Assembly: GCA_965204745.1 (NCBI GenBank)
Contig: OZ242010.1
Location: 448,001-512,000 of the forward strand
Reading direction: 5' to 3'
Source: Candidatus Latescibacterota bacterium
GTDB taxonomy: Bacteria > Latescibacterota > UBA2968
Length of the DNA: 64,000 nt
Shown here: one piece after another, positions 1 to 64,000 of the stretch
Layout of the letters: the number at the start of each line of letters is the position of its first letter
How positions within the stretch are numbered: position 1 is the first letter of the stretch
Program-made: the position numbers and the translations under genes
Notes under the pieces: model-generated
What the model was told of the DNA's origin: nothing
Databases searched by the model: none
The model's input: the letters and a program-made list of their open reading frames with translations, nothing else

Positions 1-1259
1 ATTTCAACTTCGAGTTGACGGCATGAAGCCAAGAGCGATTCGACGCGCTCGATAATTGCAACTTGCTCAGTCTGCGACGGCACCGGAATCAAAATTCTAT
101 CCATCTTGTTTTTGGGGAGTCCTTCTCGTCCGGATCCTGTTTGGGCTTCTATTATCTGCCTTTGAAAATAGGGAGAAAGCAACACTTTGTGAACAAACTG
201 ACCCATATCTCGCTCGACGGGTCTAATTATTGAAACATGCTGATTGATGTTCGCTTCGTCAAATTCGTCGTGAACGATGGCACTTCTGCCTATCGAGCCG
301 CCGGTGATATTCAGAAGAACGTCTCGCGGGTACACAACAGAACCTCTCATTTGAATATGTGTAAATTTGGGGATATAAACGAGGCCATTGAGGCCAATGC
401 CGTCGTCGTGAACATTTTGCGATCTGAGGAACGGAATGCCTGATGAAACATAGGCCGTTTTGCCGCCGCGAGGAGTGCTCCCCGATCCAGTCTTTTCACA
501 CAAGTCCCCCAATCGGCACCACGCCCATCCCTCTGGAATCTCAAACGGAATTTCTTCCGGTGCTATCGGCGGTAGCGGTTTTTCCCTGCGGATTTTCTTT
601 TTGGCGACGAGCCGTTGCTTTTCCCCGCGAATGCGCTCGAGCAACTGACTTGCGGGTTCGACATCGGGGTTCTCTTGCCGCCAATCCGCCGTCAACTTGC
701 CTTGTACCGCCTCGTGCAAAATCGCCTGCTTGAGTTGGGTGAGGAGGGTTTCTTGGTGGGCAATTTCTTTTAAGAGTTTAGCTTGCTCGGAACAACAAGC
801 GTCCATTTGAAAAATAAGTTCATCTTGGATATGGATCGGAGGCGATGGAATGTGAATGCCAAATAGTGCCTGTGGTTGAATGCGTTTTGTCGCGGCTCCT
901 TTGGCTATTGATACCAATGTTTGATAGCAGTTTCCTTGTTTGAAGAAGTACTCTATCCATTTTGGTCGCATGGCTTCGGAAACATCAAAAGCGGGCAAAT
1001 CTGAACTGCTTTCAAAGCGATCTAATTCATTCGGAATAACACCAAATGCGCCCTTATGCAGATTTTGTTTTCCGTAAATGAACTGGCCTGAACGTCTGAT
1101 AAAATAGCGCGTTACTCCTTTTCTCTCCGTAACTACCGGTCTTTTTTCTACTCCCTCAGCATTGAGCCGGACCCTTATGCGCCGTTCAACAGCAGGATTT
1201 GTAGAAATGATCCTACTTTCCGACAAGAAATTCCCAAGCGGTTTTAGAGGCCAATTCAT
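1..1259 (-). CDS. hsdS: Type I restriction-modification specificity subunit HsdS (partial, runs off window start)
   Basis: Not in the ORF track. ATG at 1259 overlaps the hsdM TGA (ATGA). Manual translation gives MNWPLKPLGNFLSESR...GQFIYGKQNLHKGAFGVIP...; it is lower in GC and lies directly downstream of hsdM. Confidence 0.85.
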   Translation of the reverse strand, partial: MNWPLKPLGNFLSESRIISTNPAVERRIRVRLNAEGVEKRPVVTERKGVTRYFIRRSGQFIYGKQNLHKGAFGVIPNELDRFESSSDLPAFDVSEAMRPKWIEYFFKQGNCYQTLVSIAKGAATKRIQPQALFGIHIPSPPIHIQDELIFQMDACCSEQAKLLKEIAHQETLLTQLKQAILHEAVQGKLTADWRQENPDVEPASQLLERIRGEKQRLVAKKKIRREKPLPPIAPEEIPFEIPEGWAWCRLGDLCEKTGSGSTPRGGKTAYVSSGIPFLRSQNVHDDGIGLNGLVYIPKFTHIQMRGSVVYPRDVLLNITGGSIGRSAIVHDEFDEANINQHVSIIRPVERDMGQFVHKVLLSPYFQRQIIEAQTGSGREGLPKNKMDRILIPVPSQTEQVAIIERVESLLASCRQLEVE

Positions 1260-2689
1260 CTTAAGAAACTCCTGATCGCATCGAGATGTTTGCGGGATTG
1301 GTCAAAACTATCGTTCATTTTTTGAATAATATCGACAACGCAAAGATCATTCTCTTCTTCTCGTATGTTTGGATTCTTCACGTCCAAATCAAACCCTTCC
1401 TTCAAATCCCCAACCCTCACCCGCCAAGCGACCTCATTCTCCTCGCGCTCGTTCCACCAAGCTAGCATCGCTTCAAATTCGTGAAAATAGATGGGCTTGG
1501 TTTTGGAATAACTCTTTTGACCTTCGGGCAAGCGGTGCTCGTAGTACCAAATTTCCTTGGTGGGCGTGCCCTTTTCAAAAAAGAGCAGATTGGTCGAAAC
1601 AGTCGCCGGATGGAACGTAGATTGCGGCAGGCGAACAATGGTGTGGACATTGCAGTCGGTCAAGAGCTTCTCGCGGATGCGGACTTTGTAGCCATCCCCG
1701 GTAATGCAGCCATCGGGCAGAACAATGGCCGCCCGGCCACCGGGCTTGAGCAACTGAATCATCAAGACGACAAACAGATCCGCGGATTCCCGACAGCGAA
1801 AGGCTTGTGGAAAATTCGATTCCACCCCCTCGGCAATGCCGGCGCCAAAAGGCGGATTCGCCAAAATAACATCCACCTGCTGACGCGGGCCAATGCCGTT
1901 GTATTCCGTCTTGAGACTGTCCATGTAGTGCCAGTCCGGCACCTCCATGCCGTGCAGAATCAAATTCGTGAGACCGAGGACATAAGCAACCGGCTTGTAT
2001 TCCCAACCGGTGATGGACTTTTGGAGCATCGCTTCGTCGTGGAGGGTGTGAACATACTGTTCGCGCACATAGTCGATGGCGGCACTGAGGAACCCCCCTG
2101 TCCCGGCTGCCGGATCGAGCACCTTTTCGCCGAGGCGCGGGGCCGTGGTCTGCGTCATCAGTTGCGTAATGGCGCGAGGGGTGTAGTACTCGCCTTTGTT
2201 GCCCGCATCGCGCAACTCGACGAGGATGCTCTCGTAAATGGTGCCGAAAATTTGGCGGTCTTCCGAGTTGTTGAAGTCAAAGCCGTTGAGTTGATTGATC
2301 ACTTGGCGCATCGCATAGCCCGACTTCATGTAGTTGTTCGACCCGTCAAAAACCTCGCGCACGAGCATCGCGCGGTTGGGAGCGGTGGCGGACTGGAGAT
2401 TTTTGAGTGTGACGAACAGACCATCGTTGGGGTCATCGACAAAGGCGAGCAATTCGTCGCCGGTGATGCCTTCGGGATCGACCGCCCAAGTGCGCCACTG
2501 GAATCGCTGCGGGATGACGGATGTATAATCGTCGCGAATGAGTTCCAACTCCTGATCCTTCTCGTCCAAAATTTTGAGAAAGATCATCCAGCCGAGTTGC
2601 TCGAGTCGCTGGGCATCGCCAGAAATGCCTTGGTCCTCATTCCGCATAATGTTGCGGACGTTTTTGATGATTGCAGAGATATTCGCCAT
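1256..2689 (-). CDS. hsdM: Type I R-M N6-adenine methyltransferase HsdM
   Basis: GEYYTPR, VLDPAAGTGGF (motif I), ILANPPF (motif IV), GRAAIVLPDG. Confidence 0.95.
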   Translation of the reverse strand: MANISAIIKNVRNIMRNEDQGISGDAQRLEQLGWMIFLKILDEKDQELELIRDDYTSVIPQRFQWRTWAVDPEGITGDELLAFVDDPNDGLFVTLKNLQSATAPNRAMLVREVFDGSNNYMKSGYAMRQVINQLNGFDFNNSEDRQIFGTIYESILVELRDAGNKGEYYTPRAITQLMTQTTAPRLGEKVLDPAAGTGGFLSAAIDYVREQYVHTLHDEAMLQKSITGWEYKPVAYVLGLTNLILHGMEVPDWHYMDSLKTEYNGIGPRQQVDVILANPPFGAGIAEGVESNFPQAFRCRESADLFVVLMIQLLKPGGRAAIVLPDGCITGDGYKVRIREKLLTDCNVHTIVRLPQSTFHPATVSTNLLFFEKGTPTKEIWYYEHRLPEGQKSYSKTKPIYFHEFEAMLAWWNEREENEVAWRVRVGDLKEGFDLDVKNPNIREEENDLCVVDIIQKMNDSFDQSRKHLDAIRSFLR

Positions 2690-2701
2690 AAGTGTCCGTT
2701 C

Positions 2702-5080
2702 CTATGCCGCTCGATACAGCGCGGCGGTGAGCTCGCGGATGGCGGCGGCGTAACCGGCTTTGCCACCAAAAGCGCGGTTGATCTCTAGCACCGTGCCGAG
2801 TTGCTTGATGGGGTCGAGCGTGAGGATAGCGGGATTCTCCAAATCCGTCAAACCGTCGTCGGCGTATTTGTCCAAGAGCGCGTCGATGACCTTGCGCGCG
2901 CGGTCGCCATACTTGGCAAAGTAATCGCGCTTCTTGACATCGTCCGCGCGTTCCCGCCGGGTCAGGGGTTTCTGGTCGTAGGCAACATGGCAGATCAAAT
3001 CGAACGGATCGAAGTTCGAGCCGACCTCGTCCCGCAGTGCGGGCCAAATAACGCCCTGTTTTTCCAACTCCTCAACGAGCACACGCTTCTTGTCGGCCTG
3101 CCGCCACGAGTTCAGAAACGCATCGAGGGTGGCGTAGTTCTTCTGCACATTGCGGCGGGTATAGCCGCGCAAACTCTCGGTGATAATTTTGCCGTCTTCC
3201 CCCATGTAATGCACGCGCTCATTGAGCACGGAAACCTCGACGCCGTTGACGGTGACCTTTCGCGTTATCCCGTAGTCGTTCCGACTATCCTCTCGAAAAA
3301 GAGGGGAGGGGGTAAAAACGACTTCATCGCCGGTCAACGCATCGATCAGCGGCGCATCGCCCATCTCTTTATCGACCTCGGAAAGGTCTTCACGTTGCGA
3401 CGCCTCTTTGACGCGGACCGGGTCGCCATCAAACGCGGGGTCGGCAAACAAGGCCGTGACATTGCGGAAGTCCAAAATCGTGAAGTAGTGTTTCCCAAAG
3501 TCCTCATTGATGCGCGTGCCCCGTCCGATGATTTGCTTAAACTCAGTCGGCGATCCAATATTGGCGTCGAGGACGATCAACTTGCAGGTTTGTGCATCGA
3601 TGCCGGTGGTCATCAGCTTGGAGGTCGTGGCGATAACCGGGTACCGCTCGTTGGGGTCGATAAAGGCGTCGAGGTGGCGTTTGCCCTCTTCGTTGTCTCC
3701 CGTGATCTGCATGACGTATTTGCTGTTTTGGGACATCGGGTCGGCATTGGCATTCACGAGCGCACGCCGCATGCCTTCGGCGTGTTCGATATCCACGCAG
3801 AATACGATGGTTTTAGCAAAGCGGTCGCTGCTCTTGAGAAATTCGGTGATCTTTGCAGCCACCAACCGGCGGCGTTCCTCGACCACGATGGTTTTGTCGA
3901 AATCCCGCCTATTGTATATGCGATCCGCGACGACATGCCCGTCCTTGTCTTTGAAGCCCTTGGGTGGACGCCATCCCTCGGCGTCGATGTCGAGCGTGAC
4001 TTTGATGACCTTATAGGGCGCGAGAAAGCCATCGTCGATCCCCTGTTTGAGCGAGTAGGTGTAAAGCGGATCCCCGAAGTATTCGGAACTGGACACCTCG
4101 GTGGTCTCTTTGGGGGTTGCCGTGAGGCCGAGGTGTGAAGCCCCGTTGAAGTATTCGAGGATTTCGCGCCACTTGCTATCTTCTCGCGCGCTGCCTCGGT
4201 GACACTCATCCACGACGACGAGATCAAAAAAATTGGGGCTGAATCGTTTGTAGGTATCTTCCGATTTGTGGTCAGAAAGCCCTTGATAGAGCGCGAGGTA
4301 GATGTTGTAGGCGGTATCGACGGTTCGGTTTTTGACGACGGTCATGGCCTCTTTGAAGTGGCGAAAGTCGCCGCGCGCGGTTTGGTCGATCAAGGCGGTG
4401 CGGTCGGCGAGGAACAGGACGCGCTTTTTGACGCCGCTTTTCCAAAGCCGATAGATAATTTGGGATGCGACATAGGTTTTTCCCGTGCCGGTCGCCATGA
4501 CCAACAGCACCCGCTCATCGCCTCGCGCTATGGCCTCAACCGCCCGGTTAATGGCGATCTGCTGATAGTAGCGCGGCGAACGCTCGCTCCCGTCGGCGAA
4601 ATAGTCTTGGGCGACGACCGGTTCATGGTTCGCCGCGATGCCTTTGTACGCGGTGTATTTGGCCCAGAGTATTGCGGGCGAGGGAAATGAATCGAGGGGC
4701 AACTCGGCTTCCAGCGCGTCACCGGTCGAGGTCTTGTCGTGAAAAACGAAGCCATCGCCATTGCTGCTGAACACAAAGGGGATGTCTAAAATTTCAGCGT
4801 AGCCGAGGGCCTGCTGCATACCCGCGCCGACGGTGTGCGCGTTGTCCTTTGCTTCGATGACAGCGATGGGAATGTGCGGTTTGTAGTAGAGAATGTAGTC
4901 GGCAAACTTTCTCTTTCCCCGAGTGTGCATGTTACCCCGCACGTAAATCCGCCCATCCGTGAGATGGACCTCTTCCCGAATCTGGGTCTGCATGTCCCAT
5001 CCGGCATCGACCAAAGCCGGCGTGATATACTTCGTGCGGATGTCGCGTTCGCCGAGGTCTTTTTTGCTTTTTTGGATCAT
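2702..5080 (-). CDS. hsdR: Type I restriction endonuclease HsdR (EcoEI-like C-terminus)
   Basis: ADYILY...IEAK nuclease motif, MATGTGKT Walker A, DECH box, QIIGRGTR; start taken at MIQKSKK (5080) rather than the extended ORF. Confidence 0.93.
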   Translation of the reverse strand: MIQKSKKDLGERDIRTKYITPALVDAGWDMQTQIREEVHLTDGRIYVRGNMHTRGKRKFADYILYYKPHIPIAVIEAKDNAHTVGAGMQQALGYAEILDIPFVFSSNGDGFVFHDKTSTGDALEAELPLDSFPSPAILWAKYTAYKGIAANHEPVVAQDYFADGSERSPRYYQQIAINRAVEAIARGDERVLLVMATGTGKTYVASQIIYRLWKSGVKKRVLFLADRTALIDQTARGDFRHFKEAMTVVKNRTVDTAYNIYLALYQGLSDHKSEDTYKRFSPNFFDLVVVDECHRGSAREDSKWREILEYFNGASHLGLTATPKETTEVSSSEYFGDPLYTYSLKQGIDDGFLAPYKVIKVTLDIDAEGWRPPKGFKDKDGHVVADRIYNRRDFDKTIVVEERRRLVAAKITEFLKSSDRFAKTIVFCVDIEHAEGMRRALVNANADPMSQNSKYVMQITGDNEEGKRHLDAFIDPNERYPVIATTSKLMTTGIDAQTCKLIVLDANIGSPTEFKQIIGRGTRINEDFGKHYFTILDFRNVTALFADPAFDGDPVRVKEASQREDLSEVDKEMGDAPLIDALTGDEVVFTPSPLFREDSRNDYGITRKVTVNGVEVSVLNERVHYMGEDGKIITESLRGYTRRNVQKNYATLDAFLNSWRQADKKRVLVEELEKQGVIWPALRDEVGSNFDPFDLICHVAYDQKPLTRRERADDVKKRDYFAKYGDRARKVIDALLDKYADDGLTDLENPAILTLDPIKQLGTVLEINRAFGGKAGYAAAIRELTAALYRAA

Positions 5081-5127
5081 TTTTCTCTGTCGGGTTTTGG
5101 GATTATTGACCGGGGACTGACCGCGCA

Positions 5128-6285
5128 CTAAAGACGAGTTGCATCGGCGATGATTGCCTGAATATCCACGACGCCGCACCCCGGCCCTTGCGGGATGCTC
5201 ATTTTGCCATCTCGAATTTCGAGCGCGGGGGTGAACCAATCGCGGTATTTTTCTATGCCTCGTTTGTATTCCTGGTACCGGCCGATAGCCGGCGTTATGG
5301 CGGCAAAGAGGAGCATGTAGATAAACCCGAAGCCGCCCGAGATGTGAACCGTTGTCGGCATGCCGGCCAGGGCGGCCATGCGCGCGACGCGCGACGAGCG
5401 AATCAGGCCGCCGTAATAGTGCAAGTCCGGTTGCACGATGTCCACGCCGCGGTTGGCGATCATCCAGCGAAACCGCCGGTCACTAAATTCCTGCTCGCCC
5501 CCGGAAACCGGAATGTCCAGCGCGTCCGCGACGGCCTTTGTGTCTTCGAGATGGTCAAATGGGCAGGGTTCTTCAAAATACACCGCGCCTATGTCTTCGA
5601 GCATGCGCCCGACTTCAATGGCCTGCGGGGGATCGTAAGAGCTGTTGGAATCCGCGTGAATGTCGATCTCATCGCCCAGGGTTTTGCGGGACAAGGCGAT
5701 CAACTTCGGCGTGCGCCCGGGCATGGCGTCCTCGTTTTTGCTCATGCGCCCGCCGATTCTAAATTTTATGGCCCTCGCGCCCGTCTCGTCGATCAGACGC
5801 TGCAAATAAACCACTTCCTCTTCCGGCGTGCTGTCTCGCCGCCCACTCGCCACGTAAAACGCCGCCTGATCGCGCACTGCGCCGCCCATGAGTTCGGGGA
5901 TGGATTTTCGCGCTACGCGGCCGAGCAAGTCCAACAGGGCCATCTCGACCCAAGCCACGCAACACCAAAATGCCAATCCCTGTAATTTGTAATTGCTTTT
6001 GTGCCGATACACGCCCCACAACAGGTCTTCGAGGTCGCGGGCGTCTTTTCCGATGAAGTAGGGAATGACCAACCGATTGAGGATCGGATGCGCGTATTGC
6101 GCGCGCCCATTGGTGAACGCCAGTCCCTCCGCGCCATCTGTGGAACGGACATGGACGTAGTATTCCCGGTCATCTTTGAGCAGTTGGATGGACGCGATTG
6201 CGACGGGTTCAGTCAGGCCGTCTAATACCAAAACGGGTTTTGCCGCGGCCTCGTCCAGCGCCGCGATACTCGGGGTTGGGGTCAT
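5128..6285 (-). CDS. Mandelate racemase/muconate lactonizing enzyme family (enolase superfamily)
   Basis: KFRIG, HADSNS, YFEEPC, GGEQE, VQPD motifs; GGAGG RBS before ATG 6285. Confidence 0.85.
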   Translation of the reverse strand: MTPTPSIAALDEAAAKPVLVLDGLTEPVAIASIQLLKDDREYYVHVRSTDGAEGLAFTNGRAQYAHPILNRLVIPYFIGKDARDLEDLLWGVYRHKSNYKLQGLAFWCCVAWVEMALLDLLGRVARKSIPELMGGAVRDQAAFYVASGRRDSTPEEEVVYLQRLIDETGARAIKFRIGGRMSKNEDAMPGRTPKLIALSRKTLGDEIDIHADSNSSYDPPQAIEVGRMLEDIGAVYFEEPCPFDHLEDTKAVADALDIPVSGGEQEFSDRRFRWMIANRGVDIVQPDLHYYGGLIRSSRVARMAALAGMPTTVHISGGFGFIYMLLFAAITPAIGRYQEYKRGIEKYRDWFTPALEIRDGKMSIPQGPGCGVVDIQAIIADATRL

Positions 6286-6320
6286 AGTGCCTCCGCTGGG
6301 AAAGGGACGAATGACAACTC

Positions 6321-7352
6321 CTAAACTTCCACATCGAATTTTTTCGCGGTCTCGCAAATCTGTTCCCAGGTCGTCTCTTCTATGGGAATCCCCTCTGCCT
6401 TGCGCGTGCGTGCTTCGCGCCATGATCGCTCGCCCGGCACGAGGATGTCGTCAAAGCCCGGTGCTGTTTTTGTCGATTTCACATAGTCGATAAATCGCCC
6501 CACTTCGGCCTTAAAATCCGCGATGGGTAGGAAGGCGTCGATGCGAATGGCCTGGGCGAACAGGGCATTGCCCGTCACCGGCGAATTTGCGCGCGTACAC
6601 CCGGCGGGCGACAGGGCACCGGACAAAATATCCAAAACAAATGCCAAGCCGTATCCTTTGTGACCGCCAAACGGGGTCAGCGCGGCCTCGCCCCGCACGT
6701 AATCCGCGGGATCCGTTGTGGGGTTGCCCTCGGCGTCGATCAGCCAGTCTTTGGGAACGCGCTCGCCTCGGGCCAAGGCCACCCGCATCTTGCCACCTGC
6801 CGCTGTGGCTGCGGTCAAATCCAGCGCGATGGGAAACGCGCGATCTGAGGGAAACGCAACAGCCAAACAGTTGGCGGACAAAACGCGCCCAAGACCGCCC
6901 CATGGCGCCATCGAAAGGTCCGCGCCATGACCGTTGTTGCACATCAGCCCGATCATAGCTTCGTCCGCGGCGATAGCGGGATAGCCCCCCAACCGTCCGA
7001 CGTGATTGCACTGGTGAACGGTGACGATCCCCACGGCACTTTTGCGCGCCTTTTCAATCGCTAGGTGCATGGCTTTGGTCGCCGTTACATGCCCAAACCC
7101 CCAGTGCCCGTTCACCGCGGCGGTCGCATCGGTTTCGCGCTCGATTTCCACCGTTGTGCCGAGTTGGATTTGACCGCGCTCAACCGCTGTCACGTATTGC
7201 GGAATACGCACCACGCCGTGCGAATCGTGGCCCGCGAGATTGGACGATACCAGCAAATCGGACACCGTGCGGGCCTCTTCGGCCGTGGTGCCCACACGTT
7301 CGAAAACCTCGCGGCCAATGCGCCGCAACTCATCGGGATTCAAAATTGGCAT
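6321..7352 (-). CDS. Ldh_2 family (malate/L-lactate/ureidoglycolate-type) oxidoreductase
   Basis: GHDSHGV, NHVGRLG, GGHKGYGL, ILVPGE motifs. Confidence 0.88.
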   Translation of the reverse strand: MPILNPDELRRIGREVFERVGTTAEEARTVSDLLVSSNLAGHDSHGVVRIPQYVTAVERGQIQLGTTVEIERETDATAAVNGHWGFGHVTATKAMHLAIEKARKSAVGIVTVHQCNHVGRLGGYPAIAADEAMIGLMCNNGHGADLSMAPWGGLGRVLSANCLAVAFPSDRAFPIALDLTAATAAGGKMRVALARGERVPKDWLIDAEGNPTTDPADYVRGEAALTPFGGHKGYGLAFVLDILSGALSPAGCTRANSPVTGNALFAQAIRIDAFLPIADFKAEVGRFIDYVKSTKTAPGFDDILVPGERSWREARTRKAEGIPIEETTWEQICETAKKFDVEV

Positions 7353-7369
7353 GGAAAGCGACCTCGTCC

Positions 7370-9220
7370 TTACGCCTCGTACATTTCGGCGATTTCTTTT
7401 GCAAAAAGCGATTCGATCTTTTTGGGCACGACCTTTTTCAATCCCCGCGTGAGGCTACCCGCTTCTTCGCTCAACTGCGTGGGCAAGACCAACACCCTTT
7501 GCGGACGCTCGTACCCGGGCAGGCCAGCCGCCGCGGCTTCTTTCAACAACTGCTGCCGAACGCGCTCGGCAATTGCGGGGTGGCGGCGCAGGGCGTCCTC
7601 GTCCTTTGTGGGCAAGTCGGGGATATCCGTTTGCAGGGCAGCCTCTTCTGCGTTCACGGTGACGACGGGCAGGGGGAACGTGCGGGTTTGGTCCCCACAG
7701 ATGAGGACGTGCTCGATCAAGGGCACCCGGGCAAAGATGCGTTCCAGCCGCTCCGGATTGACAAACTCGCCATTTTTCAACTTGAACTGCCGGCCCAAGC
7801 GTCCCTGAAAAGTCAAAAATCCGGCGTCGTCCATGCTGAACAAATCCCCCGTGCGGTACCACACCTTGCCCGCGTCGTCGGTGATGAGCACTTCCGCCGT
7901 GCGCTCGGGGTCGTCCAAATACCCGGTCATGACGTGATCGCCGTGGACCCACAATTCGCCGCTGCCCTCGCCGCTGCCGCGATAGGATTCGGTTTTCGGA
8001 TCGCCATGGGCAATTTCCTCGCCCGTCTCGGTGATGATCTTGACTTCTTGCAATGGCTGTCCGACGGTGCCGGTCTTTTGTCCACCGAGCGTATTGGCCG
8101 CGATCAGCGGGCTGCACTCGGTGACGCCATAGCCTTCGAATGAGACGATGTCGAGCACGTCTTGAAAAAAGTCGAGGGCCTCGGGATCGGCCTTTGCCGA
8201 GCCGACGATGAGCAGTTCGAGGCGCGACCCTACGCGCTGTGAGAGCCGCGCTTTAATTTGCCCGACCACCTTTTTGCCCAGCGTGGCATTGACGAGGTGA
8301 TCGATGATCGATGCCTCGCCGCGGGCAATGCGCTGTTTGGCCCGCACGGAGCGCGCGATCAATTTGCCTTTTGCCCCACCCGCTTCAATTTCTTTTCGCA
8401 CATTGCCAAATACTTTGTCCAAAATCAGCGGCACGGTCAAAAACCCGTGGGGTTCGGAATGGCGAATATCCACCAGCACGCGATCTGGCGACCGCGCGAG
8501 ATCCAGGGTCCAGCCCTTTGCCAAGGGAAAGTAAATGTTCAAAATGCCCATCGTGTGATAATCCGGCGCGGACTTGAACAACACCAACTCATCGCGCTCG
8601 CTGATCGTATCCCACACGGATTGGACATTGCCCACGAGGTTGCGGTGCGTTTGAATCACGCCCTTGGGCAATCCAGACGAGCCCGAGGTATAGACGATTT
8701 TCGATTCGTCCTCCGGGACAATGGTCACATCGGGCGGCGGCGAGGTCGCGCCTTGTTGTGCCAACTGAAAAAATGAGAGCGCGTCATCGGCTTGGCCTTC
8801 TGTGAGCACCACTTGCGGGGGATTGTTCAGTTGCTCGCGCACGCGCGCCACCTGTTCCAAACTTTTCGCATCGGCAAACAAATACGCGATGCCCGAGTGG
8901 TTGACGTTGTGGACGAGCAAATCGTCGGGCAACTTGTTGCAGAGAGGCACGGCGGTCAAACCGAGCATATCGCACGCGAGAAAGACCAGCACGGATTCCA
9001 AACCGCCATCGGTCAAAAGCCCGAGACGCTGCCCCTTTTCCAAGCCCAGTTGCGCCAGGCCCGAGGCCAAGCGGTCGCGCTGCTCTTTCACTTGCCGATA
9101 CGTCAACGGCACATAGCGCAAGCCCTTTTCGCCGGGCTGTTCGGACTGGCGCAACACGCGAACAGCCGTGCGCTCGGCATGGCGTTCAAAGCTATTGTTC
9201 AACAAATCCTTCAGTGTCAT
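7370..9220 (-). CDS. Long-chain acyl-CoA synthetase (AMP-binding)
   Basis: YTSGSSGLPKG, EGYGVTE, YRTGD, FKLKNGEFVNP motifs. Confidence 0.88.
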   Translation of the reverse strand: MTLKDLLNNSFERHAERTAVRVLRQSEQPGEKGLRYVPLTYRQVKEQRDRLASGLAQLGLEKGQRLGLLTDGGLESVLVFLACDMLGLTAVPLCNKLPDDLLVHNVNHSGIAYLFADAKSLEQVARVREQLNNPPQVVLTEGQADDALSFFQLAQQGATSPPPDVTIVPEDESKIVYTSGSSGLPKGVIQTHRNLVGNVQSVWDTISERDELVLFKSAPDYHTMGILNIYFPLAKGWTLDLARSPDRVLVDIRHSEPHGFLTVPLILDKVFGNVRKEIEAGGAKGKLIARSVRAKQRIARGEASIIDHLVNATLGKKVVGQIKARLSQRVGSRLELLIVGSAKADPEALDFFQDVLDIVSFEGYGVTECSPLIAANTLGGQKTGTVGQPLQEVKIITETGEEIAHGDPKTESYRGSGEGSGELWVHGDHVMTGYLDDPERTAEVLITDDAGKVWYRTGDLFSMDDAGFLTFQGRLGRQFKLKNGEFVNPERLERIFARVPLIEHVLICGDQTRTFPLPVVTVNAEEAALQTDIPDLPTKDEDALRRHPAIAERVRQQLLKEAAAAGLPGYERPQRVLVLPTQLSEEAGSLTRGLKKVVPKKIESLFAKEIAEMYEA

Positions 9221-9250
9221 CTTCCCTCCTCTTGGACGAGTTTCATCCCA

Positions 9251-9841
9251 CTATTTTTTTTTAATATATCCCTCGGCGACCATCTGTTCAACTAATTCTC
9301 GCACGCAATCCCACAGCATCGGGGCGCCAATGGCGATGTGGCTATTGCTTTGCAACACGCGATCAGCCGCAATTCCGTGTTCTCGCCAAGCGCGCCCACA
9401 GGTGTGGCAATTGTGCAAAAAGGGTTGGATTCGGTCCATCGCCCCTGCAAATTTCGCCTCGGGCGTCTCCTTGGCTTCAAATTCCTCCCACAGCGCGCGC
9501 AATTCCCCGCCTTGTTCTTCGGGCAACAGGGCAAAAATGCGGTCCGCGGCTTTTGCCTCGCGCTCGGCCTTATCCGCCTGGCCCGCTTCGTCGTAGAGAA
9601 ACGTGTCTCCGGCATCGATCTCCACGAGGTCGTGCACCAGGGCCATTTTGATCACTTTGAGCATATCCACCCGCACGGGCGCGTATTCCGCGAGAACAAT
9701 CGCAAACATCGCAAAATGCCACGAGTGTTCCGCGTCGTTTTCCTTGCGCGTCTCATCGAGCAAATAGGTCTGCCGAAAAATCTGCTTGAGTTTATCGACC
9801 TCGAGGAGAAATGCGAGTTGTCGTTGCAAGCGGTCGGTCAT
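9251..9841 (-). CDS. HD domain phosphohydrolase (YfbR/HDDC2-like)
   Basis: ENDAEHSWH, ALVHDLVEIDAGD, EFE...TPEAKFA motifs; start at MTDRLQRQ, since the longer ORF extends into repeat DNA. Confidence 0.85.
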   Translation of the reverse strand: MTDRLQRQLAFLLEVDKLKQIFRQTYLLDETRKENDAEHSWHFAMFAIVLAEYAPVRVDMLKVIKMALVHDLVEIDAGDTFLYDEAGQADKAEREAKAADRIFALLPEEQGGELRALWEEFEAKETPEAKFAGAMDRIQPFLHNCHTCGRAWREHGIAADRVLQSNSHIAIGAPMLWDCVRELVEQMVAEGYIKKK

Positions 9842-9874
9842 TGTGGTGATTCCAAATGAAGGGAGACGTGAGAG

Positions 9875-9971
9875 GGGAGAAGTAACACCCTGTCTGAATC
9901 GCAGATTAAACGGATTACGCGGATTAGGGCACGCAGGTAGAGCAGGGCTACAAAGAGGCAAAGCATGCGCT
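9875..9971 (+). repeat. Dispersed ~97-bp repeat, copy 1 (core GGGAGAAGTAACACCCTGTCTGAATCGC.GATTAAACGGATTACGCGGATTAGGGCACGCAGGTAG)
   Basis: 66-bp core matches 11188..11253 with one mismatch; weaker similarity continues for ~30 bp. Confidence 0.9.
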
Positions 9972-10045
9972 GAAGCGATTTTGTTCATGATGGCGATGGG
10001 TTGGCTGACCACTGACCGCTAACTGCTTGGGGCATGGGGTTGTCC

Positions 10046-10927
10046 CTACGGTTGTGTTTTCACTTTCAGCGCGTTGGGAACGACCTCAACTGTCGCGGGG
10101 GTCTCGCACACGGGTTCGCCGTCGGCAAAGACCCACATGGGATCATCCGCCTCAATCCGCAGGGTCTTGGTTTGCGCGACCTGCACCGCAGGATGACCAA
10201 CGTGCGCGCCAGAATACGCCCGCAACAACAGCCGCAAGACCCGCCAACGCGGCACATCGGACACCCGGCACACATCCAGCACGCCATCATCTAACACGGC
10301 ACTCGGTGCAACTTTGATCCCGCTCCCGTAAAAAGGCGTGTTCGCCGTTGCCGCCAGCAGAACGCGCCCGTCCAAAACGCCAAAATCTCCTGTGAGACGC
10401 ACCAGCGGAGATCGATATTGGCCCAGCGTTTGCAAAATTGCCAGCCCATAAGCCATCGTCCCACCCAATCGCAACGCCTGATCGCGCACCCGTCGCGCCA
10501 CTGCGGTATCGAATCCCAAACTCGCAACGGTCGCAAAGAACCGGCCCCCGATTTTCCCCAGATCCATCGCCCGCACCCGGCCGTGCATCAGCGCATTGAC
10601 AACGCCGTTCACATCCTTGGGCAATCCCAATGCCCGCGCCAAATCATTCCCGCGACCACATGGCACAATGCCCAAAACCGCGCCTGAATGCGCGAGGCCA
10701 TTGATCACTTCGTGGATCGTGCCATCCCCACCACACGCCGCAACCCGTTGCACACCCCGCGCCAATGCTTCCCGCGTCAACCGCTCGCAATCCCCCCGCG
10801 CTTTCGACACCACCAGATCAGCCCCCACCCCGCGCTGCCGCAACTCCCCCACAACCCGCTCCCCCAAGCGCGTTGCCCGGCCGCGCCCCGAACTGGGATT
10901 TGCGATGATCGTCCAATGAGTTGGCAT
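10046..10927 (-). CDS. Diacylglycerol/lipid kinase family protein (YegS/DAGK-like)
   Basis: IIANPSSG, CGGDGTIHEV, GRGNDLAR, YGSG, ADGE motifs; start at MPTHW. Confidence 0.9.
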   Translation of the reverse strand: MPTHWTIIANPSSGRGRATRLGERVVGELRQRGVGADLVVSKARGDCERLTREALARGVQRVAACGGDGTIHEVINGLAHSGAVLGIVPCGRGNDLARALGLPKDVNGVVNALMHGRVRAMDLGKIGGRFFATVASLGFDTAVARRVRDQALRLGGTMAYGLAILQTLGQYRSPLVRLTGDFGVLDGRVLLAATANTPFYGSGIKVAPSAVLDDGVLDVCRVSDVPRWRVLRLLLRAYSGAHVGHPAVQVAQTKTLRIEADDPMWVFADGEPVCETPATVEVVPNALKVKTQP

Positions 10928-10929
10928 GA

Positions 10930-11170
10930 GGCGGTAAGAGGCAAAAGGTGAGACGCAAGACGGGAGAGGCAAGAGGTGGGACGCAAGAGGCAAGAGGCAA
11001 GATGGAAGTTTAGCCACAAAAGGCACAAAAGGCACAAAAGGCACAAAAGGCACAAAAGGCACAAAAGGCACAAAAGGCACAAAAGACATAAAAGACACGA
11101 GCGGGGTACAACTGAAGATAGCCCGTTCAAAGGCGAACCGTGTGTAGGGGCGATGCCCCCGTGCTCGCCC
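10930..11170 (+). repeat. Composite intergenic repeat: GAGAGGC-type 7-mers + (CACAAAAGG)x9 + hairpin module + GTAGGGGCG REP-like unit
   Basis: Nine 9-mers at 11015..11095; the same modules occur at 14664, 30924, 44520 (inverted) and 53992 (inverted). Confidence 0.9.
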
Positions 11171-11187
11171 GAAGATACAAGACGGGA

Positions 11188-11286
11188 GGGAGAAGTAACA
11201 CCCTGTCTGAATCGCGGATTAAACGGATTACGCGGATTAGGGCACGCAGGTAGGGCAGAGGATGCAGAGAGGCGAAGCATGTGCTG
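11188..11286 (+). repeat. Dispersed ~97-bp repeat, copy 2
   Basis: Direct copy of 9875..9971. Confidence 0.9.
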
Positions 11287-11445
11287 TATTTGCGGTGAGC
11301 ACCCGATTCTTGATTGCGTTCGGGGTCAATTGGTTTTCCTGGGTCATCATTGCTCCTCATTAACGTCGCGGGATTGAATAATCGGGTATTGGACATTCGC
11401 TTTTGTCACTGGCAACGACATAGGGGCTGAATGACACGGCGAGGA

Positions 11446-12828
11446 CTAATCCGCGCCCTTGTCTTCGCCGCGAAGGTCGGGGGAGGAGATTGGACGGACA
11501 TCCGTTTCGATGGGATTGGGGGCCGCGATCTGTTGCTCGTCAACCGTTGCGCCGAGGTCTTCCAAGCGTCGCGCTTGCACGAGGACGCGCCTCTCAAGCG
11601 AACCAATACTATCGTTGTAGCAAGTCACGGCTTTATGCAATGCCTTGCCGACCTCGCCGACATGACCGCCGTAGGTCCGAATGCGGCCGTAGAGTTCCCC
11701 TGCGGCTTGGGCGATCTTTTCGGCATTTTCCTGAACTTTGGCTTGTTGCCAGCCGATAGCGATGGTGCGGAGTAGCGCGATGAGCAGGCCGGGCGTTGCG
11801 ATGAGGACGCGGTGTTGCTTCCAAGCGTCGTCCCATACGCCCACCTTGGCACGCTCGGCAGCGTCGAGGATGGCGTCGTGTGGAACGTACATCACGGCAA
11901 AGTCGAATGACCCGGGAATCGAACTTGTGTACTCGCGGCCTGAGAGTTCCTTAGCGCGTGCGGCGAGCGCATCGGCATGGCGGCGGAAATGCGTCTGCTG
12001 TTGCCGAGGGTCTTCTGTCTCGAACGCGTCGAGGTAGGCGTCCATCGGCGCCTTGGCGTCAACCACGATCTGCTTGTCGCCGGGGATCGTAACCACCATA
12101 TCGGGGCGAAGGCGTCGTCGGTCTGTGCCTACCGAAGGTTGCTCTATGAACTCGACATGTTCGAGCATGCCCGCGGCTTCAACGACCCGGCGCAGTTGCT
12201 GTTCTCCCCAGTCTCCGCGTTCGCGCGTGGAGCGTAAGGCACGGTGCAACTGATTGGTTTCGCTACGGAGTTGGATGATTTCTCGTCGCGCTTGTTTAAC
12301 AGCTTCATGCACCTGCACATAGGCGCCCTCGCGTTCCCGTTCGATTTCGCCGACGTGCTTTTGCAATTTTTCGAGCGTTTCGCCGACGGGTTTAACGAGA
12401 TTGTCAACGGCGATCTGGCGGGACTCGAGATCTTTGTCCGACAACTCGCGCTGGCGTTTGAACGCTTCCTGTGCCTGCTTGCGAAATTCCTCGCTCGTGT
12501 CTTGCACAACCTGCGACGCGATGCCCTTGAAATGCGTGTCGAGTTGCTCCTGCGTCCGCTTCATCTCTTCTTGCCTCGTCTGATCCTCGGCACGTACCTT
12601 GGCGAGTTCTTGAGTTGTAGTCGATAGTTTCTCGCTGACTTCTGCCAAGCGTTTCTGGGCTTCATCTCGCTGGCTGGTGCGTTCTTCAAGTGCGATGCTC
12701 CGTTCGGCGAGTTGGACTTGCAGGTTCTTCAACTCGTCTGCGTCGGCCATGTTGTACTTCCGTGCGACGGTGAAGGCTATACCAAACCCGGCGAGTAGCC
12801 CTACGATGAGTGCGACAACGATCTCCAT
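11446..12828 (-). CDS. rmuC: DNA recombination protein RmuC
   Basis: N-terminal TM helix, coiled coil, RGDWGEQQLRRVVEAAGM, RPDMVV, VVDAKAP, IATPGLLIALL. Confidence 0.92.
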   Translation of the reverse strand: MEIVVALIVGLLAGFGIAFTVARKYNMADADELKNLQVQLAERSIALEERTSQRDEAQKRLAEVSEKLSTTTQELAKVRAEDQTRQEEMKRTQEQLDTHFKGIASQVVQDTSEEFRKQAQEAFKRQRELSDKDLESRQIAVDNLVKPVGETLEKLQKHVGEIEREREGAYVQVHEAVKQARREIIQLRSETNQLHRALRSTRERGDWGEQQLRRVVEAAGMLEHVEFIEQPSVGTDRRRLRPDMVVTIPGDKQIVVDAKAPMDAYLDAFETEDPRQQQTHFRRHADALAARAKELSGREYTSSIPGSFDFAVMYVPHDAILDAAERAKVGVWDDAWKQHRVLIATPGLLIALLRTIAIGWQQAKVQENAEKIAQAAGELYGRIRTYGGHVGEVGKALHKAVTCYNDSIGSLERRVLVQARRLEDLGATVDEQQIAAPNPIETDVRPISSPDLRGEDKGAD

Positions 12829-12984
12829 TGAGGAATCTCCTTTCTGTTGGCGTCTCGCATTTCCCCTAAGATCACTTGTTGCAACAGTCGAACTTGGGGA
12901 CTAAGACCACTTTGGGGTTACGCAAGAGCGTGAGTTGTTGAGGGGGTTGGCTCGTTCTGATTTTTTGTTTTTATGACGGCCTTC

Positions 12985-13797
12985 TTACAATTCGGGTGGC
13001 GAGTCGTGGTCTTTCATTTTTCGCTTCACCAGCCATTCGACGATTTTGGGATGGATCAGTTGTAGCCACGGGAGGGTGCGGAGTTTCCAAGGGATCACGA
13101 GTTCGCGCTTTTGTTTTTGCATGGCGGTCAAAATGGCCTCGCAACACTTCTTGACGGGAATCGCCTCTTTGGTATGGTGCTGTGAGGCCGCGCCGCGGGC
13201 CGCACCATCTTTGCCCAGCGCGCCTTGTCGCAAATTCGTGCCCTGAAGCCAGTGCGGCAAGACCGTCAAGATATGCATGTCAGGGACTTCCATTTGCAGG
13301 GCTTTCAGAAAGCCCAACACCGCGTGCTTGGACGCCGCGTACCCCGTGTGCAGGGGCACGCCGATCTTGCCTTGCACAGACGCAATGCCCACCAGCATGC
13401 CCTTGGACGCGGTCATATATGGCAATGCCGCATGCGCGCAATAGACCAAACCGAGGTAATTGGTCTCCATCAATTTGCGAAACACGCCCATATCTTCCAC
13501 CTCGTCAAACCGCGCCCACATGCTGATCCCGGCATTGGCGATCAAAAAATCGATGCGGCCAAATTCCGCTATGGCTACATCGACCAAGCGCGCGCAATCT
13601 TCCACCCGCGTGACATCGCCGGGCACGGGGACCACGCGCACGCCGCACGCCCGACATCGATCCGCTGTCTCGCCGAGCATTGCCTCGCGCCGCGCAAACA
13701 GCACCAAGTGCGCGCCGCGTTTTGCCAGTGCCAGTGCCAATGCGGCCCCCAGCCCGGAAGACGCGCCCGTAATGATTGCAACTTTATTGCGAAACAT
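12985..13797 (-). CDS. SDR family oxidoreductase (DHRS7B-like; candidate acyl/alkyl-DHAP reductase)
   Basis: TGASSGLG, NAG, YAASKHA; the specific substrate is inferred from context only. Confidence 0.85.
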   Translation of the reverse strand: MFRNKVAIITGASSGLGAALALALAKRGAHLVLFARREAMLGETADRCRACGVRVVPVPGDVTRVEDCARLVDVAIAEFGRIDFLIANAGISMWARFDEVEDMGVFRKLMETNYLGLVYCAHAALPYMTASKGMLVGIASVQGKIGVPLHTGYAASKHAVLGFLKALQMEVPDMHILTVLPHWLQGTNLRQGALGKDGAARGAASQHHTKEAIPVKKCCEAILTAMQKQKRELVIPWKLRTLPWLQLIHPKIVEWLVKRKMKDHDSPPEL

Positions 13798-14110
13798 CGC
13801 GCCTTTCTATCTTAAAGGTCGTGCGCCCCAAGTGCTCGAGTGCGCGTTCAAAGCTGACGAGGCGGCGGATGAGGCTATTGTAGCGGGAATGCGTATCTCG
13901 GGGATAGCGCGCGCCGAGGGCCTCGTAGAGTGCGCGTTCAGGATGATCGGGCAAATCCGGCGCGTGGGGAATCTCCAAACCCGCGGCGCGCAACCGCGGC
14001 GCGCCAATGGCGACGAGCAAGGCTTCCACTGTGATCTCGCCGCGTTTTAATGCTTCAATACCCGATAGCACGAGATCCGCGCCGGGGAGATTTTCCGGTA
14101 CTTTGGTCAT
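13784..14110 (-). CDS. Hypothetical protein, partner of the upstream nucleotidyltransferase
   Basis: 108-aa ORF coupled to the upstream gene by an ATGA overlap. Confidence 0.65.
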   Translation of the reverse strand: MTKVPENLPGADLVLSGIEALKRGEITVEALLVAIGAPRLRAAGLEIPHAPDLPDHPERALYEALGARYPRDTHSRYNSLIRRLVSFERALEHLGRTTFKIERRDVSQ

Positions 14111-14640
14111 CGCGCCTCCAGTGCGATTGTTGCTTTTTGCACCTTCTCGCGGAAGGACGCGGCGTCAATCGCGGGATAACGCACGAGATCCGGCGCAATG
14201 GCAGTGAAGAGCGCGGGCAGGCGCGTCGGGTCGATCAATCGCGCCCTGTACATCGCTTCCACATCGCGCAAATCCCGTTCATGACCGCGCTCGATTTTGG
14301 CGAGTGCCTGGGCGTAAAAGTCGTAATGAAAAAAATTGATCGGCCCATGCTGGTCGATGAATGCGCTGCGCTCTCGCCAGTTGGGAAGAGGAGGAATGAA
14401 GTCGTCGGGCGCCGCCAGTTCGACATTGATGTTCAAAGCATGCTTGGCGCGTGCGATAGCGTCGAAAACACCTGCGGGTTCCGGGGCGAGTTTGAGGTCG
14501 ATGTCCATCGTGGTCATTCGCCATCCGATCAGCACTGCCGAACTCCCGCCGACGAGATAAATCCGGCCTTCGCCTCGCGCCTCCGCGCCGAGATACCGCA
14601 TGAATTTCCGCACTTTCGCGGCATCGGTCATTTCCCGCAT
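14107..14640 (-). CDS. DUF6036-like nucleotidyltransferase
   Basis: IYLVGGSSAVL...TMDIDL (GG...DxD NTase motif), KIERGHERDLRD. Confidence 0.75.
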   Translation of the reverse strand: MREMTDAAKVRKFMRYLGAEARGEGRIYLVGGSSAVLIGWRMTTMDIDLKLAPEPAGVFDAIARAKHALNINVELAAPDDFIPPLPNWRERSAFIDQHGPINFFHYDFYAQALAKIERGHERDLRDVEAMYRARLIDPTRLPALFTAIAPDLVRYPAIDAASFREKVQKATIALEAR

Positions 14641-14663
14641 GGTAGTGTCCATTCATCTATAAT

Positions 14664-14835
14664 GGAAGTTTAGCCACAAAAGGCACAAAAGGCACGAGCG
14701 GGGTACAACTGGCGACAGCCAGTTCAAAGGTGAGCGATGCGTGTAGGGGCGGTGCCTCCGTGCCCGCACAATATCAAAATCAGTAGTCAGTGGTCAGTAG
14801 TCAGTGGTCAGTGGTCAGTGGTCAGTGGTCAGTAG
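14664..14835 (+). repeat. Composite repeat: (CACAAAAGG)x2 + AACTGGC-GCCAGTT hairpin + GTAG REP-like unit + (TCAGTRG)x8
   Basis: Same modules as at 10930; eight 7-mers at 14780..14835. Confidence 0.88.
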
Positions 14836-14948
14836 GTTGTGTTGACATTTGCGAGCAAAGCAACTGGCTTGAGCGGTTTATCGAGAAAATCAAGCCCTAT
14901 CGCAGAATATGCTCTCGGTTTGAGAAACTGGAATAGTCGCTCCTTATC

Positions 14949-15141
14949 GGGACCTACCCCCCTAGCCCCCCTTCCTGCGAGGAAGGGGGGAACTGTGAGC
15001 GGTTTTGCGAGGAGGGGATTGATGAGGGTATTTAATCGCTTTATGCCCTCGCAAAACGCCATCAGAGCAACCAGAGCGATAAGCCATCAAAGGAGCTTTA
15101 CTCCCCTTTCCTCGTAGGAAAGGGGCCGGGGGATAGGTCCC
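14949..15141. repeat. REPIN/MITE-like element with ~40-bp imperfect palindromic inverted ends
   Basis: GGGACCTACCCCCCTAGCCCCCCTTCCTGCGAGGAAGGGGGG (14949..14990) matches the reverse complement of 15101..15141. Confidence 0.7.
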
Positions 15142-15268
15142 CTCGCGCAACGCCATCAGAGCAACCTAAGCCATCAAAGGACCAAACGCCTTAAGTCAGC
15201 AAGCAACCCATTTGCTACTCTGTGCGTAACGTAAAAAAATAAAATGTCAACACGACCTTAATTCGTTT

Positions 15269-17098
15269 TCACTGTCCAAACGCGCCGTTGCCGATGGCGA
15301 AGATGTTGTTGGGGTCCATTGCCTTTTTCATCTGTTGCAGGACCGCGATGCTGTTTTCACTTTGGATTTGCGGCAAAAAGCCCCTGCGGAGTTTGCCTAT
15401 GCCGTGGTGGTGGGACAGGGAGCCGCCGCGGTCCAAAATTTCTTGGCGCAAGGCGTGCTCGATCTCGTGATAAACGCCCACGGCATCTGCAAGGCCCTGC
15501 CCGCAAAAGCCCATCGTAAAATAGATGCACACGCCCGTGTGGTAGGTCTGCGTCACGCGGTAGGCCAGATAGGGTTTGCCCGGGATGCCGTGCTTGTCGT
15601 GCAACGCGGTCAGGGTCGTTTCCACCGCGCCGATCACCTCGTGGATATTCGTCCACGGCACAGAAGTCTCAAAGGTCTCGCCCAAGATGTGAAACTGGCT
15701 GAAAAAATCGCGGATATACGCGATCCCAAACGTCAGCATATACCCGCGCTTGCCATTGCTCGCGCCGCCCGAAATCCCGCCGAATTGCTTCGCCAATTTG
15801 AAAATCGTCTTCGCCTGTTGCCGGACCTCGGCTTTGCTGCCCTCCATCACAACCGTACACGCCACCACCTGCTCGAGATCAAAGCCCTTGAGCTTGAACA
15901 GGAAAAACCGCTGAATCCCCTGCTCGACCTTCTTCAATCCGGTTGCCGCGGGCTTCAATGCCTGTCCAAAGCGAAACTCCGTGTTGTTCAGCAGGCGAAT
16001 GCTCGCGGGAATCTGTCCGGTCTGCCGCAGGGCTTTGAGATAGGCCACACCGCGTTCAAACGACGGAAACACCAGCGAGCCAAATCGCTGCGCTTCGGGC
16101 TGTTTGTGGATTTTGATCGTGGCGCGGGTGATGATCCCCAAATTGCCCTCGCTGCCAAACAAAAAGGATCGGGGTTGCACGCCTGTGGAATTGCGCGGCG
16201 TCGCGTGGCGCGTCTCGACCTCGCCGGTGGGCGTCACCAACTTGGCTTCCAGCACGATATCCTCGATATTGCCGTAGCGGTTCTTTTTCATGCCGCTGGC
16301 ATGGGTCGAAATCCACCCGCCCAGAGTCGAAAACTCCAAACTGTCCGGATCGTGCCCGGACGTGTAGCCCCGGTCATTGAGCACTCGCTCCAACTGCTTG
16401 CCGGAAATGCCCGCCTCCACGCACGCCTGCAAATTCTCCTCGTCCAACCACACCACGCGATTCATGCGCCGCATATCCACCGACGCGACCATCCGCTTTT
16501 CCGAAGGCGGAATCGCCAGCGCGCCGCTCACATTCGTCCCCCCGCCGTAGGGCACGAGCACCACATCATGCGCGTTTGCAAGGTGGATAATCTGCTGTAC
16601 ATCGGCCTCGCCCTGTGGAAACAGCACCACATCCACCAAGCGGTCCGGGAGGCGATGGTACAGAATTTGGTATACCTCATCCACGCTCAACTGCCCGTGG
16701 CTGTGCGTCAAACGCACGCGGTCGGTTAGCGAAACGCACTCCTCTGAAAGCACCTCGCGCACCGCATCTAAAAAACCCGCGTTTGCAATGGGCGCGGGCA
16801 AATCCCGGTGTTCGACCTCTTGCCCTATGTCTTCGGGGCGGATCGGCACGTCGATCACCTCTTCGACAAAGGGCAAAAAATACGGCATCTGATAGCCGCA
16901 CAGCGGGTACCGCGTGCCGGTCACATGCACGGTTCTGTCATCGTCAAATTCAAACCGCGTATCCGCATAGCCCCACTTGTGGTCGAACTGCTCGCCCTCT
17001 GCCCGATCAAAAAAATCGCCCTCCCGCGCATCAGCACGCCCCCATCGCATCAGCAAAAACACCAGCACCAACAACGCGACAAGCGTCAATTCAATCAT
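15269..17098 (-). CDS. Alkyl-dihydroxyacetonephosphate synthase (AGPS/ADPS-like FAD-linked enzyme)
   Basis: KWGYAD, PYGGGTNVS, GHDPDSLEFSTLGGWISTHASGMKKNRYGNIED, ETFETSVPW, RVTQTY...CIYF, GSLSHHHGIGKLR closely match eukaryotic AGPS motifs; N-terminal hydrophobic helix; RBS before ATG 17098. Confidence 0.9.
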   Translation of the reverse strand: MIELTLVALLVLVFLLMRWGRADAREGDFFDRAEGEQFDHKWGYADTRFEFDDDRTVHVTGTRYPLCGYQMPYFLPFVEEVIDVPIRPEDIGQEVEHRDLPAPIANAGFLDAVREVLSEECVSLTDRVRLTHSHGQLSVDEVYQILYHRLPDRLVDVVLFPQGEADVQQIIHLANAHDVVLVPYGGGTNVSGALAIPPSEKRMVASVDMRRMNRVVWLDEENLQACVEAGISGKQLERVLNDRGYTSGHDPDSLEFSTLGGWISTHASGMKKNRYGNIEDIVLEAKLVTPTGEVETRHATPRNSTGVQPRSFLFGSEGNLGIITRATIKIHKQPEAQRFGSLVFPSFERGVAYLKALRQTGQIPASIRLLNNTEFRFGQALKPAATGLKKVEQGIQRFFLFKLKGFDLEQVVACTVVMEGSKAEVRQQAKTIFKLAKQFGGISGGASNGKRGYMLTFGIAYIRDFFSQFHILGETFETSVPWTNIHEVIGAVETTLTALHDKHGIPGKPYLAYRVTQTYHTGVCIYFTMGFCGQGLADAVGVYHEIEHALRQEILDRGGSLSHHHGIGKLRRGFLPQIQSENSIAVLQQMKKAMDPNNIFAIGNGAFGQ

Positions 17099-17180
17099 TG
17101 TTTTTCTCCTCATTAAAATGACAACCGCATCCGATTTGTGAGTTCGCGTCTTTGACCTTCATCGCTCGGTTTTTCTCTCG

Positions 17181-18107
17181 TCAAATTTCGGGCGTGTTTT
17201 CATGACGTTCCGCATATTCTCTCGCTTGAATTGGGTCGTCCGCGTTCTTTTGCAATGAACGTTTGAAGAGCGCGATCTCTTTATCTATATCCCCCAAATC
17301 TTCGATATCCTCTCCGCGGGCGGCTTTGAGATGGAGGTTCAGGGCGTATTCGCAACACTGTGCGATGTATGTGATAAACTCGGTCAAATCTTCGGTTCTA
17401 TCGGCACGCGCCAACGCGCTGATGTATCGATCTCTTTCCTCAATGGGGATTAGAGCCACGGTGTATCCGTGTTTGATCAAGATCATATTCATCAAAAGCC
17501 GCGCCATGCGGCCATTCCCATCGTCGAAAGGGTGGATGCGGACAAAGCGGTAGTGAAACGCAGCAGCGATGACAATGGGATGCTCGCCCTCGGTTTCTCG
17601 CCTTCTGTACCAATCTAAGAGATCGCTCATCGCGGGTTTTACTCGGTCTGGCGGCGTAAAATAATACGTCTCATCGGTAGCGGTTCGCACATTGTTGGGC
17701 CGCGTCTTGTAGCTTCCAATGGCAATGCGTCGCTTTACGTGCTGCCCATCAGGCGTTATCGCGTCGTTTTTGTAAGGCTCTTTTAGCAATACTTTATGCA
17801 GATTGCGGATGAAAACCTCGTTGAGTGCCTCGTCTTTTTTTGCGGCTTCCTCGATGGCTTTGACCGCATCGTCGTGACCTTGGATATCCAGATGATCGCG
17901 CATGGATTTCCCGTGGGCGGTGAGGCCATGGAGAATCAGGCTTTTCGTTTCTCCGAGGGTTAGGCTGTTGCCCTCTACGGCATTGGAGTGATAATTCGAC
18001 TCGATCCTGAGCTTTTGCTCTATCCGTCTGATGACCTCGAGAGGCAATGGTCGCAAAGCGTCCAACTGCTTTTTCAACCGATCAATTTTTTCGATGGGGT
18101 TGCTCAT
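17181..18107 (-). CDS. Fic family protein (class II, with N-terminal inhibitory motif)
   Basis: HPFDDGNGRMAR Fic motif; SNAVEGN inhibitory (S/T)xxxE(G/N) motif. Confidence 0.9.
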   Translation of the reverse strand: MSNPIEKIDRLKKQLDALRPLPLEVIRRIEQKLRIESNYHSNAVEGNSLTLGETKSLILHGLTAHGKSMRDHLDIQGHDDAVKAIEEAAKKDEALNEVFIRNLHKVLLKEPYKNDAITPDGQHVKRRIAIGSYKTRPNNVRTATDETYYFTPPDRVKPAMSDLLDWYRRRETEGEHPIVIAAAFHYRFVRIHPFDDGNGRMARLLMNMILIKHGYTVALIPIEERDRYISALARADRTEDLTEFITYIAQCCEYALNLHLKAARGEDIEDLGDIDKEIALFKRSLQKNADDPIQAREYAERHENTPEI

Positions 18108-18135
18108 AGCTTGTCCTTTCGCTACTCGGGGGTTT

Positions 18136-20091
18136 TCAGCGTTCTTCCGGATTGAGCAGGGTGGCGATGTGGATGGCTTGGAACAGGGCCGCGGCTTCGG
18201 ATTGGATCCGCAGGGAGCGTCTTTTGGGCAACAGGGCCGTTTCCCCGAGCATGGGCGGGGAGACGCACACATCGACTCGGCCTGGGTTGATGTCGATATT
18301 GCCCTTTGGGCACTTGGGCCACAGCGCGTGCAGGCCGCGGTACGCGATAGGCACGATCACCACGTCTTGGGGCAGTTGGGCGAACACCCCGTGCTGGAGT
18401 GGAAATTGTTGAATGGCAAAGGCCGCGGTCGTCGCCATGGGGTAAATCACGCCCGGTCGATCTGCCAAGGCGTGGGCAACGCGCTGTGTGGTATGGCCCG
18501 CGGCGTGGGACCGCTCGAGCATCACGTACCCATCGACAGTCTCCAAAATCTCGTCAAATGCCTCGGAGGTCATCCCGAATTGCGTGATCTGTTTGGACCC
18601 GATCTTAATGCCCGAACGCGCCAGCCCGGTCCGCGCCAAAATCACGCACGGCTCGGGCCTGTCCCAACCCATAGCGTCCAAAAACGCGGGGGACTGCAAC
18701 ACCTCGTACAAAACCGGATGGTCGAACAAACTCTGATGCGTGGGCAAAAAGATGAGCCGCTGATTTTCCCCGGTGGCCCGCAGTGCGCGCATCACGGCTT
18801 CAAACTGCGGGTCGATCAACACATTGACCCGAATATCGAAAATCCCCAGCGTGCGATGCCCCCAATCGAGCCAGGCGCGCCACCCGGCTTCGCGGCGATG
18901 AATCGGGTCATCGCCTTTGTGCAGCAACTTCTTTTTGCGATGCCCGGTCCGAAGCGAAACCGCCATCCACTTGGCAAACCGCAGGCCGCGTTGCCATTTT
19001 GAAAACTGGGCACTGCGTCCGACATCGGGATATTCCAAAAAGCGTCCGCGTGTTGGAGTTGCGAGCAGCGGGGGCGTTTGCACGGGCGAAATGTCTTGCG
19101 ATGCGCGCTGGATTTGCGCGTTGACCGCGCGGATGAGTTGTGCGGACAGGTCGATCATATCCCGCGTCAAATAGCTGTACTCCTGCCCGTACCAATACAA
19201 CTTGGGCCGCAACTTGGTGGGGTCTTCCTGATGGGCAGATAAAAATTCGATCAACAATGCCTGGGCGCGGGCGATGTCATCGGCGATCCCCTGCAAACCG
19301 GACTCGGCAACCGCGCCGTGCAACCGCGCCAACGCCACCTCGGCATCGGCGATCACCTTCCACACGGACACCCCGAACCAGCCGAAGTTCGTCAGATAAT
19401 TGTAGCGCGTTGCCAGCAAGCCCCCGGCCGCGATCAAATTGAGGGTGCGCTGGGCGACATCTTGTAGCAAATCGCGCAACCTGCCCGTCACGCGCTCGCC
19501 ATCTGTATCGCAGACATAGACCTCGGCCCAATGCGCGTCATCGTCTAGCACCACATCCCCGAGCACCTCGGCGACTGCGCGGGCGTGCGACATCGGCACC
19601 TGCGTGATATGCACATGCGCGAGGGCCTCCTCCACGGCTTCGGGCGCGTGCAACTCCTCTTCGGCCAGTGCTTTCAAGTACAGGGATTGGTACAATTTCA
19701 AAAAATCTCGCGCATCGCCATGGCCCCGCGAGACGAATCGCGCCTTGAGTTGCAAATACATCTGCGTCCCCGCGTGGTATTGCGGCAACAAATCGGCGAC
19801 TGGGCGATACGCCTCGAGCAGCCGTTCATCGCGAATCGCGGGCAGGCCGCGAAAAATCGCATCCACAATTTGCGCGCGAAATTGCAATGCCTTCAAGTCC
19901 ATGCCCCCGCGCTGGGTTTTCGGCCAGACAGCCGGCGCGTCAAAGTCGTCAAAATAGCCATCGTGCGCGATGGCTTCGAGCATGCGCTGCACGGACTGGT
20001 CGTAAATCGCCCGCATCTGATCGGCGTCGTCGAGCAGGGTTTCGTGCAGGGGGCGAGGGTCTGATTTGTCGCGTGTCAGCATGGCGATCAA
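18136..20091 (-). CDS. PlsC-superfamily acyltransferase with long N-terminal extension (candidate DHAP acyltransferase)
   Basis: C-terminal PTHQSLFD (HxxxxD), VIYPMAT, IVPIAYRG. Confidence 0.7.
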   Translation of the reverse strand: MIAMLTRDKSDPRPLHETLLDDADQMRAIYDQSVQRMLEAIAHDGYFDDFDAPAVWPKTQRGGMDLKALQFRAQIVDAIFRGLPAIRDERLLEAYRPVADLLPQYHAGTQMYLQLKARFVSRGHGDARDFLKLYQSLYLKALAEEELHAPEAVEEALAHVHITQVPMSHARAVAEVLGDVVLDDDAHWAEVYVCDTDGERVTGRLRDLLQDVAQRTLNLIAAGGLLATRYNYLTNFGWFGVSVWKVIADAEVALARLHGAVAESGLQGIADDIARAQALLIEFLSAHQEDPTKLRPKLYWYGQEYSYLTRDMIDLSAQLIRAVNAQIQRASQDISPVQTPPLLATPTRGRFLEYPDVGRSAQFSKWQRGLRFAKWMAVSLRTGHRKKKLLHKGDDPIHRREAGWRAWLDWGHRTLGIFDIRVNVLIDPQFEAVMRALRATGENQRLIFLPTHQSLFDHPVLYEVLQSPAFLDAMGWDRPEPCVILARTGLARSGIKIGSKQITQFGMTSEAFDEILETVDGYVMLERSHAAGHTTQRVAHALADRPGVIYPMATTAAFAIQQFPLQHGVFAQLPQDVVIVPIAYRGLHALWPKCPKGNIDINPGRVDVCVSPPMLGETALLPKRRSLRIQSEAAALFQAIHIATLLNPEER

Positions 20092-20104
20092 CTTTCTTTT
20101 GCGG

Positions 20105-21766
20105 TCAGCGATTCGCGCGGGTGGGCCGTTCAGGTGGCGTCGATGGCTTTTGCCCCTTCATAGCCGCGGCTGTTTTGAGCACATGGCGTTGCAGGCCGGG
20201 AATGTGGATCTCTTTGAGGTAACGGGGCCAATCGATGCGCGAGACATCGCAGTTGAAAATTTCTTGGTCCTCTGCGTCCATGTCGTTGAACAGGCGGGTC
20301 ATATTCTCGTTTTGAAACACGCAATCGAGAGACATATAAGACGTGTAAATGTCGGTGAGGGACAGGGTATTTTCCAGCGTGGCGTTCAGGATGGACAGGT
20401 GGCGTTTCTTTTTGGAAACGTCGATGAGCGGCACGCGGTCGAGTGCCCACTGCGCCATCTTGATGGGCAACTGATAGCGGTAGCGCAACTTGCGGCGGAA
20501 CTGCGGCAGGGTGGGATAGGTCCACGGCGCCACCGCGATGGGGTTGCCCTGCCGGTCACGCATGGGATTTTCCACAAAATACTCGTGGACATACTGGACG
20601 ACCTCGCCCAAGGTCACGGGATTGCGCGCGCCTGTGGTGACGTGATAAACCCGCAACTCGGATGATGCTTTGACCGCGGGCAAAACCCCGATGATCGCGT
20701 TGATGATGATATCCACGGGGATAATGTCTAAAATCGTTTCTGGGCGCGCCGGGAAATCCGTCAACCGCCCCTTGCCGTAGTGGACGATGATCGGATCCGC
20801 CACCTTGAGGCCCTCCAGCCAGCCGGGCTCGGGGTCGGACAAACTGCTTTCGATAATCGACGGGCGGACGATCACAGTCGGCAACTTGCCCCGCATTTTG
20901 GCGATTATCTGCTCGCCCATGGCTTTGGTAAAAGAATAACTGTCGTGCCAGCCCAATTCGCGGCCGCGCTGCATGCCCCGCGCCACCATGTGGTCGCGCA
21001 CCCAGCGTTGGCGCAGGGCCTCGAGTTGGTGTTCGCGCCTGTGGGCGGTCACGCGCTTGCCCCGGTCCTGTTTGTCGAGCAAGCGCGTAAATTCGGCGAA
21101 CCGCTCGGGCCGCCGAGACGCGGCCTCGGTCTCTTGGCTATACGCCAAAATGCTTTCGATCTCCGCATCCAACTCGTAGTTGAGCGCACGCCCATCGCCC
21201 ATCAGGTGCGCCACGGTTTGATCGGGTATGGGCGCGTCTTCGGAAATGATCCCCTTTTGCCTGCCGTTGACGTAGGCGGTCGAAACGTGGACGAGCACCG
21301 CGTCGCTGCACGCCTTGGCAAACTCGACGATCCGCATCGCGCCCAGGGTGTTTTGCGTCAGCGCGAAATCCAGCGGCTCGTCGAACACCACTGTGGCCGC
21401 GCTGTTGATCACGATATCGACTTCGCGGGTCAACCGTGCGTATGTTTCCGCGTCCATGCCCAAGCGGTCTTTTGACAAATCGCCCGGCACAGCCACGAGT
21501 TTTTCGCGCATCACCGCGTTGAACCGATCCCCGAGTTCGGCGCGCAATCGCGCAAACGCATTGGATTGCAACACCTCGCGGTCGAGGCGATCCGCCACGC
21601 TGATCGGCTTGCCCGCCCCTCGGCTTCGCGGGCGCACCATCAGATAGACGCGCCCCACATCCGGCGCGTGGCGGAGAATTTTTTCCACCGTGCCCTTGCC
21701 CAAAAAACCCGTTGCACCCGTGACGAACAGCACCTTGCGGCTCAAAAATGGAATGACGACGCTCAT
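20105..21766 (-). CDS. Fatty acyl-CoA reductase (alcohol-forming FAR; NAD_binding_4 + Sterile domain)
   Basis: VTGATGFLGK, SAATVVFDEPL, HVSTAYV, YSFTKAMGE, IVRPSII, IDWPRYL. Confidence 0.9.
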   Translation of the reverse strand: MSVVIPFLSRKVLFVTGATGFLGKGTVEKILRHAPDVGRVYLMVRPRSRGAGKPISVADRLDREVLQSNAFARLRAELGDRFNAVMREKLVAVPGDLSKDRLGMDAETYARLTREVDIVINSAATVVFDEPLDFALTQNTLGAMRIVEFAKACSDAVLVHVSTAYVNGRQKGIISEDAPIPDQTVAHLMGDGRALNYELDAEIESILAYSQETEAASRRPERFAEFTRLLDKQDRGKRVTAHRREHQLEALRQRWVRDHMVARGMQRGRELGWHDSYSFTKAMGEQIIAKMRGKLPTVIVRPSIIESSLSDPEPGWLEGLKVADPIIVHYGKGRLTDFPARPETILDIIPVDIIINAIIGVLPAVKASSELRVYHVTTGARNPVTLGEVVQYVHEYFVENPMRDRQGNPIAVAPWTYPTLPQFRRKLRYRYQLPIKMAQWALDRVPLIDVSKKKRHLSILNATLENTLSLTDIYTSYMSLDCVFQNENMTRLFNDMDAEDQEIFNCDVSRIDWPRYLKEIHIPGLQRHVLKTAAAMKGQKPSTPPERPTRANR

Positions 21767-21901
21767 AAAAAACTCCGGCAATGGGGGGAATGGAGAACGA
21801 AAAACCGCGTCCAAAAGCGACTCAATAAAAGGCGTCTATCGGGCATGTGTCAACCCCTTTCTCGCACGGGGATAAGGAGCAAACCCTTGCCAAAAATGGG
21901 G

Positions 21902-21930
21902 TTGACAAAAAAAAGAGCAACTCCTATCTT
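21902..21930 (+). promoter_or_regulatory. Sigma70-type promoter for ndk
   Basis: TTGACA-17 bp-TATCTT. Confidence 0.6.
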
Positions 21931-21981
21931 GTCCACTTCCAAGCGCGATACGCGCCGTATTTTCACGCGGATATAACGACT

Positions 21982-22392
21982 ATGGAACGCACCCTGCTCA
22001 TCGTCAAACCAGACGCGGTTGCAAAAAACGCCATCGGCGAAATCATCCGCCGATTGGAAGCCGAGAACTTTCGGATTGCCGAACTAAAAATGCTCCGCCT
22101 CACGCGAGACCAAGCCGCCGAGTTTTACGCGGTGCATCGCCACCGGCCCTTTTACGACGCCCTGCTCGATTTTATGACCTCCGGCCCTTGCGTGCCCATG
22201 GCCCTCGACCGCGAAAACGCCGTCTCATTCTTGCGCGAAACCATCGGCAGCACCGATCCCGCCGAAGCCGCCGAAGGCACGATCCGCAAAGACTTCGCCA
22301 CCGACATCCAAAACAACGCGGTCCACGCCTCGGACTCACTGGAAAACGCGGCTAGGGAAGTGGCGTTCTTTTTCGATAAATGTGAGGATTGA
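21982..22392 (+). CDS. ndk: Nucleoside diphosphate kinase
   Basis: MERTLLIVKPDAV...NAVHASDS. Confidence 0.97.
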   Translation: MERTLLIVKPDAVAKNAIGEIIRRLEAENFRIAELKMLRLTRDQAAEFYAVHRHRPFYDALLDFMTSGPCVPMALDRENAVSFLRETIGSTDPAEAAEGTIRKDFATDIQNNAVHASDSLENAAREVAFFFDKCED

Positions 22393-22422
22393 CACCCTGT
22401 TCTTTTTTTTTGGAGAATTAAA

Positions 22423-24432
22423 ATGGCAATGACAACACAGAGCAAAACCTACCTCGACCGAGCTATCGCCGAGGGCCATGCCAAAATCACCGGCGAGGGT
22501 CGCGATGAGCGCGTTCACTATATCGACGCCGACCACTCCGAACGTTGGGCCGACCCAGAGGAGAAAGTCCGCGCCGAGTTGTGGGCGGAACTTATCTGCA
22601 AATACAAATACCCGCCGGAGTGCATCGGCTTTGAGGTCAGCGTTCCAAGACGGACGCCAAATGACCGTGCGGACCTGGTCATTTTCTCTGATAAAGAATT
22701 GAAAGAGCCTTATTTTGTTATCGAATGCAAACGTCCCGACCTGTCCGATGCTGCCTTTGATCAGGCCATTGAACAAGCCTGCGGCAACCGCGCTAGCTTG
22801 GGCGCGAATTACTGCGGTGCAATCGCCGGGCGAACCCGCCGCTTCTTGCGCTTCGACAAATTCCCATCCTTAGAGCGCGAACGCAACCATCTCTCCGACA
22901 TTCCCACGCGCTACGGCCAGCCACCTGTATGGCGTTTCCTGAAAAATCATCCGGAGAGGGACTTGACCGCTGTTCCCCGCGAAGAACTGCGTGCCGCCAT
23001 TCGCAAGTGCCATCAAACCCTTTGGGAAGGCGGACGCCGCAGTCCCATCGCAGCGTTTGGCGAATTTTCCAAACTGGTCTTTATCAAACACCGAGATGAG
23101 AAAAACTTGGATAGGGCAGACGGTCAACCTTACGCCTTCCAGCGTCGCGATGGCGAAACCGCCGAGGAACTCGCCTCGCGCATCGACCAACTCTACGACG
23201 CCGAGCAACGAAATGAACCGGATGTGTTCATTGATCGCATCGACATTGACCCTCCTATCATGGCGCAATGCGTGGAACACTTGGAGGACATTTCCCTTGA
23301 CCGCACGGAACTGGACACCAAAGGCGTCGCGTTTGAAGAATTTATGGGTAGCTTTTTCAAAGGCGATTTCGGGCAGTATTTCACGCCCCGCGAGTTGATT
23401 GCCTTCGCCGTTGCCGTGCTCGACCCAGAACGGACCGACATCATCCTCGATCCCGCCTGCGGTTCTGGCGGCTTCCTGCTCTACGCGCTCGACCATGTGC
23501 GCCGCAAAGCCGATGAGGTGCAAACGCCCGGTACGATCTCGCATTTTACCTACTGGCACGATTTTGCCGAAAAGAACCTGTTTGGGCTTGAAGTGAACGA
23601 CGAACTTGCCCGCGTCGCCAAGATGAACATGATCATCCACGACGATGGACATACCAATATTGTCGGTCACGACGCGCTGGACTTCCCAAAAAAAATTCAG
23701 GCAAAAAACAACGACCTTGCTGAGGGCAAGTTCAACCTCATTCTCACCAACCCACCTTTTGGCTCGATCATCAGACGTACGGAAAAAGGGGAAGGGTATC
23801 TGGATCAGTTCGAGCTACAGCAATACCTCGGCAAAAATTATCCCGATTCCACCAAAACAACCGGGAATGGGGCAAAAAGCGGCATCAAAGCTGTGAAAGC
23901 ACGCGCCAGTATCAAGACGGAAATTCTATTCTTGGAGCGTATCCACACTTTTCTCAAGCCCGGTGGTCGCGCCGCTGTGGTTTTGCCAGATGGCATTCTC
24001 ACCAACTCCTCGTTGCAAGGCGTGCGCCATTGGCTACTCAACCACTTTCAACTGCTGGCGGTAGTCAGCCTGCCACAATTCGCCTTTCAGCACTACGACG
24101 CGGGCGTGAAGGCGAGTATTGTCTTTCTCCGCCGCTTGGCTGATAACGAGACCGCCCCCGACGAACCTATCTTTATGGCTCTGGCTGAGAACATTGGATA
24201 CGACGCTACCGGACGCAAAACCTTCGATGTAACGGTTGAGGAGCAAACTTCCAGAAAAGAGAAGGTTGAACGACACAGTTGCGATCTGTTTGACTACCGC
24301 GTCACCTACGAGTGGCGGCGCACCGGTTCCGGCGAAGGCGACTGGAGCGAACGACATCGAGAAATTATCCCCGATACCGGCTTGGTCGCCCAATGGCAAG
24401 CCTTTCAGCGGGATCCCACTTCTTTTTTTTGA
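22423..24432 (+). CDS. Fused restriction endonuclease (HSDR_N-like PD-(D/E)xK) + N6-adenine methyltransferase (type IIG/IIB-like)
   Basis: PEEKVR, RADLVIF...IECK; GQYFTPR, DPACGSGGF, TNPPF. Confidence 0.88.
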   Translation: MAMTTQSKTYLDRAIAEGHAKITGEGRDERVHYIDADHSERWADPEEKVRAELWAELICKYKYPPECIGFEVSVPRRTPNDRADLVIFSDKELKEPYFVIECKRPDLSDAAFDQAIEQACGNRASLGANYCGAIAGRTRRFLRFDKFPSLERERNHLSDIPTRYGQPPVWRFLKNHPERDLTAVPREELRAAIRKCHQTLWEGGRRSPIAAFGEFSKLVFIKHRDEKNLDRADGQPYAFQRRDGETAEELASRIDQLYDAEQRNEPDVFIDRIDIDPPIMAQCVEHLEDISLDRTELDTKGVAFEEFMGSFFKGDFGQYFTPRELIAFAVAVLDPERTDIILDPACGSGGFLLYALDHVRRKADEVQTPGTISHFTYWHDFAEKNLFGLEVNDELARVAKMNMIIHDDGHTNIVGHDALDFPKKIQAKNNDLAEGKFNLILTNPPFGSIIRRTEKGEGYLDQFELQQYLGKNYPDSTKTTGNGAKSGIKAVKARASIKTEILFLERIHTFLKPGGRAAVVLPDGILTNSSLQGVRHWLLNHFQLLAVVSLPQFAFQHYDAGVKASIVFLRRLADNETAPDEPIFMALAENIGYDATGRKTFDVTVEEQTSRKEKVERHSCDLFDYRVTYEWRRTGSGEGDWSERHREIIPDTGLVAQWQAFQRDPTSFF

Positions 24433-25814
24433 AAAGCCCCGCTGAACTTGGCAAGGCGCAATGCTTTGCAGTAAAGCGGGGCGAAACAGCCGATAGGCTT
24501 GATGCAAAGTTTCATGCTTTGCATGAAATTCTCAGTTCTCCTTTTCCATTGGTAGAGTTTGGGAGATTGGTATGTGCGGAGCCGGATTACGGTTTGAGTT
24601 CAAGAGCGGTGCCAAGGACATCAAATAAACAACCCCGGTATATTCGAATTACCGATTTTGGAGAGGACGGCATTGAACCTGATCACAAATTTGTGACCGC
24701 CGACCCCATTGTAGCGGGTTACAAACTCAATCGCGGTGACATTATTTTTTCCCGCACTGGTAGCGTTGGAAAGACCTACTTGCACGAAGATGTTAGCGAA
24801 CCTGCTGTTTTCGCTGGATATTGTATCCGATTTAAATTTCATATTTCAAAAGTGTTGCCGAAATTCGTTTATTGGTGGACGAAGACCCAAGCGTATGAAA
24901 GGTGGGTTACAGCCATTCACCGGCCTTCGGTACAGTCGAACATCAACAAGGCAGAATTCAAATCCTGTCAGATTCCACTACCTAAAGTTGAAGTTCAGAG
25001 CAAACTCGTGACGAAAATGAACGCGGCACGGGCAGAGCGAAGGGCAAAATTAGCGGAGGCCGATGCACTGCTGGCCGGGATTGACGATTTCCTGCTTGAT
25101 ACGCTGAACATTACGCCGCCACCTGAAGATCATCGTCGCGTGTTTGCTGTTCGTAGTCAAGTCGCCCGTAAGCGTTTCGACCCTTACTTTCATTCGCCTA
25201 ATTTTGCGCGAATGAAAAAAATGCTTTCACAGACACGGTGCAAACCATTGGGAGATATAGCGGCATTATCAAAAGAAACTTGGAGTCCTCGAGATCGCGA
25301 TCAGTTGACATTCCGGTATATTGAAATCAGCACAGTCAGTCCGCAGACAGGCGAAGCTCATTGGAACGATGTTTTAACGTCAGAAGCCCCAAGCCGAGCG
25401 CGAATGAAGGTTAAAGCAAACGACATCATCGTTAGCTTGACTCGCCCCCATCACGGTTCTATTGCTTACCTTGGTTCGGAGTTTGAAGGCTGTATCGCAT
25501 CCACGGGATTTGCCGTAATTCGCAATGTAGCAGAACACGTCCGACGCGATTACCTATGGTGCGTCTTGAGAGCGCAGTTTTGCCTTGATCAGATGCTCCA
25601 GCGGACAAGCGGCGGCAATTATCCCGCCATTATCCAATCAGAACTATTGAAAATCCTCGTACCCGTACCCGGCGAGAAAACTCAGAATCGTATCGCCTCC
25701 GAAGTTCGCTATCGCCGCGAAAATGCCCGTCGCCTGCGCGACGAGGCCGAAAACGGTTGGCAAGCGGCCAAGCGTTGGTTTGAGGAACAGTTGTTGGGGA
25801 GTACCACGCCATGA
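24429..25814 (+). CDS. R-M specificity (S) subunit
   Basis: Two TRD-like halves (YIRITDF...SRTGSVGK; ASTGFAVIR...GGNYPAI). The start is a TTG overlapping the upstream TGA, or the frame is reached by a -1 shift. Confidence 0.8.
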   Translation: MKSPAELGKAQCFAVKRGETADRLDAKFHALHEILSSPFPLVEFGRLVCAEPDYGLSSRAVPRTSNKQPRYIRITDFGEDGIEPDHKFVTADPIVAGYKLNRGDIIFSRTGSVGKTYLHEDVSEPAVFAGYCIRFKFHISKVLPKFVYWWTKTQAYERWVTAIHRPSVQSNINKAEFKSCQIPLPKVEVQSKLVTKMNAARAERRAKLAEADALLAGIDDFLLDTLNITPPPEDHRRVFAVRSQVARKRFDPYFHSPNFARMKKMLSQTRCKPLGDIAALSKETWSPRDRDQLTFRYIEISTVSPQTGEAHWNDVLTSEAPSRARMKVKANDIIVSLTRPHHGSIAYLGSEFEGCIASTGFAVIRNVAEHVRRDYLWCVLRAQFCLDQMLQRTSGGNYPAIIQSELLKILVPVPGEKTQNRIASEVRYRRENARRLRDEAENGWQAAKRWFEEQLLGSTTP

Positions 25815-26088
25815 GTTTTGAATTTCTCCTCACTTGTAGGGTAACGCCAGAGGCCGATATAAAGGAGGTACTAACCGATTCCCTTGCCGGTGCCTTAGAT
25901 GACCGAGATGAGTTTGACCAGGAAGTAATAAATGACCTGATACAACTGCGGCACGAGCGAATTAGAGACACTTCTCAACATAGAATAATCGGCTTCTCTG
26001 TTGAACTACCAGAAGACATTGAACCCGCTGAAACTATAATTGAAGACTTCATTGAGAATCTGTGCGACTCTGGTCATGGGTTTCACAT

Positions 26089-27273
26089 GGCGTTGTTGCA
26101 TAAATGTTGTCGTGGCTAAGTTCGTCCCTTTCCCGCGAAATTTAAGCCCTTCTTTCTATGGGATAGGACACGGGTTTCGCGATCCTCATCATGCGATTGA
26201 GCACCGCACATCCCAACCGTGCTTCCGTTTCTTGGTTCTTCTTTTTTCGTGCGCGCAACTGCCGCCCAATGAGTTGTTTGTAGCGGCCTATGTGGGTTTC
26301 AACGACCGAGCGACGATGATAGCCACTGGTGCGTTTCCACTGTCGGCGGCCTTGACGCCGGATGGCTCGGATGATTTCATCGCGGGCGAGGGGGGGTGCC
26401 TTCCTGTTTCCGTGTTGTTCAATTTTGGCATCATGGCGCGGGGGAATCAGAGGTCGGATGGGGGCTCCTTGTTTGGGGGCGGCGCATGTGTTGAAGACCT
26501 TGCGTTTGTCATAGCCGCCATCGGCGCCCAGCGTATGGACAGGGGCCGGGACTTGATCGAGCAAGGGGTTGACCTGCGAAGCGTCATCAACGCTTGCCGA
26601 GGTCAGGGTCTGTGCGACAATCTCCCCGGTGGCCTCATCGACGCCGATGTGCAATTTGCGCCAAGTCCGGCGCTTGCAAAAGCCGTGTTGACGCACCTTC
26701 CATTCGCCTTCGCCATACACTTTCAGGCCGGTAGAATCCACCACCAAGTGGATCGGCTCGTGACGGGATTGGACAGGTAAATCCACGTTCAAATCGCCCT
26801 GTCGCCGGCAGAGGGTCGTGTGATCGGGCACACGCAAATCCACCCCCATCAATGCCAGGATGGACTTGAGAAACCCCTCGGTTTGACGCAGGGGCAAGGC
26901 ATAGACCAAGCGCACCATCAATGCCGTTTGAATAGCCAAATCTGAAAAGGTGTTTTGCCGCCCCCGTTGCGTTGGCCCTTGATGGTACCAGTTCCGAAGG
27001 GCTTGCGGCGTGATCCAAAACGTCAGACTGCCCCGCTGCTTGAGACCGGCCTCGTAGGCCGCCCAGTTCCTAACCCGATAGACAGGCGCACAGCGCGGGC
27101 GACGCGGGCGACGCGGGGACTTGACGGCGGGTTTGGAAGCGGTTATCTTGGGCATGACAGGTTCCTGGTGAGAAAGGGTGAGTTGTTTTGGTGATCTATA
27201 TGCCCAATCTACGAAGGAGCCTGTCTTTTTGCAATCCCAACTTGCAGGAAATTGCTATTTATGCAACAACGCC
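26089..27273 (-). mobile_element. IS5-family (IS903 group) insertion sequence
   Basis: Perfect 17-bp terminal IRs GGCGTTGTTGCATAAAT / ATTTATGCAACAACGCC; 9-bp target duplication GTTTCACAT (26080..26088 and 27274..27282). Confidence 0.95.
26142..27155 (-). CDS. IS5-family DDE transposase
   Basis: NWAAYEAGLKQRGSL, VDSTGLKVYGEGEW, WRKLH, ADGGYD, YHRRSVVET. Confidence 0.95.
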   Translation of the reverse strand: MPKITASKPAVKSPRRPRRPRCAPVYRVRNWAAYEAGLKQRGSLTFWITPQALRNWYHQGPTQRGRQNTFSDLAIQTALMVRLVYALPLRQTEGFLKSILALMGVDLRVPDHTTLCRRQGDLNVDLPVQSRHEPIHLVVDSTGLKVYGEGEWKVRQHGFCKRRTWRKLHIGVDEATGEIVAQTLTSASVDDASQVNPLLDQVPAPVHTLGADGGYDKRKVFNTCAAPKQGAPIRPLIPPRHDAKIEQHGNRKAPPLARDEIIRAIRRQGRRQWKRTSGYHRRSVVETHIGRYKQLIGRQLRARKKKNQETEARLGCAVLNRMMRIAKPVSYPIERRA

Positions 27274-27981
27274 GTTTCACATAGTAAAATTCGAAGATCC
27301 GTTACTCAAGACCAAGCTGGCCGAGCGTGCCAAAGAAATCTTTGATCTGGAAATGAAGTTGCGCCGTGTATTGTCGATTATCTATTTACATGCTTACCAA
27401 AGTGAAGAGCCATATAACCTGCTACGAGATGAGACAACCAAGACAAGAACCCAAGGCTTGAAACCTCAACAGATGAAATCAGCAACTGAGAATCAGTTCT
27501 TTCATGTTACCTTCAGCCAATATATTCAGTTGAACCAGCGTCGAAAATTCAACGTAGATGACATCTTGGAGTTCGTCCGCGATGCTAAGAAATACAACGC
27601 TTTCCGTGTCAAAATTATCCGAGAACCGATTGAAAACACTGAGGATGCCGACTTGCTAGAAGATCTTAAAACAATTATGGATCCCATTGAGCAAATGCGA
27701 AACTGTGTGGCCCATAACCGCCAACCTTCCCAACGATTAACTGGGAACTACATCAATGCGTGTTCGGAATTGAAAGAACGGCTGGATCAATACTTGGAAC
27801 AATGGGAGATCCAGTAGTAATTTTTAGAAGGGCTTTCATCATACGCCCGTGTTTATGGATTGTGCTCGTTGCATTGTTGGGTGGTTGTAGCAACACTGCC
27901 GCCTACAATACCGTCTGACGCCACGGCGCGATATGCGCTTTTGTGGTTGGGGACTGACAACTGACAACTGACAACTGCCTC

Positions 27982-28488
27982 ATGAAAATCGACCTCAGAG
28001 ACATACGCGAAGGCGAAACCGAACTTGCGTTTGAAGAAAGGCCCGCGGACTTGCACCTGACCGGTGAAGACGCCCACGTTGAAGGCGCGATCAACACCCG
28101 CCTCGTCGTGTACAAATTTGGCGCGTCCCTCTCGGCCAAGGGGCAAACCACCTGTCTGGCGCGCCCGGAATGCGCCCGTTGTCTGGAACCCATCGCATTT
28201 CCGATTGATGTCTCATACGCATTCGTCTTCCAAAAAGGTCGCCCAGACATGATGGGCGAAGATGACGACGAGACCCTGATCTGGCTCGACGAAGAACCCG
28301 GGGAAATCGACTTGGGCAATGAGATAAAAGACTACATCTTGCTCGAACTGCCCATGATCCCAACGTGCGCGGCATCGCCCTCCGGCCCTTGCGAACGCTA
28401 TGATCGAGACCTCCATGAATTATTGGAACACCAACGCGAAACCGAAATCGACCCGCGCTGGGAAGCCCTGCGCGCACTCAAAGATTGA
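27982..28488 (+). CDS. yceD: YceD/DUF177 family protein
   Basis: ECARCL, LELPM, IDPRWEAL; upstream of rpmF. Confidence 0.88.
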   Translation: MKIDLRDIREGETELAFEERPADLHLTGEDAHVEGAINTRLVVYKFGASLSAKGQTTCLARPECARCLEPIAFPIDVSYAFVFQKGRPDMMGEDDDETLIWLDEEPGEIDLGNEIKDYILLELPMIPTCAASPSGPCERYDRDLHELLEHQRETEIDPRWEALRALKD

Positions 28489-28503
28489 AATGGCGGAGGC
28501 CTT

Positions 28504-28746
28504 ATGCTCAAAAGGTTCACTCTGGATTTTTGGGTCGATGATGGCTGGTATGTTGGGAAACTCCGCGAAGTTCCCGGCGTATTCAGCCAGGGAAAAACCC
28601 TAAAAGAATTAAAAATAAACATCAAAGATGCTTACGATCTTATGATGCGAGAAACGATGCAGGTACCTGTGGAAAAATTCAGTTCCACTGAACTGGAGAT
28701 GGAAATGTGTCGAATTTGCCAACCGCCAACCGCTAACCCCTCATAG
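28504..28746 (+). CDS. HicB-family antitoxin (orphan)
   Basis: DDGWYVGKLREVPGVFSQGKTLKEL...I.DA motif. Confidence 0.8.
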   Translation: MLKRFTLDFWVDDGWYVGKLREVPGVFSQGKTLKELKINIKDAYDLMMRETMQVPVEKFSSTELEMEMCRICQPPTANPS

Positions 28747-28765
28747 CCTTAAAAAAGGAACTCCC

Positions 28766-28948
28766 ATGGCCAATCCCAAACGAAAAAGTTCGCGTTCTCG
28801 CACCGGGAAACGGCGCGCCAACTGGAAGTTGGGTCAACCCACTTTTAACGAGTGCCCCAACTGCGGGCAACAAAAAATACCCCATCGGGTCTGCGCCGAT
28901 TGCGGGTATTACAATGGGCGCGAAGTGATTGAAACCGACGGATTTTAA
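28766..28948 (+). CDS. rpmF: 50S ribosomal protein L32
   Basis: MANPKRKSSRSR...CPNCG...PHRVCADCGYY. Confidence 0.97.
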   Translation: MANPKRKSSRSRTGKRRANWKLGQPTFNECPNCGQQKIPHRVCADCGYYNGREVIETDGF

Positions 28949-29012
28949 TCGCCTCCTGACCGGTGGACGATGCTATCTCGCATCGTCAGTGCAACCCTCT
29001 TCAGAATTGCTT

Positions 29013-30008
29013 ATGGACAAACCATTGACTGCCACCATCACCGGGGTCGGGCACTATGTTCCAGAACGACGCCTGACCAATGCGGACCTCGAAAAAATGG
29101 TCGAGACCTCCGACGAGTGGATCACGTCTCGCACGGGCATCGAAGAACGCCGCATCCTCGGCGAGGGCTTGGGCACGTCTCACATGGCCCTCAAATCCCT
29201 GGAATCCATCTTGCGCGACAAGGGCCTTGACGCGCGCGACATCGACCTGATCATCGTCGCGACCATCACCCCGGACATGTTCTTTCCGTCAACCGCCTGC
29301 TTGGTGCAAAACGAAATCGGCGCCACAAAGGCGTGGGCCTTTGACCTGTCGGCGGCTTGCAGTGGGTTTGTGTACGCGCTGGTGGTGGGGGCGCAATTTA
29401 TTGAAACGGGCGTGCATAAGCGCGTGGCCGTCATCGGCGCCGACAAGATGAGTTGCATCACGGATTATACGGACCGCGAGACCTGCGTGCTCTTTGGCGA
29501 TGGCGCGGGCGCGGTGTTGCTCGAACCGGGCGAACCGAGTTTGGGGCTGAAGGATTTTATCCTCCATGCCGACGGTAGCGGCGTGGCCTATTTGCGGCAG
29601 CCCGCGGGGGGCAGCTTGTACCCGGCGTCTCGAAAAACCGTTGACGAAAAAATGCACTACGTCTATCAGGACGGGCGCGAGGTTTTCAAGTTTGCCGTTT
29701 CCAAAATGGCCGAGGTTTCCGCTCAACTTCTCGAACGCAACGGGCTTGTCGGCAAAGACATCGCGCTTTTCGTGCCGCATCAGGCGAACAAGCGCATCAT
29801 CGACGCCTGTGTCAAACGCACGGATTTGCCCAAAGATCGCGTGGTGCTCAACATCGACCGCTACGCCAACACCTCGGCCGCCACCATTCCCATTGGCCTG
29901 TCCGAAGCCGCGGACCAGGGCAGAATTCATCGCGGCGACCATGTGTTGCTCGCCAGCGCCGGTGCGGGATATACCTGGGGCAGTGCCCTGCTTACATGGG
30001 CTTATTAG
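29013..30008 (+). CDS. fabH: 3-oxoacyl-ACP synthase III
   Basis: AACSGF, LFGDGAGA, PHQAN, NTSAATIP. Confidence 0.95.
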   Translation: MDKPLTATITGVGHYVPERRLTNADLEKMVETSDEWITSRTGIEERRILGEGLGTSHMALKSLESILRDKGLDARDIDLIIVATITPDMFFPSTACLVQNEIGATKAWAFDLSAACSGFVYALVVGAQFIETGVHKRVAVIGADKMSCITDYTDRETCVLFGDGAGAVLLEPGEPSLGLKDFILHADGSGVAYLRQPAGGSLYPASRKTVDEKMHYVYQDGREVFKFAVSKMAEVSAQLLERNGLVGKDIALFVPHQANKRIIDACVKRTDLPKDRVVLNIDRYANTSAATIPIGLSEAADQGRIHRGDHVLLASAGAGYTWGSALLTWAY

Positions 30009-30947
30009 ATGGGCAAAACAGCGTTTCTATTTCCGGGACAAGGGTCGCAATTCGTCGGCATGGGGTATGACCTGTACAGGGCATCAGCAGAAGCGCGCAA
30101 AATTTTTGACCTCGCCGACGATGTGCTCGACACTGACCTCAAATCACTTTGCTTCAACGGCCCTGCCGAGTCCCTCAAACAAACCGCCATCACGCAGCCG
30201 GCCATTTTTGCCCACAGCATGGCCGCGCTCGAAGTGCTCAAACTTCGGGGCGTACAACCCGACTTCGTCGCGGGGCACAGCGTAGGCGAACTCGCCGCGC
30301 TCGTCGCGGCCGGGGTGATGCGCGTCGAAGACGGCTTTCGCGTGGTCCGCGTTCGCGGGTGTGCCATGCAAGTGGCGGGCAAAACCCGGCCCGGCGCGAT
30401 GGCCGCTGTGCTCGGCCTCGACGACGAGGTGTTGATCCGGTTGTGCGACGATCTCAGTTCGTCCGGGCACGTCACGACCGCCAATTTCAACTGCCCGGGG
30501 CAAGTCGTCCTGTCCGGTGAGGAAAACGCGGTTGCAAAAGCACTTGAACACGCCAGCGCGCTAGGGGCCAAACGCGCTGTTCGCCTGCCTGTCAGCGGCG
30601 CGTTTCACTCGGCCCTGATGCAACCGACCATCGCCGCATTGACCGACGTTCTCGCCGACATACCCTTTGCCCGTGCGCGAATCCCCATCATTCCCAATGT
30701 CACGGCCAAACCCACACGCGATCCGGATCGGCTCAAAACCCTGTTGATCGAGCAAGTCATTTCGCCAGTTCGCTGGACCGAATCTATGCAATGCCTCGTA
30801 GCCGAAGGCGTGACCCATGCCCTCGAAGTGGGGCCAGGCACTGTGCTCAAGGGCCTCATGCGCCGCATCGACCGCAAGGTTGTCGTCCGCGAAGCAGGCA
30901 CTTGGGAAGCCATTGAACGAGCGGGAGAGGTAAGACAGGAGAGGTAA
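30009..30947 (+). CDS. fabD: Malonyl-CoA:ACP transacylase
   Basis: FPGQGSQ, GHSVGE, VSGAFHS. Confidence 0.96.
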   Translation: MGKTAFLFPGQGSQFVGMGYDLYRASAEARKIFDLADDVLDTDLKSLCFNGPAESLKQTAITQPAIFAHSMAALEVLKLRGVQPDFVAGHSVGELAALVAAGVMRVEDGFRVVRVRGCAMQVAGKTRPGAMAAVLGLDDEVLIRLCDDLSSSGHVTTANFNCPGQVVLSGEENAVAKALEHASALGAKRAVRLPVSGAFHSALMQPTIAALTDVLADIPFARARIPIIPNVTAKPTRDPDRLKTLLIEQVISPVRWTESMQCLVAEGVTHALEVGPGTVLKGLMRRIDRKVVVREAGTWEAIERAGEVRQER

Positions 30948-31110
30948 GACGGGAGAGGTAAGAGGCGAGAGGCAAGACGGAAGAGGTAAGAGGCGAGACG
31001 GGATTTTAGCCACAAAAGGCACGAGCGGGGTACAACTGGCGATAGCCAGTTCAAAGGCACAAAAGGGGTACAACTGGCGATAGCCAGTTCAAAACACAAA
31101 AGGGGTAGCC
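30924..31110 (+). repeat. Composite repeat: GAGAGGT/AAGA 7-mers + CACAAAAGG + duplicated AACTGGCGATAGCCAGTT hairpin module
   Basis: Same modules as at 10930 and 14664; the hairpin module is present twice in tandem. Confidence 0.88.
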
Positions 31111-31146
31111 TTTGAATATCCCCTAAACTTTTTTTGAGGTTGTAAA

Positions 31147-32625
31147 ATGGATAAAGGGAATGTTGGCGTGCCGAATTTTCCGAACAGGTCGATCTATATC
31201 GGTGACAACTTGCATGTGATGCGTGGAATGAATGATGCATGCGTGGACTTGATTTATTTGGATCCGCCTTTCAATTCTAATCGCAATTACAGTGCGCCGA
31301 TTGGTTCCGAATCTGCGGGGGCGGCGTTCAAAGATGCGTGGACCAAGAGTGATTTAGATGACGCTTGGGCAGGCAATATCGCAGAGAAATACCCTGCGGT
31401 TTATTCCGTGTGTAAGACGGCTGAACAAGCGCATAGCGATGGGATGTACTCTTATCTCGTTATGATGGCACGGCGTCTTATGGAAATGCACCGCATACTG
31501 AAGCCGACGGGGAGTCTATGGTTGCATTGCGATCCGACGGCGAGTCATTATCTCAAACTCGTGATGGACAGTATTTTGGGAAAAGACAATTTTCGGAATG
31601 AGGTTATTTGGAAGCGCACGTCGTCCAAGAGTGCGGGGCGTAAATTGGGTGCGGTACATGATGTGTTGTTGTGGTATGCAGGGGGCGATGAGCATATCTA
31701 TAATAAGGTCTATGGGTCGCATGATCCTGAATATGTCAGAAAATTTTATCGCTATGAAGACGAGCACGGGCAGTATCGGACGGACAATTTGACGGGGGCA
31801 GGTGTAAGCAATGGCGATTCGGGTCAGCCGTGGCGGGGAATAGACCCTTCGACAAAGGGTAATCATTGGCGGGCACCGGGCACTTTTCCCGTGCATGTGG
31901 AGAAACCCGCAGGGTGGGATTCGATGAAAACGCGGGTCAAATTGGATTTTCTCGATGCCAATGGCCTTATTTATTGGCCGACAAAGCAAGGCGGGGTTCC
32001 GGCTTTCAAGCGGTATTTGAGCACGTCTAAAGGGGTTATCCTGACGGATGTGATGACGGACATTCCGCCTTTGTCTGCCCGATCCAAAGAGAAGACAGGT
32101 TATCCCACGCAGAAGCCGTTGGCGTTGTTAGAGCGTATCATCAAGGCGTCAAGTAATGAGGGAGATGTTGTGCTTGACCCCTTCTGCGGTTGTGCGACAA
32201 CTTGTGAGGCGGCTGAGCGTTTGGGTCGCCAGTGGGTTGGAATAGATTTGTCTCGGAAGGCTTATGATTTGATTCGTATGCGTTTGGAGCGTGCTGTTGA
32301 TAAGGGTGCGTTGTTTAAGGGGCGTCTTCCTAAATTGCATCACTTTGAAAATACTACGCCGTCCCAGACTGATCACAGTGGGAAGATGTCTCGGAAGGAT
32401 GCGAAGCCGATACTCTTTGGCCGGGAAAAGGGGAAATGCAAAAAGTGTCAGTATGATTATCCGTATCAAATGTTTGATGTCGATCATGTTATTCCCAAGG
32501 CGCATGGTGGGCAGGATGTTTTGGAAAACTATCAACTGCTTTGCGTCGGTTGCCACCGGTACAAGGGTACTTTGTCTGATGAAGAACACACTGCTAAGCT
32601 AAAAAAGATGAAAATAATAAAATGA
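31147..32625 (+). CDS. Beta-class amino-methyltransferase (N6/N4) fused to C-terminal HNH nuclease
   Basis: DLIYLDPPF, YPTQKP, LDPFCGCATT; C-terminal CKKC...VDHVIPKAHGG...NYQLLCVGCH. Confidence 0.88.
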   Translation: MDKGNVGVPNFPNRSIYIGDNLHVMRGMNDACVDLIYLDPPFNSNRNYSAPIGSESAGAAFKDAWTKSDLDDAWAGNIAEKYPAVYSVCKTAEQAHSDGMYSYLVMMARRLMEMHRILKPTGSLWLHCDPTASHYLKLVMDSILGKDNFRNEVIWKRTSSKSAGRKLGAVHDVLLWYAGGDEHIYNKVYGSHDPEYVRKFYRYEDEHGQYRTDNLTGAGVSNGDSGQPWRGIDPSTKGNHWRAPGTFPVHVEKPAGWDSMKTRVKLDFLDANGLIYWPTKQGGVPAFKRYLSTSKGVILTDVMTDIPPLSARSKEKTGYPTQKPLALLERIIKASSNEGDVVLDPFCGCATTCEAAERLGRQWVGIDLSRKAYDLIRMRLERAVDKGALFKGRLPKLHHFENTTPSQTDHSGKMSRKDAKPILFGREKGKCKKCQYDYPYQMFDVDHVIPKAHGGQDVLENYQLLCVGCHRYKGTLSDEEHTAKLKKMKIIK

Positions 32626-32711
32626 AATTGGTGGCGGTAGATTGGAGTGCATATAAGGGTTATGGGGCGTGCCTATCTAAAACGCCCTAACCTTTATTGG
32701 AGGGTTGTAAA

Positions 32712-33647
32712 ATGAGTCGGAAGATTGTTAATTTGAGGATTCCTTGTTTGGCGATTATTTGTTTAGTGTGTGTAGGTGGTGGTATCTATTTTTTGTTTGC
32801 AGGTTTTGCGGAGTGGTCTATTGCAGAGAGGTCTCTTGTTGTTCAGTGTGGGGCAGTTGTTGTTGCTATGATTGCGGTGTTTGTGGCGGGTATTCAGAAT
32901 TATAGAGGGTCTAGGGATCGGGAATTTGAGAGAAAGTTGCGGGGATTGAAAATTTCAGTTGATAGACTTAGACTCCGTTTGGATGGGAATAAGGTGTATT
33001 CAAGGTCATTGCGGTATGATTTCAAACTTTATGATATTGATGTTCCTAGACATGAGGAGGGAGCTTATCGAGGATTAGGTGGTCGGAGTACGATTTATAG
33101 TGAAAAAGAAGATGTGTTGTATTTTGATGGGTTGGATGTAGTCAGTTTTTGGCTTGATCGAATTTTGGATATTATGGGTATCGTTAGGGGTGATATGAGT
33201 ATGTTTGAGCCACAAAAAGAAAGTTTATTGGATAATGTGAAAGATAGGTTTGGGAAAGATGGTGATAAGGTGTTCAGTGATTTTGGACATTGTTTTTTAG
33301 GGTTTAGGAGTTTGATGGAGTGGGTGAATGATAGAAAGTTTATGAAGACAAGGTATAGATATGCCCAGAAAGTTATTGAGTCTTTGAGTCGTGAGGAGAT
33401 GAGTTTGATTTTACTTTATGGTGTTATTGGATACCCTAACGGGTGCATAGCAAAAAAGTTTAAGGGGTATCTTGAGAAGTACGGGATGTTATTTATTTTG
33501 CGTGATGAGATTTATCCCTTTTCAGAAGAGTATCCGCCGGAACTTAATGCAACTTTGGGTTACTATGACGAATGGGCTTTTGTTGACGGTGGATGGGATA
33601 GGGATAAAGTAAGGCGGAAGAGTGTATTGATTCGTTGGTTGTATTGA
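32712..33647 (+). CDS. Membrane protein, putative phage abortive-infection (AbiC-like)
   Basis: Two N-terminal TM helices, low GC; RYAQKVIESLSREEMSLILLYG resembles the putAbiC signature (recalled, not searched). Confidence 0.5.
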   Translation: MSRKIVNLRIPCLAIICLVCVGGGIYFLFAGFAEWSIAERSLVVQCGAVVVAMIAVFVAGIQNYRGSRDREFERKLRGLKISVDRLRLRLDGNKVYSRSLRYDFKLYDIDVPRHEEGAYRGLGGRSTIYSEKEDVLYFDGLDVVSFWLDRILDIMGIVRGDMSMFEPQKESLLDNVKDRFGKDGDKVFSDFGHCFLGFRSLMEWVNDRKFMKTRYRYAQKVIESLSREEMSLILLYGVIGYPNGCIAKKFKGYLEKYGMLFILRDEIYPFSEEYPPELNATLGYYDEWAFVDGGWDRDKVRRKSVLIRWLY

Positions 33648-33881
33648 GTTGGGTAATGGTGCATGGTTGAGTGGATAGTCGAGAAGAGGTACTGAGTGGA
33701 CTATATTTTGCGGGTGTGTCTCATGTTCATCCTCCATTTTCCAGGGCTGTTGTTATTTCACCATGAGAACTTGTGCGTGTTGCGTAGGATGAACAGCCGG
33801 AGCGTGTATTTCAAAGGGGTATAGCGCGGATATTAAATGCACCCGGCCACTTTGTATATAATTCCCAAAGGATAGATAGCC

Positions 33882-34142
33882 ATGTTCACGACGATTGAAG
33901 GCATGTATCGCGATGGCAAAATTGAACTCTCAGAAATGCCTTGCGATATGTGCGAAGGCACTCCCGTCCTCGTAACGTTTCTTCCATCTGGTTCTGCCGA
34001 CTTACAAACGCACGGCATTGACCGAGCACAGGTAGCGGATTTGCGCCAACGCCTAGCGACCTTTGCCGAAGACTGGGAAAGCCCCGAAATGTGTATTTAT
34101 GACAACTATGACGCAACCCAAGTCAATCTACAAACGCGGTGA
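33882..34142 (+). CDS. Small putative antitoxin (AF2212/DUF104-like N-terminus)
   Basis: MFTTIEGMYRDGKIEL...EDWESPEMCIYDNY; overlaps a toxin-like stub. Confidence 0.55.
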   Translation: MFTTIEGMYRDGKIELSEMPCDMCEGTPVLVTFLPSGSADLQTHGIDRAQVADLRQRLATFAEDWESPEMCIYDNYDATQVNLQTR

Positions 34143-34188
34143 TGTCGTCTTGGCTACCGCTTGCTCCTTACTCGCTTTTCACTCTTAA
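34108..34188 (+). pseudogene. Truncated PemK/MazF-like toxin remnant
   Basis: MTQPKSIYKRGDVVL then an early stop; the RGDVV start is typical of PemK/MazF. Confidence 0.5.
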
Positions 34189-34213
34189 TTTGCTTGACTA
34201 ACCACTGACCACC

Positions 34214-34960
34214 ATGAACCGACTCATCGACAAAACGGCCCTCGTAACCGGCGGGTCTCGCGGCATTGGCGAGGCCATTGCTTTGCGCCTTGCACGCGAA
34301 GGGGCTAATGTCGCCTTGTGCGCCAGCCAGAGCGCGGAAGCCGCCGAGGCCGTGGCCCAAAAAATTCGCGCACAGGGCCGCGAGGCCATCGCGCGACAAA
34401 CCGACGTGTCCAATGCCGAATCGGTGGATGCACTGGTCAAAACCGTGCTCGACGCGTGGGGCAAAATCGACATCCTCGTCAACAATGCGGGCGTCACGCG
34501 GGACAACTTGTTGATGCGGATGAAAGAAGACGAGTGGGATGCCGTGCTCGACATCAACCTCAAAGGCGCGTACCACTGCATCAAAGCCGTCACCCGGCCG
34601 ATGATGAAAGCGCGCACGGGTCGCATCATCAACGTCTCGTCAGTCGTGGGCCTGACGGGCAATGCCGGGCAGGTCAATTACGCCGCATCCAAATCCGGAC
34701 TCATCGGCCTGACCAAATCGGTTGCCCGCGAATTATCCAGCCGCAATATTACGGCCAACGCGGTCGCGCCCGGGTTCATCCCCACGGACATGACCGACAA
34801 AATCGACGCAAAAATGCGCGAACAACTGCTCGCGCAAATTCCACTGGGCAAGTTCGGCAGTCCCGAAGATATCGCGGCTGCCGCGGCCTTTCTCGCCTCT
34901 GACGACGCGGCCTACATCACAGGGCAGGTCCTCGTCGTGGACGGCGGCATGGCAATGTGA
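34214..34960 (+). CDS. fabG: 3-oxoacyl-ACP reductase
   Basis: TGGSRGIG, NNAGVTRDNL, YAASK, VDGGM. Confidence 0.96.
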   Translation: MNRLIDKTALVTGGSRGIGEAIALRLAREGANVALCASQSAEAAEAVAQKIRAQGREAIARQTDVSNAESVDALVKTVLDAWGKIDILVNNAGVTRDNLLMRMKEDEWDAVLDINLKGAYHCIKAVTRPMMKARTGRIINVSSVVGLTGNAGQVNYAASKSGLIGLTKSVARELSSRNITANAVAPGFIPTDMTDKIDAKMREQLLAQIPLGKFGSPEDIAAAAAFLASDDAAYITGQVLVVDGGMAM

Positions 34961-35503
34961 TATACCCCGCGCTGAAGCGACGGGGCTTCTGGCCTCGTCA
35001 TTTCAGCGTAGGTTGTGCGATCAACAGAGAACGCAGGCTGTGCAAGCCCTGTCTGACACCTCCTCCCACAAAGGTTGATATCCCAACCTTACGCAAGATT
35101 GCGTCTTACGCGCCTGACTGTACTTCCGTCCGGGTTGTTAGGTGCCTCGTGACGGTCAAACAAATGGCGCGGGTTGTCCTTAACCGAGCACGTTTGTGCT
35201 TTTACACCCTCACGTAGAAAAGGACGAGGTTTGAGGGAAACCGCATAGCACCTACTCTTGTCAAAGAACAGACAGCACAAAAAAACCACCTGCGGTTGTT
35301 GTAACCAAAGCCAAAGCCTTGCCGCAGGCGGTGTCAAAGCAGAAGTTATAAAAAAGCTCTGGCTGTTGGTTACACACCTTAGACGCACGCAAAGGCGAAA
35401 AGGTTTGAAAAAACTTTGCCCAGCGCAAAAAAGTTCGTAGGGCTAAAGCCCACGCCCTTATATCCCCGCGCCCTGAAGGGCAGGGGCTTTACGGGCTGTT
35501 CAG
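34957..35503 (-). mobile_element. Non-autonomous IS200/IS605 (IS608-like) element
   Basis: Minus strand: TTAC|CTGAACAGCCCGT-AAAG-hairpin (left end) and GAAG-hairpin-TATA-TCAC| (right end); no transposase ORF; excision restores fabG ATG-TAA. Confidence 0.8.
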
Positions 35504-35529
35504 GTAACCCTTTTTAAGGAGGATCGACA

Positions 35530-35769
35530 ATGACCGATGACATTCAACAAAAAGTCACGGATCTGATCGTGGACCAACTCGGCGTGGATGCTGACAGCGT
35601 CCATCCAGACGCCCATTTCATCGACGATTTGGGCGCGGACTCGCTCGACACGGTCGAACTGGTCATGGCGTTTGAAGAAGAATTTGACATGGAAATCCCA
35701 GATGAAGCCGCCGAAAAGCTCGAAACCGTCGGCGATGCCATGAAGTATTTGGACGACCATCTGGCTTAA
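35530..35769 (+). CDS. acpP: Acyl carrier protein
   Basis: [20 protein letters not shown]. Confidence 0.97.
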
Positions 35770-35775
35770 TTGGAA

Positions 35776-35808
35776 CTGGAGGCCAGGAGATCGGCTCTCG
35801 GCCTCCAG
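35776..35808 (+). other. Stem-loop between acpP and fabF (attenuator or mRNA-stability element)
   Basis: CTGGAGGCC...GGCCTCCAG inverted repeat with no U-tract. Confidence 0.45.
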
Positions 35809-35818
35809 GAGGTCATTC

Positions 35819-37069
35819 GTGAACAGACAACGCAGAGTGGTCATCACCGGACTGGGCACGCTCGCGCCTAATGGCAACACCACAAAGTGCTATTGGGACG
35901 CCTTGTGCAACGGGCAAACCGGCGTTGGCCCCATCACAAAATTTGATGCCTCTGATTTTCGCGTGCGCTTTGCCGCCGAAGTCAAAGCCTTCGACCCCTC
36001 GCGCTACGGCATGGACCGCCGAAGTGCGCGGCGCATGGATCTCTTCACGCAATACGCCATTGCCGCGTCCGTGCAAGCCGTTGAAAACGCCGGCCTCGAC
36101 CTGGACGCGGAACAGGCCGAGCGCGTCGGCGTCGTTTTTGGCTCCGGCATTGGGGGCATCCGAACCTTTGAAGACCAGCACGACGCGTATCGCAACGGGG
36201 GCCCGCGCCGCATCAGCCCGCTTTTTGTGCCGATGATGATCCCGGACATGTCCGCGGGTCAGGTGTCCATTCACTTGGGGGCCAAAGGGCCCAACTACAC
36301 CATGGTCACCGCTTGTGCGTCCGCGGCCCATGCCATTGGCAATGCGGCCCGAGAAATTTGGGACGACGAGGCCGACGTGATGATCACCGGCGGCGCCGAA
36401 GCCGCGATTACCCCGATGGCCGTGGGCGGGTTTGCCTCGGCTCGAACGCTCTCCACGCGCAACGACGCGCCAGAACGCGCGAGCAGGCCCTTCGATGCGG
36501 ACCGCGATGGGTTTGTCATTGGCGAGGGCGCGGGCGGTTTGGTCTTGGAAGAACTCGGCCGCGCCAAACAGCGCAGGGCCGCGATCTACGCCGAAGTGGT
36601 GGGCGCGGGTTATACCGGCGACGCGCATCACATCACGGATATGGCGCCCGGCGGCGAGGGGGGCGCGCGTGCCATCAGACGCGCCTTGCGCCAAGCGCGG
36701 GTCGATCCAGAGGAGGTGTCTTATATCAACGCGCACGGCACTTCCACGCCCGTGGGCGACCCGGGGGAAACCGCGGCCATCAAAGCCGTTTTTGGCGACC
36801 ATGCCAAAAAGCTCGCCGTCAGTTCCACCAAATCCATGACCGGGCACTTATTGGGCGCGTCCGGCGCGATTGAAACGATAGCGGCCACCATGGCGATTTA
36901 CCACGGGGTCGTGCCGCCCACCATCAATTACGAAACGCCCGATCCGGAATGCGACCTCGATTACGTGCCCAATGAAGCGCGGGAAATGCCCGTCACCATC
37001 GCCATCAACAACTCCTTTGGCTTTGGCGGTCACAACGCGGTCATCGTCCTGCGCGCCTTCGACAACTGA
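35819..37069 (+). CDS. fabF: 3-oxoacyl-ACP synthase II
   Basis: TACASA, NAHGTST, KSMTGHLLGA, NSFGFGGHN. Confidence 0.96.
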   Translation: MNRQRRVVITGLGTLAPNGNTTKCYWDALCNGQTGVGPITKFDASDFRVRFAAEVKAFDPSRYGMDRRSARRMDLFTQYAIAASVQAVENAGLDLDAEQAERVGVVFGSGIGGIRTFEDQHDAYRNGGPRRISPLFVPMMIPDMSAGQVSIHLGAKGPNYTMVTACASAAHAIGNAAREIWDDEADVMITGGAEAAITPMAVGGFASARTLSTRNDAPERASRPFDADRDGFVIGEGAGGLVLEELGRAKQRRAAIYAEVVGAGYTGDAHHITDMAPGGEGGARAIRRALRQARVDPEEVSYINAHGTSTPVGDPGETAAIKAVFGDHAKKLAVSSTKSMTGHLLGASGAIETIAATMAIYHGVVPPTINYETPDPECDLDYVPNEAREMPVTIAINNSFGFGGHNAVIVLRAFDN

Positions 37070-37079
37070 CGAGGCCCTT

Positions 37080-37856
37080 ATGTTCCGCGCCCTGAGAGGG
37101 GGAAGTGTCATTCGACTTGGAAGCGTCTTGCAAACGATCAAACGCTGGTCCATCGGCGACAAAGCGCGTTCTCAAGAAGAACTGCAAGGCAAACTCGGCT
37201 ATGCCTTTTCCAATACCGAGTTGCTCGAACAAGCCCTCAAACACCGGTCTTATGTCTATGCGAATCGGGAAGGCAGCATCGCCTCCAATGAACGCTTGGA
37301 GTTTTTGGGCGACGCCGTGCTCGACCTCGTCGTGACGGAACACCTCTTCAACCGGTTCGAGAACAAGCGCGAGGGCGAACTCACGCAAATCAAATCCCTG
37401 CTCGTCAGCAAAGTGATTCTGGCTGAAAAAGGGCGCGGCATGCGCCTCGGCGAATATCTCTTTTTGAGCAAAGAAGAAATCGCCTCGGGCGGGCGGTTGC
37501 GCGCGTCGATCATCGGCGATGCGTTTGAAGCCCTCTTGGGCGCGATTTACCTCGACGGCGGGTTGGAGGTTGCCCGCGCATTTGTCGAGCGCGTGATCCT
37601 GACCGACTTGGAGAAAATTTTAGCCGATGGCAATTATCTCAATTTCAAAAGCCTGCTTCTCGAACACGCGCAGAGCACCGGGCAGGGGCATCCGCGCTAC
37701 TCGCCCATTTCCGAAGATGGGCCAGATCACCAAAAAATATTTTCTATCGAAGTCACCATTCAGGGCGACCGAATGGGCGAAGGACAAGGGCGCAGCAAAA
37801 AAGAGGCCCAACAGATGGCCGCAAAAGACGCGCTCAAACACTTGGGCTTACAATAA
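37080..37856 (+). CDS. rnc: Ribonuclease III
   Basis: NERLEFLGDAVL, DAFEALLGAIYLD, C-terminal dsRBD; start uncertain. Confidence 0.95.
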   Translation: MFRALRGGSVIRLGSVLQTIKRWSIGDKARSQEELQGKLGYAFSNTELLEQALKHRSYVYANREGSIASNERLEFLGDAVLDLVVTEHLFNRFENKREGELTQIKSLLVSKVILAEKGRGMRLGEYLFLSKEEIASGGRLRASIIGDAFEALLGAIYLDGGLEVARAFVERVILTDLEKILADGNYLNFKSLLLEHAQSTGQGHPRYSPISEDGPDHQKIFSIEVTIQGDRMGEGQGRSKKEAQQMAAKDALKHLGLQ

Positions 37857-37857
37857 C

Positions 37858-38697
37858 GTGACACATTGCAACCCCCGGACATGGCGTTTCCTCGATACCG
37901 CGTATGGAAACGCCTTTTTTAATATGGCCGCAGACGAGGCCCTCGTGCGCGCAGTTGCCACGGGCGCGCGGCCCGCGGTTCGCGTTTACGGGTGGCAGCC
38001 GCCCGCGGTGTCCTTTGGGTACGCCCAGCGCGTCAAGCGCGAGATCGATGTCCGAAAAGTTCGCGCCCGTGGCATGGATATCGTCCGTCGCCCAACCGGT
38101 GGGCGCGCGGTTTTGCACTGGCATGAACTGACGTATAGCGTGGTCTGCGCGGCTGACGATCCGGCGATGGGGGGCAACATCGGCGAAGCCTATCGCAAAA
38201 TCAGCGCGGGCCTGCTCGCGGGCATTCGCCTGCTCGGGGTGGATGCGACCTTTGAATCCCGCCGACACACACAGCCCTCGCCGCGCGGCAAAATTCTCAC
38301 CGCGCCTTGTTTTACCAGCACCGCGCAATACGAAGTCGCGTTCCAGGGCCGCAAACTCATCGGCAGCGCGCAACAACGCATCGGCAACACGCTCTTGCAA
38401 CACGGCTCGCTCTTGCTCGGCGCAGAACACAAGCGCATCGCGGACCTCTTGCCCGACGACAAGCCCGGCCTGCAAAAACGCTTCCGGCGCGAACTCGACC
38501 GCCACACGATTTCGCTTTCAGAAGCCCTGTCGCACAGCGTCGATTTTCACACCGCGGCCACCGCCATCCAACAGGGCATCCAAGACACCTTTGACATCCA
38601 CCTCGTCGAATCGGCACTCAGCCAACCCGAACGCGCCGAAACCCACCGCCTCATCGCCGAGAAATACGCGACCGAGGAATGGAATTACAAATATTAG
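37858..38697 (+). CDS. Lipoate-protein ligase A / LipM-type octanoyltransferase family
   Basis: NMAADEAL, RRPTGGRAVLH, KLIGSAQ, LQHGSL. Confidence 0.9.
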   Translation: MTHCNPRTWRFLDTAYGNAFFNMAADEALVRAVATGARPAVRVYGWQPPAVSFGYAQRVKREIDVRKVRARGMDIVRRPTGGRAVLHWHELTYSVVCAADDPAMGGNIGEAYRKISAGLLAGIRLLGVDATFESRRHTQPSPRGKILTAPCFTSTAQYEVAFQGRKLIGSAQQRIGNTLLQHGSLLLGAEHKRIADLLPDDKPGLQKRFRRELDRHTISLSEALSHSVDFHTAATAIQQGIQDTFDIHLVESALSQPERAETHRLIAEKYATEEWNYKY

Positions 38698-38721
38698 ACC
38701 GCACTCAAGAAGGGCATCGCA

Positions 38722-39915
38722 ATGGCGGGTTTTACGGAAAAAGAACTGTTGCAACTCATTGCGGCCGGCGAATCTGATCGCGTGGAATTCAAAGAAGCCC
38801 TAGCCGGCGACGCCCCCACGCGCATCAGAGAAGCCATCTGCGCCTTTGCCAATGATTTGCCCGACCACAAAGTGCCCGGCCTGGTTTTTGTGGGCGTGAA
38901 GGACGACGGAACTATCGGCAATTTGGCGGTCACAGATCGGTTGCTCCAGCAGTTGGCCGACATGAAAACCGATGGCAATATCTTGCCGCCGCCATCGCTG
39001 AGCGTGGAAAAGCAGGTACTACGAGGTCAAGATGTTGCGGTCATTTCCGTGCAACCCTCCGACTCGCCGCCGGTTCGCTTCAAAGGTGCGATCCACGTTC
39101 GCACAGGCCCGCGCCGCGGCCTTGCCACGGCGCAAGATGAGCGCATTCTCAATAAAAAACGGCGATATGGAGATCGTCCCTTCGACATCCAGCCGATTCC
39201 CAGTGCTAGGTTGTCGGATCTCAATTTGACCCAGTTTGCAAACGAGTACTTGGCCCAGGCTTTTTCCGCCGAGATCTTGGTCGCCAATGACCGTAGCCTG
39301 AATGAGCAACTCGCCGCGACAAAAATGATCGTCGCCCTTGACCAACCCACCGCGACCGTGCTCGGCCTCCTCACCATTGGCAAGAATCCACAGGATTTTC
39401 TGCCCGGTGCGTATGTGCAATTTCTCAGAATTGATGGCCGCGAACTCTCGGATGATATTATCGACAGCGAGGACATGCGCGGTGCGATTCCCGACCTGCT
39501 CCGTCGGATAAACGACAAGTTGATATCTCATAATCGCATCGCGGTTGCTATCGCCACTGGCGCGGTTGAACAACGGGCCGCGCTTTATCCCATTGAGGCA
39601 TTGCAACAGATTATCTGGAATGCCGTCATGCACAGGACTTACGAGGGCACGCATACGCCGGTCCGCATAACGTGGTTCAATGACCGCATTGAAATCATGA
39701 GCCCCGGCGGCGCGTTTGGGACGGTCGATGCCGAGAATTTCGGCCAGCCCGGATTTACCGATTACCGCAATCCCAATTTGGCAGACGCGATGAAAACCCT
39801 CGGCTATGTTCAGCGGTTTGGCATAGCTATCGCCAAACGGCAGTTGGCAGACGCGGGGCATCCGGAACCCGAGTTTGAGGTTTCCGATAATTTTGTGTGC
39901 GTGACGATCAAATAA
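38722..39915 (+). CDS. AlbA_2/Schlafen-like domain + HATPase_c_4 (RecG-C-like) protein
   Basis: GESDRVEFKE, ICAFAN, GVKDDG; NAVMHRTY, SPGG, RNPNLA. Confidence 0.8.
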   Translation: MAGFTEKELLQLIAAGESDRVEFKEALAGDAPTRIREAICAFANDLPDHKVPGLVFVGVKDDGTIGNLAVTDRLLQQLADMKTDGNILPPPSLSVEKQVLRGQDVAVISVQPSDSPPVRFKGAIHVRTGPRRGLATAQDERILNKKRRYGDRPFDIQPIPSARLSDLNLTQFANEYLAQAFSAEILVANDRSLNEQLAATKMIVALDQPTATVLGLLTIGKNPQDFLPGAYVQFLRIDGRELSDDIIDSEDMRGAIPDLLRRINDKLISHNRIAVAIATGAVEQRAALYPIEALQQIIWNAVMHRTYEGTHTPVRITWFNDRIEIMSPGGAFGTVDAENFGQPGFTDYRNPNLADAMKTLGYVQRFGIAIAKRQLADAGHPEPEFEVSDNFVCVTIK

Positions 39916-39932
39916 TACCGGGAGAATGCAAA

Positions 39933-40943
39933 ATGACCGTTCCCGTTTTGACTTTCTTCAACAACAAGAGCGGCGTTGGCAAAACTTCGCTGGTCTATCA
40001 TCTGGCTTGGATGCTGTCCGACATGGGGTATCGGGTGCTCGCCTGCGACTTGGATCCGCAGGCGAATCTCACCGCTGCATTTTTAGATGAAGATCGGCGG
40101 GAACAGCTTTGGGATGAGGGCGCGACTACAACGAGAAAAACCATCGTGCAATGCGTTCAACCCCTGATGAAAGTCGGCGACATCAAATCCCCAACGCTTG
40201 CGAAAATCACGCCTACCCTGCGCTTGCTCCCCGGAGATTTGGCCCTGGCCGGATTTGAAGATATCCTATCGACGGAATGGCCCAACGCATTGGGTTCTCG
40301 CGATCTGTACCGGCCATTCCGCATCTTAACCGCGTTTTCAACCGCCATGCAGGATGGCGCGAAACAGATGAAAGCTTCGATTATTCTGGCCGATGTGGGC
40401 CCCAATCTCGGCGCCATCAACCGCTCGGCATTGATAGCGACCGATTACATCATCGTTCCGTTGGGCGCAGACCTGTTTTCCCTTCAGGGCCTGCGGAACC
40501 TCGGCCCAACCCTGAATCGGTGGCGACGGGATTGGAAGCAGCGAAAGGACAACTGGACACAACCGGAATTTTCCCTGCCAAATGGAGAGATGAAACCCAT
40601 CGGCTATGTGGTGCAACAGCACGGCGTGCGCTTGAACCGGCCGGTTAAGGCGTATGACAAATGGGTGAATCGGATGCCGGAAGAATACGCCCGGAACCTG
40701 CTCGGGGACGACGAAGGCCCTTATCCGCCAACGCCGGCTCAAGATGCAGAACACGCCTTTGCCACTGTCAAGCACTATCGCAGCCTAGTGCCCATGGCGC
40801 AAGAATCGCGCAAGCCCATCTTTCACCTCACCACAGCCGACGGCGCGATTGGCAGTCACGCCGCCGCCGCCATTGATGCGCGTGCGGATTTCAAGGATTT
40901 GGCAACCAAGATCGTCGGCAAGATGGATAAGTTGGCGGGATGA
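39933..40943 (+). CDS. ParA/AAA_31 family ATPase
   Basis: [10 protein letters not shown] deviant Walker [21 protein letters not shown]. Confidence 0.85.
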
Positions 40944-40983
40944 AAGCGTGACGTGTAGGGACAGCCTCAAGTCGAGATCCACG

Positions 40984-41262
40984 ATGATTCAATCCTTTGC
41001 AAATCGAGATACAGAGGAACTGTTCTACACCGAAGAGAGCCGCTGTTTTGCCGCCATATCGCGCGTCGCTTTGCGAAAGTTGATCCAGATGAATCAGGCG
41101 CGCATGCTCGGCGATCTCGCCATCCCGCCGGGCAACCGCTTAGAAGCTCTCAAGGGCAACCTCTCGGGATTTCATTCCATTCGGATCAACGACCAATGGC
41201 GTATCGTCTTCCGGTGGACGGATTCCGGACCCGCGCAAGTCGCTATTGTTGACTATCATTGA
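40984..41262 (+). CDS. higB: HigB-type (RelE/ParE) toxin
   Basis: MIQSFA...[11 protein letters not shown]...[14 protein letters not shown]. Confidence 0.9.
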
Positions 41263-41281
41263 CCGCTTCACAGGTGCAATC

Positions 41282-41599
41282 ATGAATACGCCCATCACAC
41301 CCGGCGAGATTCTCGTGGAGGAGTACCTCGAGCCAATGGGGATTTCGCAAACCGATATGGCAGGTGCTATCGGTGTCTCGCCGCGGGTCATCGATGAAAT
41401 CGTCCACGCCCGGCGCGCGATCACGCCCGCTATGTCGATCCGCTTTGGGGCCTTCTTCGGGCAGTCCGACGCGTTTTGGCACGGGCTTCAGGTCGAGTGC
41501 GATTTTCGCAAATTGGCCGGCGAAAAACACCGACTGACCGCAGACATCCGCCCAGCGTCAACCCTAAGCCGCGCATCTCGATTGCAGGTGGCGAGATGA
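41282..41599 (+). CDS. higA: HigA antitoxin (HTH)
   Basis: [18 protein letters not shown]...FWHGLQ. Confidence 0.9.
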
Positions 41600-42015
41600 A
41601 TGAGGGGTTGCAATCCATGACTTGGGTTTCGCATCCCTTGCGCGACGAGCCGGTGGTGAAATCGGCTGCGCTCGTGGTCATTATTTTAGGCGTCTCGCTG
41701 ATCGTGGGGGTGAGTTTTCAAAGTGGTGCGTTCGCGTTTGTCGCGCTCGCGTTGCTCGTGGTTGCGATGGCCCGGTATTTTTTTTCAACCCGCTATGTTC
41801 TCGACGAGACGGGCGTCGTTATTTCGCACTTGGGCGTGAGTCGTCATTATGCGTGGACGAATTTTCACCGCGTTGCACGCCATCCCAACGGCGTCTTCTT
41901 GAGCGCGTTTGCCAAGCCGCATCGCCTCGACACCTTTCGCGGGCAATTCCTGCGCGCAAAAAATCCCAGTGAGATTTACCATGTGGCCCAACGATACATC
42001 ACTCGCCCGGCTTAA
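41596..42015 (+). CDS. Hypothetical membrane protein
   Basis: Two TM helices; ATGA overlap with higA. Confidence 0.6.
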
Positions 42016-42331
42016 AAAGTACTGCGCGCATGCCTTTGCGGTCTCCCCGCCCGAAAGTGCCATCGGCGAAGACGACGAGGCCCTCGCGGAAAAAGTCGCG
42101 GCCTTTATCGTGGGGCGCAAACTCACGGCACCGGCCATTATGGCGCTTGAAACCGGGCGGCCCTTGAACTACATTGGCAGTCAGCTCTTGACTTTTTTGT
42201 CGCCCTTTGTCTCTATCATCTTTTCCACAACAGCGGAATTTGACCGCTTCACGCGCTTTCTCGAAAAGCGGGAAAGCATCCCCTGTCTCATTCGCCACAT
42301 CGAAATTTTGGAAAACAAACGCCATGGATAA
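41981..42331 (+). CDS. Hypothetical protein
   Basis: Co-oriented ORF overlapping both neighbours (PAIMALETGRPLNYIGSQ). Confidence 0.6.
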   Translation: MWPNDTSLARLKKYCAHAFAVSPPESAIGEDDEALAEKVAAFIVGRKLTAPAIMALETGRPLNYIGSQLLTFLSPFVSIIFSTTAEFDRFTRFLEKRESIPCLIRHIEILENKRHG

Positions 42332-44105
42332 ACTCGACATCGTCATCGCCACGGATTGCGGCAGCACCACGACCAAAGCCATTTTGATCGAAAAGAAAGA
42401 CGGGGTTTATCGCCAGACCTATCGCGGCGAAGCCCCCACGACGGTTGAAGCGCCTTACGAAGACGTCACGCGCGGGGTGCTCAACGCGATCCAAGAAGTG
42501 GAAGAACTCTCGGGCAGGCAGATTCTCGACGGCGAAACCATCATCGCCCCGGCGCATGGAAATCGCGGCGTGGATAGCTACATTTCCACGAGCAGCGCGG
42601 GGGGCGGCTTGCAGATGATGGTCGCAGGCGTCATTCAGGCCATGACCGGCGAAAGCGCGCAGCGGTGCGCGCTCGGTGCAGGCGCGATAGTGATGGACGT
42701 GCTCGCGTCGAATGACGGGCGGCAACCCCACGAAAAAATCGAGCGCATTCGCCAGTTGCGCCCAGACATGGTGCTCTTGTCCGGCGGCACGGACGGGGGC
42801 ACGATCTCGCACGTTGTGGAACTCGCCGAATTTATCGCCGCCGCGGATCCCAAACCCCGGTTTGGATCCGGGTACCAACTGCCCGTCATTTACGCGGGCA
42901 ATCGGGATGCGGCCTCTGAAATCGAACGCACTTTGGGCCAAAAAACCGCGCTGACTATCGCGGAAAACATCCGCCCCACCCTCGAAGCGGAGAACCTAGG
43001 GCCCGCGCGCCATGTGATCCACGATCTCTTTCTCGAACACGTCATGGCACAAGCGCCGGGGTATCGCAAGCTCATCGCCATGACAGACGCGCCCATCATG
43101 CCCACGCCCGGCGCGGTTGGCCTGATGATGCAAACCGCGTCCAAACGGCAGAATATCGATGTTGTGGGCGTGGATATCGGCGGCGCGACCACCGACGTGT
43201 TCAGCGTTTTTGACGGGATTTTCAACCGCACGGTCTCGGCTAATTTGGGCATGTCGTACAGCGTGTCCAACGTGCTCGCCGAAGCCGGCCTCGATGCTGT
43301 GATGCGCTGGTTGCCCTTTTCGTTGGACGAGGCCGATTTGCGCGACCGCATCAAAAACAAAATGATCCGCCCGACCACGATTCCGCACCTGCTCGAGGAA
43401 CTGCAAGTCGAACAGGCCATTGCCCGCGAGGCCCTGCGCTTGGCCTTTGTCCAGCACCGCGCACTGGCCGTGGGCCTCAAAGGCGTGCAAGCCGAGCGCA
43501 CCCTGTCCGACGTATTCGACCAATCGGCAGGCGGGGAAAGCCTCATCAAAATGCGCGACCTCGATCTCCTCATCGGCAGCGGCGGGGTCTTGTCGCACGC
43601 GCCGCGCCGCGTGCAAACCGCCGCCATGCTCATCGACGCGTTTCAGCCCGAGGGCATCACGCGCCTGGCCGTCGACAGCATTTTCATGATGCCGCACTTG
43701 GGCGTGCTCTCATCCGTGGATGAACGCGCTGCCACGCAGGTTTTTGAACGCGATTGCCTCATTTACCTCGGCACCTGCATCGCGCCTATCGGGCAGGGCA
43801 AACTCGGCGCGGCCTGTGCCCAATACGAAATCGACTTGCCCAGCGGCGCGCAATCCGGCGCGCTCACCACGGGCGACCTGCTGCACCTCCCACTCGAAGC
43901 GGACGAGGAAGCGCGCCTCACCCTGCGGCCCGAACGCCACATAGATGCAGGCGCAGGGCAGGGCAGAGAACTGACCGCCACGGTCAAAGGCGGCGCGGCC
44001 GGGCTGATATTAGACGGCCGCGGACGCCCCCTGGTCTTTGCCGAAGACCGCACCCAACGCACGGCCCAACTCCGCCGATGGAGCGAGGGTCTCGACCTTT
44101 ATTAA
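42324..44105 (+). CDS. GlmL/MutL (glutamate mutase L)-like ASKHA ATPase
   Basis: TDCGSTTTK, TSSAGGGL, GGTDGG, MPTPGAV, DIGGATTDVFS, RTVSANLGMS. Confidence 0.85.
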   Translation: MDKLDIVIATDCGSTTTKAILIEKKDGVYRQTYRGEAPTTVEAPYEDVTRGVLNAIQEVEELSGRQILDGETIIAPAHGNRGVDSYISTSSAGGGLQMMVAGVIQAMTGESAQRCALGAGAIVMDVLASNDGRQPHEKIERIRQLRPDMVLLSGGTDGGTISHVVELAEFIAAADPKPRFGSGYQLPVIYAGNRDAASEIERTLGQKTALTIAENIRPTLEAENLGPARHVIHDLFLEHVMAQAPGYRKLIAMTDAPIMPTPGAVGLMMQTASKRQNIDVVGVDIGGATTDVFSVFDGIFNRTVSANLGMSYSVSNVLAEAGLDAVMRWLPFSLDEADLRDRIKNKMIRPTTIPHLLEELQVEQAIAREALRLAFVQHRALAVGLKGVQAERTLSDVFDQSAGGESLIKMRDLDLLIGSGGVLSHAPRRVQTAAMLIDAFQPEGITRLAVDSIFMMPHLGVLSSVDERAATQVFERDCLIYLGTCIAPIGQGKLGAACAQYEIDLPSGAQSGALTTGDLLHLPLEADEEARLTLRPERHIDAGAGQGRELTATVKGGAAGLILDGRGRPLVFAEDRTQRTAQLRRWSEGLDLY

Positions 44106-44243
44106 GAGGCGAGAGGTGAGAGGCGAGAGGTGAGAGGCGAGAGGTGAGAGGCGAGAGGTGAGAGGCGAGAGGTGAGAGGCGAGACCGCCCCGCCACCGGC
44201 CAAGCGGTCAGTAGTCAGTAGTCAGTCCCCACCCATCGCCGCT
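44105..44243 (+). repeat. (AGAGGYG)x11 tandem array + GC linker + (TCAGTAG)n + CCCCACCCA
   Basis: Tandem 7-mers at 44105..44184; an inverted copy lies at 45361..45475. Confidence 0.9.
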
Positions 44244-44299
44244 CAAAGGCGGGTCGCAGATCATGCAGAGGGCGCAGATGTAGTGCTCGTCCAAAGATA

Positions 44300-44434
44300 C
44301 AAGATGCCATTGAACACTTGGCGCACATCAACAGAGGGGTATCAGTTTCGCCATTTGCGTTTCGGCAACAAAGGGACGAGCAATTGCCATTGCGCTTGTG
44401 GGAGATCCGTCGGATATTGCTTGGGCGTAGGCAT
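44300..44434 (-). pseudogene. IS5-family (DUF4096-type) transposase N-terminal remnant
   Basis: MPTPKQYPTDLPQAQWQLLVPLLP..*..VDVRQVFNGILY with an internal stop. Confidence 0.6.
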
Positions 44435-44496
44435 CGTTGTTCTTTCGTTTATCGGATCGCCCCTTAGAACTTGGCTTAAAACAAACGATGGATGCC

Positions 44497-44622
44497 CCCT
44501 CTCCCGTCTCCCCTCTTGCCTTTTTAGGCGAGCACCAGGGCATCGCCCCTACACACTGATCGCCTTTGAACGGGCTATCGCCAGTTGTACCCCGCTCGTT
44601 GCTAAAATCCCATCTCACCTCT
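44497..44622 (-). repeat. Inverted composite repeat (hairpin module + GTAG REP-like unit)
   Basis: Reverse complement reads GGGATTTTAGCAACGAGCGGGGTACAACTGGCGATAGCCCGTTCAAAGG...GTGTAGGGGCGATGCCCC. Confidence 0.85.
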
Positions 44623-44635
44623 GAAAGGCGTATCC

Positions 44636-45256
44636 TTGGAATACCTCACCGAACTCTGGAACGCTTTTTTGGCCTATTTGAATGATCAACCGCCCGGGTG
44701 GATCTATTTTTTTTTGTTTTTAGGTGCGTTTTTGGAGAACATCGTGCCCCCTATTCCGGGCGATACCCTCATTGTGTTTGGCGCGTATTTGGCCGGGATT
44801 GGCGTGATTGCGGTTTGGCCTGCTTATTTTGCTATGTGGATCGGCAGCGCGGTGGGTTGCTTGCTCGTGTACAGCGTGGCTCTTGTAAAGGGGCGGGCGT
44901 TCTTTTTCAAGTTAAACTTCGTGAATGAAAAGACCCTGCACCGCGCCGAAACGTGGTTCAATCGCTATGGCGACAAAATCGTCATTTTCAACCGGTTCTT
45001 GCCCGCCGTGCGGATATTCGTCGGCATTGTGGCGGGCATCACCCGCATGCACCCCCTCCGCATGACGCTCTACGTATTGTTAGGCACATTGCTGTGGAAC
45101 AGCCTGCTCGTTTACTTCGGCCTGATGGTGGGGGAAAACTGGCAACTCGTAGTCGCCGTGCTCAAAACGTACAACCGCATACTGGCAGTTGTCATGGTCG
45201 TCGCCCTGCTCGGCTTCTGGTGGTGGCGCAGGAAGAATCGGCGAATAGACGAATAG
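44636..45256 (+). CDS. DedA family membrane protein
   Basis: ENIVPPIPGD, RFLPAVR, AGITRM. Confidence 0.9.
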   Translation: MEYLTELWNAFLAYLNDQPPGWIYFFLFLGAFLENIVPPIPGDTLIVFGAYLAGIGVIAVWPAYFAMWIGSAVGCLLVYSVALVKGRAFFFKLNFVNEKTLHRAETWFNRYGDKIVIFNRFLPAVRIFVGIVAGITRMHPLRMTLYVLLGTLLWNSLLVYFGLMVGENWQLVVAVLKTYNRILAVVMVVALLGFWWWRRKNRRIDE

Positions 45257-45360
45257 CCCCGCGTCCAAAAAAGTCACTGGATTACTCGTTGCGCTTGCGC
45301 GTGCGTCAAAATGACGAGACTAATCGCTTGGGGCATGGAGACTGGTAGCATACACACGAC

Positions 45361-45515
45361 AGCGCGGTTGGGTGGGGACTGACTACTGACTACTGACTAC
45401 TTGGGCGGCGGCGGGGCGGTCTCACCTCTCCCGTCTCCCGTCTCCCGTCTCACCTCTCCCGTCTCACCTCTCACCGAAGGGGGTTGGGCGGGGTGGGCAT
45501 CGCCCCTACACACTG
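45361..45515 (-). repeat. Inverted copy of the 44105 composite repeat plus a REP-like unit
   Basis: TGGGTGGGGACTGACTACTGACTACTGAC...GGCGGGGCGGTCTCACCTCTCCCGTCTC. Confidence 0.85.
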
Positions 45516-45603
45516 CTCACCTCTGACTTTCCCCTTCCTTTATTTGATATTTGGACTTATTATTTTTGTCACGGCATTTTGAACGCTTATCCGGTGCGAG
45601 AAA

Positions 45604-46689
45604 ATGAAAAAAAAGATCCGCGTGGGGGTGTTGTTCGGCGGGAAGTCCGCAGAGCACGAAGTGTCCTTGCAGTCTGCGCGCAATATCATAGACGCCATCG
45701 ACAAGACCAAGTACGAGGTGGTGCCGATTGGGATCGACAAATTGGGGCGGTGGTTTTTGAACGACGCCGAACACCTCTTGCCCGAATCCACGACCGAGGG
45801 CCTGTCCGATGCCGATCAAAACGCGCTGGTCACGTTGATGCCCGAAGGCCGCGGCGAACTGGTGGGGCATTCCGCGTCCGCTGCGGTGGATGTGGTGTTT
45901 CCCGTGTTGCACGGGCCACTGGGCGAGGATGGGACAGTGCAGGGATTTTTGCGGTTGGCCGATGTGCCCTATGTGGGCCCCAATGTGCTCGGCTCGGCTG
46001 TGGGGATGGACAAAGACGTGATGAAACGCCTGTTGCACGACGCTGGCATTCCCACGGCAGCATGGCGCACCGTGCATCGGTTTGAGTTGGACGCCCTGAA
46101 TTTGGACGACGTCATTTCAGAGTTGGGACTGCCCCTGTTCGTCAAGCCCGCGAATATGGGGTCTTCGGTCGGGGTGAGCAAAGCGCGCGACAAAGCAGCC
46201 TTGCGCCCGGCATTGAAGGACGCATTTCGCTACGACAACAAGGTGCTGATCGAGGCTTTTGTGCAAGGCCGGGAAATCGAGTGCTCGGTGTTGGGCAATG
46301 AAACGCCCATCGTCTCTGTGCCCGGCGAGGTGTTGCCGCAACACGAGTTTTATTCTTACGAGGCGAAATATTTGGATGAAAAAGGCGCGGTATTGCACAT
46401 TCCCGCAGAGTTGTCCGCAGAGGCTGTGGCGCGGGTGCAAGCCCTCGCCATTCGCACCTTTCAAGTGCTGTGCTGCGAGGGGATGGCGCGCGTGGATTTC
46501 TTCTTTCAACCGGACGGCGCGTTTATGGTGAATGAGATCAACACCATTCCCGGTTTTACGCGGATCAGCATGTATCCCAAGTTGTGGGAGGCCAGCGGGA
46601 TTTCCTACGCCGAACTGATTGATCGCCTCATTCAACTGGGCATTGAACGCCATGACCGCGACCGCGCACTCAAGACGTCGTTTTTTTAA
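45604..46689 (+). CDS. ddl: D-alanine--D-alanine ligase
   Basis: FGGKSAEHEVS, LHGPLGEDG, KPANMGSSVG, NEINTIPGFT. Confidence 0.96.
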   Translation: MKKKIRVGVLFGGKSAEHEVSLQSARNIIDAIDKTKYEVVPIGIDKLGRWFLNDAEHLLPESTTEGLSDADQNALVTLMPEGRGELVGHSASAAVDVVFPVLHGPLGEDGTVQGFLRLADVPYVGPNVLGSAVGMDKDVMKRLLHDAGIPTAAWRTVHRFELDALNLDDVISELGLPLFVKPANMGSSVGVSKARDKAALRPALKDAFRYDNKVLIEAFVQGREIECSVLGNETPIVSVPGEVLPQHEFYSYEAKYLDEKGAVLHIPAELSAEAVARVQALAIRTFQVLCCEGMARVDFFFQPDGAFMVNEINTIPGFTRISMYPKLWEASGISYAELIDRLIQLGIERHDRDRALKTSFF

Positions 46690-46702
46690 TCGCGCTTTGA
46701 GG

Positions 46703-46731
46703 TTGCCAAAACCCCTCCGTTTTTATATCTT
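46703..46731 (+). promoter_or_regulatory. Sigma70-type promoter for tRNA-Thr
   Basis: TTGCCA-17 bp-TATCTT, 10 bp upstream of the tRNA; same -10 as the ndk promoter. Confidence 0.5.
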
Positions 46732-46741
46732 CCCACCACGC

Positions 46742-46817
46742 GCCGCCCTAGCTCAGTTGGGAGAGCACCTGATTTGTAATCAGGCGGTCAGCGGTTCGAG
46801 TCCGCTGGGCGGCTCCA
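46742..46817 (+). tRNA. tRNA-Thr (TGT)
   Basis: 76-nt cloverleaf; anticodon arm CCTGA-TTTGTAA-TCAGG, GTTCGA T-loop, encoded CCA. Confidence 0.96.
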
Positions 46818-46842
46818 ATCTCGCGCTGACACGGGTCAGCAA

Positions 46843-46883
46843 AAACAACGGGCTACGACAATCAGTCGTAGCCCGCTTTGTTT
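46843..46883. terminator. Intrinsic terminator between convergent tRNA-Thr and wecB
   Basis: CGGGCTACGAC-5 nt-GTCGTAGCCCG stem with A-rich and T-rich flanks. Confidence 0.7.
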
Positions 46884-46964
46884 GAATCACACCGAACGAT
46901 CTTGGACAAAAATGCCACAGGCGATATAGTATGCACGGCCTGGTATGGGAGTTTGGCGTGCGGT

Positions 46965-48089
46965 TCAAGGCGAAGGGGAATCGGCACAATCTGTCGATGC
47001 ACGCAACAATGCGACGATGCGCTCTGCGGCTTTCCCGTCCCACAAGTCGGGTAAGCGACCGGATTTGTAATGGCCGTTCAAGATGGATTCGGCCTCTGCA
47101 ACAATGCGTTCGGGGCGAACACCCACCAATGTGTTCGTCCCGATTTTTATGGTCTCGGGGCGTTCTGTATTTTCTCTGAGGGTCATGCACGGTACGCCCA
47201 AAGCCGTCGTTTCCTCTTGCACACCCCCGGAATCGGTCATCACGAATTTCGCGTTTTTCTGGAGTTTTAGGGAATCGAGATAGCCCACGGGATCGATGAG
47301 TTTGAGGTTGGCCTCATGCTCGACAGATGGCAAAAAGCCAAATTGGGAGAGGCGGTTGCGCGTTCTCGGATGCAAGGGCCAAGCGATGGCGTACTTGTTC
47401 TGGATGGTTTGCAACGCGGATAAAATGCCCCACAGCGTGTCTCGGCAATCCACATTGGACGGCCGATGGAGCGTGAGAAAAACGTATTCCCCAACCGATA
47501 AATCGTGCGCGTCCAAGATGCGCGATTCATCGGCTTTGCCCGCCAACGAGAACAGGGTGTCGATCATCACATTGCCCACAAAATGGATGCGGCTGTCGTC
47601 GATGTTCTCGCGCCTCAAATTGTCACACGCCTGCGTTGAGGGCGCGAACAACAGGTCGGATATGGCATCGACCATCAACCGATTGATCTCCTCGGGCATT
47701 GACCTGTCCCCACTTCGCAACCCCGCCTCGATGTGCGCGACCGGGATTTGCAATTTCGCGGCGTCTATCGCGCAGGCGAGGGTGGAATTGACATCGCCGA
47801 CCACGACCACCCAATCCGGCCTTTCCGCCGACAAAACCTCCTCAAATTCCATCATGATTTGCGCGGTCTGATGCGCGTGACCACCCGATCCCGCCTGCAA
47901 GTGATAATGCGGTTCGGGAAGTTGTAAGTCCGCAAAGAAAATTTCCGACATCCGATCGTCGTAATGCTGCCCGGTATGCACCAAAATCGGCTCGAACACA
48001 TCGGGCTGTTTCACCATCTGACGCCATACCGGAGCGACTTTCATAAAATTCGGCCGCGCCCCCGCAACCAAAATCATTTTCATCGACAT
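46965..48089 (-). CDS. wecB: UDP-N-acetylglucosamine 2-epimerase (non-hydrolysing)
   Basis: GARPNFMK, HTGQHYD, HIEAGLRS, TDSGGVQEE, RENTERPET. Confidence 0.94.
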   Translation of the reverse strand: MSMKMILVAGARPNFMKVAPVWRQMVKQPDVFEPILVHTGQHYDDRMSEIFFADLQLPEPHYHLQAGSGGHAHQTAQIMMEFEEVLSAERPDWVVVVGDVNSTLACAIDAAKLQIPVAHIEAGLRSGDRSMPEEINRLMVDAISDLLFAPSTQACDNLRRENIDDSRIHFVGNVMIDTLFSLAGKADESRILDAHDLSVGEYVFLTLHRPSNVDCRDTLWGILSALQTIQNKYAIAWPLHPRTRNRLSQFGFLPSVEHEANLKLIDPVGYLDSLKLQKNAKFVMTDSGGVQEETTALGVPCMTLRENTERPETIKIGTNTLVGVRPERIVAEAESILNGHYKSGRLPDLWDGKAAERIVALLRASTDCADSPSP

Positions 48090-48184
48090 GCTCCTTTACA
48101 CAGATCCAAAAGAATCAAAATCATGTATTGCCTATACGGAGAACAGGAAGCATATTGATTAATCGCGCCTCAGAGGAGATTGGA

Positions 48185-49225
48185 ATGGCAAGACGCAAGC
48201 CCTATACAAGAGTCGCTAAAACAAATCAAATTCGGGCAGATCATGTCCGGAAGATGGGCGACATCGTTTTCAAAGGCTTCCAATGTTTGAATAGTGCATG
48301 CAGGGAATTTATCTTTATCCGCCAAGATGAGATTGGCGAGGATTTCGAACTGGTCTGTCCGAGTTGTGAGACTGTTATGCGATCAGGTGACGAAACCCAA
48401 TTTTATGAGTACAAATTGATAGACCAGAGATACAATTCCATTACTGAAGAAGGCAGATTTACCATTCTGCACGATGACTATATCGAGGAGGCGCAAGAGT
48501 ACAAGTATTGTATCATTTGCAATACGATTAAACCGCTTCATCTATTTGATCGACACCGCTCTCGAAGATCGGGCCGCCAAGGCGAGTGCAGACTGTGCAA
48601 AGCGGGTTACAACGCGATTAAGAATAAGACTCGGTTGACAGACCAACATCGAGAAGCAGCACAGAAGCGACGAATGTATTTAGACCTGGCTGCAAGTTCA
48701 AGAATCAACAGCGAAGAAGTCTATAAACGCTTTGGCTATCGTTGTTTTAAGTGCAAGAGAGACCTACGGAAAGTGGAGGCCAAAGAACGACCACTCGATC
48801 ATACGCTTCCCGCTGTCTTTTTGTGGCCCCTGACAACTGAAAATGCGACGTTGCTCTGTCGAGAACACAATGGAGAAAAATCGGGCAGATGGCCCTCAGC
48901 ATATTACTCGGGTGAGGAGTTAAGCGAGCTCGCTGTCCTGACAGGTGTTCGGTACGAGACGCTCATTGGACCGGTTCATTACAATCCCGAAGCGATTGAA
49001 CGCCTTAAAAATCCTGAACACGTCGATCGCCTTTTAGCAAAATACGCGGCCTATATGCCGGAAATTATCAAGTTACGCAATCGGATTTTAGAGCATGAAA
49101 ATTTTGACTTTTTCGAGTATTCAACAACCATTTCGCCTGCTTGGATTCGCCAAGCCGATGAGTATCAGCGAGTACTCAATCACAAGGCGATCTCTAATAC
49201 AAAACCAAATACTGATGGGACGTAA
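48185..49225 (+). CDS. Zn-ribbon/HNH-type putative restriction endonuclease
   Basis: CPSC, CIIC, CRLC, CFKC...LDHTLP...NATLLCREHN; convergent with an MTase. Confidence 0.7.
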   Translation: MARRKPYTRVAKTNQIRADHVRKMGDIVFKGFQCLNSACREFIFIRQDEIGEDFELVCPSCETVMRSGDETQFYEYKLIDQRYNSITEEGRFTILHDDYIEEAQEYKYCIICNTIKPLHLFDRHRSRRSGRQGECRLCKAGYNAIKNKTRLTDQHREAAQKRRMYLDLAASSRINSEEVYKRFGYRCFKCKRDLRKVEAKERPLDHTLPAVFLWPLTTENATLLCREHNGEKSGRWPSAYYSGEELSELAVLTGVRYETLIGPVHYNPEAIERLKNPEHVDRLLAKYAAYMPEIIKLRNRILEHENFDFFEYSTTISPAWIRQADEYQRVLNHKAISNTKPNTDGT

Positions 49226-51599
49226 CCGTTCCCTTGTCGCGGATACCATGAGATTCACAATGGGCGACGCTTTCATCGAAGAGATCGGCAGAGCGAAACC
49301 ATCTTTTGCCCAGTTTCTGCAAGTGGGCGGCCATATCGCATTTCACACTTTTGCCCAAATGCAAAACAACGACGCCATCAGATTTGAGCCGCTCCCTTGC
49401 TTGGCGTAAAATCGGAATATACACATCAAAACTTTTCATCTGTTGTTCATCGACAAAAACAGATGGGCGGGTGTCAAAATCGCGTGCAGACCAACCCGCA
49501 AACCACAAGCGCAACCAGTTTGCGAGGTAAAATCGGGTACTCTTAAAAAAGGGAGGAGACGTAATAACGGCATCGAGTTGATCGATCTCTTGAGGCCACC
49601 AACCCGTTGCATCTTGAAAAAATATCTTGCCGAGCCGAAAATCAGCCGGCAAATTTTCGCCCAAACTCCGTTGAACCTTTGCGCGTAGCCGATCAATTAA
49701 CGGGCGATATTCAAAAGGCCCTGTTGGCTTGTAGGGCGTAAGCGGATGCGAGCGGCGACTGAGGGCATAGGGCCGATTGCCATGCAAAATATGCAGCAGT
49801 GAGGCAAAAACGAATTGCTCTTCGGGTGTCTGTGGCGGGTGGGTTTGAAAGTAGCGGCGGGATAAGATGATTTCGCTCAGGGTTCGGGGTTCGTAGTATT
49901 CGGCGATTTTACCATTGAAACCCAAGCGATGAACTTCATCGATCTCCTGATCGGTAGCCGAGTTATATTCAATAAAATTTTTCACTGTTCCAATAACCGC
50001 CGCACAACCCCGATTCGCGGGACGCTGAAGCTTCGCACTGGCAATCGCAAAAGCCGCAGGGCTGATCTCAAAACCGTAGGCGAGTTTGTCGGATAATGCC
50101 GCTTCAAATGGAATTGTGCCAACACCGGCAAAAGGATCTAAAACACGTCCGCCCTGCGGAACAAAGGTCTGCACCAAGTGATGTGCGATAGCGGGCTTCA
50201 GTTTTCCCGGATATGAACATAGAGAGTGCCAAGCATGTCCCCAGTTGCGATTTGTAAAGGGTGCTTTCTGGTGAGGCAGGCTTTTTTTGCAACTATCCCA
50301 TGCGGACCGCCAGTGCGGCGTCCGTTTTTTTTTCGCGTATTTTCCCTTTTTGGATTTGAAAACGATCAGCGATTGTTTGAGCGACATTCCGCTTCTGGAT
50401 TTGCGTTGTCGCAACATCACATCGCCTTCTTGAACAAAACCCAAGTCTTGCAAACACGTCGCTAACAATTGATCAACCGGAACGCGAATCCCCGCGTAAC
50501 AAGAATCGCCAATATCAATCGCGACTGTTGCATCGGGCGTTAAGTGACCGAGAATTGCTCGAAATATGTCTGTTATCTCGAAAAAATAACTATCAATCAT
50601 GCGGGGAATGCGCGTGTCATAAGCTTCCCGTCTAAGAATCGAAACGATTTTTTGAACATCTGGATGGGACGAAACAGGTGCTTTTGCGACGGTGACATCA
50701 TTGATACCAGCCGTTAAAGATGCCGCACGAAATTTTGTCAAATCCCGATTTTCCTTCAAGCAGTGCAAGAACCACAACTCTATCTTTGTGTTGCGAAAAT
50801 AATTTGTTCCGTTCACATAAGGCGGGCTGGTTATCACGGCGTCAATGCCGAGGGGGGGTATGTCGTCTAATGAGCGTGCATTTTCGCAGATGAGCAATGG
50901 CTCTGTTTTTAGACGATTCACATCGTCTCGGATATCATGGGCGATCTGATCGATATTTTGGCAGATGCCGTCAACGAGTGGAACTGTCTGCCGCTCGAGT
51001 TCCTTGGGCGTTTTGTATCTCAAATCACCTGCCCGCTTCATTCGAGATGCAGGAACGAGTGCCGATAAAATTGCAACCGCAATTAAGTCCGCTAACATGG
51101 CATTTTCAAGAGCGATTTCGTCGAGCCAGGATCTCGTTCGCAAAACGCGATCATAAACCTGTTCATCAAAAAACAGACTGTCGCCAAAAGTTTGCGTATA
51201 TGCGCGGTGCAATACGTCATTTCGCCGGAATTTTTTTAGGTTTTTTAGGGTGTCTTTTGCCTGAACGAGCTCTTGAGCCAATACAAAACGTTGAGACGAA
51301 TTTAATCGCCGGACTCGTATTTTTGTCGCGCTGATAAATTGTAAGACGGGGTTTATTTCACAAAAATAAGCTGTTTTGTCGAGTTGCGATGCGGTAAAGG
51401 CTGTGGTTCCCGTTCCAGCAAAGGGATCGAGAATCACCTGGGCATTCGGGGCGTACCTCTTCAAGATGGATTCCACAAATTGAGTCGAATAGCCCTCTAA
51501 ATACGGATACCATCGCGCAAAGGGTTCTTTCCTGCCCCCCTTGAAAGTCACAGTCACCGGATCAAATAATTTCATTTTCACATCCATGCTCGGTAGCAC
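49194..51599 (-). CDS. Tandem two-domain amino-methyltransferase (likely N4-cytosine)
   Basis: Two complete motif sets: LDPFAGTGTT...TSPPY and LDPFAGVGT...TSPPF; start uncertain. Confidence 0.85.
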   Translation of the reverse strand: MLPSMDVKMKLFDPVTVTFKGGRKEPFARWYPYLEGYSTQFVESILKRYAPNAQVILDPFAGTGTTAFTASQLDKTAYFCEINPVLQFISATKIRVRRLNSSQRFVLAQELVQAKDTLKNLKKFRRNDVLHRAYTQTFGDSLFFDEQVYDRVLRTRSWLDEIALENAMLADLIAVAILSALVPASRMKRAGDLRYKTPKELERQTVPLVDGICQNIDQIAHDIRDDVNRLKTEPLLICENARSLDDIPPLGIDAVITSPPYVNGTNYFRNTKIELWFLHCLKENRDLTKFRAASLTAGINDVTVAKAPVSSHPDVQKIVSILRREAYDTRIPRMIDSYFFEITDIFRAILGHLTPDATVAIDIGDSCYAGIRVPVDQLLATCLQDLGFVQEGDVMLRQRKSRSGMSLKQSLIVFKSKKGKYAKKKRTPHWRSAWDSCKKSLPHQKAPFTNRNWGHAWHSLCSYPGKLKPAIAHHLVQTFVPQGGRVLDPFAGVGTIPFEAALSDKLAYGFEISPAAFAIASAKLQRPANRGCAAVIGTVKNFIEYNSATDQEIDEVHRLGFNGKIAEYYEPRTLSEIILSRRYFQTHPPQTPEEQFVFASLLHILHGNRPYALSRRSHPLTPYKPTGPFEYRPLIDRLRAKVQRSLGENLPADFRLGKIFFQDATGWWPQEIDQLDAVITSPPFFKSTRFYLANWLRLWFAGWSARDFDTRPSVFVDEQQMKSFDVYIPILRQARERLKSDGVVVLHLGKSVKCDMAAHLQKLGKRWFRSADLFDESVAHCESHGIRDKGTVTSHQYLVLY

Positions 51600-51825
51600 A
51601 ACCTGAGTCTCGCGTCCCCGAATGAGATTTAGCGATTGCTTTAATTGGCGAAGACAATAGGTATTGAACGGTAAGTCACTTGCCTCGGCATTGGTGCTCG
51701 ATAATTGTTTCCCTGCAACTGACGCAGTTCAGCATGTTCAACCTATCATATTACAGGAGCACTGTCAAAGGGTTCGCGATGGTCATTTCCAAAAGCGCGG
51801 GGCAATGCTTTTGTCGTGGCGCACG

Positions 51826-52635
51826 TCAAGGTCGATTTCGCGCTTCCCACATGGGATAGTGGATGTCTGCCCGTTGCAGTTCGCGCTGAAGCCACTGGTT
51901 GAACAGGCGTTTGCGGATCTCTTTTTTGACGCGCTCGTCAAGTGTTGCCGGATAGATTTGTTGCAACAAGTACAGCGCGAACCCGCCCGAGACCTTTTCC
52001 GGGCCGAAGAGGTCGCCTGGGGACGCGGCGAAAACGCGGGCGGCAATGCCCTTTGGCAACTGCGTGCGGCGCACGCGGCCCAAAAACCCACTGCCCGGGC
52101 GCGTGGTTGCATCTTGGGAAAACCGCCGCGCCATGGCGTAAAAGTCCGCGCCATCCTCCCGAATCTGCACGTCGATCTCGTCGATTATCCCCCGATCCGC
52201 GTGAAAGATCCAACAGATTTCCGCCTCGTCAAATTCCAGCGCGTGTTGTGCAAAATAGGGATCGATCTGCCCGTCCGCGATTTTTTCCGACAGCAGGTAT
52301 TCCAGGCGGCTCACCTCGGCGTCTTCTGCCACGTCTCGCAGGGTAATGCCGCGCTGGGCGAGCCAGGCCTCGGTGTCTTCCACGCGCTCGAGGCGGTGTC
52401 GATACCGCCAGTCGTTGACTTTGCGCTGAATGTCTTCGCGCGCTGTGCCAATGCCTTCGCGCTGCGCGAGTTGGCGGATCAATTCCCCGCGTGCAAACCG
52501 ATCAAAAAAGCGCAGGTCGTCCGCAACGCCCAACTGCCGCACGATTTGGCACACGCTCAAAGAGACGCCATTGACCTCGATCAGCGTGGCATCCTCAATT
52601 TCCGATTCGACGCGTTGCATCGCCGCTCTCCTCAT
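51826..52635 (-). CDS. PpiC/parvulin-like peptidylprolyl isomerase-related maturation protein
   Basis: DFYAMARRFSQD...SGFLGRV...LFGP rotamase-like segment; follows hlyD. Confidence 0.75.
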   Translation of the reverse strand: MRRAAMQRVESEIEDATLIEVNGVSLSVCQIVRQLGVADDLRFFDRFARGELIRQLAQREGIGTAREDIQRKVNDWRYRHRLERVEDTEAWLAQRGITLRDVAEDAEVSRLEYLLSEKIADGQIDPYFAQHALEFDEAEICWIFHADRGIIDEIDVQIREDGADFYAMARRFSQDATTRPGSGFLGRVRRTQLPKGIAARVFAASPGDLFGPEKVSGGFALYLLQQIYPATLDERVKKEIRKRLFNQWLQRELQRADIHYPMWEARNRP

Positions 52636-54046
52636 GGGTCGTCGCGTCGTACTTTGCGGATTCGTAAAGCTGCCGCAAGGGGCTGAGCAACATCAGCAAA
52701 ACCGATTGGCGGTCCGTCATAATCTCTGCCGTGCCCTTCATGCCAAACATCAGGGGTTTTTCGTCGCCTTTGACGCGGATGGTGTGTTCTTCCAATGCCA
52801 CGATGGCTTTGAAGATAGGCCCGACCGTTTCATCGAGAATCGCATCCGGCGCAATGTGTTTGAGCCACCCGCGCTTGATGCCGAAATCCTGAAACGCGTA
52901 CGCGTCGTATTTCAACTTGACCACCTGCCCGGGTTTGAGCAAGCCCACGTCTTTGTTCAAAACCATCAATTCCGCGACGATCGGCGCAGACGCGGGCACC
53001 AGCATCCCCAAGGGCTGTCCCTTGTTGATCACCTGCCCGACCGCGTTCACCATCACCTGCGTGACAATGCCCGATTCTTGCGCCAAAATCAGGTCCGATT
53101 CGGCATCTAACACGCGATCGACGCGCTTGCGCGCCTGCTCCAATCGCAGTTGGGCGGTCTCATAAGCGTGTTGGATCTGCGCTGTCTCGCGCTCGTGGGC
53201 GAGGCGCGCTTCCGTAATTTGACGCTTGAGGTCTTGAACCGCCATTTCGTTTTTGTAAATCTCGGACATGCGGTTCGGCAGTGCGGCCAGCGCGCTGAGG
53301 TATTGCACGCGCGCGCGATCCATGTCTGAACGGCTGATCAAGTTGCGTTCAAACAGGGTCTTTTGTTGCAAAAACGCCTGTTTGAGATGGTCGATTTCCG
53401 CTTGGCGAAAGCCGATCTGCGCTTGCAACCCGGCGTCCGGCGCGCTGTTTTGAGACGCATCGCCCACGTCGTTGCGATAATCTTTTAGGGCGTTTTGGTG
53501 CGCGGCCATAAACCGCTGCAAAACGGACAGGCGTCGTTCGAGCGCGGCGATGGTTTCCCGGTTCAATTTGGCCTTTTGCGGCAGCGCGTTTTTGAGATCG
53601 TACTCGGCTTGCTCAAACGCGATCTCGGCTTGTTCCCGCTCCCGCAATTCGCCCCAGGTCTCCCATGATTTCAGCTTGAACAACACCTGACCCGCTGCGA
53701 TGTGATCGCCTTCGGCAATGCCGATCCATTCGATTTCCCCGCCGCGCTTGGCCTGCACGGTTTTCACCTGCCCCAGCGGCACCAGCCGAAACGGCGCGGA
53801 CGCCACCACATCCACCTCGCCCAACGATGCCCACGCGAGGGCAATGCCGATAAACAGCAGGACGATGTAGAGCAATGCCCGCCCCCAAAAGGGCCGCAAC
53901 GACCCCATAAACGCACGCGCCTCTTCGGACGCGTCGTCGCGCTCAACGCGCAAAGTTCTGGCCTCGGCCTCTACCAGTGGTTCTGCCATCGCGTGCCTTT
54001 TGTGCCTTTTGTGGCTAAATTCGGCCTCTACCAGTGGTTCTGCCAT
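52595..54046 (-). CDS. HlyD family secretion membrane-fusion protein
   Basis: N-terminal TM, coiled coil, KDVGLLKPGQVVKLKYDAY, GMKGTAEI. Confidence 0.92.
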   Translation of the reverse strand: MAEPLVEAEFSHKRHKRHAMAEPLVEAEARTLRVERDDASEEARAFMGSLRPFWGRALLYIVLLFIGIALAWASLGEVDVVASAPFRLVPLGQVKTVQAKRGGEIEWIGIAEGDHIAAGQVLFKLKSWETWGELREREQAEIAFEQAEYDLKNALPQKAKLNRETIAALERRLSVLQRFMAAHQNALKDYRNDVGDASQNSAPDAGLQAQIGFRQAEIDHLKQAFLQQKTLFERNLISRSDMDRARVQYLSALAALPNRMSEIYKNEMAVQDLKRQITEARLAHERETAQIQHAYETAQLRLEQARKRVDRVLDAESDLILAQESGIVTQVMVNAVGQVINKGQPLGMLVPASAPIVAELMVLNKDVGLLKPGQVVKLKYDAYAFQDFGIKRGWLKHIAPDAILDETVGPIFKAIVALEEHTIRVKGDEKPLMFGMKGTAEIMTDRQSVLLMLLSPLRQLYESAKYDATTHEESGDATRRIGN

Positions 54047-54048
54047 CG
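53964..54048 (-). repeat. 29-bp CACAAAAGG-family repeat between 28-bp direct duplications, in frame within the hlyD 5' end
   Basis: TCGGCCTCTACCAGTGGTTCTGCCATCG at 53964..53991 and 54021..54048. Confidence 0.9.
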
Positions 54049-54074
54049 TGCGTCCCCCTTCAAAGCGTTGCCCG

Positions 54075-57000
54075 TCAAACCCCTTGCAACTGTTGCCCGC
54101 ACATGTGCGCGTACAACCCCTGTTGCACCATCAACTCGCCGTGCGTGCCCATCTCCACGAGATGGCCCTTGTCCAGCACCACAATGGCATCGGCGTCTCG
54201 CACGGTGCTCAAGCGGTGGGCGATGATCAAGGCGGTGCGGTCTTCCAAGAGCAGATCCAAATTCGCCCGAATCGCCTGTTCCGAATCCGTGTCCAGCGCG
54301 TTGGTGGCTTCGTCAAAAATCAAAATTTTCGGATCGCGGTACAATGCCCGCGCTATCGCGATCCGCTGCCGTTGCCCGCCGGACAACCCGACGCCCTGTT
54401 CGCCCACTTTTGTCTCGTAGCCCAAGGGCATATCGGTCACAAAGTCTTGCACGCAGGCCAGTTTTGCAACTTCCAGGATGCGTTCCATGTCCGCGTCTTC
54501 CCGCCCAACGGCGATGTTTTCCGCGATGCTGCCGCTGAACAAAAACGGCTCTTGCATGACCATGCCCACCTGTTGCCGCAACCAATGGGGGTCGAAGTCT
54601 CGCGCGTCCATCCCGTCGAGCAACACGCGCCCGTCTGAGGGATCGAACAGGCGCGGCACGAGTTTGACCAACGTGGTTTTGCCCGCGCCGCTACGTCCCA
54701 CGATAGCGACTTTTTGCCCCGGTTCGACCGCGAGGTCGATGTTGTTCAACACGTAGGGTTCGTCAGACCCGACGCCGTACCGAAAAAATACCGAGTCGAA
54801 AACCAAGCGGCCTCGCACCTGCTTCAAGCGCAAGCCGTGCCCTTGTTGCCGCGCGTCTTCCATCTGCGTGTCGTACACGTCATTGAGCCTGTCCAAGGCG
54901 ACGCGCGCTTCTTGCACTTGCGGCCAGATGCTGATCAACCCCATGATGGGGCCCATCACATTGCCGATGAGGGCATTAAACGCCATCAACTGCCCCACGG
55001 ACAAATTGCCCTCGATGACCAATGACGCGCCATACCACAAAATCACCGTGTTGCTCAACAAGTTGATCAGGCCCCCGCCCGCGCCGAACAGCATCTGCAT
55101 TTTTAGGCGTTGAAATCCGATCTGAATTTCCCGCGTGAACTTGCCCTCCCAATGCCACCGGGTCGCGCGCTCGACCGCCTCGGCTTTGACCACGTCGATG
55201 CCGCGCAGGGAATCGATCAAGACCGAGGATTGTTCGGCGCGCGCCAAAAATGCGCGTTGGCTAAAGGATTTCAAAATGGGCGTGTAGATCAGGGTGAGGC
55301 CCACGGACAGGGGCACAAAAATCAGCATGACGAGCGTCAACTCGGCGTTGTAGTAAAACATCAATCCGAGATAGACGAATAACATCACAAAGTCCAAAAC
55401 CGCGGAAACGGTCGTGCCGGTCAACAGGCGTTGGATCGTGGCGTTTTCCTTGAATCGCGTGGTCAAATCGCCGGTGCGCCGAAGGGCGAAAAACCGCATG
55501 GACAGGGCCAATAAATGGCGGTAAAAACGCGACAACATCGACAGGCTCAAGCGCGCACTCACATAGCCGATCAAGTACGTCCGCAGGGTTGTCGTGCCCA
55601 TTTGAAACAGCGCGACGACGACCATGCCCACCAACATCAAGTTCAACAAGTCCTCGTCGTGATGGACCAACACTTGATCCACAATGGTCTGCATAAAAAT
55701 AGGCGACGCCAGCCCAAACAAACTGAGCACCAGCGACGCCAACAAGACTTCGATTAAAATGCCGGTATGGGGTTTGACCAATGGGAAGAACCGCTTGAAG
55801 GACGAGCGGGACGGCTCGTTTTGTGCCACGCGATCCGTGTATTCCAACAACAGCGCGGCGTTTGTCCAGCCCTTTTCAAATTCCGCACGCGACAATTTGC
55901 GAATGCCCACGCCCGGGTCCGCGATTTTCACCTCGTTTTTCCCGATCTGATACAAGACCACAAAGTGATTGCCTTCCCAGTGGAGGATGGCCGGGAGGTC
56001 TGTTTGCATGAGGGCTTCGTACCCGGTGCGAACCCCGTGCGTGACAAAGCCCAGGGTTTCAGCGGCCTCGGCCAACGCGGCCATGGACGTGCCATACCGC
56101 GAGACATTGGACATGTCGCGCAATCGGTTCAAGCCGATGGGCATTTTGTAGTACTTGCAGATCATGCCCAAACACGCGGCCCCGCAATCGGATTGATCGT
56201 GTTGCTTCAAAAATGGAAAGCGAAGCGCGGTGGGCGCGGTGGGTTGGCGTTCCTCTGTTCTGATGGCGACCACATTGGCGCGCGCGTCTCGTTTGTCAAC
56301 GCTTGGCTCGGCTCGCGCGCTCGGCCCATCGCCGAACGTCGCGCTTTGGGTTTGTCGCGGCAGAGGCGATGCCCCTGTCTCGCGTTCCGAGCTCGCTAGC
56401 CGCCCCATCTGCAAGGCCGCGCCGAGTGCGGGCATCCCGTCGTTGAGTTTGTCTAAATCGCTTTTATCGATAGAAAAGAGCACGCAATCGCTTTGGCAAC
56501 GGATCGCGGGTGGTCGCTCGCTCGGCAAATTCTCATCGCCAAAAAAATCCCCGGCGCGCAATATCGCGGTGGCGCCCTTTGCCGATGCGATCTCGACCTG
56601 ACCGCGGGCGATCAAGTAAAATCGCTCGTTTGGCTCCGCGACCAATTCGCCCTTTGCCACCTCTTCGCGCTTTAAGCGGGCGAACAGCTCCCGCAATACC
56701 TCAGCCGAGACATTCCCTTTCAAAAATCGCGTGAAATTCCGATACGCGATCTGCGCGACCTGATCCTCGAGGTACGCTTTTAATCCCGCTTCTTTTTTGA
56801 GCACCTTGAAGAACCGATCCTTTGGCACGCGCAAGAGGTCCGAGTCCTCAACCGCCCGCACGGTCGCCCGATGCCCCTGCCCGGTCAATAACGCGCCTTC
56901 GCCAAAGTGGTCGCCCGCGTATAAATAGCCCACGGTTGCAGAACCGCCCTCCGCGTCTCGCTTGATGACCCGCAACCGCCCAGCTTGCACCACGTAAAAG

Positions 57001-57125
57001 GCGTCCCCGGCTTGCCCCTGCTCAAAGATGACACTGCCAAATGGCGCGGGCCGAACCGCGTTTTCCGCAAAGAAGCGCGATAGGTTTCTAAATGCGACCT
57101 CGGGTGCTGTTTGTGTGGTGTTCAT
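54075..57125 (-). CDS. Peptidase C39-containing ABC exporter (PCAT) with two N-terminal cNMP-binding domains
   Basis: IFEQG...FGEGALL; QHDQSDCGAAC, HWEGNHFVVL, IADP; GRSGAGKT, LSGGQRQR, FDEAT, IAHRLST. Confidence 0.93.
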   Translation of the reverse strand: MNTTQTAPEVAFRNLSRFFAENAVRPAPFGSVIFEQGQAGDAFYVVQAGRLRVIKRDAEGGSATVGYLYAGDHFGEGALLTGQGHRATVRAVEDSDLLRVPKDRFFKVLKKEAGLKAYLEDQVAQIAYRNFTRFLKGNVSAEVLRELFARLKREEVAKGELVAEPNERFYLIARGQVEIASAKGATAILRAGDFFGDENLPSERPPAIRCQSDCVLFSIDKSDLDKLNDGMPALGAALQMGRLASSERETGASPLPRQTQSATFGDGPSARAEPSVDKRDARANVVAIRTEERQPTAPTALRFPFLKQHDQSDCGAACLGMICKYYKMPIGLNRLRDMSNVSRYGTSMAALAEAAETLGFVTHGVRTGYEALMQTDLPAILHWEGNHFVVLYQIGKNEVKIADPGVGIRKLSRAEFEKGWTNAALLLEYTDRVAQNEPSRSSFKRFFPLVKPHTGILIEVLLASLVLSLFGLASPIFMQTIVDQVLVHHDEDLLNLMLVGMVVVALFQMGTTTLRTYLIGYVSARLSLSMLSRFYRHLLALSMRFFALRRTGDLTTRFKENATIQRLLTGTTVSAVLDFVMLFVYLGLMFYYNAELTLVMLIFVPLSVGLTLIYTPILKSFSQRAFLARAEQSSVLIDSLRGIDVVKAEAVERATRWHWEGKFTREIQIGFQRLKMQMLFGAGGGLINLLSNTVILWYGASLVIEGNLSVGQLMAFNALIGNVMGPIMGLISIWPQVQEARVALDRLNDVYDTQMEDARQQGHGLRLKQVRGRLVFDSVFFRYGVGSDEPYVLNNIDLAVEPGQKVAIVGRSGAGKTTLVKLVPRLFDPSDGRVLLDGMDARDFDPHWLRQQVGMVMQEPFLFSGSIAENIAVGREDADMERILEVAKLACVQDFVTDMPLGYETKVGEQGVGLSGGQRQRIAIARALYRDPKILIFDEATNALDTDSEQAIRANLDLLLEDRTALIIAHRLSTVRDADAIVVLDKGHLVEMGTHGELMVQQGLYAHMCGQQLQGV

Positions 57126-57146
57126 TTCCGTCTCCTCAAATTGGTA

Positions 57147-58223
57147 TTACATCCCTTCTAAAACCGCAATGCCCCTTTCGAGCACCGGATCGCCCATAGC
57201 GGAGGAATCGGAAAAGCTGACGGCGATATCGGGGGGAACACCGATGCCTTCGTAGCTTATCCTATCCGCGGAAACGAATTTTGACACCGTGAGTTGATAC
57301 ACCCACCCATTGGGCAGCTGACCTTGCTTGATACTTCCAAGGGCACCGGCAGTGGAACTGCCGATGACCGTGACATGGGGGAATTGTCGCAGAGCCAAAA
57401 CAAAATGTTCCGCCGCACTCGCGGTATTTTTTCCGACGAGCAAGACGAGGGGGTTGGTGTATTGCCGCGCTCCTGACGGCCCGATTTGCAGTTCAAAAAG
57501 GGGCGCAGAGTCGGATCGATTGACGCGATATTGGTATTGTGCATAGCCATAGACGTGTGTTTTATCGACAAAACGCGCCATGACAGATCGCGCGTTTCCC
57601 GTCACACCACCCGAGTTCTGTCTCAGATCGATGATGATGCCATCAGTATGGCTCAACTGCGCTAAGACAGCGTCGATATCCCCTCCCCAGTCTTTATCTT
57701 TCACCGATCCGGTTGAAAATCCAGGGATAGAGATATACCCAATGCGATCTCGCATCGCGCCGTACTGAAGCCCTCCCTGCGTGTGTATATCGTCGATATA
57801 ATTTCTGACGCGGTCAAAATCGAACGACTCATCCTCCCGATTGCCAAACTCAATTGTGAACGTCGTATCTCTTTCAAACCCGCTCGGATCAAAAGTTAAA
57901 GGCTCATCCCGACGCCCCGATACAAAACGACCAAATGGCGTGACGAGACCGACATGCCGGTCGTTGAGGTATTCTAACATCAGGGCACAGATTGCAAAAA
58001 GTTCCAGTTGGGTGGTTTGCGCCGTGACGAAAGGACGCTGAACCCTGTAAAGCGCGTTCCAATCGACATTCTTGACCTCAAACAATGCGTAAAAGTCATT
58101 AAATTCTCGCCAGAAAACTTCGAAGTTGTGTTCGGGTGACGAGTCGAGATCACCACCTACAATTGACTTTCCGCAGGAAAAATGAAAACCACAGACGACG
58201 ACGATAAATAGCAGACGTAACAT
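57147..58223 (-). CDS. S41 family peptidase (probable lipoprotein)
   Basis: IDLRQNSGG, TASAAE, IGSSTAG, EGIGVPPD; N-terminal lipobox-like FSC. Confidence 0.88.
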   Translation of the reverse strand: MLRLLFIVVVCGFHFSCGKSIVGGDLDSSPEHNFEVFWREFNDFYALFEVKNVDWNALYRVQRPFVTAQTTQLELFAICALMLEYLNDRHVGLVTPFGRFVSGRRDEPLTFDPSGFERDTTFTIEFGNREDESFDFDRVRNYIDDIHTQGGLQYGAMRDRIGYISIPGFSTGSVKDKDWGGDIDAVLAQLSHTDGIIIDLRQNSGGVTGNARSVMARFVDKTHVYGYAQYQYRVNRSDSAPLFELQIGPSGARQYTNPLVLLVGKNTASAAEHFVLALRQFPHVTVIGSSTAGALGSIKQGQLPNGWVYQLTVSKFVSADRISYEGIGVPPDIAVSFSDSSAMGDPVLERGIAVLEGM

Positions 58224-58224
58224 G

Positions 58225-59013
58225 TTATTTTACCTTGAGAGCGAAGCCCATCAGCAGATTATGCGTGAACATTGCGGCCGTGCGTTCATATCTTCTCGCA
58301 CGCTGGAAATCCATGCGATAGACCGCGTAAAACGCGATAGATGAGGACAGCCGACTGGCGTAGTGAACGCCGATATTGAAATGCAGAAAGCGGTTCCAGA
58401 AGGCCAGATCACCAGCCAGTAAATTCGCAAAACCTTCCCGGCCGGATACAATACCAGATGCGTGTGGCAGATAATACGATACGAGGGTACTGCCCAGGTA
58501 TGCTCTGAGATGGTGTCGCATGTTAAAATGATAGTCACCCAAAATTGCAAGGCGCAGGCTGAAATCCATATCCCCAATGAGCTGGGCATGTACTGGCGGA
58601 TGGATGTATTCTTTAACGTAAAGTCCCACTCCCATGCCCCCCATAATGCCCAACCTCATTTTGTCGTAGGCCGCCAAATAGCGCCCGTATAATTCTTCAA
58701 CCTGAAAATACACGATCTTGACACTTGTCTCGGAAGCAGAGAGGTTGCCACGCCCAAATGCGATAAACTCGGAGCGGTAGCTTTTATTGCCTTGTTTTAG
58801 AGAGAGCCAAGCAACGGATGGCGTCTGGCCTTCGTACCGCAGGTAGGATCCCAATTCATCTTTTAAGTAAAATTGCGACAGCCCCGCCATGATCCCATAC
58901 CATTGCTCGCTCGCTTTCTCCTTTTTGGTGGCCTCATTCTCTTTGGGCATTTCTTCACCCAAGGCATCCATTCCCCCGAGCACCAAACACAAAACGACCA
59001 GTATTTTCATCAT
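58225..59013 (-). CDS. Hypothetical exported protein (possible beta-barrel)
   Basis: Signal peptide; alternating aromatic/hydrophobic strands. Confidence 0.55.
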   Translation of the reverse strand: MMKILVVLCLVLGGMDALGEEMPKENEATKKEKASEQWYGIMAGLSQFYLKDELGSYLRYEGQTPSVAWLSLKQGNKSYRSEFIAFGRGNLSASETSVKIVYFQVEELYGRYLAAYDKMRLGIMGGMGVGLYVKEYIHPPVHAQLIGDMDFSLRLAILGDYHFNMRHHLRAYLGSTLVSYYLPHASGIVSGREGFANLLAGDLAFWNRFLHFNIGVHYASRLSSSIAFYAVYRMDFQRARRYERTAAMFTHNLLMGFALKVK

Positions 59014-59051
59014 TTTTCACCTGTCAGATATCTTGGTTCATGTATGACGCC

Positions 59052-59927
59052 TCATTTCGCGGTGCTGAACGCCGGAAGCAAAAATACCTGTTGCTCTCGT
59101 CGCTGTGGTATCCACGCCCGCCATTCTCGGTCTAATGCCTCGAGATCCTGTGGAATCGCGCGTTTGATGATTTCTAAGTTGTTGTTGTGAAGCAACTTAA
59201 ACCTGATCATATTCCATATACTCGGCGTAGCGCCAGCGGCTCGATTCATCTCCCAGATTATATTCTTGAGTATGCCTTGTCCCTTTTCTGAGGACATGAG
59301 AAAATAGACGAATAACCATCCGAAGGTCCGCATTTTAGCTTCTTGTTTTTTGTACTGGGATTTGGACAGTGAAAAGAAATCAGCCAATGACATCAGTTGC
59401 CCTTCTTTCAGCCACTCTTGGCATGCGCGGTTGCGATCAGGGGCAAAGCCGATCACCGCTTTATCATCATAGACCTCCATCCTTTCGAAATACTCTGCAA
59501 TGCCTTCTTGCAACCATTTGGGGTGCCACAAATGCTCATGCAAAATCGCGTGACTCGCTTCGTGATACACCCTCCTGATGAAATACACCCTCCCGACGGA
59601 ACAACACTCACAATGATTCAAGATCGCGACCTCTTTTTTTTTTACGGAATAATACGCCGGAGCAGAAGTCGAACCACCTCGATATTCGGTATAATCGCTA
59701 TGGCTACCAAATATCTGAAACTTGATCTGAAAACTTTTAGATACCTCGAGATCAAAGACCTTTTTATAGATCCCGATCATCATTTTAATCCCGCGTTCTA
59801 TGGCTTCCCTGTCCGTATCGTCAACTTCGCAGTTGTGCAGATTCAACTGGCAGATATCCTGCGCTGTATCCTGCGCCATCGCCAACTGCGCGCTCAATAG
59901 GATGAGAGACAGAAGTGCAAATTTCAT
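59052..59927 (-). CDS. Secreted zincin metallopeptidase-like protein (DUF1570/peptidase MA-like)
   Basis: Signal peptide; HEASH...WLQEGIAEYF. Confidence 0.7.
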   Translation of the reverse strand: MKFALLSLILLSAQLAMAQDTAQDICQLNLHNCEVDDTDREAIERGIKMMIGIYKKVFDLEVSKSFQIKFQIFGSHSDYTEYRGGSTSAPAYYSVKKKEVAILNHCECCSVGRVYFIRRVYHEASHAILHEHLWHPKWLQEGIAEYFERMEVYDDKAVIGFAPDRNRACQEWLKEGQLMSLADFFSLSKSQYKKQEAKMRTFGWLFVYFLMSSEKGQGILKNIIWEMNRAAGATPSIWNMIRFKLLHNNNLEIIKRAIPQDLEALDREWRAWIPQRREQQVFLLPAFSTAK

Positions 59928-60218
59928 CGCGATCTCCTACGTTAAAATAAAAAAAACGTCAGTGATTTAACAAAGGTCAATGCCATCGCTGTTGCGAAAG
60001 GCAGGATGACCGCACGACCCAAGGCGTTATCGTCGAGAACCTCCGTTTTTGCCCTTATTAATATTTTATGGGATAGGCGCCGATGCCATCAAACGCTCCT
60101 ACCCCATAATCAAAAATGACCTTCGAATCGACTTACTGTTTGGCAACAAGTTACGATACCTGACTTGCGCTCTGTAAACTCACCGCAGTAGCGGTTGCTT
60201 ACTTACCTCGGTTTTGAA

Positions 60219-60382
60219 CTACATTGACCAAGGGTGAACATCTACAACTACATCTGGCAGTGGTGGCAAGTCGATACCAAATTCCTCACTGATTAGATCA
60301 GCGAGTATATCATAGATATCATGCCAGACAACGCATCCACTGGGGCCGATTGCCCAGGGGTTGATACGATTCGCTTCGTCAT
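60219..60382 (-). pseudogene. Frameshifted duplicate of the double-glycine precursor at 62730..62954
   Basis: Same RBS and leader start; 64-bp deletion in the leader; core GCVVWHDIYDILADLISEEFGIDLPPLPDVVVDVHPWSM left out of frame. Confidence 0.85.
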
Positions 60383-60448
60383 TCTCTCACCTCCTTTCTC
60401 ACTTTCACTGAGAACTCACAGCAACAGCGGCTTCTGGCAGACCTTACA

Positions 60449-60694
60449 CTACATTGGCCAAGGCCACGGGTTAAAGGGCCAAGGCCACGGGTTAAAGACG
60501 TCCTCCCAATCTTCCAAAATATCTTCCAGTGGCGAGTCAAATTCCTCGCTGGTATCATCATCTGGAAACGGGTAACATCCACCCGCCCCAGCGACCTGAG
60601 CGATTTGGTGCTCGGTCAGATCAGTCGTTTCAATCGGCAGATTGACCGTAGCTGTGACCGAGTGCTCAGGGTCCGATACGATTCGCCTTGTCAT
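60449..60694 (-). CDS. Double-glycine RiPP precursor peptide C (81 aa)
   Basis: AAGGAGGTG RBS; leader MTRRIVS...DLTEHQIAQVAGAGG; core CYPFPDDDTSEEF...NPWPWPFNPWPWPM. Confidence 0.8.
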   Translation of the reverse strand: MTRRIVSDPEHSVTATVNLPIETTDLTEHQIAQVAGAGGCYPFPDDDTSEEFDSPLEDILEDWEDVFNPWPWPFNPWPWPM

Positions 60695-60803
60695 TTCTCT
60701 CACCTCCTTTCTTTAGGTTAAAAATGGTTTGAACTGATGGCGGTAGGCAATCTATCCTTTTACAGAACCCCTTGGAGTTGACCGCCCCTTCTACTCTTGT
60801 TTA

Positions 60804-61328
60804 TCACCTCTGCTGAATCAAAACGCCATTTTCCGACAGCAGGGACAAAACCTTTTCTGGATTTCTCGACGCGAGGACCACCTGTTTCACTTTCTTTTTT
60901 TGCTTGAGCTTGTAGCGGGTCAGGTAGTCTTCGTTCAATCGCAACCTGATCAACATTGCCCCTGGAAGCCAGCGGCCTTCTCCCAACACAGGCGGCCCTG
61001 CGGCATTGAGGGCTAAACGCATCGCAGGACTTTTGCGATCAACTATGAACTTCTCCGCATACGCGATTGTGCTCAATAAAATCTGTTCCTTGCCGGTAAA
61101 GTGATAGCCAAACGCGATTGTCGTATCGTCTATCTGAATTGTGAAACGCCAATACATCGAGAACACCACGCAAATCAGCACAAGCGCAGTAACCATAACC
61201 AAATGGGTGACAAATTGCATGCCAATCAAATAAACAAAGGCCGTTGCCATCGCTATCATCGCTACTGCGAAAGACAGGATGACCGCCCAGGGCGTTATCG
61301 TTTCGTAATAGACAATATTTCGGTTCAT
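60804..61328 (-). CDS. Hypothetical membrane protein (possible immunity)
   Basis: Two TM helices plus a soluble domain; ATGA overlap with the CPBP gene. Confidence 0.6.
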   Translation of the reverse strand: MNRNIVYYETITPWAVILSFAVAMIAMATAFVYLIGMQFVTHLVMVTALVLICVVFSMYWRFTIQIDDTTIAFGYHFTGKEQILLSTIAYAEKFIVDRKSPAMRLALNAAGPPVLGEGRWLPGAMLIRLRLNEDYLTRYKLKQKKKVKQVVLASRNPEKVLSLLSENGVLIQQR

Positions 61329-62136
61329 TTGGGATGTCCAATGAAGTCATGAACTGTATCCTTACGCGCTTCTACTTCTTTCTGCTTCGCCACCCGGTAA
61401 AACCACCACAGCCCAAGCGTAGCCAATATTACGCCACATAGATTGAGGACTACAACATTTTCCCAAAAATTTGGTACTTCAAAAAATAAAAATGTTACTT
61501 CCAAAAAATTGTTCAGCATGTGCCCCAAAATTGCAGGCCACAAAGATCCCGTTTGGATGACCCACCAGGCAAAGACAATTCCAAATATAAAGGCGACTGG
61601 AAATTGCCATGGATTCAGATGCATTAGACCAAACAGAATGGCCGACCAAACAATCGCCCGATTTTGTGTGTAGTGTGCCGATAGACCTCTCAAGATAATG
61701 CCTCTACAAAGTACCTCTTCAACAAAAGGTCCTATCAGGACGAAAAAAAAAATAAGGATAACAGATCAGATATCTTATTGGAGTCAACTAAGGCATCATA
61801 GGCACGCTGAAATTTTTCAGGTAATGGAATCACATGTTCCACCATTGCGGCTATTTGAAAATTAATGAGCCATAGCCCAAAGATAGATAAACCAACGGAA
61901 AACCATATACGCCAATCCTGGTCTATGTTTAGCAATATATCTTTCCAAGTTCGATTCGTCCGATGCGAAACATAGCACAAAATCAAAATGAGCCCTGTCA
62001 ACATCAAAAGGCCCCTCAGGTAATTATTCTTCATTAACGACTTGTCAATATTACTCGTCAGTATCCCCAAACCTATTGTAATAAGAAGCCATAATATCAG
62101 CAACCAAATTGACTGCTTCAAGTTTGGATACGTCAT
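61325..62136 (-). pseudogene. CPBP/Abi (CAAX-type) intramembrane metalloprotease, frameshifted at a T10 tract
   Basis: The N-terminal half stops just after T10 (61743..61752); the other frame carries PFVEEVLCRG, FGLMH and GHMLNN. Confidence 0.8.
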
Positions 62137-62258
62137 TTTAATCTCCCTAACATTTACTGTGATGCGTTTTTTGTTTTATTTTGCTTTTTTGGGATAGGAG
62201 CGAACATTCTAAAATGCCCCTATCCCAAAATCAAAAGGTAGCTTATTACTGCTTACTC

Positions 62259-62513
62259 CTAATCGTCGCAGCAACAGCAACAGCAACAACTCGGTTCTTC
62301 TTCTTCTTCTAGGACCTCTGAAACAAATTCATAAACCTCGTACGCGATCCACAAGAGAAGTCCGATCCTCCCTTTTGGCTTCGGCTTCTTCCCACCATAC
62401 GTTTCTGCCATGTGGCGACTTTCGAGCATTTCCTCTTGCGGTTGCAACGGATTGCAGGCGACAAACACTTGATCTGTATCTGTCGTCATTCGGTTTGCCA
62501 ATGTTTGAGTCAT
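62259..62513 (-). CDS. Double-glycine precursor peptide B with C-terminal Cys7 run (84 aa)
   Basis: GGAGGA RBS; leader ends ...EMLESRHMAETYGG; core KKPKPKGRIGLLLW...EEEEEPSCCCCCCCDD. Confidence 0.7.
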   Translation of the reverse strand: MTQTLANRMTTDTDQVFVACNPLQPQEEMLESRHMAETYGGKKPKPKGRIGLLLWIAYEVYEFVSEVLEEEEEPSCCCCCCCDD

Positions 62514-62729
62514 GGTATCCTCCAAAAAAGTAAATGAATGGAAACTTACAGCAAGAAAATTGTTTGCCCCTGAATACCCTCTTCGTGAGGGCCTTATTCA
62601 GGGATGAGTTGTGAAATGTCAGGTATGGCCCCAACATCTAAGAAATGTGAGAATTGTGCAGAATAGCCAACACGTCTTCCCACCGCGAACTCACCGCAGT
62701 AGCGGTTTCTGATTGACCTCGGTTTTGAA

Positions 62730-62954
62730 CTACATTGACCAAGGGTGAACATCTACAACTACATCTGGCAGTGGTGGCAAGTCGATACCAAATTCCTCAC
62801 TGATTAGATCAGCGAGTCTATCATAGAGATAAGGCCAGACACATCCCCCAGAGACCAGAGCGGTTTGATGCGCGTTCAGGTCAGTCGTTTTCATCGGCAG
62901 GTTGATCGCAACTGGGGCCGATTGCCCAGGGGTTGATACGATTCGTCTCGTCAT
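62730..62954 (-). CDS. Double-glycine RiPP precursor peptide A (74 aa)
   Basis: AAGGAGGTG RBS; leader homologous to precursor C, ending VSGG; core CVWPYLYDRL...VHPWSM. Confidence 0.82.
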   Translation of the reverse strand: MTRRIVSTPGQSAPVAINLPMKTTDLNAHQTALVSGGCVWPYLYDRLADLISEEFGIDLPPLPDVVVDVHPWSM

Positions 62955-63010
62955 ATTTATCACCTCCTTTCTTTTGCAACTCAGCGCGGGTAGCGTCCCT
63001 TGTGCGTTGA

Positions 63011-64000
63011 TCAGGGGGCCATGAGCATCTCGCTGAGGTGGCGGATTTTGCGAAGCGTTTTGTGGGCTGTGGCTTTCGTATCGCACAGGCCCATCATGAT
63101 GGCTTCGACTTCGTTTGGATGCAGGTATTGCAACAAGTGGAGGCCCAAGCCTTCGAGCAGGGCCATGTCTTGTCCCAAAAATGGGATGCGCGGCAATGGG
63201 CCTTGCTTGCTGCCCAGATGGTTAAAGCCCTTGGCCACGCTTTTCAGCTTGCTGGCCGAGTCGCAGCTTTGGGCAAAGCTGACGGTAATTGGAATGGGGC
63301 ATGCGGGGGCGTCTCGTTTGACCCGCAGATTTTCAAACAGGGCGATGAGTTGCTTTGCCGTGCGATCCCATGAAAACGCGGTTGCGCGTTGACGCGCCTT
63401 CTCGCCTAGTGCCACGCGCTCGGTCTTGATCTTCAACAGATCGCGCACCGCATCCGAAATCGCTTCGGGGGCGATGTACCCCGTCATATTCAGGGGCTCG
63501 TCTTCAAATCGCTCGATCTCGATCAACCGCCCGCAATCCCCGAGCAACTCGGGCGCGCCCGCAAAATTGGTCGCCACGACCGGCAACCCACACGCCATGC
63601 CCTCCAGCACGGTTGAGGGACACGATTCATAGGAATACACGGACAGGGCGCACAGCACATCGAGCATGTTGTAATACAGCGGCATCTGCGGATAGGGTTG
63701 CGCGCCGAGGAAGACCACATTGGGGGGATGTGTCACAGACGCGAACTGCTTGCCGATTACCGCGAACAACACATTGGGATTCAGATCTGCCATCCGCAAA
63801 AACGGATACGCGCCCTTGCCCGGTTCAAACCGCCCGCAAAAGCCCACCACGGGCATTTCCAAAAAGCGTTGATCGCCCGTCTTATCCGCGATCTCTTTTC
63901 GCGCTTGCAACTTGTCTGTCGGCGCGAACACCTCGGCATCGATCCCATTGGTTATGGGGTGCAAATACGACGGGTCATACACCAATTCGCCCAGTTCTTC
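63011..64000 (-). CDS. GT4 (GT-B fold) glycosyltransferase with C-terminal extension (5' end outside window)
   Basis: NGID, CGRFEPGKG, ESCPSTVLEGMACGLPVV, FSWD. Confidence 0.88.
   Translation of the reverse strand, partial: EELGELVYDPSYLHPITNGIDAEVFAPTDKLQARKEIADKTGDQRFLEMPVVGFCGRFEPGKGAYPFLRMADLNPNVLFAVIGKQFASVTHPPNVVFLGAQPYPQMPLYYNMLDVLCALSVYSYESCPSTVLEGMACGLPVVATNFAGAPELLGDCGRLIEIERFEDEPLNMTGYIAPEAISDAVRDLLKIKTERVALGEKARQRATAFSWDRTAKQLIALFENLRVKRDAPACPIPITVSFAQSCDSASKLKSVAKGFNHLGSKQGPLPRIPFLGQDMALLEGLGLHLLQYLHPNEVEAIMMGLCDTKATAHKTLRKIRHLSEMLMAP

Follow-up and report, generated by a model that had tools for sequence, protein, structure and literature searches.

The window analysed here is a 64,000-nucleotide stretch of the genome of a Candidatus Latescibacterota bacterium. 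All six lipid genes named in a preliminary description (FAR, AT, AGPS, SDR, kinase and ACS below) were found on the minus strand at the positions it had assigned to them, and domain and repeat searches bore out the inserts it had seen between them (Fic, a nucleotidyltransferase pair, RmuC, HD and repeats). In the order of their reading, the features are:

20105..21814, minus strand: FAR, likely start ATG at 21766 (Pfam NAD_binding_4, 5.4e-66, and Sterile (FAR_C), 8e-15)
18136..20091, minus strand: AT, a divergent acyltransferase of 651 aa, likely start ATG at 20082 (motif and fold)
17181..18272, minus strand: Fic-domain protein, insert between AT and AGPS (Pfam Fic, 8e-22; PADLOC PDC-S04 and SoFic)
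15269..17113, minus strand: AGPS, alkyl-dihydroxyacetonephosphate synthase, FAD enzyme (PDB 4bby_A match)
14107..14652, minus strand: DUF6036 nucleotidyltransferase, insert, first of a two-gene pair (Pfam DUF6036, 7.3e-09)
13784..14110, minus strand: 108-aa nucleotidyltransferase partner, sharing 4 and 14 nt with the adjacent genes
12985..13797, minus strand: classical SDR, candidate acyl/alkyl-DHAP reductase (adh_short, 7.4e-46)
11446..12828, minus strand: RmuC, insert between SDR and kinase (Pfam RmuC, 4.3e-86)
10933..11260, no strand: intergenic repeats, with 14/28-nt and 9-nt (CACAAAAGG x9.3) tandem arrays and a roughly 90-nt dispersed element
10046..10927, minus strand: YegS/DAGK-family lipid kinase (DAGK_cat, 1.6e-32, and YegS_C, 4.3e-37)
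9251..9841, minus strand: HD_3 phosphohydrolase, YfbR-like (HD_3, 2.8e-55)
7370..9220, minus strand: ACS, an AMP-binding acyl-CoA synthetase-like ligase (AMP-binding, 1.3e-61)

We compared this arrangement with 80 related loci, labelled Latescibacterota, Gemmatimonadota and Trueperaceae, of which 65 extend 4 kb or more upstream of AGPS and 76 extend 1 kb or more downstream. In 26 of the 65 loci with sufficient upstream sequence (27 of 80 overall), FAR, AT, AGPS and SDR follow one another in this order on a single strand, and an SDR homologue lies downstream of AGPS in 63 of the 76, within 700 nt in 56 of them, indicating that the arrangement is more than chance. Wherever AT adjoins AGPS, FAR is found directly upstream of AT (27/27 loci, with gaps of 9-340 nt), and this adjacency is the tightest link of the cluster. 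Relatives carrying several phylum labels thus share the linkage of these four genes, and the concern raised in the preliminary description, that the genes might prove unlinked there, does not hold. The kinase that it included also follows the SDR in 11 of the 24 loci with FAR and AT and at least 4 kb downstream. Other arrangements occur as well. AT and AGPS-SDR are not linked in f4, the largest family; G091, the closest relative, carries the genes at separate places, with AGPS at 0.77 Mb, FAR-AT at 0.88 Mb and SDR at 4.72 Mb; and at one locus, L040, a 248-aa PF01553 protein occupies the acyltransferase position before AGPS. ACS, which had been counted as a member of the cluster, is a chance neighbour: it occurs in none of the 80 loci, and its orthologues (85-93% identity) lie hundreds of kb or more from the cluster in 4/4 same-genus genomes.

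The inserts have a much narrower distribution. The Fic gene, whose longest reading frame overlaps the 3′ end of AT, is absent from all 80 related loci and was found among relatives only in G091, where it is split by a rearrangement. RmuC occurs in a single one of the 80 loci (L001). A DUF6036 nucleotidyltransferase lies between AGPS and SDR in L001, L002, L007 and L060 and is present in G091 too, and its 108-aa partner, which gave no match in Pfam, NCBIfam or PADLOC, has homologues in the same four loci and in L009. The HD_3 gene is in none of the 80 loci and lies outside the conserved cluster; in G082 an ABC ATPase comes after the kinase in its place. As called, the kinase reading frame (10046-11098) extends through the tandem repeats, with residues 1-57 repeat-derived, and the HD frame (9251-10012) has a 5′ end that also enters repeats, so that translation probably begins at M58 in both, at 10927 for the kinase and at 9841 for HD. 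Related repeat copies are found at 9864-9945 and 14654-14833, and the repeat segment 11100-11260 has 54 matches across its own genome. The core reading frames are all intact. The Fic gene, nucleotidyltransferase pair, RmuC, HD gene and repeats would be later insertions that broke no core frame, and five insertions within the cluster may disturb co-transcription here.

In a PDB sequence search, the FAD enzyme matched mammalian peroxisomal AGPS (4bby_A) at 5.3e-152 and 510.9 bits over query residues 45-606, an alignment of 562 residues that includes the N-terminal region. A second solved AGPS scored 298.9 bits, and the best flavoenzyme other than AGPS, a D-lactate dehydrogenase, 88.6 bits. Residues R373, Y531 and H568-570 pair in the 4bby_A alignment with R419, Y578 and H615-617 of the solved enzyme, which we take to be its catalytic residues, and they are invariant across 14 bacterial AGPS homologues. 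In Pfam the enzyme matches no more than FAD_binding_4 and FAD-oxidase_C, both generic domains, and the NCBIfam GlcD model reaches 160 bits, below its cut-off of 567.9. With these scores and residues, the enzyme is a genuine AGPS, as had been proposed, and not a D-lactate/glycolate dehydrogenase.

FAR has the eukaryote-like NAD_binding_4 plus Sterile architecture and is, judged by its sequence, a fatty acyl-CoA/ACP reductase of the alcohol-forming type; it carries TGATGFLGK and YSFTK, instances of the TGxTGFLG and YxxxK motifs. The SDR scored 283.5 bits against NCBIfam NF004825 (cut-off 215), and its PDB neighbours are generic classical SDRs, where the preliminary description had likened it to DHRS7B. 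The kinase scored 173.8 bits against TIGR00147 (cut-off 118.65) and is a candidate alkylglycerol or alkylacylglycerol kinase.

AT is less easily placed. It gave no sequence match in Pfam, NCBIfam or the PDB, and a sub-threshold PF01553 signal was seen in 6 of 7 full-length representatives of its family, which is small and isolated in sequence. The structure model (pLDDT 74, pTM 0.78) has an N-terminal helical domain (residues 1 to about 360) and a C-terminal domain of PlsC/GPAT fold (about 364-650) that holds H452-x4-D457. The top six Foldseek matches of the model are all PlsC/GPAT, and it aligns with PlsC 5kym_B (VIA; Z 13.9, rmsd 3.5, 218 aligned) and with human GPAT1 (VIA; Z 10.7). The motif LPTHQSLFDHP corresponds to HxxxxD, with H452 invariant and D or E at +5 in 14 AT sequences, and when AT is aligned by hhalign with the PlsC of the same genome, HxxxxD, the EGTR position and the VPV motif coincide. 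However, motif III reads P-M-[GA]-T-T against the canonical EGTR. The identity of AT as an HxxxxD acyltransferase comes from motif and fold only. We regard AT as a candidate sn-1 acyltransferase for DHAP, perhaps also for G3P; since it falls below the PF01553 cut-off and its motif III is off-consensus, these acceptors are put forward tentatively.

We consider it likely that the conserved core of FAR, AT, AGPS and SDR, usually with a YegS-type kinase, constitutes a DHAP (AGPS) route to 1-O-alkyl-sn-glycerol-3-phosphate. FAR would convert acyl-CoA or acyl-ACP to fatty alcohol, AT would acylate DHAP at sn-1, AGPS would replace the acyl chain with the alcohol to form the ether bond, and the SDR would reduce the C2 keto group. 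The genome's single PlsC-type enzyme, encoded elsewhere, would acylate sn-2 and ordinary head-group enzymes would complete plasmanyl phospholipids, while the kinase probably brings alkyl(acyl)glycerols back into the phosphorylated pool and ACS would be an unrelated neighbour. We infer every catalytic step, with its substrates and products, from the family, fold, motifs, synteny and co-distribution observed. The production of 1-O-alkyl glycerolipids by the AGPS route, as first suggested, is consistent with all of this computational evidence, including the AGPS identity and the FAR-AT-AGPS-SDR linkage, and an animal-peroxisome-type ether-lipid gene set would thus be conserved in an uncultured Latescibacterota bacterium. 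The reading is weakened by the unlinked AT of f4, by the scattered genes of G091, by the insertions in the cluster and by Myxococcus xanthus, where ether lipids reportedly fell only a little when the AGPS gene was lost (PMC9131029).

Co-distribution complicates the role of AT. Among 168 genomes of the phylum, 125 have AGPS, 132 have AT and 123 have both. FAR and AT occur with neither an AGPS orthologue nor a cluster-type SDR in G008 (99% complete), G037 (96%), G039 (95%) and G153 (93%), the SDR search giving no match at E <= 1e-30 in any of the four, which argues that AT has an AGPS-independent role. In G008 and G037, FAR and AT adjoin a HAD, Zn-ADH and Lar_N module. AT is not a simple GNPAT counterpart, occurring as it does with FAR where AGPS and SDR are missing.

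The genome that holds the window (one 5.48-Mb contig, 97.65% complete) gave no PlsY (PF02660; controls positive in 8/14), no PlsX (controls positive in 9/14) and no GPAT_C (control positive in E. coli) in profile searches, and has a single PF01553 gene, a 276-aa open frame. In families f1-f4 together with this genome (132 genomes), PlsY and PlsB-type GPAT_C were found in none, PlsX over the cut-off in one (G145) and AT in 130; in the other 36 genomes, PlsY was found in 29, PlsX in 33 and AT in 2. The distribution of AT is thus complementary to PlsY and parallels PlsX and PlsY loss, suggesting that AT may be the sole first acyltransferase of membrane-lipid synthesis in f1-f4. If so, it would replace the usual bacterial first step of phospholipid synthesis, which is the less ordinary result of this analysis. 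AT could then chiefly perform the first (sn-1) acylation from which all glycerolipids of the lineage are made, with G3P and/or DHAP as acceptor and in place of the lost PlsX/PlsY system; the AGPS-SDR ether branch would be just one outlet and the cluster no dedicated ether-lipid unit. These counts, and the persistence of AT without AGPS and SDR, make this quite possible, although on the whole we lean against it. Related genomes are not independent, and the pattern may represent two or three evolutionary events only; PF02660 was also negative in the controls Bacteroides thetaiotaomicron and Corynebacterium glutamicum, so a lack of PlsY is not unique; a further, unrecognised acyltransferase may exist; and the constant adjacency of FAR where AT is beside AGPS fits a dedicated fatty-alcohol/acyl-DHAP pair.

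The same tight FAR-AT link, the four genomes with this pair and no AGPS, and a motif III that departs from the glycerol-phosphate-binding consensus would also suit a wax-ester or other neutral fatty-alcohol-ester pair, in which AT esterifies the alcohol made by FAR and AGPS-SDR takes acyl-DHAP from elsewhere. We find this improbable: apart from one small PlsC-type gene the genome has no other candidate DHAP acyltransferase, the distribution of AT is complementary to PlsY, and three acyltransferase forms precede AGPS, namely AT, the L040 protein and the Myxococcus FARAT fusion (PMC9131029). Highly improbable, and contradicted by AGPS scores, residues and synteny, is an ordinary 2-hydroxyacid (D-lactate/glycolate) dehydrogenase in a chance lipid-like neighbourhood cut by mobile DNA, for although the Pfam domains are generic, GlcD is the (sub-cut-off) NCBIfam offer and five insertions break the cluster, the scores are 511 bits for AGPS against 89 for D-lactate dehydrogenase, AGPS-specific residues are kept, gene order persists in many genomes and the core frames are intact.

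Returning to the DHAP route, parts of it are already known: an AGPS/FAR/GNPAT-like/reductase operon of M. xanthus (PMC9131029) and AGPS homologues in Latescibacterota (PMC11868695; bioRxiv 10.64898/2026.06.23.733905). The mammalian peroxisomal route (PMC9131029 and PMC3520006) comprises FAR1, GNPAT, AGPS, acyl/alkyl-DHAP reductase (PexRAP/DHRS7B) and an alkylglycerol kinase (EC 2.7.1.93), the last without a known animal gene and named among the orphan enzymes in 2013 (PMC3520006). It resembles the window's cluster in enzyme order, in having FAR and acyltransferase as two proteins and in the NAD_binding_4 plus Sterile architecture of FAR; in contrast, the bacterium has no organelle and AT is not recognisable as GNPAT. 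The myxobacterial elbABCDE cluster (ElbD pathway) is also for bacterial alkyl ethers, as proposed here, and is found together with agps in certain phyla, Latescibacterota among them (bioRxiv 10.64898/2026.06.23.733905). However, HAD, LarA-like and multidomain ElbD genes are all missing from the window's cluster, whose ether bond is assigned to AGPS.

The nearest likeness is to the M. xanthus operon MXAN_1676-1675-1674 (PMC9131029), of which the window's cluster is a split-gene variant: in both, AGPS stands with a reductase that yields fatty alcohol, an acyltransferase for sn-1 and a second reductase, and the same DHAP-route chemistry would apply. FARAT fusions supply both AGPS substrates (PMC13012113), and the FAR-AT pairing mirrors them, whereas in the Latescibacterota cluster FAR and AT are separate genes. 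Family scans also set AT apart by its 360-aa helical N-domain, PF01553-negative, in a GPAT_C-negative genome. The reductase is a classical SDR in the window and an epimerase/dehydratase-family protein in M. xanthus (PMC9131029), and the Latescibacterota cluster further differs in its order, FAR-AT-AGPS-SDR, often with a YegS-type kinase attached.

The flavoenzyme of the window, whose motifs the preliminary description called nearly identical to those of animal AGPS, matched the Pfam domains FAD_binding_4 (1.3e-37) and FAD-oxidase_C (8.6e-37), and in a PDB search its residues 45-606, N-terminal region included, matched the solved peroxisomal AGPS 4bby_A at 5.3e-152 and 510.9 bits. A second solved AGPS, 2uuu_A, scored 298.9 bits, and the best non-AGPS chain was a D-lactate dehydrogenase at 88.6 bits. 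When one alignment block with 4bby_A was counted, it held 44 identities in 103 columns, and the remaining blocks seem higher. R373, Y531 and H568-570 align with R419, Y578 and H615-617 of 4bby_A (guinea-pig numbering), which we take to be the AGPS active-site residues, and they are unchanged across 14 aligned bacterial homologues. The 2012 AGPS structure paper is said to assign roles to Arg419, Tyr578 and His615-617; our literature search by name of the catalytic residues returned no match. Since the enzyme scores 510.9 bits against AGPS versus 88.6 bits against D-lactate dehydrogenase, and since the putative catalytic residues are invariant, a grouping with the D-lactate or glycolate dehydrogenases is contradicted and that identity is rejected. 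Judged from its sequence, the enzyme is thus an AGPS (EC 2.5.1.26), with a predicted acyl/alkyl exchange on acyl-DHAP. Its homologues are abundant: of 8000 candidates scored, 4840 proteins had E <= 0.001, some of them already labelled AGPS by JGI. According to the accessible part of PMC13012113, AGPS carries too little phylogenetic signal.

The genome under study is a single contig of 5.48 Mb, 97.65% complete. The genes listed below are all on the minus strand.

Features of the putative ether-lipid region of the window, in order of transcription
20105-21814, minus strand, fatty acyl reductase (FAR), ATG at 21766
18136-20091, minus strand, divergent acyltransferase (AT), 651 aa
17181-18272, minus strand, Fic protein, insert
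15269-17113, minus strand, AGPS
14107-14652, minus strand, DUF6036 nucleotidyltransferase, insert
13784-14110, minus strand, 108-aa partner of the nucleotidyltransferase, insert
12985-13797, minus strand, SDR, candidate acyl/alkyl-DHAP reductase
11446-12828, minus strand, RmuC, insert
10046-11098, minus strand, YegS/DAGK kinase, extent of the open reading frame
9251-10012, minus strand, HD_3 protein, insert
7370-9220, minus strand, AMP-binding ligase (ACS)
downstream of ACS, minus strand, Ldh_2, an MR_MLE enolase-superfamily gene and hsdR

FAR carries NAD_binding_4 (222.8 bits) and a C-terminal Sterile/FAR_C domain (55.2 bits), each over its cut-off, together with a nucleotide-binding motif TGATGFLGK and a YxxxK motif, YSFTK. 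The SDR is a classical one that scores 283.5 bits with NCBIfam NF004825 (cut-off 215), and its PDB matches are generic SDRs only, at 78-104 bits. The kinase combines DAGK_cat and YegS_C and reaches 173.8 bits with TIGR00147, the model of YegS/Rv2252/BmrU lipid kinases (cut-off 118.65). At their 5′ ends, the reading frames of the kinase and of HD_3 consist of translated repeats, and the true starts are likely M58 at 10927 for the kinase and M58 at 9841 for HD_3.

Intergenic repeats occur at 9864-9945, 10933-11260 and 14654-14833, comprising a 9-nt unit CACAAAAGG (x9.3), a 7-nt unit TCAGTGG (x7.7) and 14/28-nt arrays. Adjoining these tandem arrays is a dispersed element, some 90 nt long, that looks like a REP or MITE; repeat copies sit at the borders of inserted genes, and for positions 11100-11260 of the window 54 matches were listed across the genome. 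The cluster is flanked on one side by hsdM (1256-2689) and hsdR (2702-5239) and on the other by hsdM (22423-24432), hsdS (24312-25814) and a DDE transposase (26142-27155). The Fic insert is classified by PADLOC as SoFic/PDC-S04. Taken together, the flanking restriction-modification genes, the transposase and the inserts Fic and RmuC make the region look like a hotspot of defence and mobile genes.

The preliminary description had grouped FAR, AT, AGPS, SDR, kinase and ACS into a six-gene ether-lipid cluster. One genome per species was scanned for AGPS, which yielded 507 confirmed loci; the best 80 of these 507 were kept, and their neighbours were found by tblastn with the window proteins. In 27 of the best 80 loci, FAR and AT lie immediately 5′ of AGPS on the same strand (26 of the 65 that have at least 4 kb upstream). 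An SDR match is present in 65 of these 80, downstream of AGPS in 63 of the 76 loci with at least 1 kb on that side, and within 700 nt of AGPS in 56. The kinase follows 3′ of SDR in 12 of the 80, or 11 of the 24 FAR-AT loci whose downstream flank is at least 4 kb; in one relative (G082), an ABC ATPase comes 3′ of the kinase. The genes are closely packed in most relatives, with gaps of 21-219 nt between AT and AGPS, and the inserts are lineage-specific: among the same best 80 loci, Fic was found in none, RmuC in one (L001), the nucleotidyltransferase in four and its 108-aa partner in five. HD and ACS were likewise found at none of the 80, and in all four same-genus genomes the ACS orthologues (85-93% identity) are far from the cluster. 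On these counts, five of the six genes form the conserved set, and ACS is excluded as a member. The linkage seen in the window is therefore upheld in relatives, and a reading of it as a chance neighbourhood is rejected. We conclude that the cluster exists and is conserved, and that it very probably serves ether-lipid synthesis.

The AT is hardly visible to sequence methods. It has no match in NCBIfam and none in Pfam, PF01553 included, even at E <= 10; a PDB sequence search with AT alone gave one chance match (E 0.73), and a search with a 14-sequence profile gave none at E <= 5. When 1.84 billion cluster representatives were searched with the profile, only 61 proteins belonged to the family at E <= 0.001, seven of them full length (607-665 aa) and the others fragments, and none of the 61 showed a fusion to another domain. 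Six of the seven full-length representatives have PF01553 at the expected place with 11.7-15.1 bits, below the cut-off of 23, so that the family is faintly visible to Pfam, yet uncalled. An AlphaFold model built from 14 sequences (pLDDT 74, pTM 0.78) was compared with known structures, and the six best Foldseek matches were all PlsC or GPATs. Structural alignment with VIA-align gave Z 13.9 for PlsC 5kym_B (rmsd 3.5, 218 aligned), Z 10.7 for human GPAT1, 8e4y (rmsd 5.2, 225 aligned), and Z 10.3-10.5 for three plastid GPAT entries (8ia1, 1iuq and 1k30). Every one of the PlsC/GPAT matches covers AT residues ~364-650, and in the model the C-terminal part thus has the PlsC/GPAT alpha-beta fold.

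In motif I (HxxxxD), H452 is invariant and the +5 position is D or E in the 14 sequences; by hhalign this motif is in register with NHRSLVD of the genome's own PlsC. The hhalign matches of the AT profile to single PlsC-type proteins are weak (E 0.056 at a probability of 1%, and E 0.0033 at 10%) and served for motif register only. The phosphate/glycerol-binding consensus of GPAT/LPLAT enzymes is xEGTR in motif III, unlike AT, where the aligned position reads YPM[GA]TT. The N-terminal ~360 residues are long helices; modelled alone (363 residues, pLDDT 80) and compared with 48,161 chains, they matched best 8ub3_A, a designed helical filament (Z 10.3, rmsd 3.8, 141 aligned), and 3o3x_A, a bundle of helices (Z 9.0). 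Scores of this size are below the informative level for helical proteins. A fragment of 52 codons elsewhere on the contig (2436193-2436348) is 90% identical to AT residues 381-432. DHAP as the acyl acceptor is suggested by the position of AT beside AGPS and by there being no other candidate.

We compared the distribution of these genes with that of the usual acyltransferases in 168 genomes of the phylum, including the one under study, of which 132 belong to the four families that hold it (f1-f4) and 36 to other families.

Genomes with a match: all 168; the 132 of f1-f4; the 36 of other families
AGPS (E <= 1e-60): 125; 124; 1
AT (E <= 1e-20): 132; 130; 2
FAR (E <= 1e-60): 131; 128; 3
PlsY (PF02660): 29; 0; 29
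PlsX (PF02504, over cut-off): 34; 1 (G145); 33
GPAT_C (PF19277): 0; 0; 0

AGPS and AT occur together in 123 of the 168 genomes, AT only in nine and neither in 34, and the two genomes with AGPS and no AT are 75% and 78% complete. Four well-assembled genomes, G008 (99% complete), G037 (96%), G039 (95%) and G153 (93%), have FAR and AT without an AGPS orthologue, their best matches to the AGPS query being of 27-31% identity. None of the four gave an SDR match at E <= 1e-30 either. Thus SDR tracks AGPS, in keeping with a functional coupling of the two, and AT is independent of it. In the largest family, f4, AT is a solitary gene at a distance from AGPS-SDR. For FAR, the best match in most f4 genomes (34-44% identity) lies within ORFs of about 1400 aa (e.g. 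G138:C1:4625621-4627246), which are possibly ElbD-like multidomain proteins.

The genome under study has no match to PlsY or PlsX, which were detected in 8 and 9 of 14 control genomes, respectively, and a single PF01553 gene, a 276-aa open frame, where the controls matched in 10 of 14. Bacteroides thetaiotaomicron and Corynebacterium glutamicum, both control genomes, likewise have no PF02660 match. The GPAT_C domain of the PlsB/GPAT1/GNPAT type was found in none of the 168 genomes, and E. coli alone matched among the controls. Only one of the 132 AT-positive genomes, G034, has PlsY. The usual position of plsX is ahead of fabH, and none was seen between yceD (27982) and fabH (28929) in the fatty-acid synthesis cluster of the window. 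This cluster (yceD, fabH, fabD, fabG and fabF, 27982-37069) is 6 kb distant from the ether-lipid genes and is broken by an insert of low GC content (43%, with strong GC skew) that carries a fusion of a DNA methylase with HNH (31147-32625) and an unassigned ORF (32697-33647). The mirror-image pattern of AT against PlsX/PlsY is clean, but given the kinship of the genomes it represents few independent events. Our limited literature search found no report of PlsX/PlsY absence in Latescibacterota, and PMC6431249, in its accessible part, is silent on that of PlsY.

The DHAP route is our best reading of the cluster, all of its chemistry being inferred from family membership, fold, motifs, gene order and co-distribution. 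FAR would supply the fatty alcohol and AT acyl-DHAP, AGPS would form the ether bond, and SDR would reduce alkyl-DHAP to 1-alkyl-G3P; the lone PlsC-type enzyme and ordinary head-group enzymes would then complete the lipid, and the kinase would probably salvage alkyl(acyl)glycerol. CarF/PEDS1 (PF10520) had no match in the genome under study, nor in any of the 14 controls, so that this result carries no information on plasmalogens. Additionally or instead, AT may serve the lineage as its general sn-1 acyltransferase; yeast has dual G3P/DHAP acyltransferases. A broader proposal, which we put forward tentatively and hold to be somewhat doubtful, is that a class-level branch of Latescibacterota, a phylum in which PlsB was not found, lost PlsX and PlsY, and that all its membrane glycerolipid synthesis starts with the orphan PlsC-fold AT, probably via acyl-DHAP in a peroxisome-like manner. 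If so, the ether lipids made by AGPS would belong to the bulk of the membrane rather than being a by-product, FAR and AT would act as a portable module that docks onto either AGPS-SDR or an elb-like HAD/Zn-ADH/LarA-like module, and the YegS-type kinase attached to the cluster would provide a bacterial alkylglycerol kinase activity, for which animals had no known gene as of 2013. AT may be the sole sn-1 acyltransferase in bacteria without PlsX, PlsY and PlsB, and phospholipid synthesis would then have an unusual start for bacteria. The orphan AT and its distribution mirroring PlsX/PlsY are the most interesting aspect of the cluster.

Ether lipids of aerobic and facultative bacteria are used as geochemical markers, and their genetic basis is only partly known. 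As in the AGPS operon of Myxococcus xanthus, the AGPS, FAR, acyltransferase and reductase genes of the window are co-oriented neighbours, and they are kept in relatives. The accessible text of PMC9131029 describes MXAN_1676 as an AGPS (~42% identical to the human enzyme), MXAN_1675 as a FAR and GNPAT-like fusion and MXAN_1674 as a member of the NAD-dependent epimerase/dehydratase family, an operon (MXAN_1676-1675-1674) whose logic the window cluster shares. Outside the myxobacteria, the cluster would offer four or five genes as a compact set for the AGPS route, with SDR as a candidate bacterial alkyl-DHAP reductase, the kinase as a candidate alkylglycerol kinase and AT as an acyltransferase family missed by standard annotation. 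The portions seen of two studies report Agps homologues in 67 of 92 Black Sea Latescibacterota MAGs (PMC11868695) and in sponge-symbiont Latescibacterota (bioRxiv 10.64898/2026.06.23.733905); in the literature excerpts examined, we found no description of a FAR-AT-AGPS-SDR-kinase operon or of the AT family. In the available text of PMC13012113, eukaryotic FARAT is derived from myxobacteria and, within eukaryotes, the separation of FAR from GNPAT is described as a holozoan trait; Latescibacterota and Gemmatimonadota are not mentioned in its main text, and its supplementary datasets may hold such sequences. Because the window resembles animals in having FAR apart from the acyltransferase, the cluster bears on the debate over the bacterial donors of eukaryotic ether-lipid genes (PMC13012113).

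Other arrangements were observed in relatives. A variant cluster without AGPS or SDR is present in G008 (L083, G008:C2:366000-382000) and G037 (L084, G037:C1:187000-205000), where FAR and AT are accompanied by a HAD protein (PF12710), a 397-aa Zn-ADH, a 515-aa Lar_N-domain protein and a YegS-type kinase; in G037, an AMP-binding ligase lies 5′ of FAR. At AGPS loci without FAR and AT the upstream genes are unrelated, with two noted exceptions. One is L040 of Neomarinimicrobiota (8054-9976), in which a gene of the HMG-CoA-reductase family and a PF01553 acyltransferase of 248 aa lie 5′ of AGPS. The other is a Planctomycetota locus (L080, 11803-19608), where a PKS-like protein of 2601 aa comes after AGPS; it has a terminal reductase, and its domains are AMP-binding, KS, DH, KR, ACP and NAD_binding_4. 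In the closest relative, G091 (AGPS 92% identical; L089 and L090, G091:C1:758000-777999 and 866000-884000), a break within the Fic gene divides the cluster: AGPS, the nucleotidyltransferase pair and Fic residues 54-345 are found at 0.77 Mb, FAR, AT and Fic residues 2-47 at 0.88 Mb, and SDR at 4.72 Mb.

Follow-up and report, generated by a model that had tools for sequence, protein, structure and literature searches.

The 64,000-nucleotide stretch analysed here (the window) belongs to a MAG of Candidatus Latescibacterota, from a host lineage that is uncultured and apparently sponge-associated. It carries a set of co-oriented minus-strand genes that begins with a GT4-type glycosyltransferase (GT467), continues through three precursor peptides interleaved with membrane proteins, and ends with a PCAT, an HlyD-type adaptor and a PpiC-like protein (Table 1). 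The genes, order and common orientation given in the preliminary description all agree with the ORF list and with the Pfam and NCBIfam matches. Beyond base 64000 lie the remainder of GT467 and one further, two-domain glycosyltransferase. Further modifying enzymes had been expected in this region; a second glycosyltransferase was indeed present, but neither a radical SAM nor a YcaO gene was found in the 12 kb upstream (beyond 64000). GT467 and preA are separated by 56 bases, excluding the stop codon. The cargo zone between the glycosyltransferases and the transporter has a GC content of 0.43-0.49, compared with about 0.59 in the flanks. This zone is fast-changing, and holds 1 to 8 peptides together with immunity-type membrane proteins, namely CPBP/Abi and small transmembrane proteins.

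Table 1. Features of the peptide cassette, in window coordinates.
Feature	Position	Strand	Length	Remarks
GT467 (GT4-type)	63011..64000	(-)	467 aa	truncated by the window; full gene extends to window-equivalent 64414
Precursor A (preA)	62730..62954	(-)	74 aa	
Precursor B (preB)	62259..62513	(-)	84 aa	
CPBP/Rce1-like intramembrane protease	61325..62136	(-)		two frames, 61735-62136 and 61325-61693
Membrane protein	60804..61328	(-)	174 aa	2 predicted transmembrane helices and a soluble domain
Precursor C (preC)	60449..60694	(-)	81 aa	
A' (dead preA copy)	about 60219..60382	(-)		from DNA alignment
Secreted HExxH (zincin-like) protein	59052..59927	(-)	291 aa	HEASH motif in translation
Exported protein	58225..59013	(-)	262 aa	signal-peptide-like N-terminus
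S41 C-terminal processing peptidase	57147..58223	(-)		Pfam Peptidase_S41 1.5e-30, Tricorn_C1 2.2e-9
PCAT	54075..57125	(-)		Pfam and TIGR01193
HlyD-type periplasmic adaptor	52595..54046	(-)		TIGR01843 just below cut-off
PpiC-like protein	51826..52635	(-)		Pfam Rotamase 2.5e-11

The host genome encodes four intact members of a single, previously unnamed double-glycine leader family, three of which (preA, preB and preC) lie within this cluster, the fourth being a genomic orphan. The leader is about 37-42 aa long and is conserved in A, B and C. The preA leader ends in SGG (leader-family HMM, 6e-24) and is followed by an acidic core that opens with Cys and terminates in HPWSM. PreB represents a second leader subtype ending in YGG (7.5e-24), and its core runs from a hydrophobic helix through an acidic stretch to seven consecutive Cys plus DD at the C-terminus; poly-Cys tails also occur in genome G018 and in the sister genus g7. 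The preC leader ends in AGAGG (5.3e-14), and its very acidic core has Cys as its first residue and a Pro/Trp repeat at the end. Orthologues of preA (74-81% identity) immediately follow GT467 in G016 and G018, and relatives of preC (49-63% identity) are found in G010, G009 and others. Since the leaders are conserved in relatives, the three genes are not chance ORFs. GGAGG-type ribosome-binding sites precede preA (8 bases upstream), preB, preC and A'. Together with the leader HMM and the conserved leaders, these sites bear out the original proposal of double-glycine precursors with strong ribosome-binding sites. The leader motif proposed at that stage was correct in its GG/GA ending, but seven residues, not six, separate L from V in A and C (L-x7-V-x-G[GA]). 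DNA alignment likewise confirmed A' as a pseudo-precursor: its last ~130 bases are identical to preA, and a 61-base deletion within the leader shifts the frame.

The leader HMM was iterated over the fetched loci and joined both leader subtypes. It returned 103 hits, corresponding to 79 distinct ORFs, of which 6 were removed as they lay out-of-frame over the 3′ end of GT467, leaving 73 peptides. Alignment of 29 peptides shows no variation at M1, L19, P20, L26 and G36, with R4 and P9 kept in at least 90%. Database relatives of the leader family form 158 clusters; none of the 120 listed carries a Pfam domain, and their names read only 'hypothetical'. The preliminary description had named such a search as a route to syntenic clusters, and it recovered family members both in the fetched loci and in the database. 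At E<=0.01, no Pfam family was matched by A, B, C or the orphan, and no NCBIfam family by A, B or C, including NHLP (TIGR03793) and Nif11 (TIGR03798). The features of double-glycine leaders are nonetheless in place: A, B and C have GG ends and conserved hydrophobic positions, and a PCAT is adjacent here and in relatives. Some relatives end their leader in G-L, which is atypical.

The transporter contains two cNMP-binding stretches, a C39 peptidase domain (Pfam, 3.4e-39), an ABC membrane domain (2.2e-53) and an ABC ATPase (8.7e-33), and exceeds the TIGR01193 cut-off of 523.85 with 527.4 bits. The C39 Cys/His/Asp motifs, initially described as intact, are readable in its translation. The adaptor scores 204.4 bits against TIGR01843, slightly below the cut-off of 208.65. 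The first 19 codons of its gene occur twice, on either side of an inserted short dispersed repeat (about 53992-54020), 18-mers of which occur 26-111 times in the genome, so that the second Met, at 53989, is probably the true start. The PpiC-like protein reaches 96.2 bits against TIGR04500 ('putative peptide maturation system protein'), under the cut-off of 180, and is therefore a relative rather than a member of that family. Like TIGR04500 proteins, it has a PpiC-type domain and is encoded beside peptide export genes; TIGR04500 has been noted in the vicinity of graspetide loci as well (PMC8939145). All 20 other genomes of the genus and all 15 of genus g7 carry the gene, always after PCAT-HlyD.

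The remaining cargo genes are less uniform. Proteins of the CPBP/Abi type are known bacteriocin immunity proteins, and the C-terminal part of the CPBP gene matches Rce1-like in Pfam (9.1e-15). The domain and its EExxxR, FxxxH and HxxxN motifs are present, but not in one frame, as a frameshift falls in a T10 run (61743-61752) directly before the EExxxR motif. Contigs from 3 runs in 3 studies span the T run without an indel, and the frameshift is thus real; in the relatives checked (L012-L015), both parts lie in a single frame. The 174-aa membrane protein matches no Pfam or NCBIfam family, and its homologues (52-66% identity) occur in 6 of 29 cassettes, upstream of the glycosyltransferases or among the peptides; it is a candidate immunity or accessory protein. 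The 'several peptidases' emphasized at first do exist as genes; the zincin and S41 genes, like that of the exported protein, are rare accessories. The HExxH protein, found in 2 of 29 related cassettes, has a signal-peptide-like N-terminus, a single weak family match (Peptidase_M9, 0.0072) and no match among PDB sequences. The 262-aa exported protein, which has no Pfam or NCBIfam match, and the S41 peptidase, with its lipoprotein-like N-terminus, each occur in 1 of 29.

GT467 is a retaining glycosyltransferase of the GT4 type, and its C-terminal ~100 aa form a private domain. Its EX7E motif and Lys are invariant. The model of GT467 shows a GT-B fold, with the C-terminal domain built of strands and then three helices; this domain is found in this family only. 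Pfam places both glycosyltransferase genes in Glycos_transf_1 (GT4), and the second gene also matches Glyco_tran_28_C. The N-terminal half of the neighbouring enzyme scores 337.6 bits against TIGR04063, an exopolysaccharide-system transferase. The set comprises GT467 and a GT1/GT28-like module, and in some copies a third, stp3-like GT4 module is fused to either of them.

Orthologues of GT467 (at least 64% identity) were found at 29 loci, all in Latescibacterota, the next best matches being generic GT4 enzymes at 25-39%; close homologues number 45 among 5.8 billion proteins. At 26 of the 29 loci, GT467 lies just upstream of leader-family peptides and the set of cNMP-C39 transporter, HlyD and PpiC-like protein, with the PCAT orthologue (65-87% identity) no more than 10 kb downstream. 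At a 27th (L026), the overlapping locus L013 places the PCAT just beyond the flank; of the other two, one lies on a contig that stops too soon and the other lacks a PCAT. The linkage persists in diverged copies (PpiC 48-53%, GT467 64-68%) and also where the third module has switched its fusion partner, and through fusions and fissions the modules stay together next to the peptides. As the related genomes are kin, these synteny counts overstate the independent support. The preliminary description had named an occurrence of the GT4 homologues mainly in LPS/EPS loci as a refutation; the arrangement of the close relatives of GT467 shows otherwise. Also, no close match to a characterised cluster was found in the literature searched, in line with the preliminary description. 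The locus is a real, uncharacterised cassette in which peptide export is coupled to glycosyltransferases.

What the glycosyltransferases act on is a separate matter. They may make a glycolipid or oligosaccharide of the envelope, for instance for producer protection or a co-regulated surface function, beside a microcin-like or class II bacteriocin locus whose peptides are cleaved and exported unmodified; we hold this to be possible but on the unlikely side. At E<=1e-10, GT467 is absent from four g7 genomes (95-100% complete) that keep leader-family peptides, CPBP genes and PCAT-HlyD-PpiC, and processing and export therefore do not depend on GT467. Structure searches with residues 1-369 gave non-protein acceptors for the closest structural neighbours of GT467, and the stp3-like module belongs to an exopolysaccharide-system family. 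By sequence comparison, the GT467 C-terminal domain showed no match to the PqqD-type peptide-recognition fold, with an hhalign probability of 1.9% against a PqqD alignment. The interleaving of CPBP and small transmembrane genes with the peptides is also that of ordinary bacteriocin loci. Against an envelope function, GT467 is a narrow family confined to the head of this cassette at the 26 linked loci, and three modules are kept beside the peptides despite their fusions and fissions. Furthermore, the cassette of this genome contains no flippase, polymerase or lipid-carrier gene, and the only transporter genes nearby, a MacB-type ABC set with its adaptor, precede the first glycosyltransferase.

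Several known systems resemble the cassette in part. Like the glycocins sublancin, glycocin F and pallidocin, it combines a double-glycine leader, an operon-encoded cytoplasmic glycosyltransferase and predicted C39 ABC cleavage and export. An S-linked sugar on Cys is borne by many glycocins, and most cores here start with Cys. The SunS glycosyltransferase is a GT2 enzyme, unlike the two or three modules of this cassette, which are of GT-B fold (GT4, GT1/GT28-like). Glycocins have two nested disulfides, which are impossible in cores A and C since each contains a single Cys, and the cassette lacks the thiol-disulfide oxidoreductase genes of glycocins. The host is also two-membraned and uses an HlyD adaptor, and glycosylation is here inferred. 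With class II microcins and bacteriocins that have Abi/CPBP immunity, the cassette shares the double-glycine leader, PCAT and HlyD-type adaptor, small variable peptides and immunity-type neighbours. It differs from them in a leader family new to Pfam and NCBIfam, two cNMP-binding domains on the transporter, PpiC-like and glycosyltransferase genes fixed in the cassette, and many acidic cores. In class IIb microcins, the glycosyltransferase modifies a siderophore and not the peptide; no siderophore-attachment genes were seen in the cassette. The Bacteroidota GG-peptide/radical SAM/GT4 systems (TIGR04157) likewise place a GT4 enzyme of uncharacterised chemistry beside double-glycine peptides. However, GT467 and the neighbouring enzyme score 22.9 and 48.4 bits against TIGR04157, far below the cut-off of 400, and radical SAM genes are absent within 12 kb upstream.

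Our favored explanation, to which we assign about an even chance, is a Latescibacterota-specific cassette that makes, processes and exports hypervariable ribosomal peptides with a shared double-glycine leader, and whose glycosyltransferases glycosylate the precursors. The cytoplasmic enzymes encoded at the operon head would act on the precursor before export. The transporter would then cleave after GG (or GA/GL), and the cores would cross both membranes by way of HlyD and an outer-membrane channel encoded elsewhere, with a nucleotide ligand on the N-terminal domains gating export. Once outside, the peptides may serve in microcin-like competition, and the CPBP and transmembrane genes would protect the producer. 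In this genome, the operon probably starts at a sigma-54-type promoter: a perfect match to the sigma-54 consensus stands ~95 bases ahead of the start codon of the first glycosyltransferase, and the pattern occurs 0 times in the window against 0.38 expected. Counting against it, a site near the first glycosyltransferase is seen in only 3 of 27 related loci with a GT873 match. Taken by itself, direct glycosylation of the peptides falls slightly short of an even chance. One candidate sugar acceptor would be the Cys that opens most cores in the GT-bearing genomes. In the 29 short peptides chosen for alignment, a Cys within 3 residues of the predicted cleavage site is found in 17 of the 21 that come from GT-bearing genomes versus 0 of 8 from GT-less g7; the genomes are related, and the contrast is thus a lead and not a statistic. 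The most elaborate version of the glycosylation model appears rather doubtful. It would constitute a new class of glycosylated ribosomal peptides, in which GT4, its GT1/GT28-like partner and sometimes a third glycosyltransferase build a short glycan on leader-bearing precursors, perhaps S-linked to the core-opening Cys. One enzyme set would serve dozens of cores unrelated to one another, and a nucleotide second messenger would gate their release.

If the glycosyltransferases do act on the peptides, the cassette would represent a glycopeptide pathway built from GT-B enzymes instead of the SunS type. One leader would then bring very different cores to the same enzymes, a promiscuity useful for engineering. 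Even without glycosylation, the locus offers a new and sizeable double-glycine leader family and a hypervariable zone of peptide and immunity genes. The family belongs to a phylum without cultured members, and bears on competition or communication among symbionts.

Signals usually are conserved along with their receptor, and strong acidity is unusual among membrane-active bacteriocins. These two points bear in opposite directions on a further reading, to which we give a small probability, that the products are signalling or matrix peptides released under a nucleotide second messenger, as proposed for HetC; this would fit with or without glycosylation. In its favor, cores A and C and most of the aligned short cores are strongly acidic and not cationic. 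The transporter also shares with HetC of Nostoc PCC 7120 the order of cNMP-binding, C39, membrane and ATPase domains. In the HetC study, function requires the peptidase and ATPase residues, and the cNMP domain was found to bind ppGpp in vitro and to be required for cell differentiation (PMC10986499). The same study identifies no substrate gene near HetC and leaves it with no known substrate (PMC10986499), whereas the transporter described here has two cNMP-binding stretches and adjacent, abundant substrates. Exporters with cNMP domains would thus gain substrates encoded alongside them. Against signalling, the cores are hypervariable, peptide/CPBP units occur in tandem (three in G018), and there are both dead copies and a metagenome allele with a swapped core, all of which fits the diversifying selection of competition systems; the cassette also contains no cognate sensor kinase or receptor gene. 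A possible sigma-54 promoter, implying signal-dependent expression, speaks for it.

The window is part of a single-contig 5.48-Mb genome, and the co-oriented minus-strand gene run from position 51826 to the window end proved to be exactly as the preliminary description had listed it (table below). The transporter exceeds the cut-off of TIGR01193 (527.4 bits against 523.85), the HlyD adaptor falls slightly below that of TIGR01843 (204.4 bits against 208.65), and the PpiC-like protein reaches 96.2 bits with TIGR04500, below the cut-off of 180. TIGR04500 is mentioned in two graspetide papers, in one of which (PMC8939145) it figures as a neighbour family only. All small ORFs are preceded by GGAGG sites. 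A DNA alignment shows that A′ has a 61-base deletion within its leader and a 3′ part identical to that of A. An Rfam scan of window 51000-64000 gave no credible match, and a simple scan returned 17 sigma-70 promoter-like sites (9.3 expected, sd 3.2) and 11 terminator-like sites (15.8 expected), from which no operon structure can be read.

Features of the minus-strand gene run, in window coordinates
Feature	Position	Strand	Remark
GT4 glycosyltransferase		minus	first in transcription order; family match; cut by window end
Precursor A	62730-62954	minus	small ORF
Precursor B	62259-62513	minus	small ORF
Precursor C	60449-60694	minus	small ORF
CPBP/Rce1-like gene		minus	split over two frames
Membrane protein		minus	174 aa
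A′		minus	dead copy of A
HExxH protein, then exported protein, then S41 peptidase		minus
Transporter		minus	1016 aa; two cNMP-binding stretches, C39 peptidase, membrane domain, ATPase
HlyD adaptor, then PpiC-like protein		minus

The glycosyltransferase that heads this cassette, termed GT467, is rare and tied to its neighbours. A profile scan of one genome per species (185,579 species) recovered 29 loci at 64-92% identity, all from Latescibacterota or unclassified 'bacterium' MAGs, followed merely by generic GT4 matches at 25-39%; close homologues number 45 among 5.8 billion proteins. The transporter lies within 10 kb downstream of GT467 in 26 of the 29 loci, and HlyD and the PpiC-like gene follow it wherever the contig is long enough. 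As for the other three, the transporter is just past the flank in L026 (as seen from L013, which overlaps it), one contig is too short, and L028 has none within 10 kb. The preliminary description had named GT4 homologues sitting mainly in LPS/EPS loci and never beside such peptides as counting against its reading; this is clearly not the case, and GT467 is a dedicated part of the cassette. Judged by gene order, the linkage between glycosyltransferase and peptides is real and strong.

The same association is seen from the opposite end of the cassette. Each of the 20 other genomes of the genus carries the PpiC-like gene, as do all 15 genomes of g7, a genus of a sister family. Among 13 relatives' loci centred on this gene, GT467 stands directly upstream of leader-family ORFs in eight, the neighbouring glycosyltransferase described below stands alone in one, and a GT467 remnant beside insertion sequences is found in another; the remaining three, all from g7, hold peptides and CPBP genes and no glycosyltransferase. 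GT467 is entirely missing from four g7 genomes that are 95-100% complete and keep the peptides and exporter. Several genomes carry two or three complete cassettes each.

Beyond the window end, GT467 extends to its full 467 aa, and 36 bases upstream lies a second glycosyltransferase, about 836 aa long. The N-terminal half of this neighbouring enzyme is a GT4 module that resembles stp3, a family found in PEP-CTERM/exopolysaccharide systems (337.6 bits with TIGR04063, below the cut-off of 442); the C-terminal half shows weak similarity to GT1/GT28 through matches of MGT, MurG and YjiC type. Farther upstream are a MacB-type ABC system and rpoN. Maturases such as radical SAM or YcaO enzymes had been expected past position 64000; neither these nor any other maturase was found in the 12 kb beyond the window, where the second glycosyltransferase lies instead. 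Across the related loci compared, the GT1/GT28-like module is the constant companion of GT467. The stp3-like module is more variable. Of the 27 loci that match the neighbouring enzyme, 13 have it joined to the GT1/GT28-like module and 10 lack it wholly or largely (L039 is truncated by its contig end); in 3 diverged copies a GT4-like extension on GT467 itself stands in its place.

An exact sigma-54 consensus (TGGCA-N6-TTGCA) occurs on the minus strand at G000:C1:515039-515054 (window-equivalent 67039-67054), about 95 bases 5′ of the start codon of the neighbouring glycosyltransferase, with rpoN about 4.5 kb farther upstream; the pattern has no occurrence in the whole window (0.38 expected). Transcription may be sigma-54-dependent in this genome. 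Such a site is found near the same gene in only 3 of those 27 loci, namely in the two closest relatives and in a third locus.

In GT467 the EX7E motif and Lys are invariant. The predicted fold (pLDDT 91.3, from a 32-sequence alignment) is GT-B followed by a C-terminal domain built of several strands plus three helices; an earlier prediction from 9 sequences was poor (pLDDT 47.5) and was discarded. Structure searches aligned residues 1-369 only, that is, the enzyme without its C-terminal domain. This domain matches neither PqqD nor any other Pfam family (at E<=10, nothing but a chance-level zinc-finger line) and has no usable match in the ESM Atlas; against 25 aligned PqqD-like proteins of the phylum, hhalign gave a probability of 1.9%. 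A full-library HMMER search returned six matches, namely the GT family as such, a pair of short proteins, perhaps fragments, and three repeat proteins matched over one helix pair, so that the domain was seen in no other protein context. A lone copy in G052 was considered as a separable peptide-binding module and dropped as a remnant beside transposases: at L024 (G052:C1:5520000-5539500), positions 6454-10695, a cassette has been struck by insertion sequences, and its glycosyltransferase is reduced to a 78-aa ORF corresponding to the C-terminal domain, adjoining IS3-type and IS110-type transposase genes. Modelling of GT467 in complex with precursor A, run without controls, gave a median score of 0.30 against a mark of 0.32 and weighs neither way on binding.

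The precursors belong to a single leader family, into which an iterative HMM search of the window and 42 loci (L012-L024 and L026-L054, several places represented twice) merged both leader subtypes. Its 103 matches represent 79 distinct ORFs and, after removals, 73 distinct peptides; the six ORFs dropped overlap the conserved GT467 3′ end out of frame. Among 29 selected short peptides that were aligned, M1, L19, P20, L26 and G36 show no variation; R4 and P9 occur in at least 90%. The cores are extremely diverse and include acidic helices with Trp-rich tail ends, Gly/Ala-rich hydrophobic peptides, Gly/Thr/Lys repeats and Cys-rich C-terminal domains; poly-Cys-tailed cores are also found in a further family of the order. 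A profile search of the leader family reached 158 database clusters; the 120 listed are all without a Pfam domain, and the few names among them read 'hypothetical protein' or, once, 'putative hemolysin'. Of the 21 aligned peptides from GT-bearing genomes, 17 have a Cys no more than three residues from the cleavage site; none of the 8 from g7 does, and these have a hydrophobic residue there. This Cys would fit direct modification, in a pattern that is confounded by kinship.

A genome-wide scan found four intact leader-family members here, an orphan at 994.4 kb in addition to A, B and C. The orphan locus (L002, G000:C1:994426-995106) holds a 120-aa peptide of the second leader subtype, what is left of a GT467 3′ end (72% identity over ~100 bases) and a 10-codon truncated A-type leader, with no transporter nearby.

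Not every gene of the run is a core part of the cassette. Among 29 related cassettes the HExxH protein occurs in two, and one has the S41 peptidase and the exported protein; none of the three is a core part. Interspersed among the peptides are CPBP genes and small membrane proteins with two helices, and G018 has three copies of a unit made up of a type-1 peptide, a type-2 peptide and a CPBP gene; both arrangements fit putative peptide/immunity pairs. The CPBP gene here has a frameshift in a T10 run immediately 5′ of its EExxxR motif. Contigs of three runs from three studies cover this run without an indel, so the frameshift is no assembly error.

At window 62697-62843, contigs of three runs have the core of precursor A replaced by 120 other bases, with leader and downstream flank retained; they represent an allele or paralogue in the same communities. 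Together with the low GC of the cargo zone of peptide, CPBP and membrane genes (0.43-0.49 against ~0.59 in the flanks), this points to fast turnover of cores behind a fixed leader. Public runs holding window 60200-63100 are, where labels are readable, sponge or marine metagenomes, and three sponge-labelled runs contain 30-45% of its words. The labels suggest a sponge-associated lineage.

Comparative sequence data show that the leader family is conserved, that the C39 transporter is intact and accompanied by HlyD, that the PpiC-like protein is a fixed partner and that the glycosyltransferase modules are genetically locked to the cassette. Leader-dependent glycosylation of the precursors by the cytoplasmic glycosyltransferase set is a serious possibility, to which we would give slightly less than an even chance. 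The transporter would cleave after GG and export the peptides, perhaps gated by a nucleotide through its cNMP-type domains, by analogy with HetC, whose N-terminal cNMP-type domain binds ppGpp in vitro (PMC10986499). Once exported, the peptides may compete outside the cell, with CPBP/transmembrane proteins conferring immunity. The earlier reading as a glycosylated peptide family is partly supported: the observation is confirmed and the GT-peptide link holds on synteny, whereas the glycosylation chemistry is something we infer.

The cassette would work like glycocin or class II microcin loci and belongs to neither. Its glycosyltransferases are GT-B enzymes, unlike the SunS type of glycocins, its leader matches no curated leader family, and the PpiC-like protein and both glycosyltransferases fall below the cut-offs of their nearest NCBIfam families. 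Literature searches found no description of an equivalent cassette; text passages of a study of sponge Latescibacterota MAGs give generic antiSMASH classes only, and its figures or supplements could list such a region as 'RiPP-like' (PMC12993501).

Elsewhere in this genome, L025 (G000:C1:4813681-4818132) holds a second PCAT-HlyD-PpiC-like set at 39-49% identity to that of the window, with a stop codon inside the PpiC-like match and a transporter match in two overlapping pieces; no glycosyltransferase match lies nearby, the genome-wide leader-family scan was empty there, and the set is uninformative for the present question. At the 5′ end of HlyD in the window (53960-54090), a dispersed ~27-base repeat is inserted and ~30 flanking bases are duplicated, repeating the first nine codons. 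The 18-mers of this repeat have 26-111 copies in the genome, and a further copy lies near positions 11500-11760 of locus L003. Downstream of the cassette, a GC-poorer block (0.47; window 48128-51599) encodes an 801-aa protein bearing two DNA methylase domains; its opposite strand encodes a 365-aa Cys-rich protein without a family match. The methylase is also found 3′ of the PpiC-like gene in G016 (L012; L046, from the same genome, ends before this position) and in L042.
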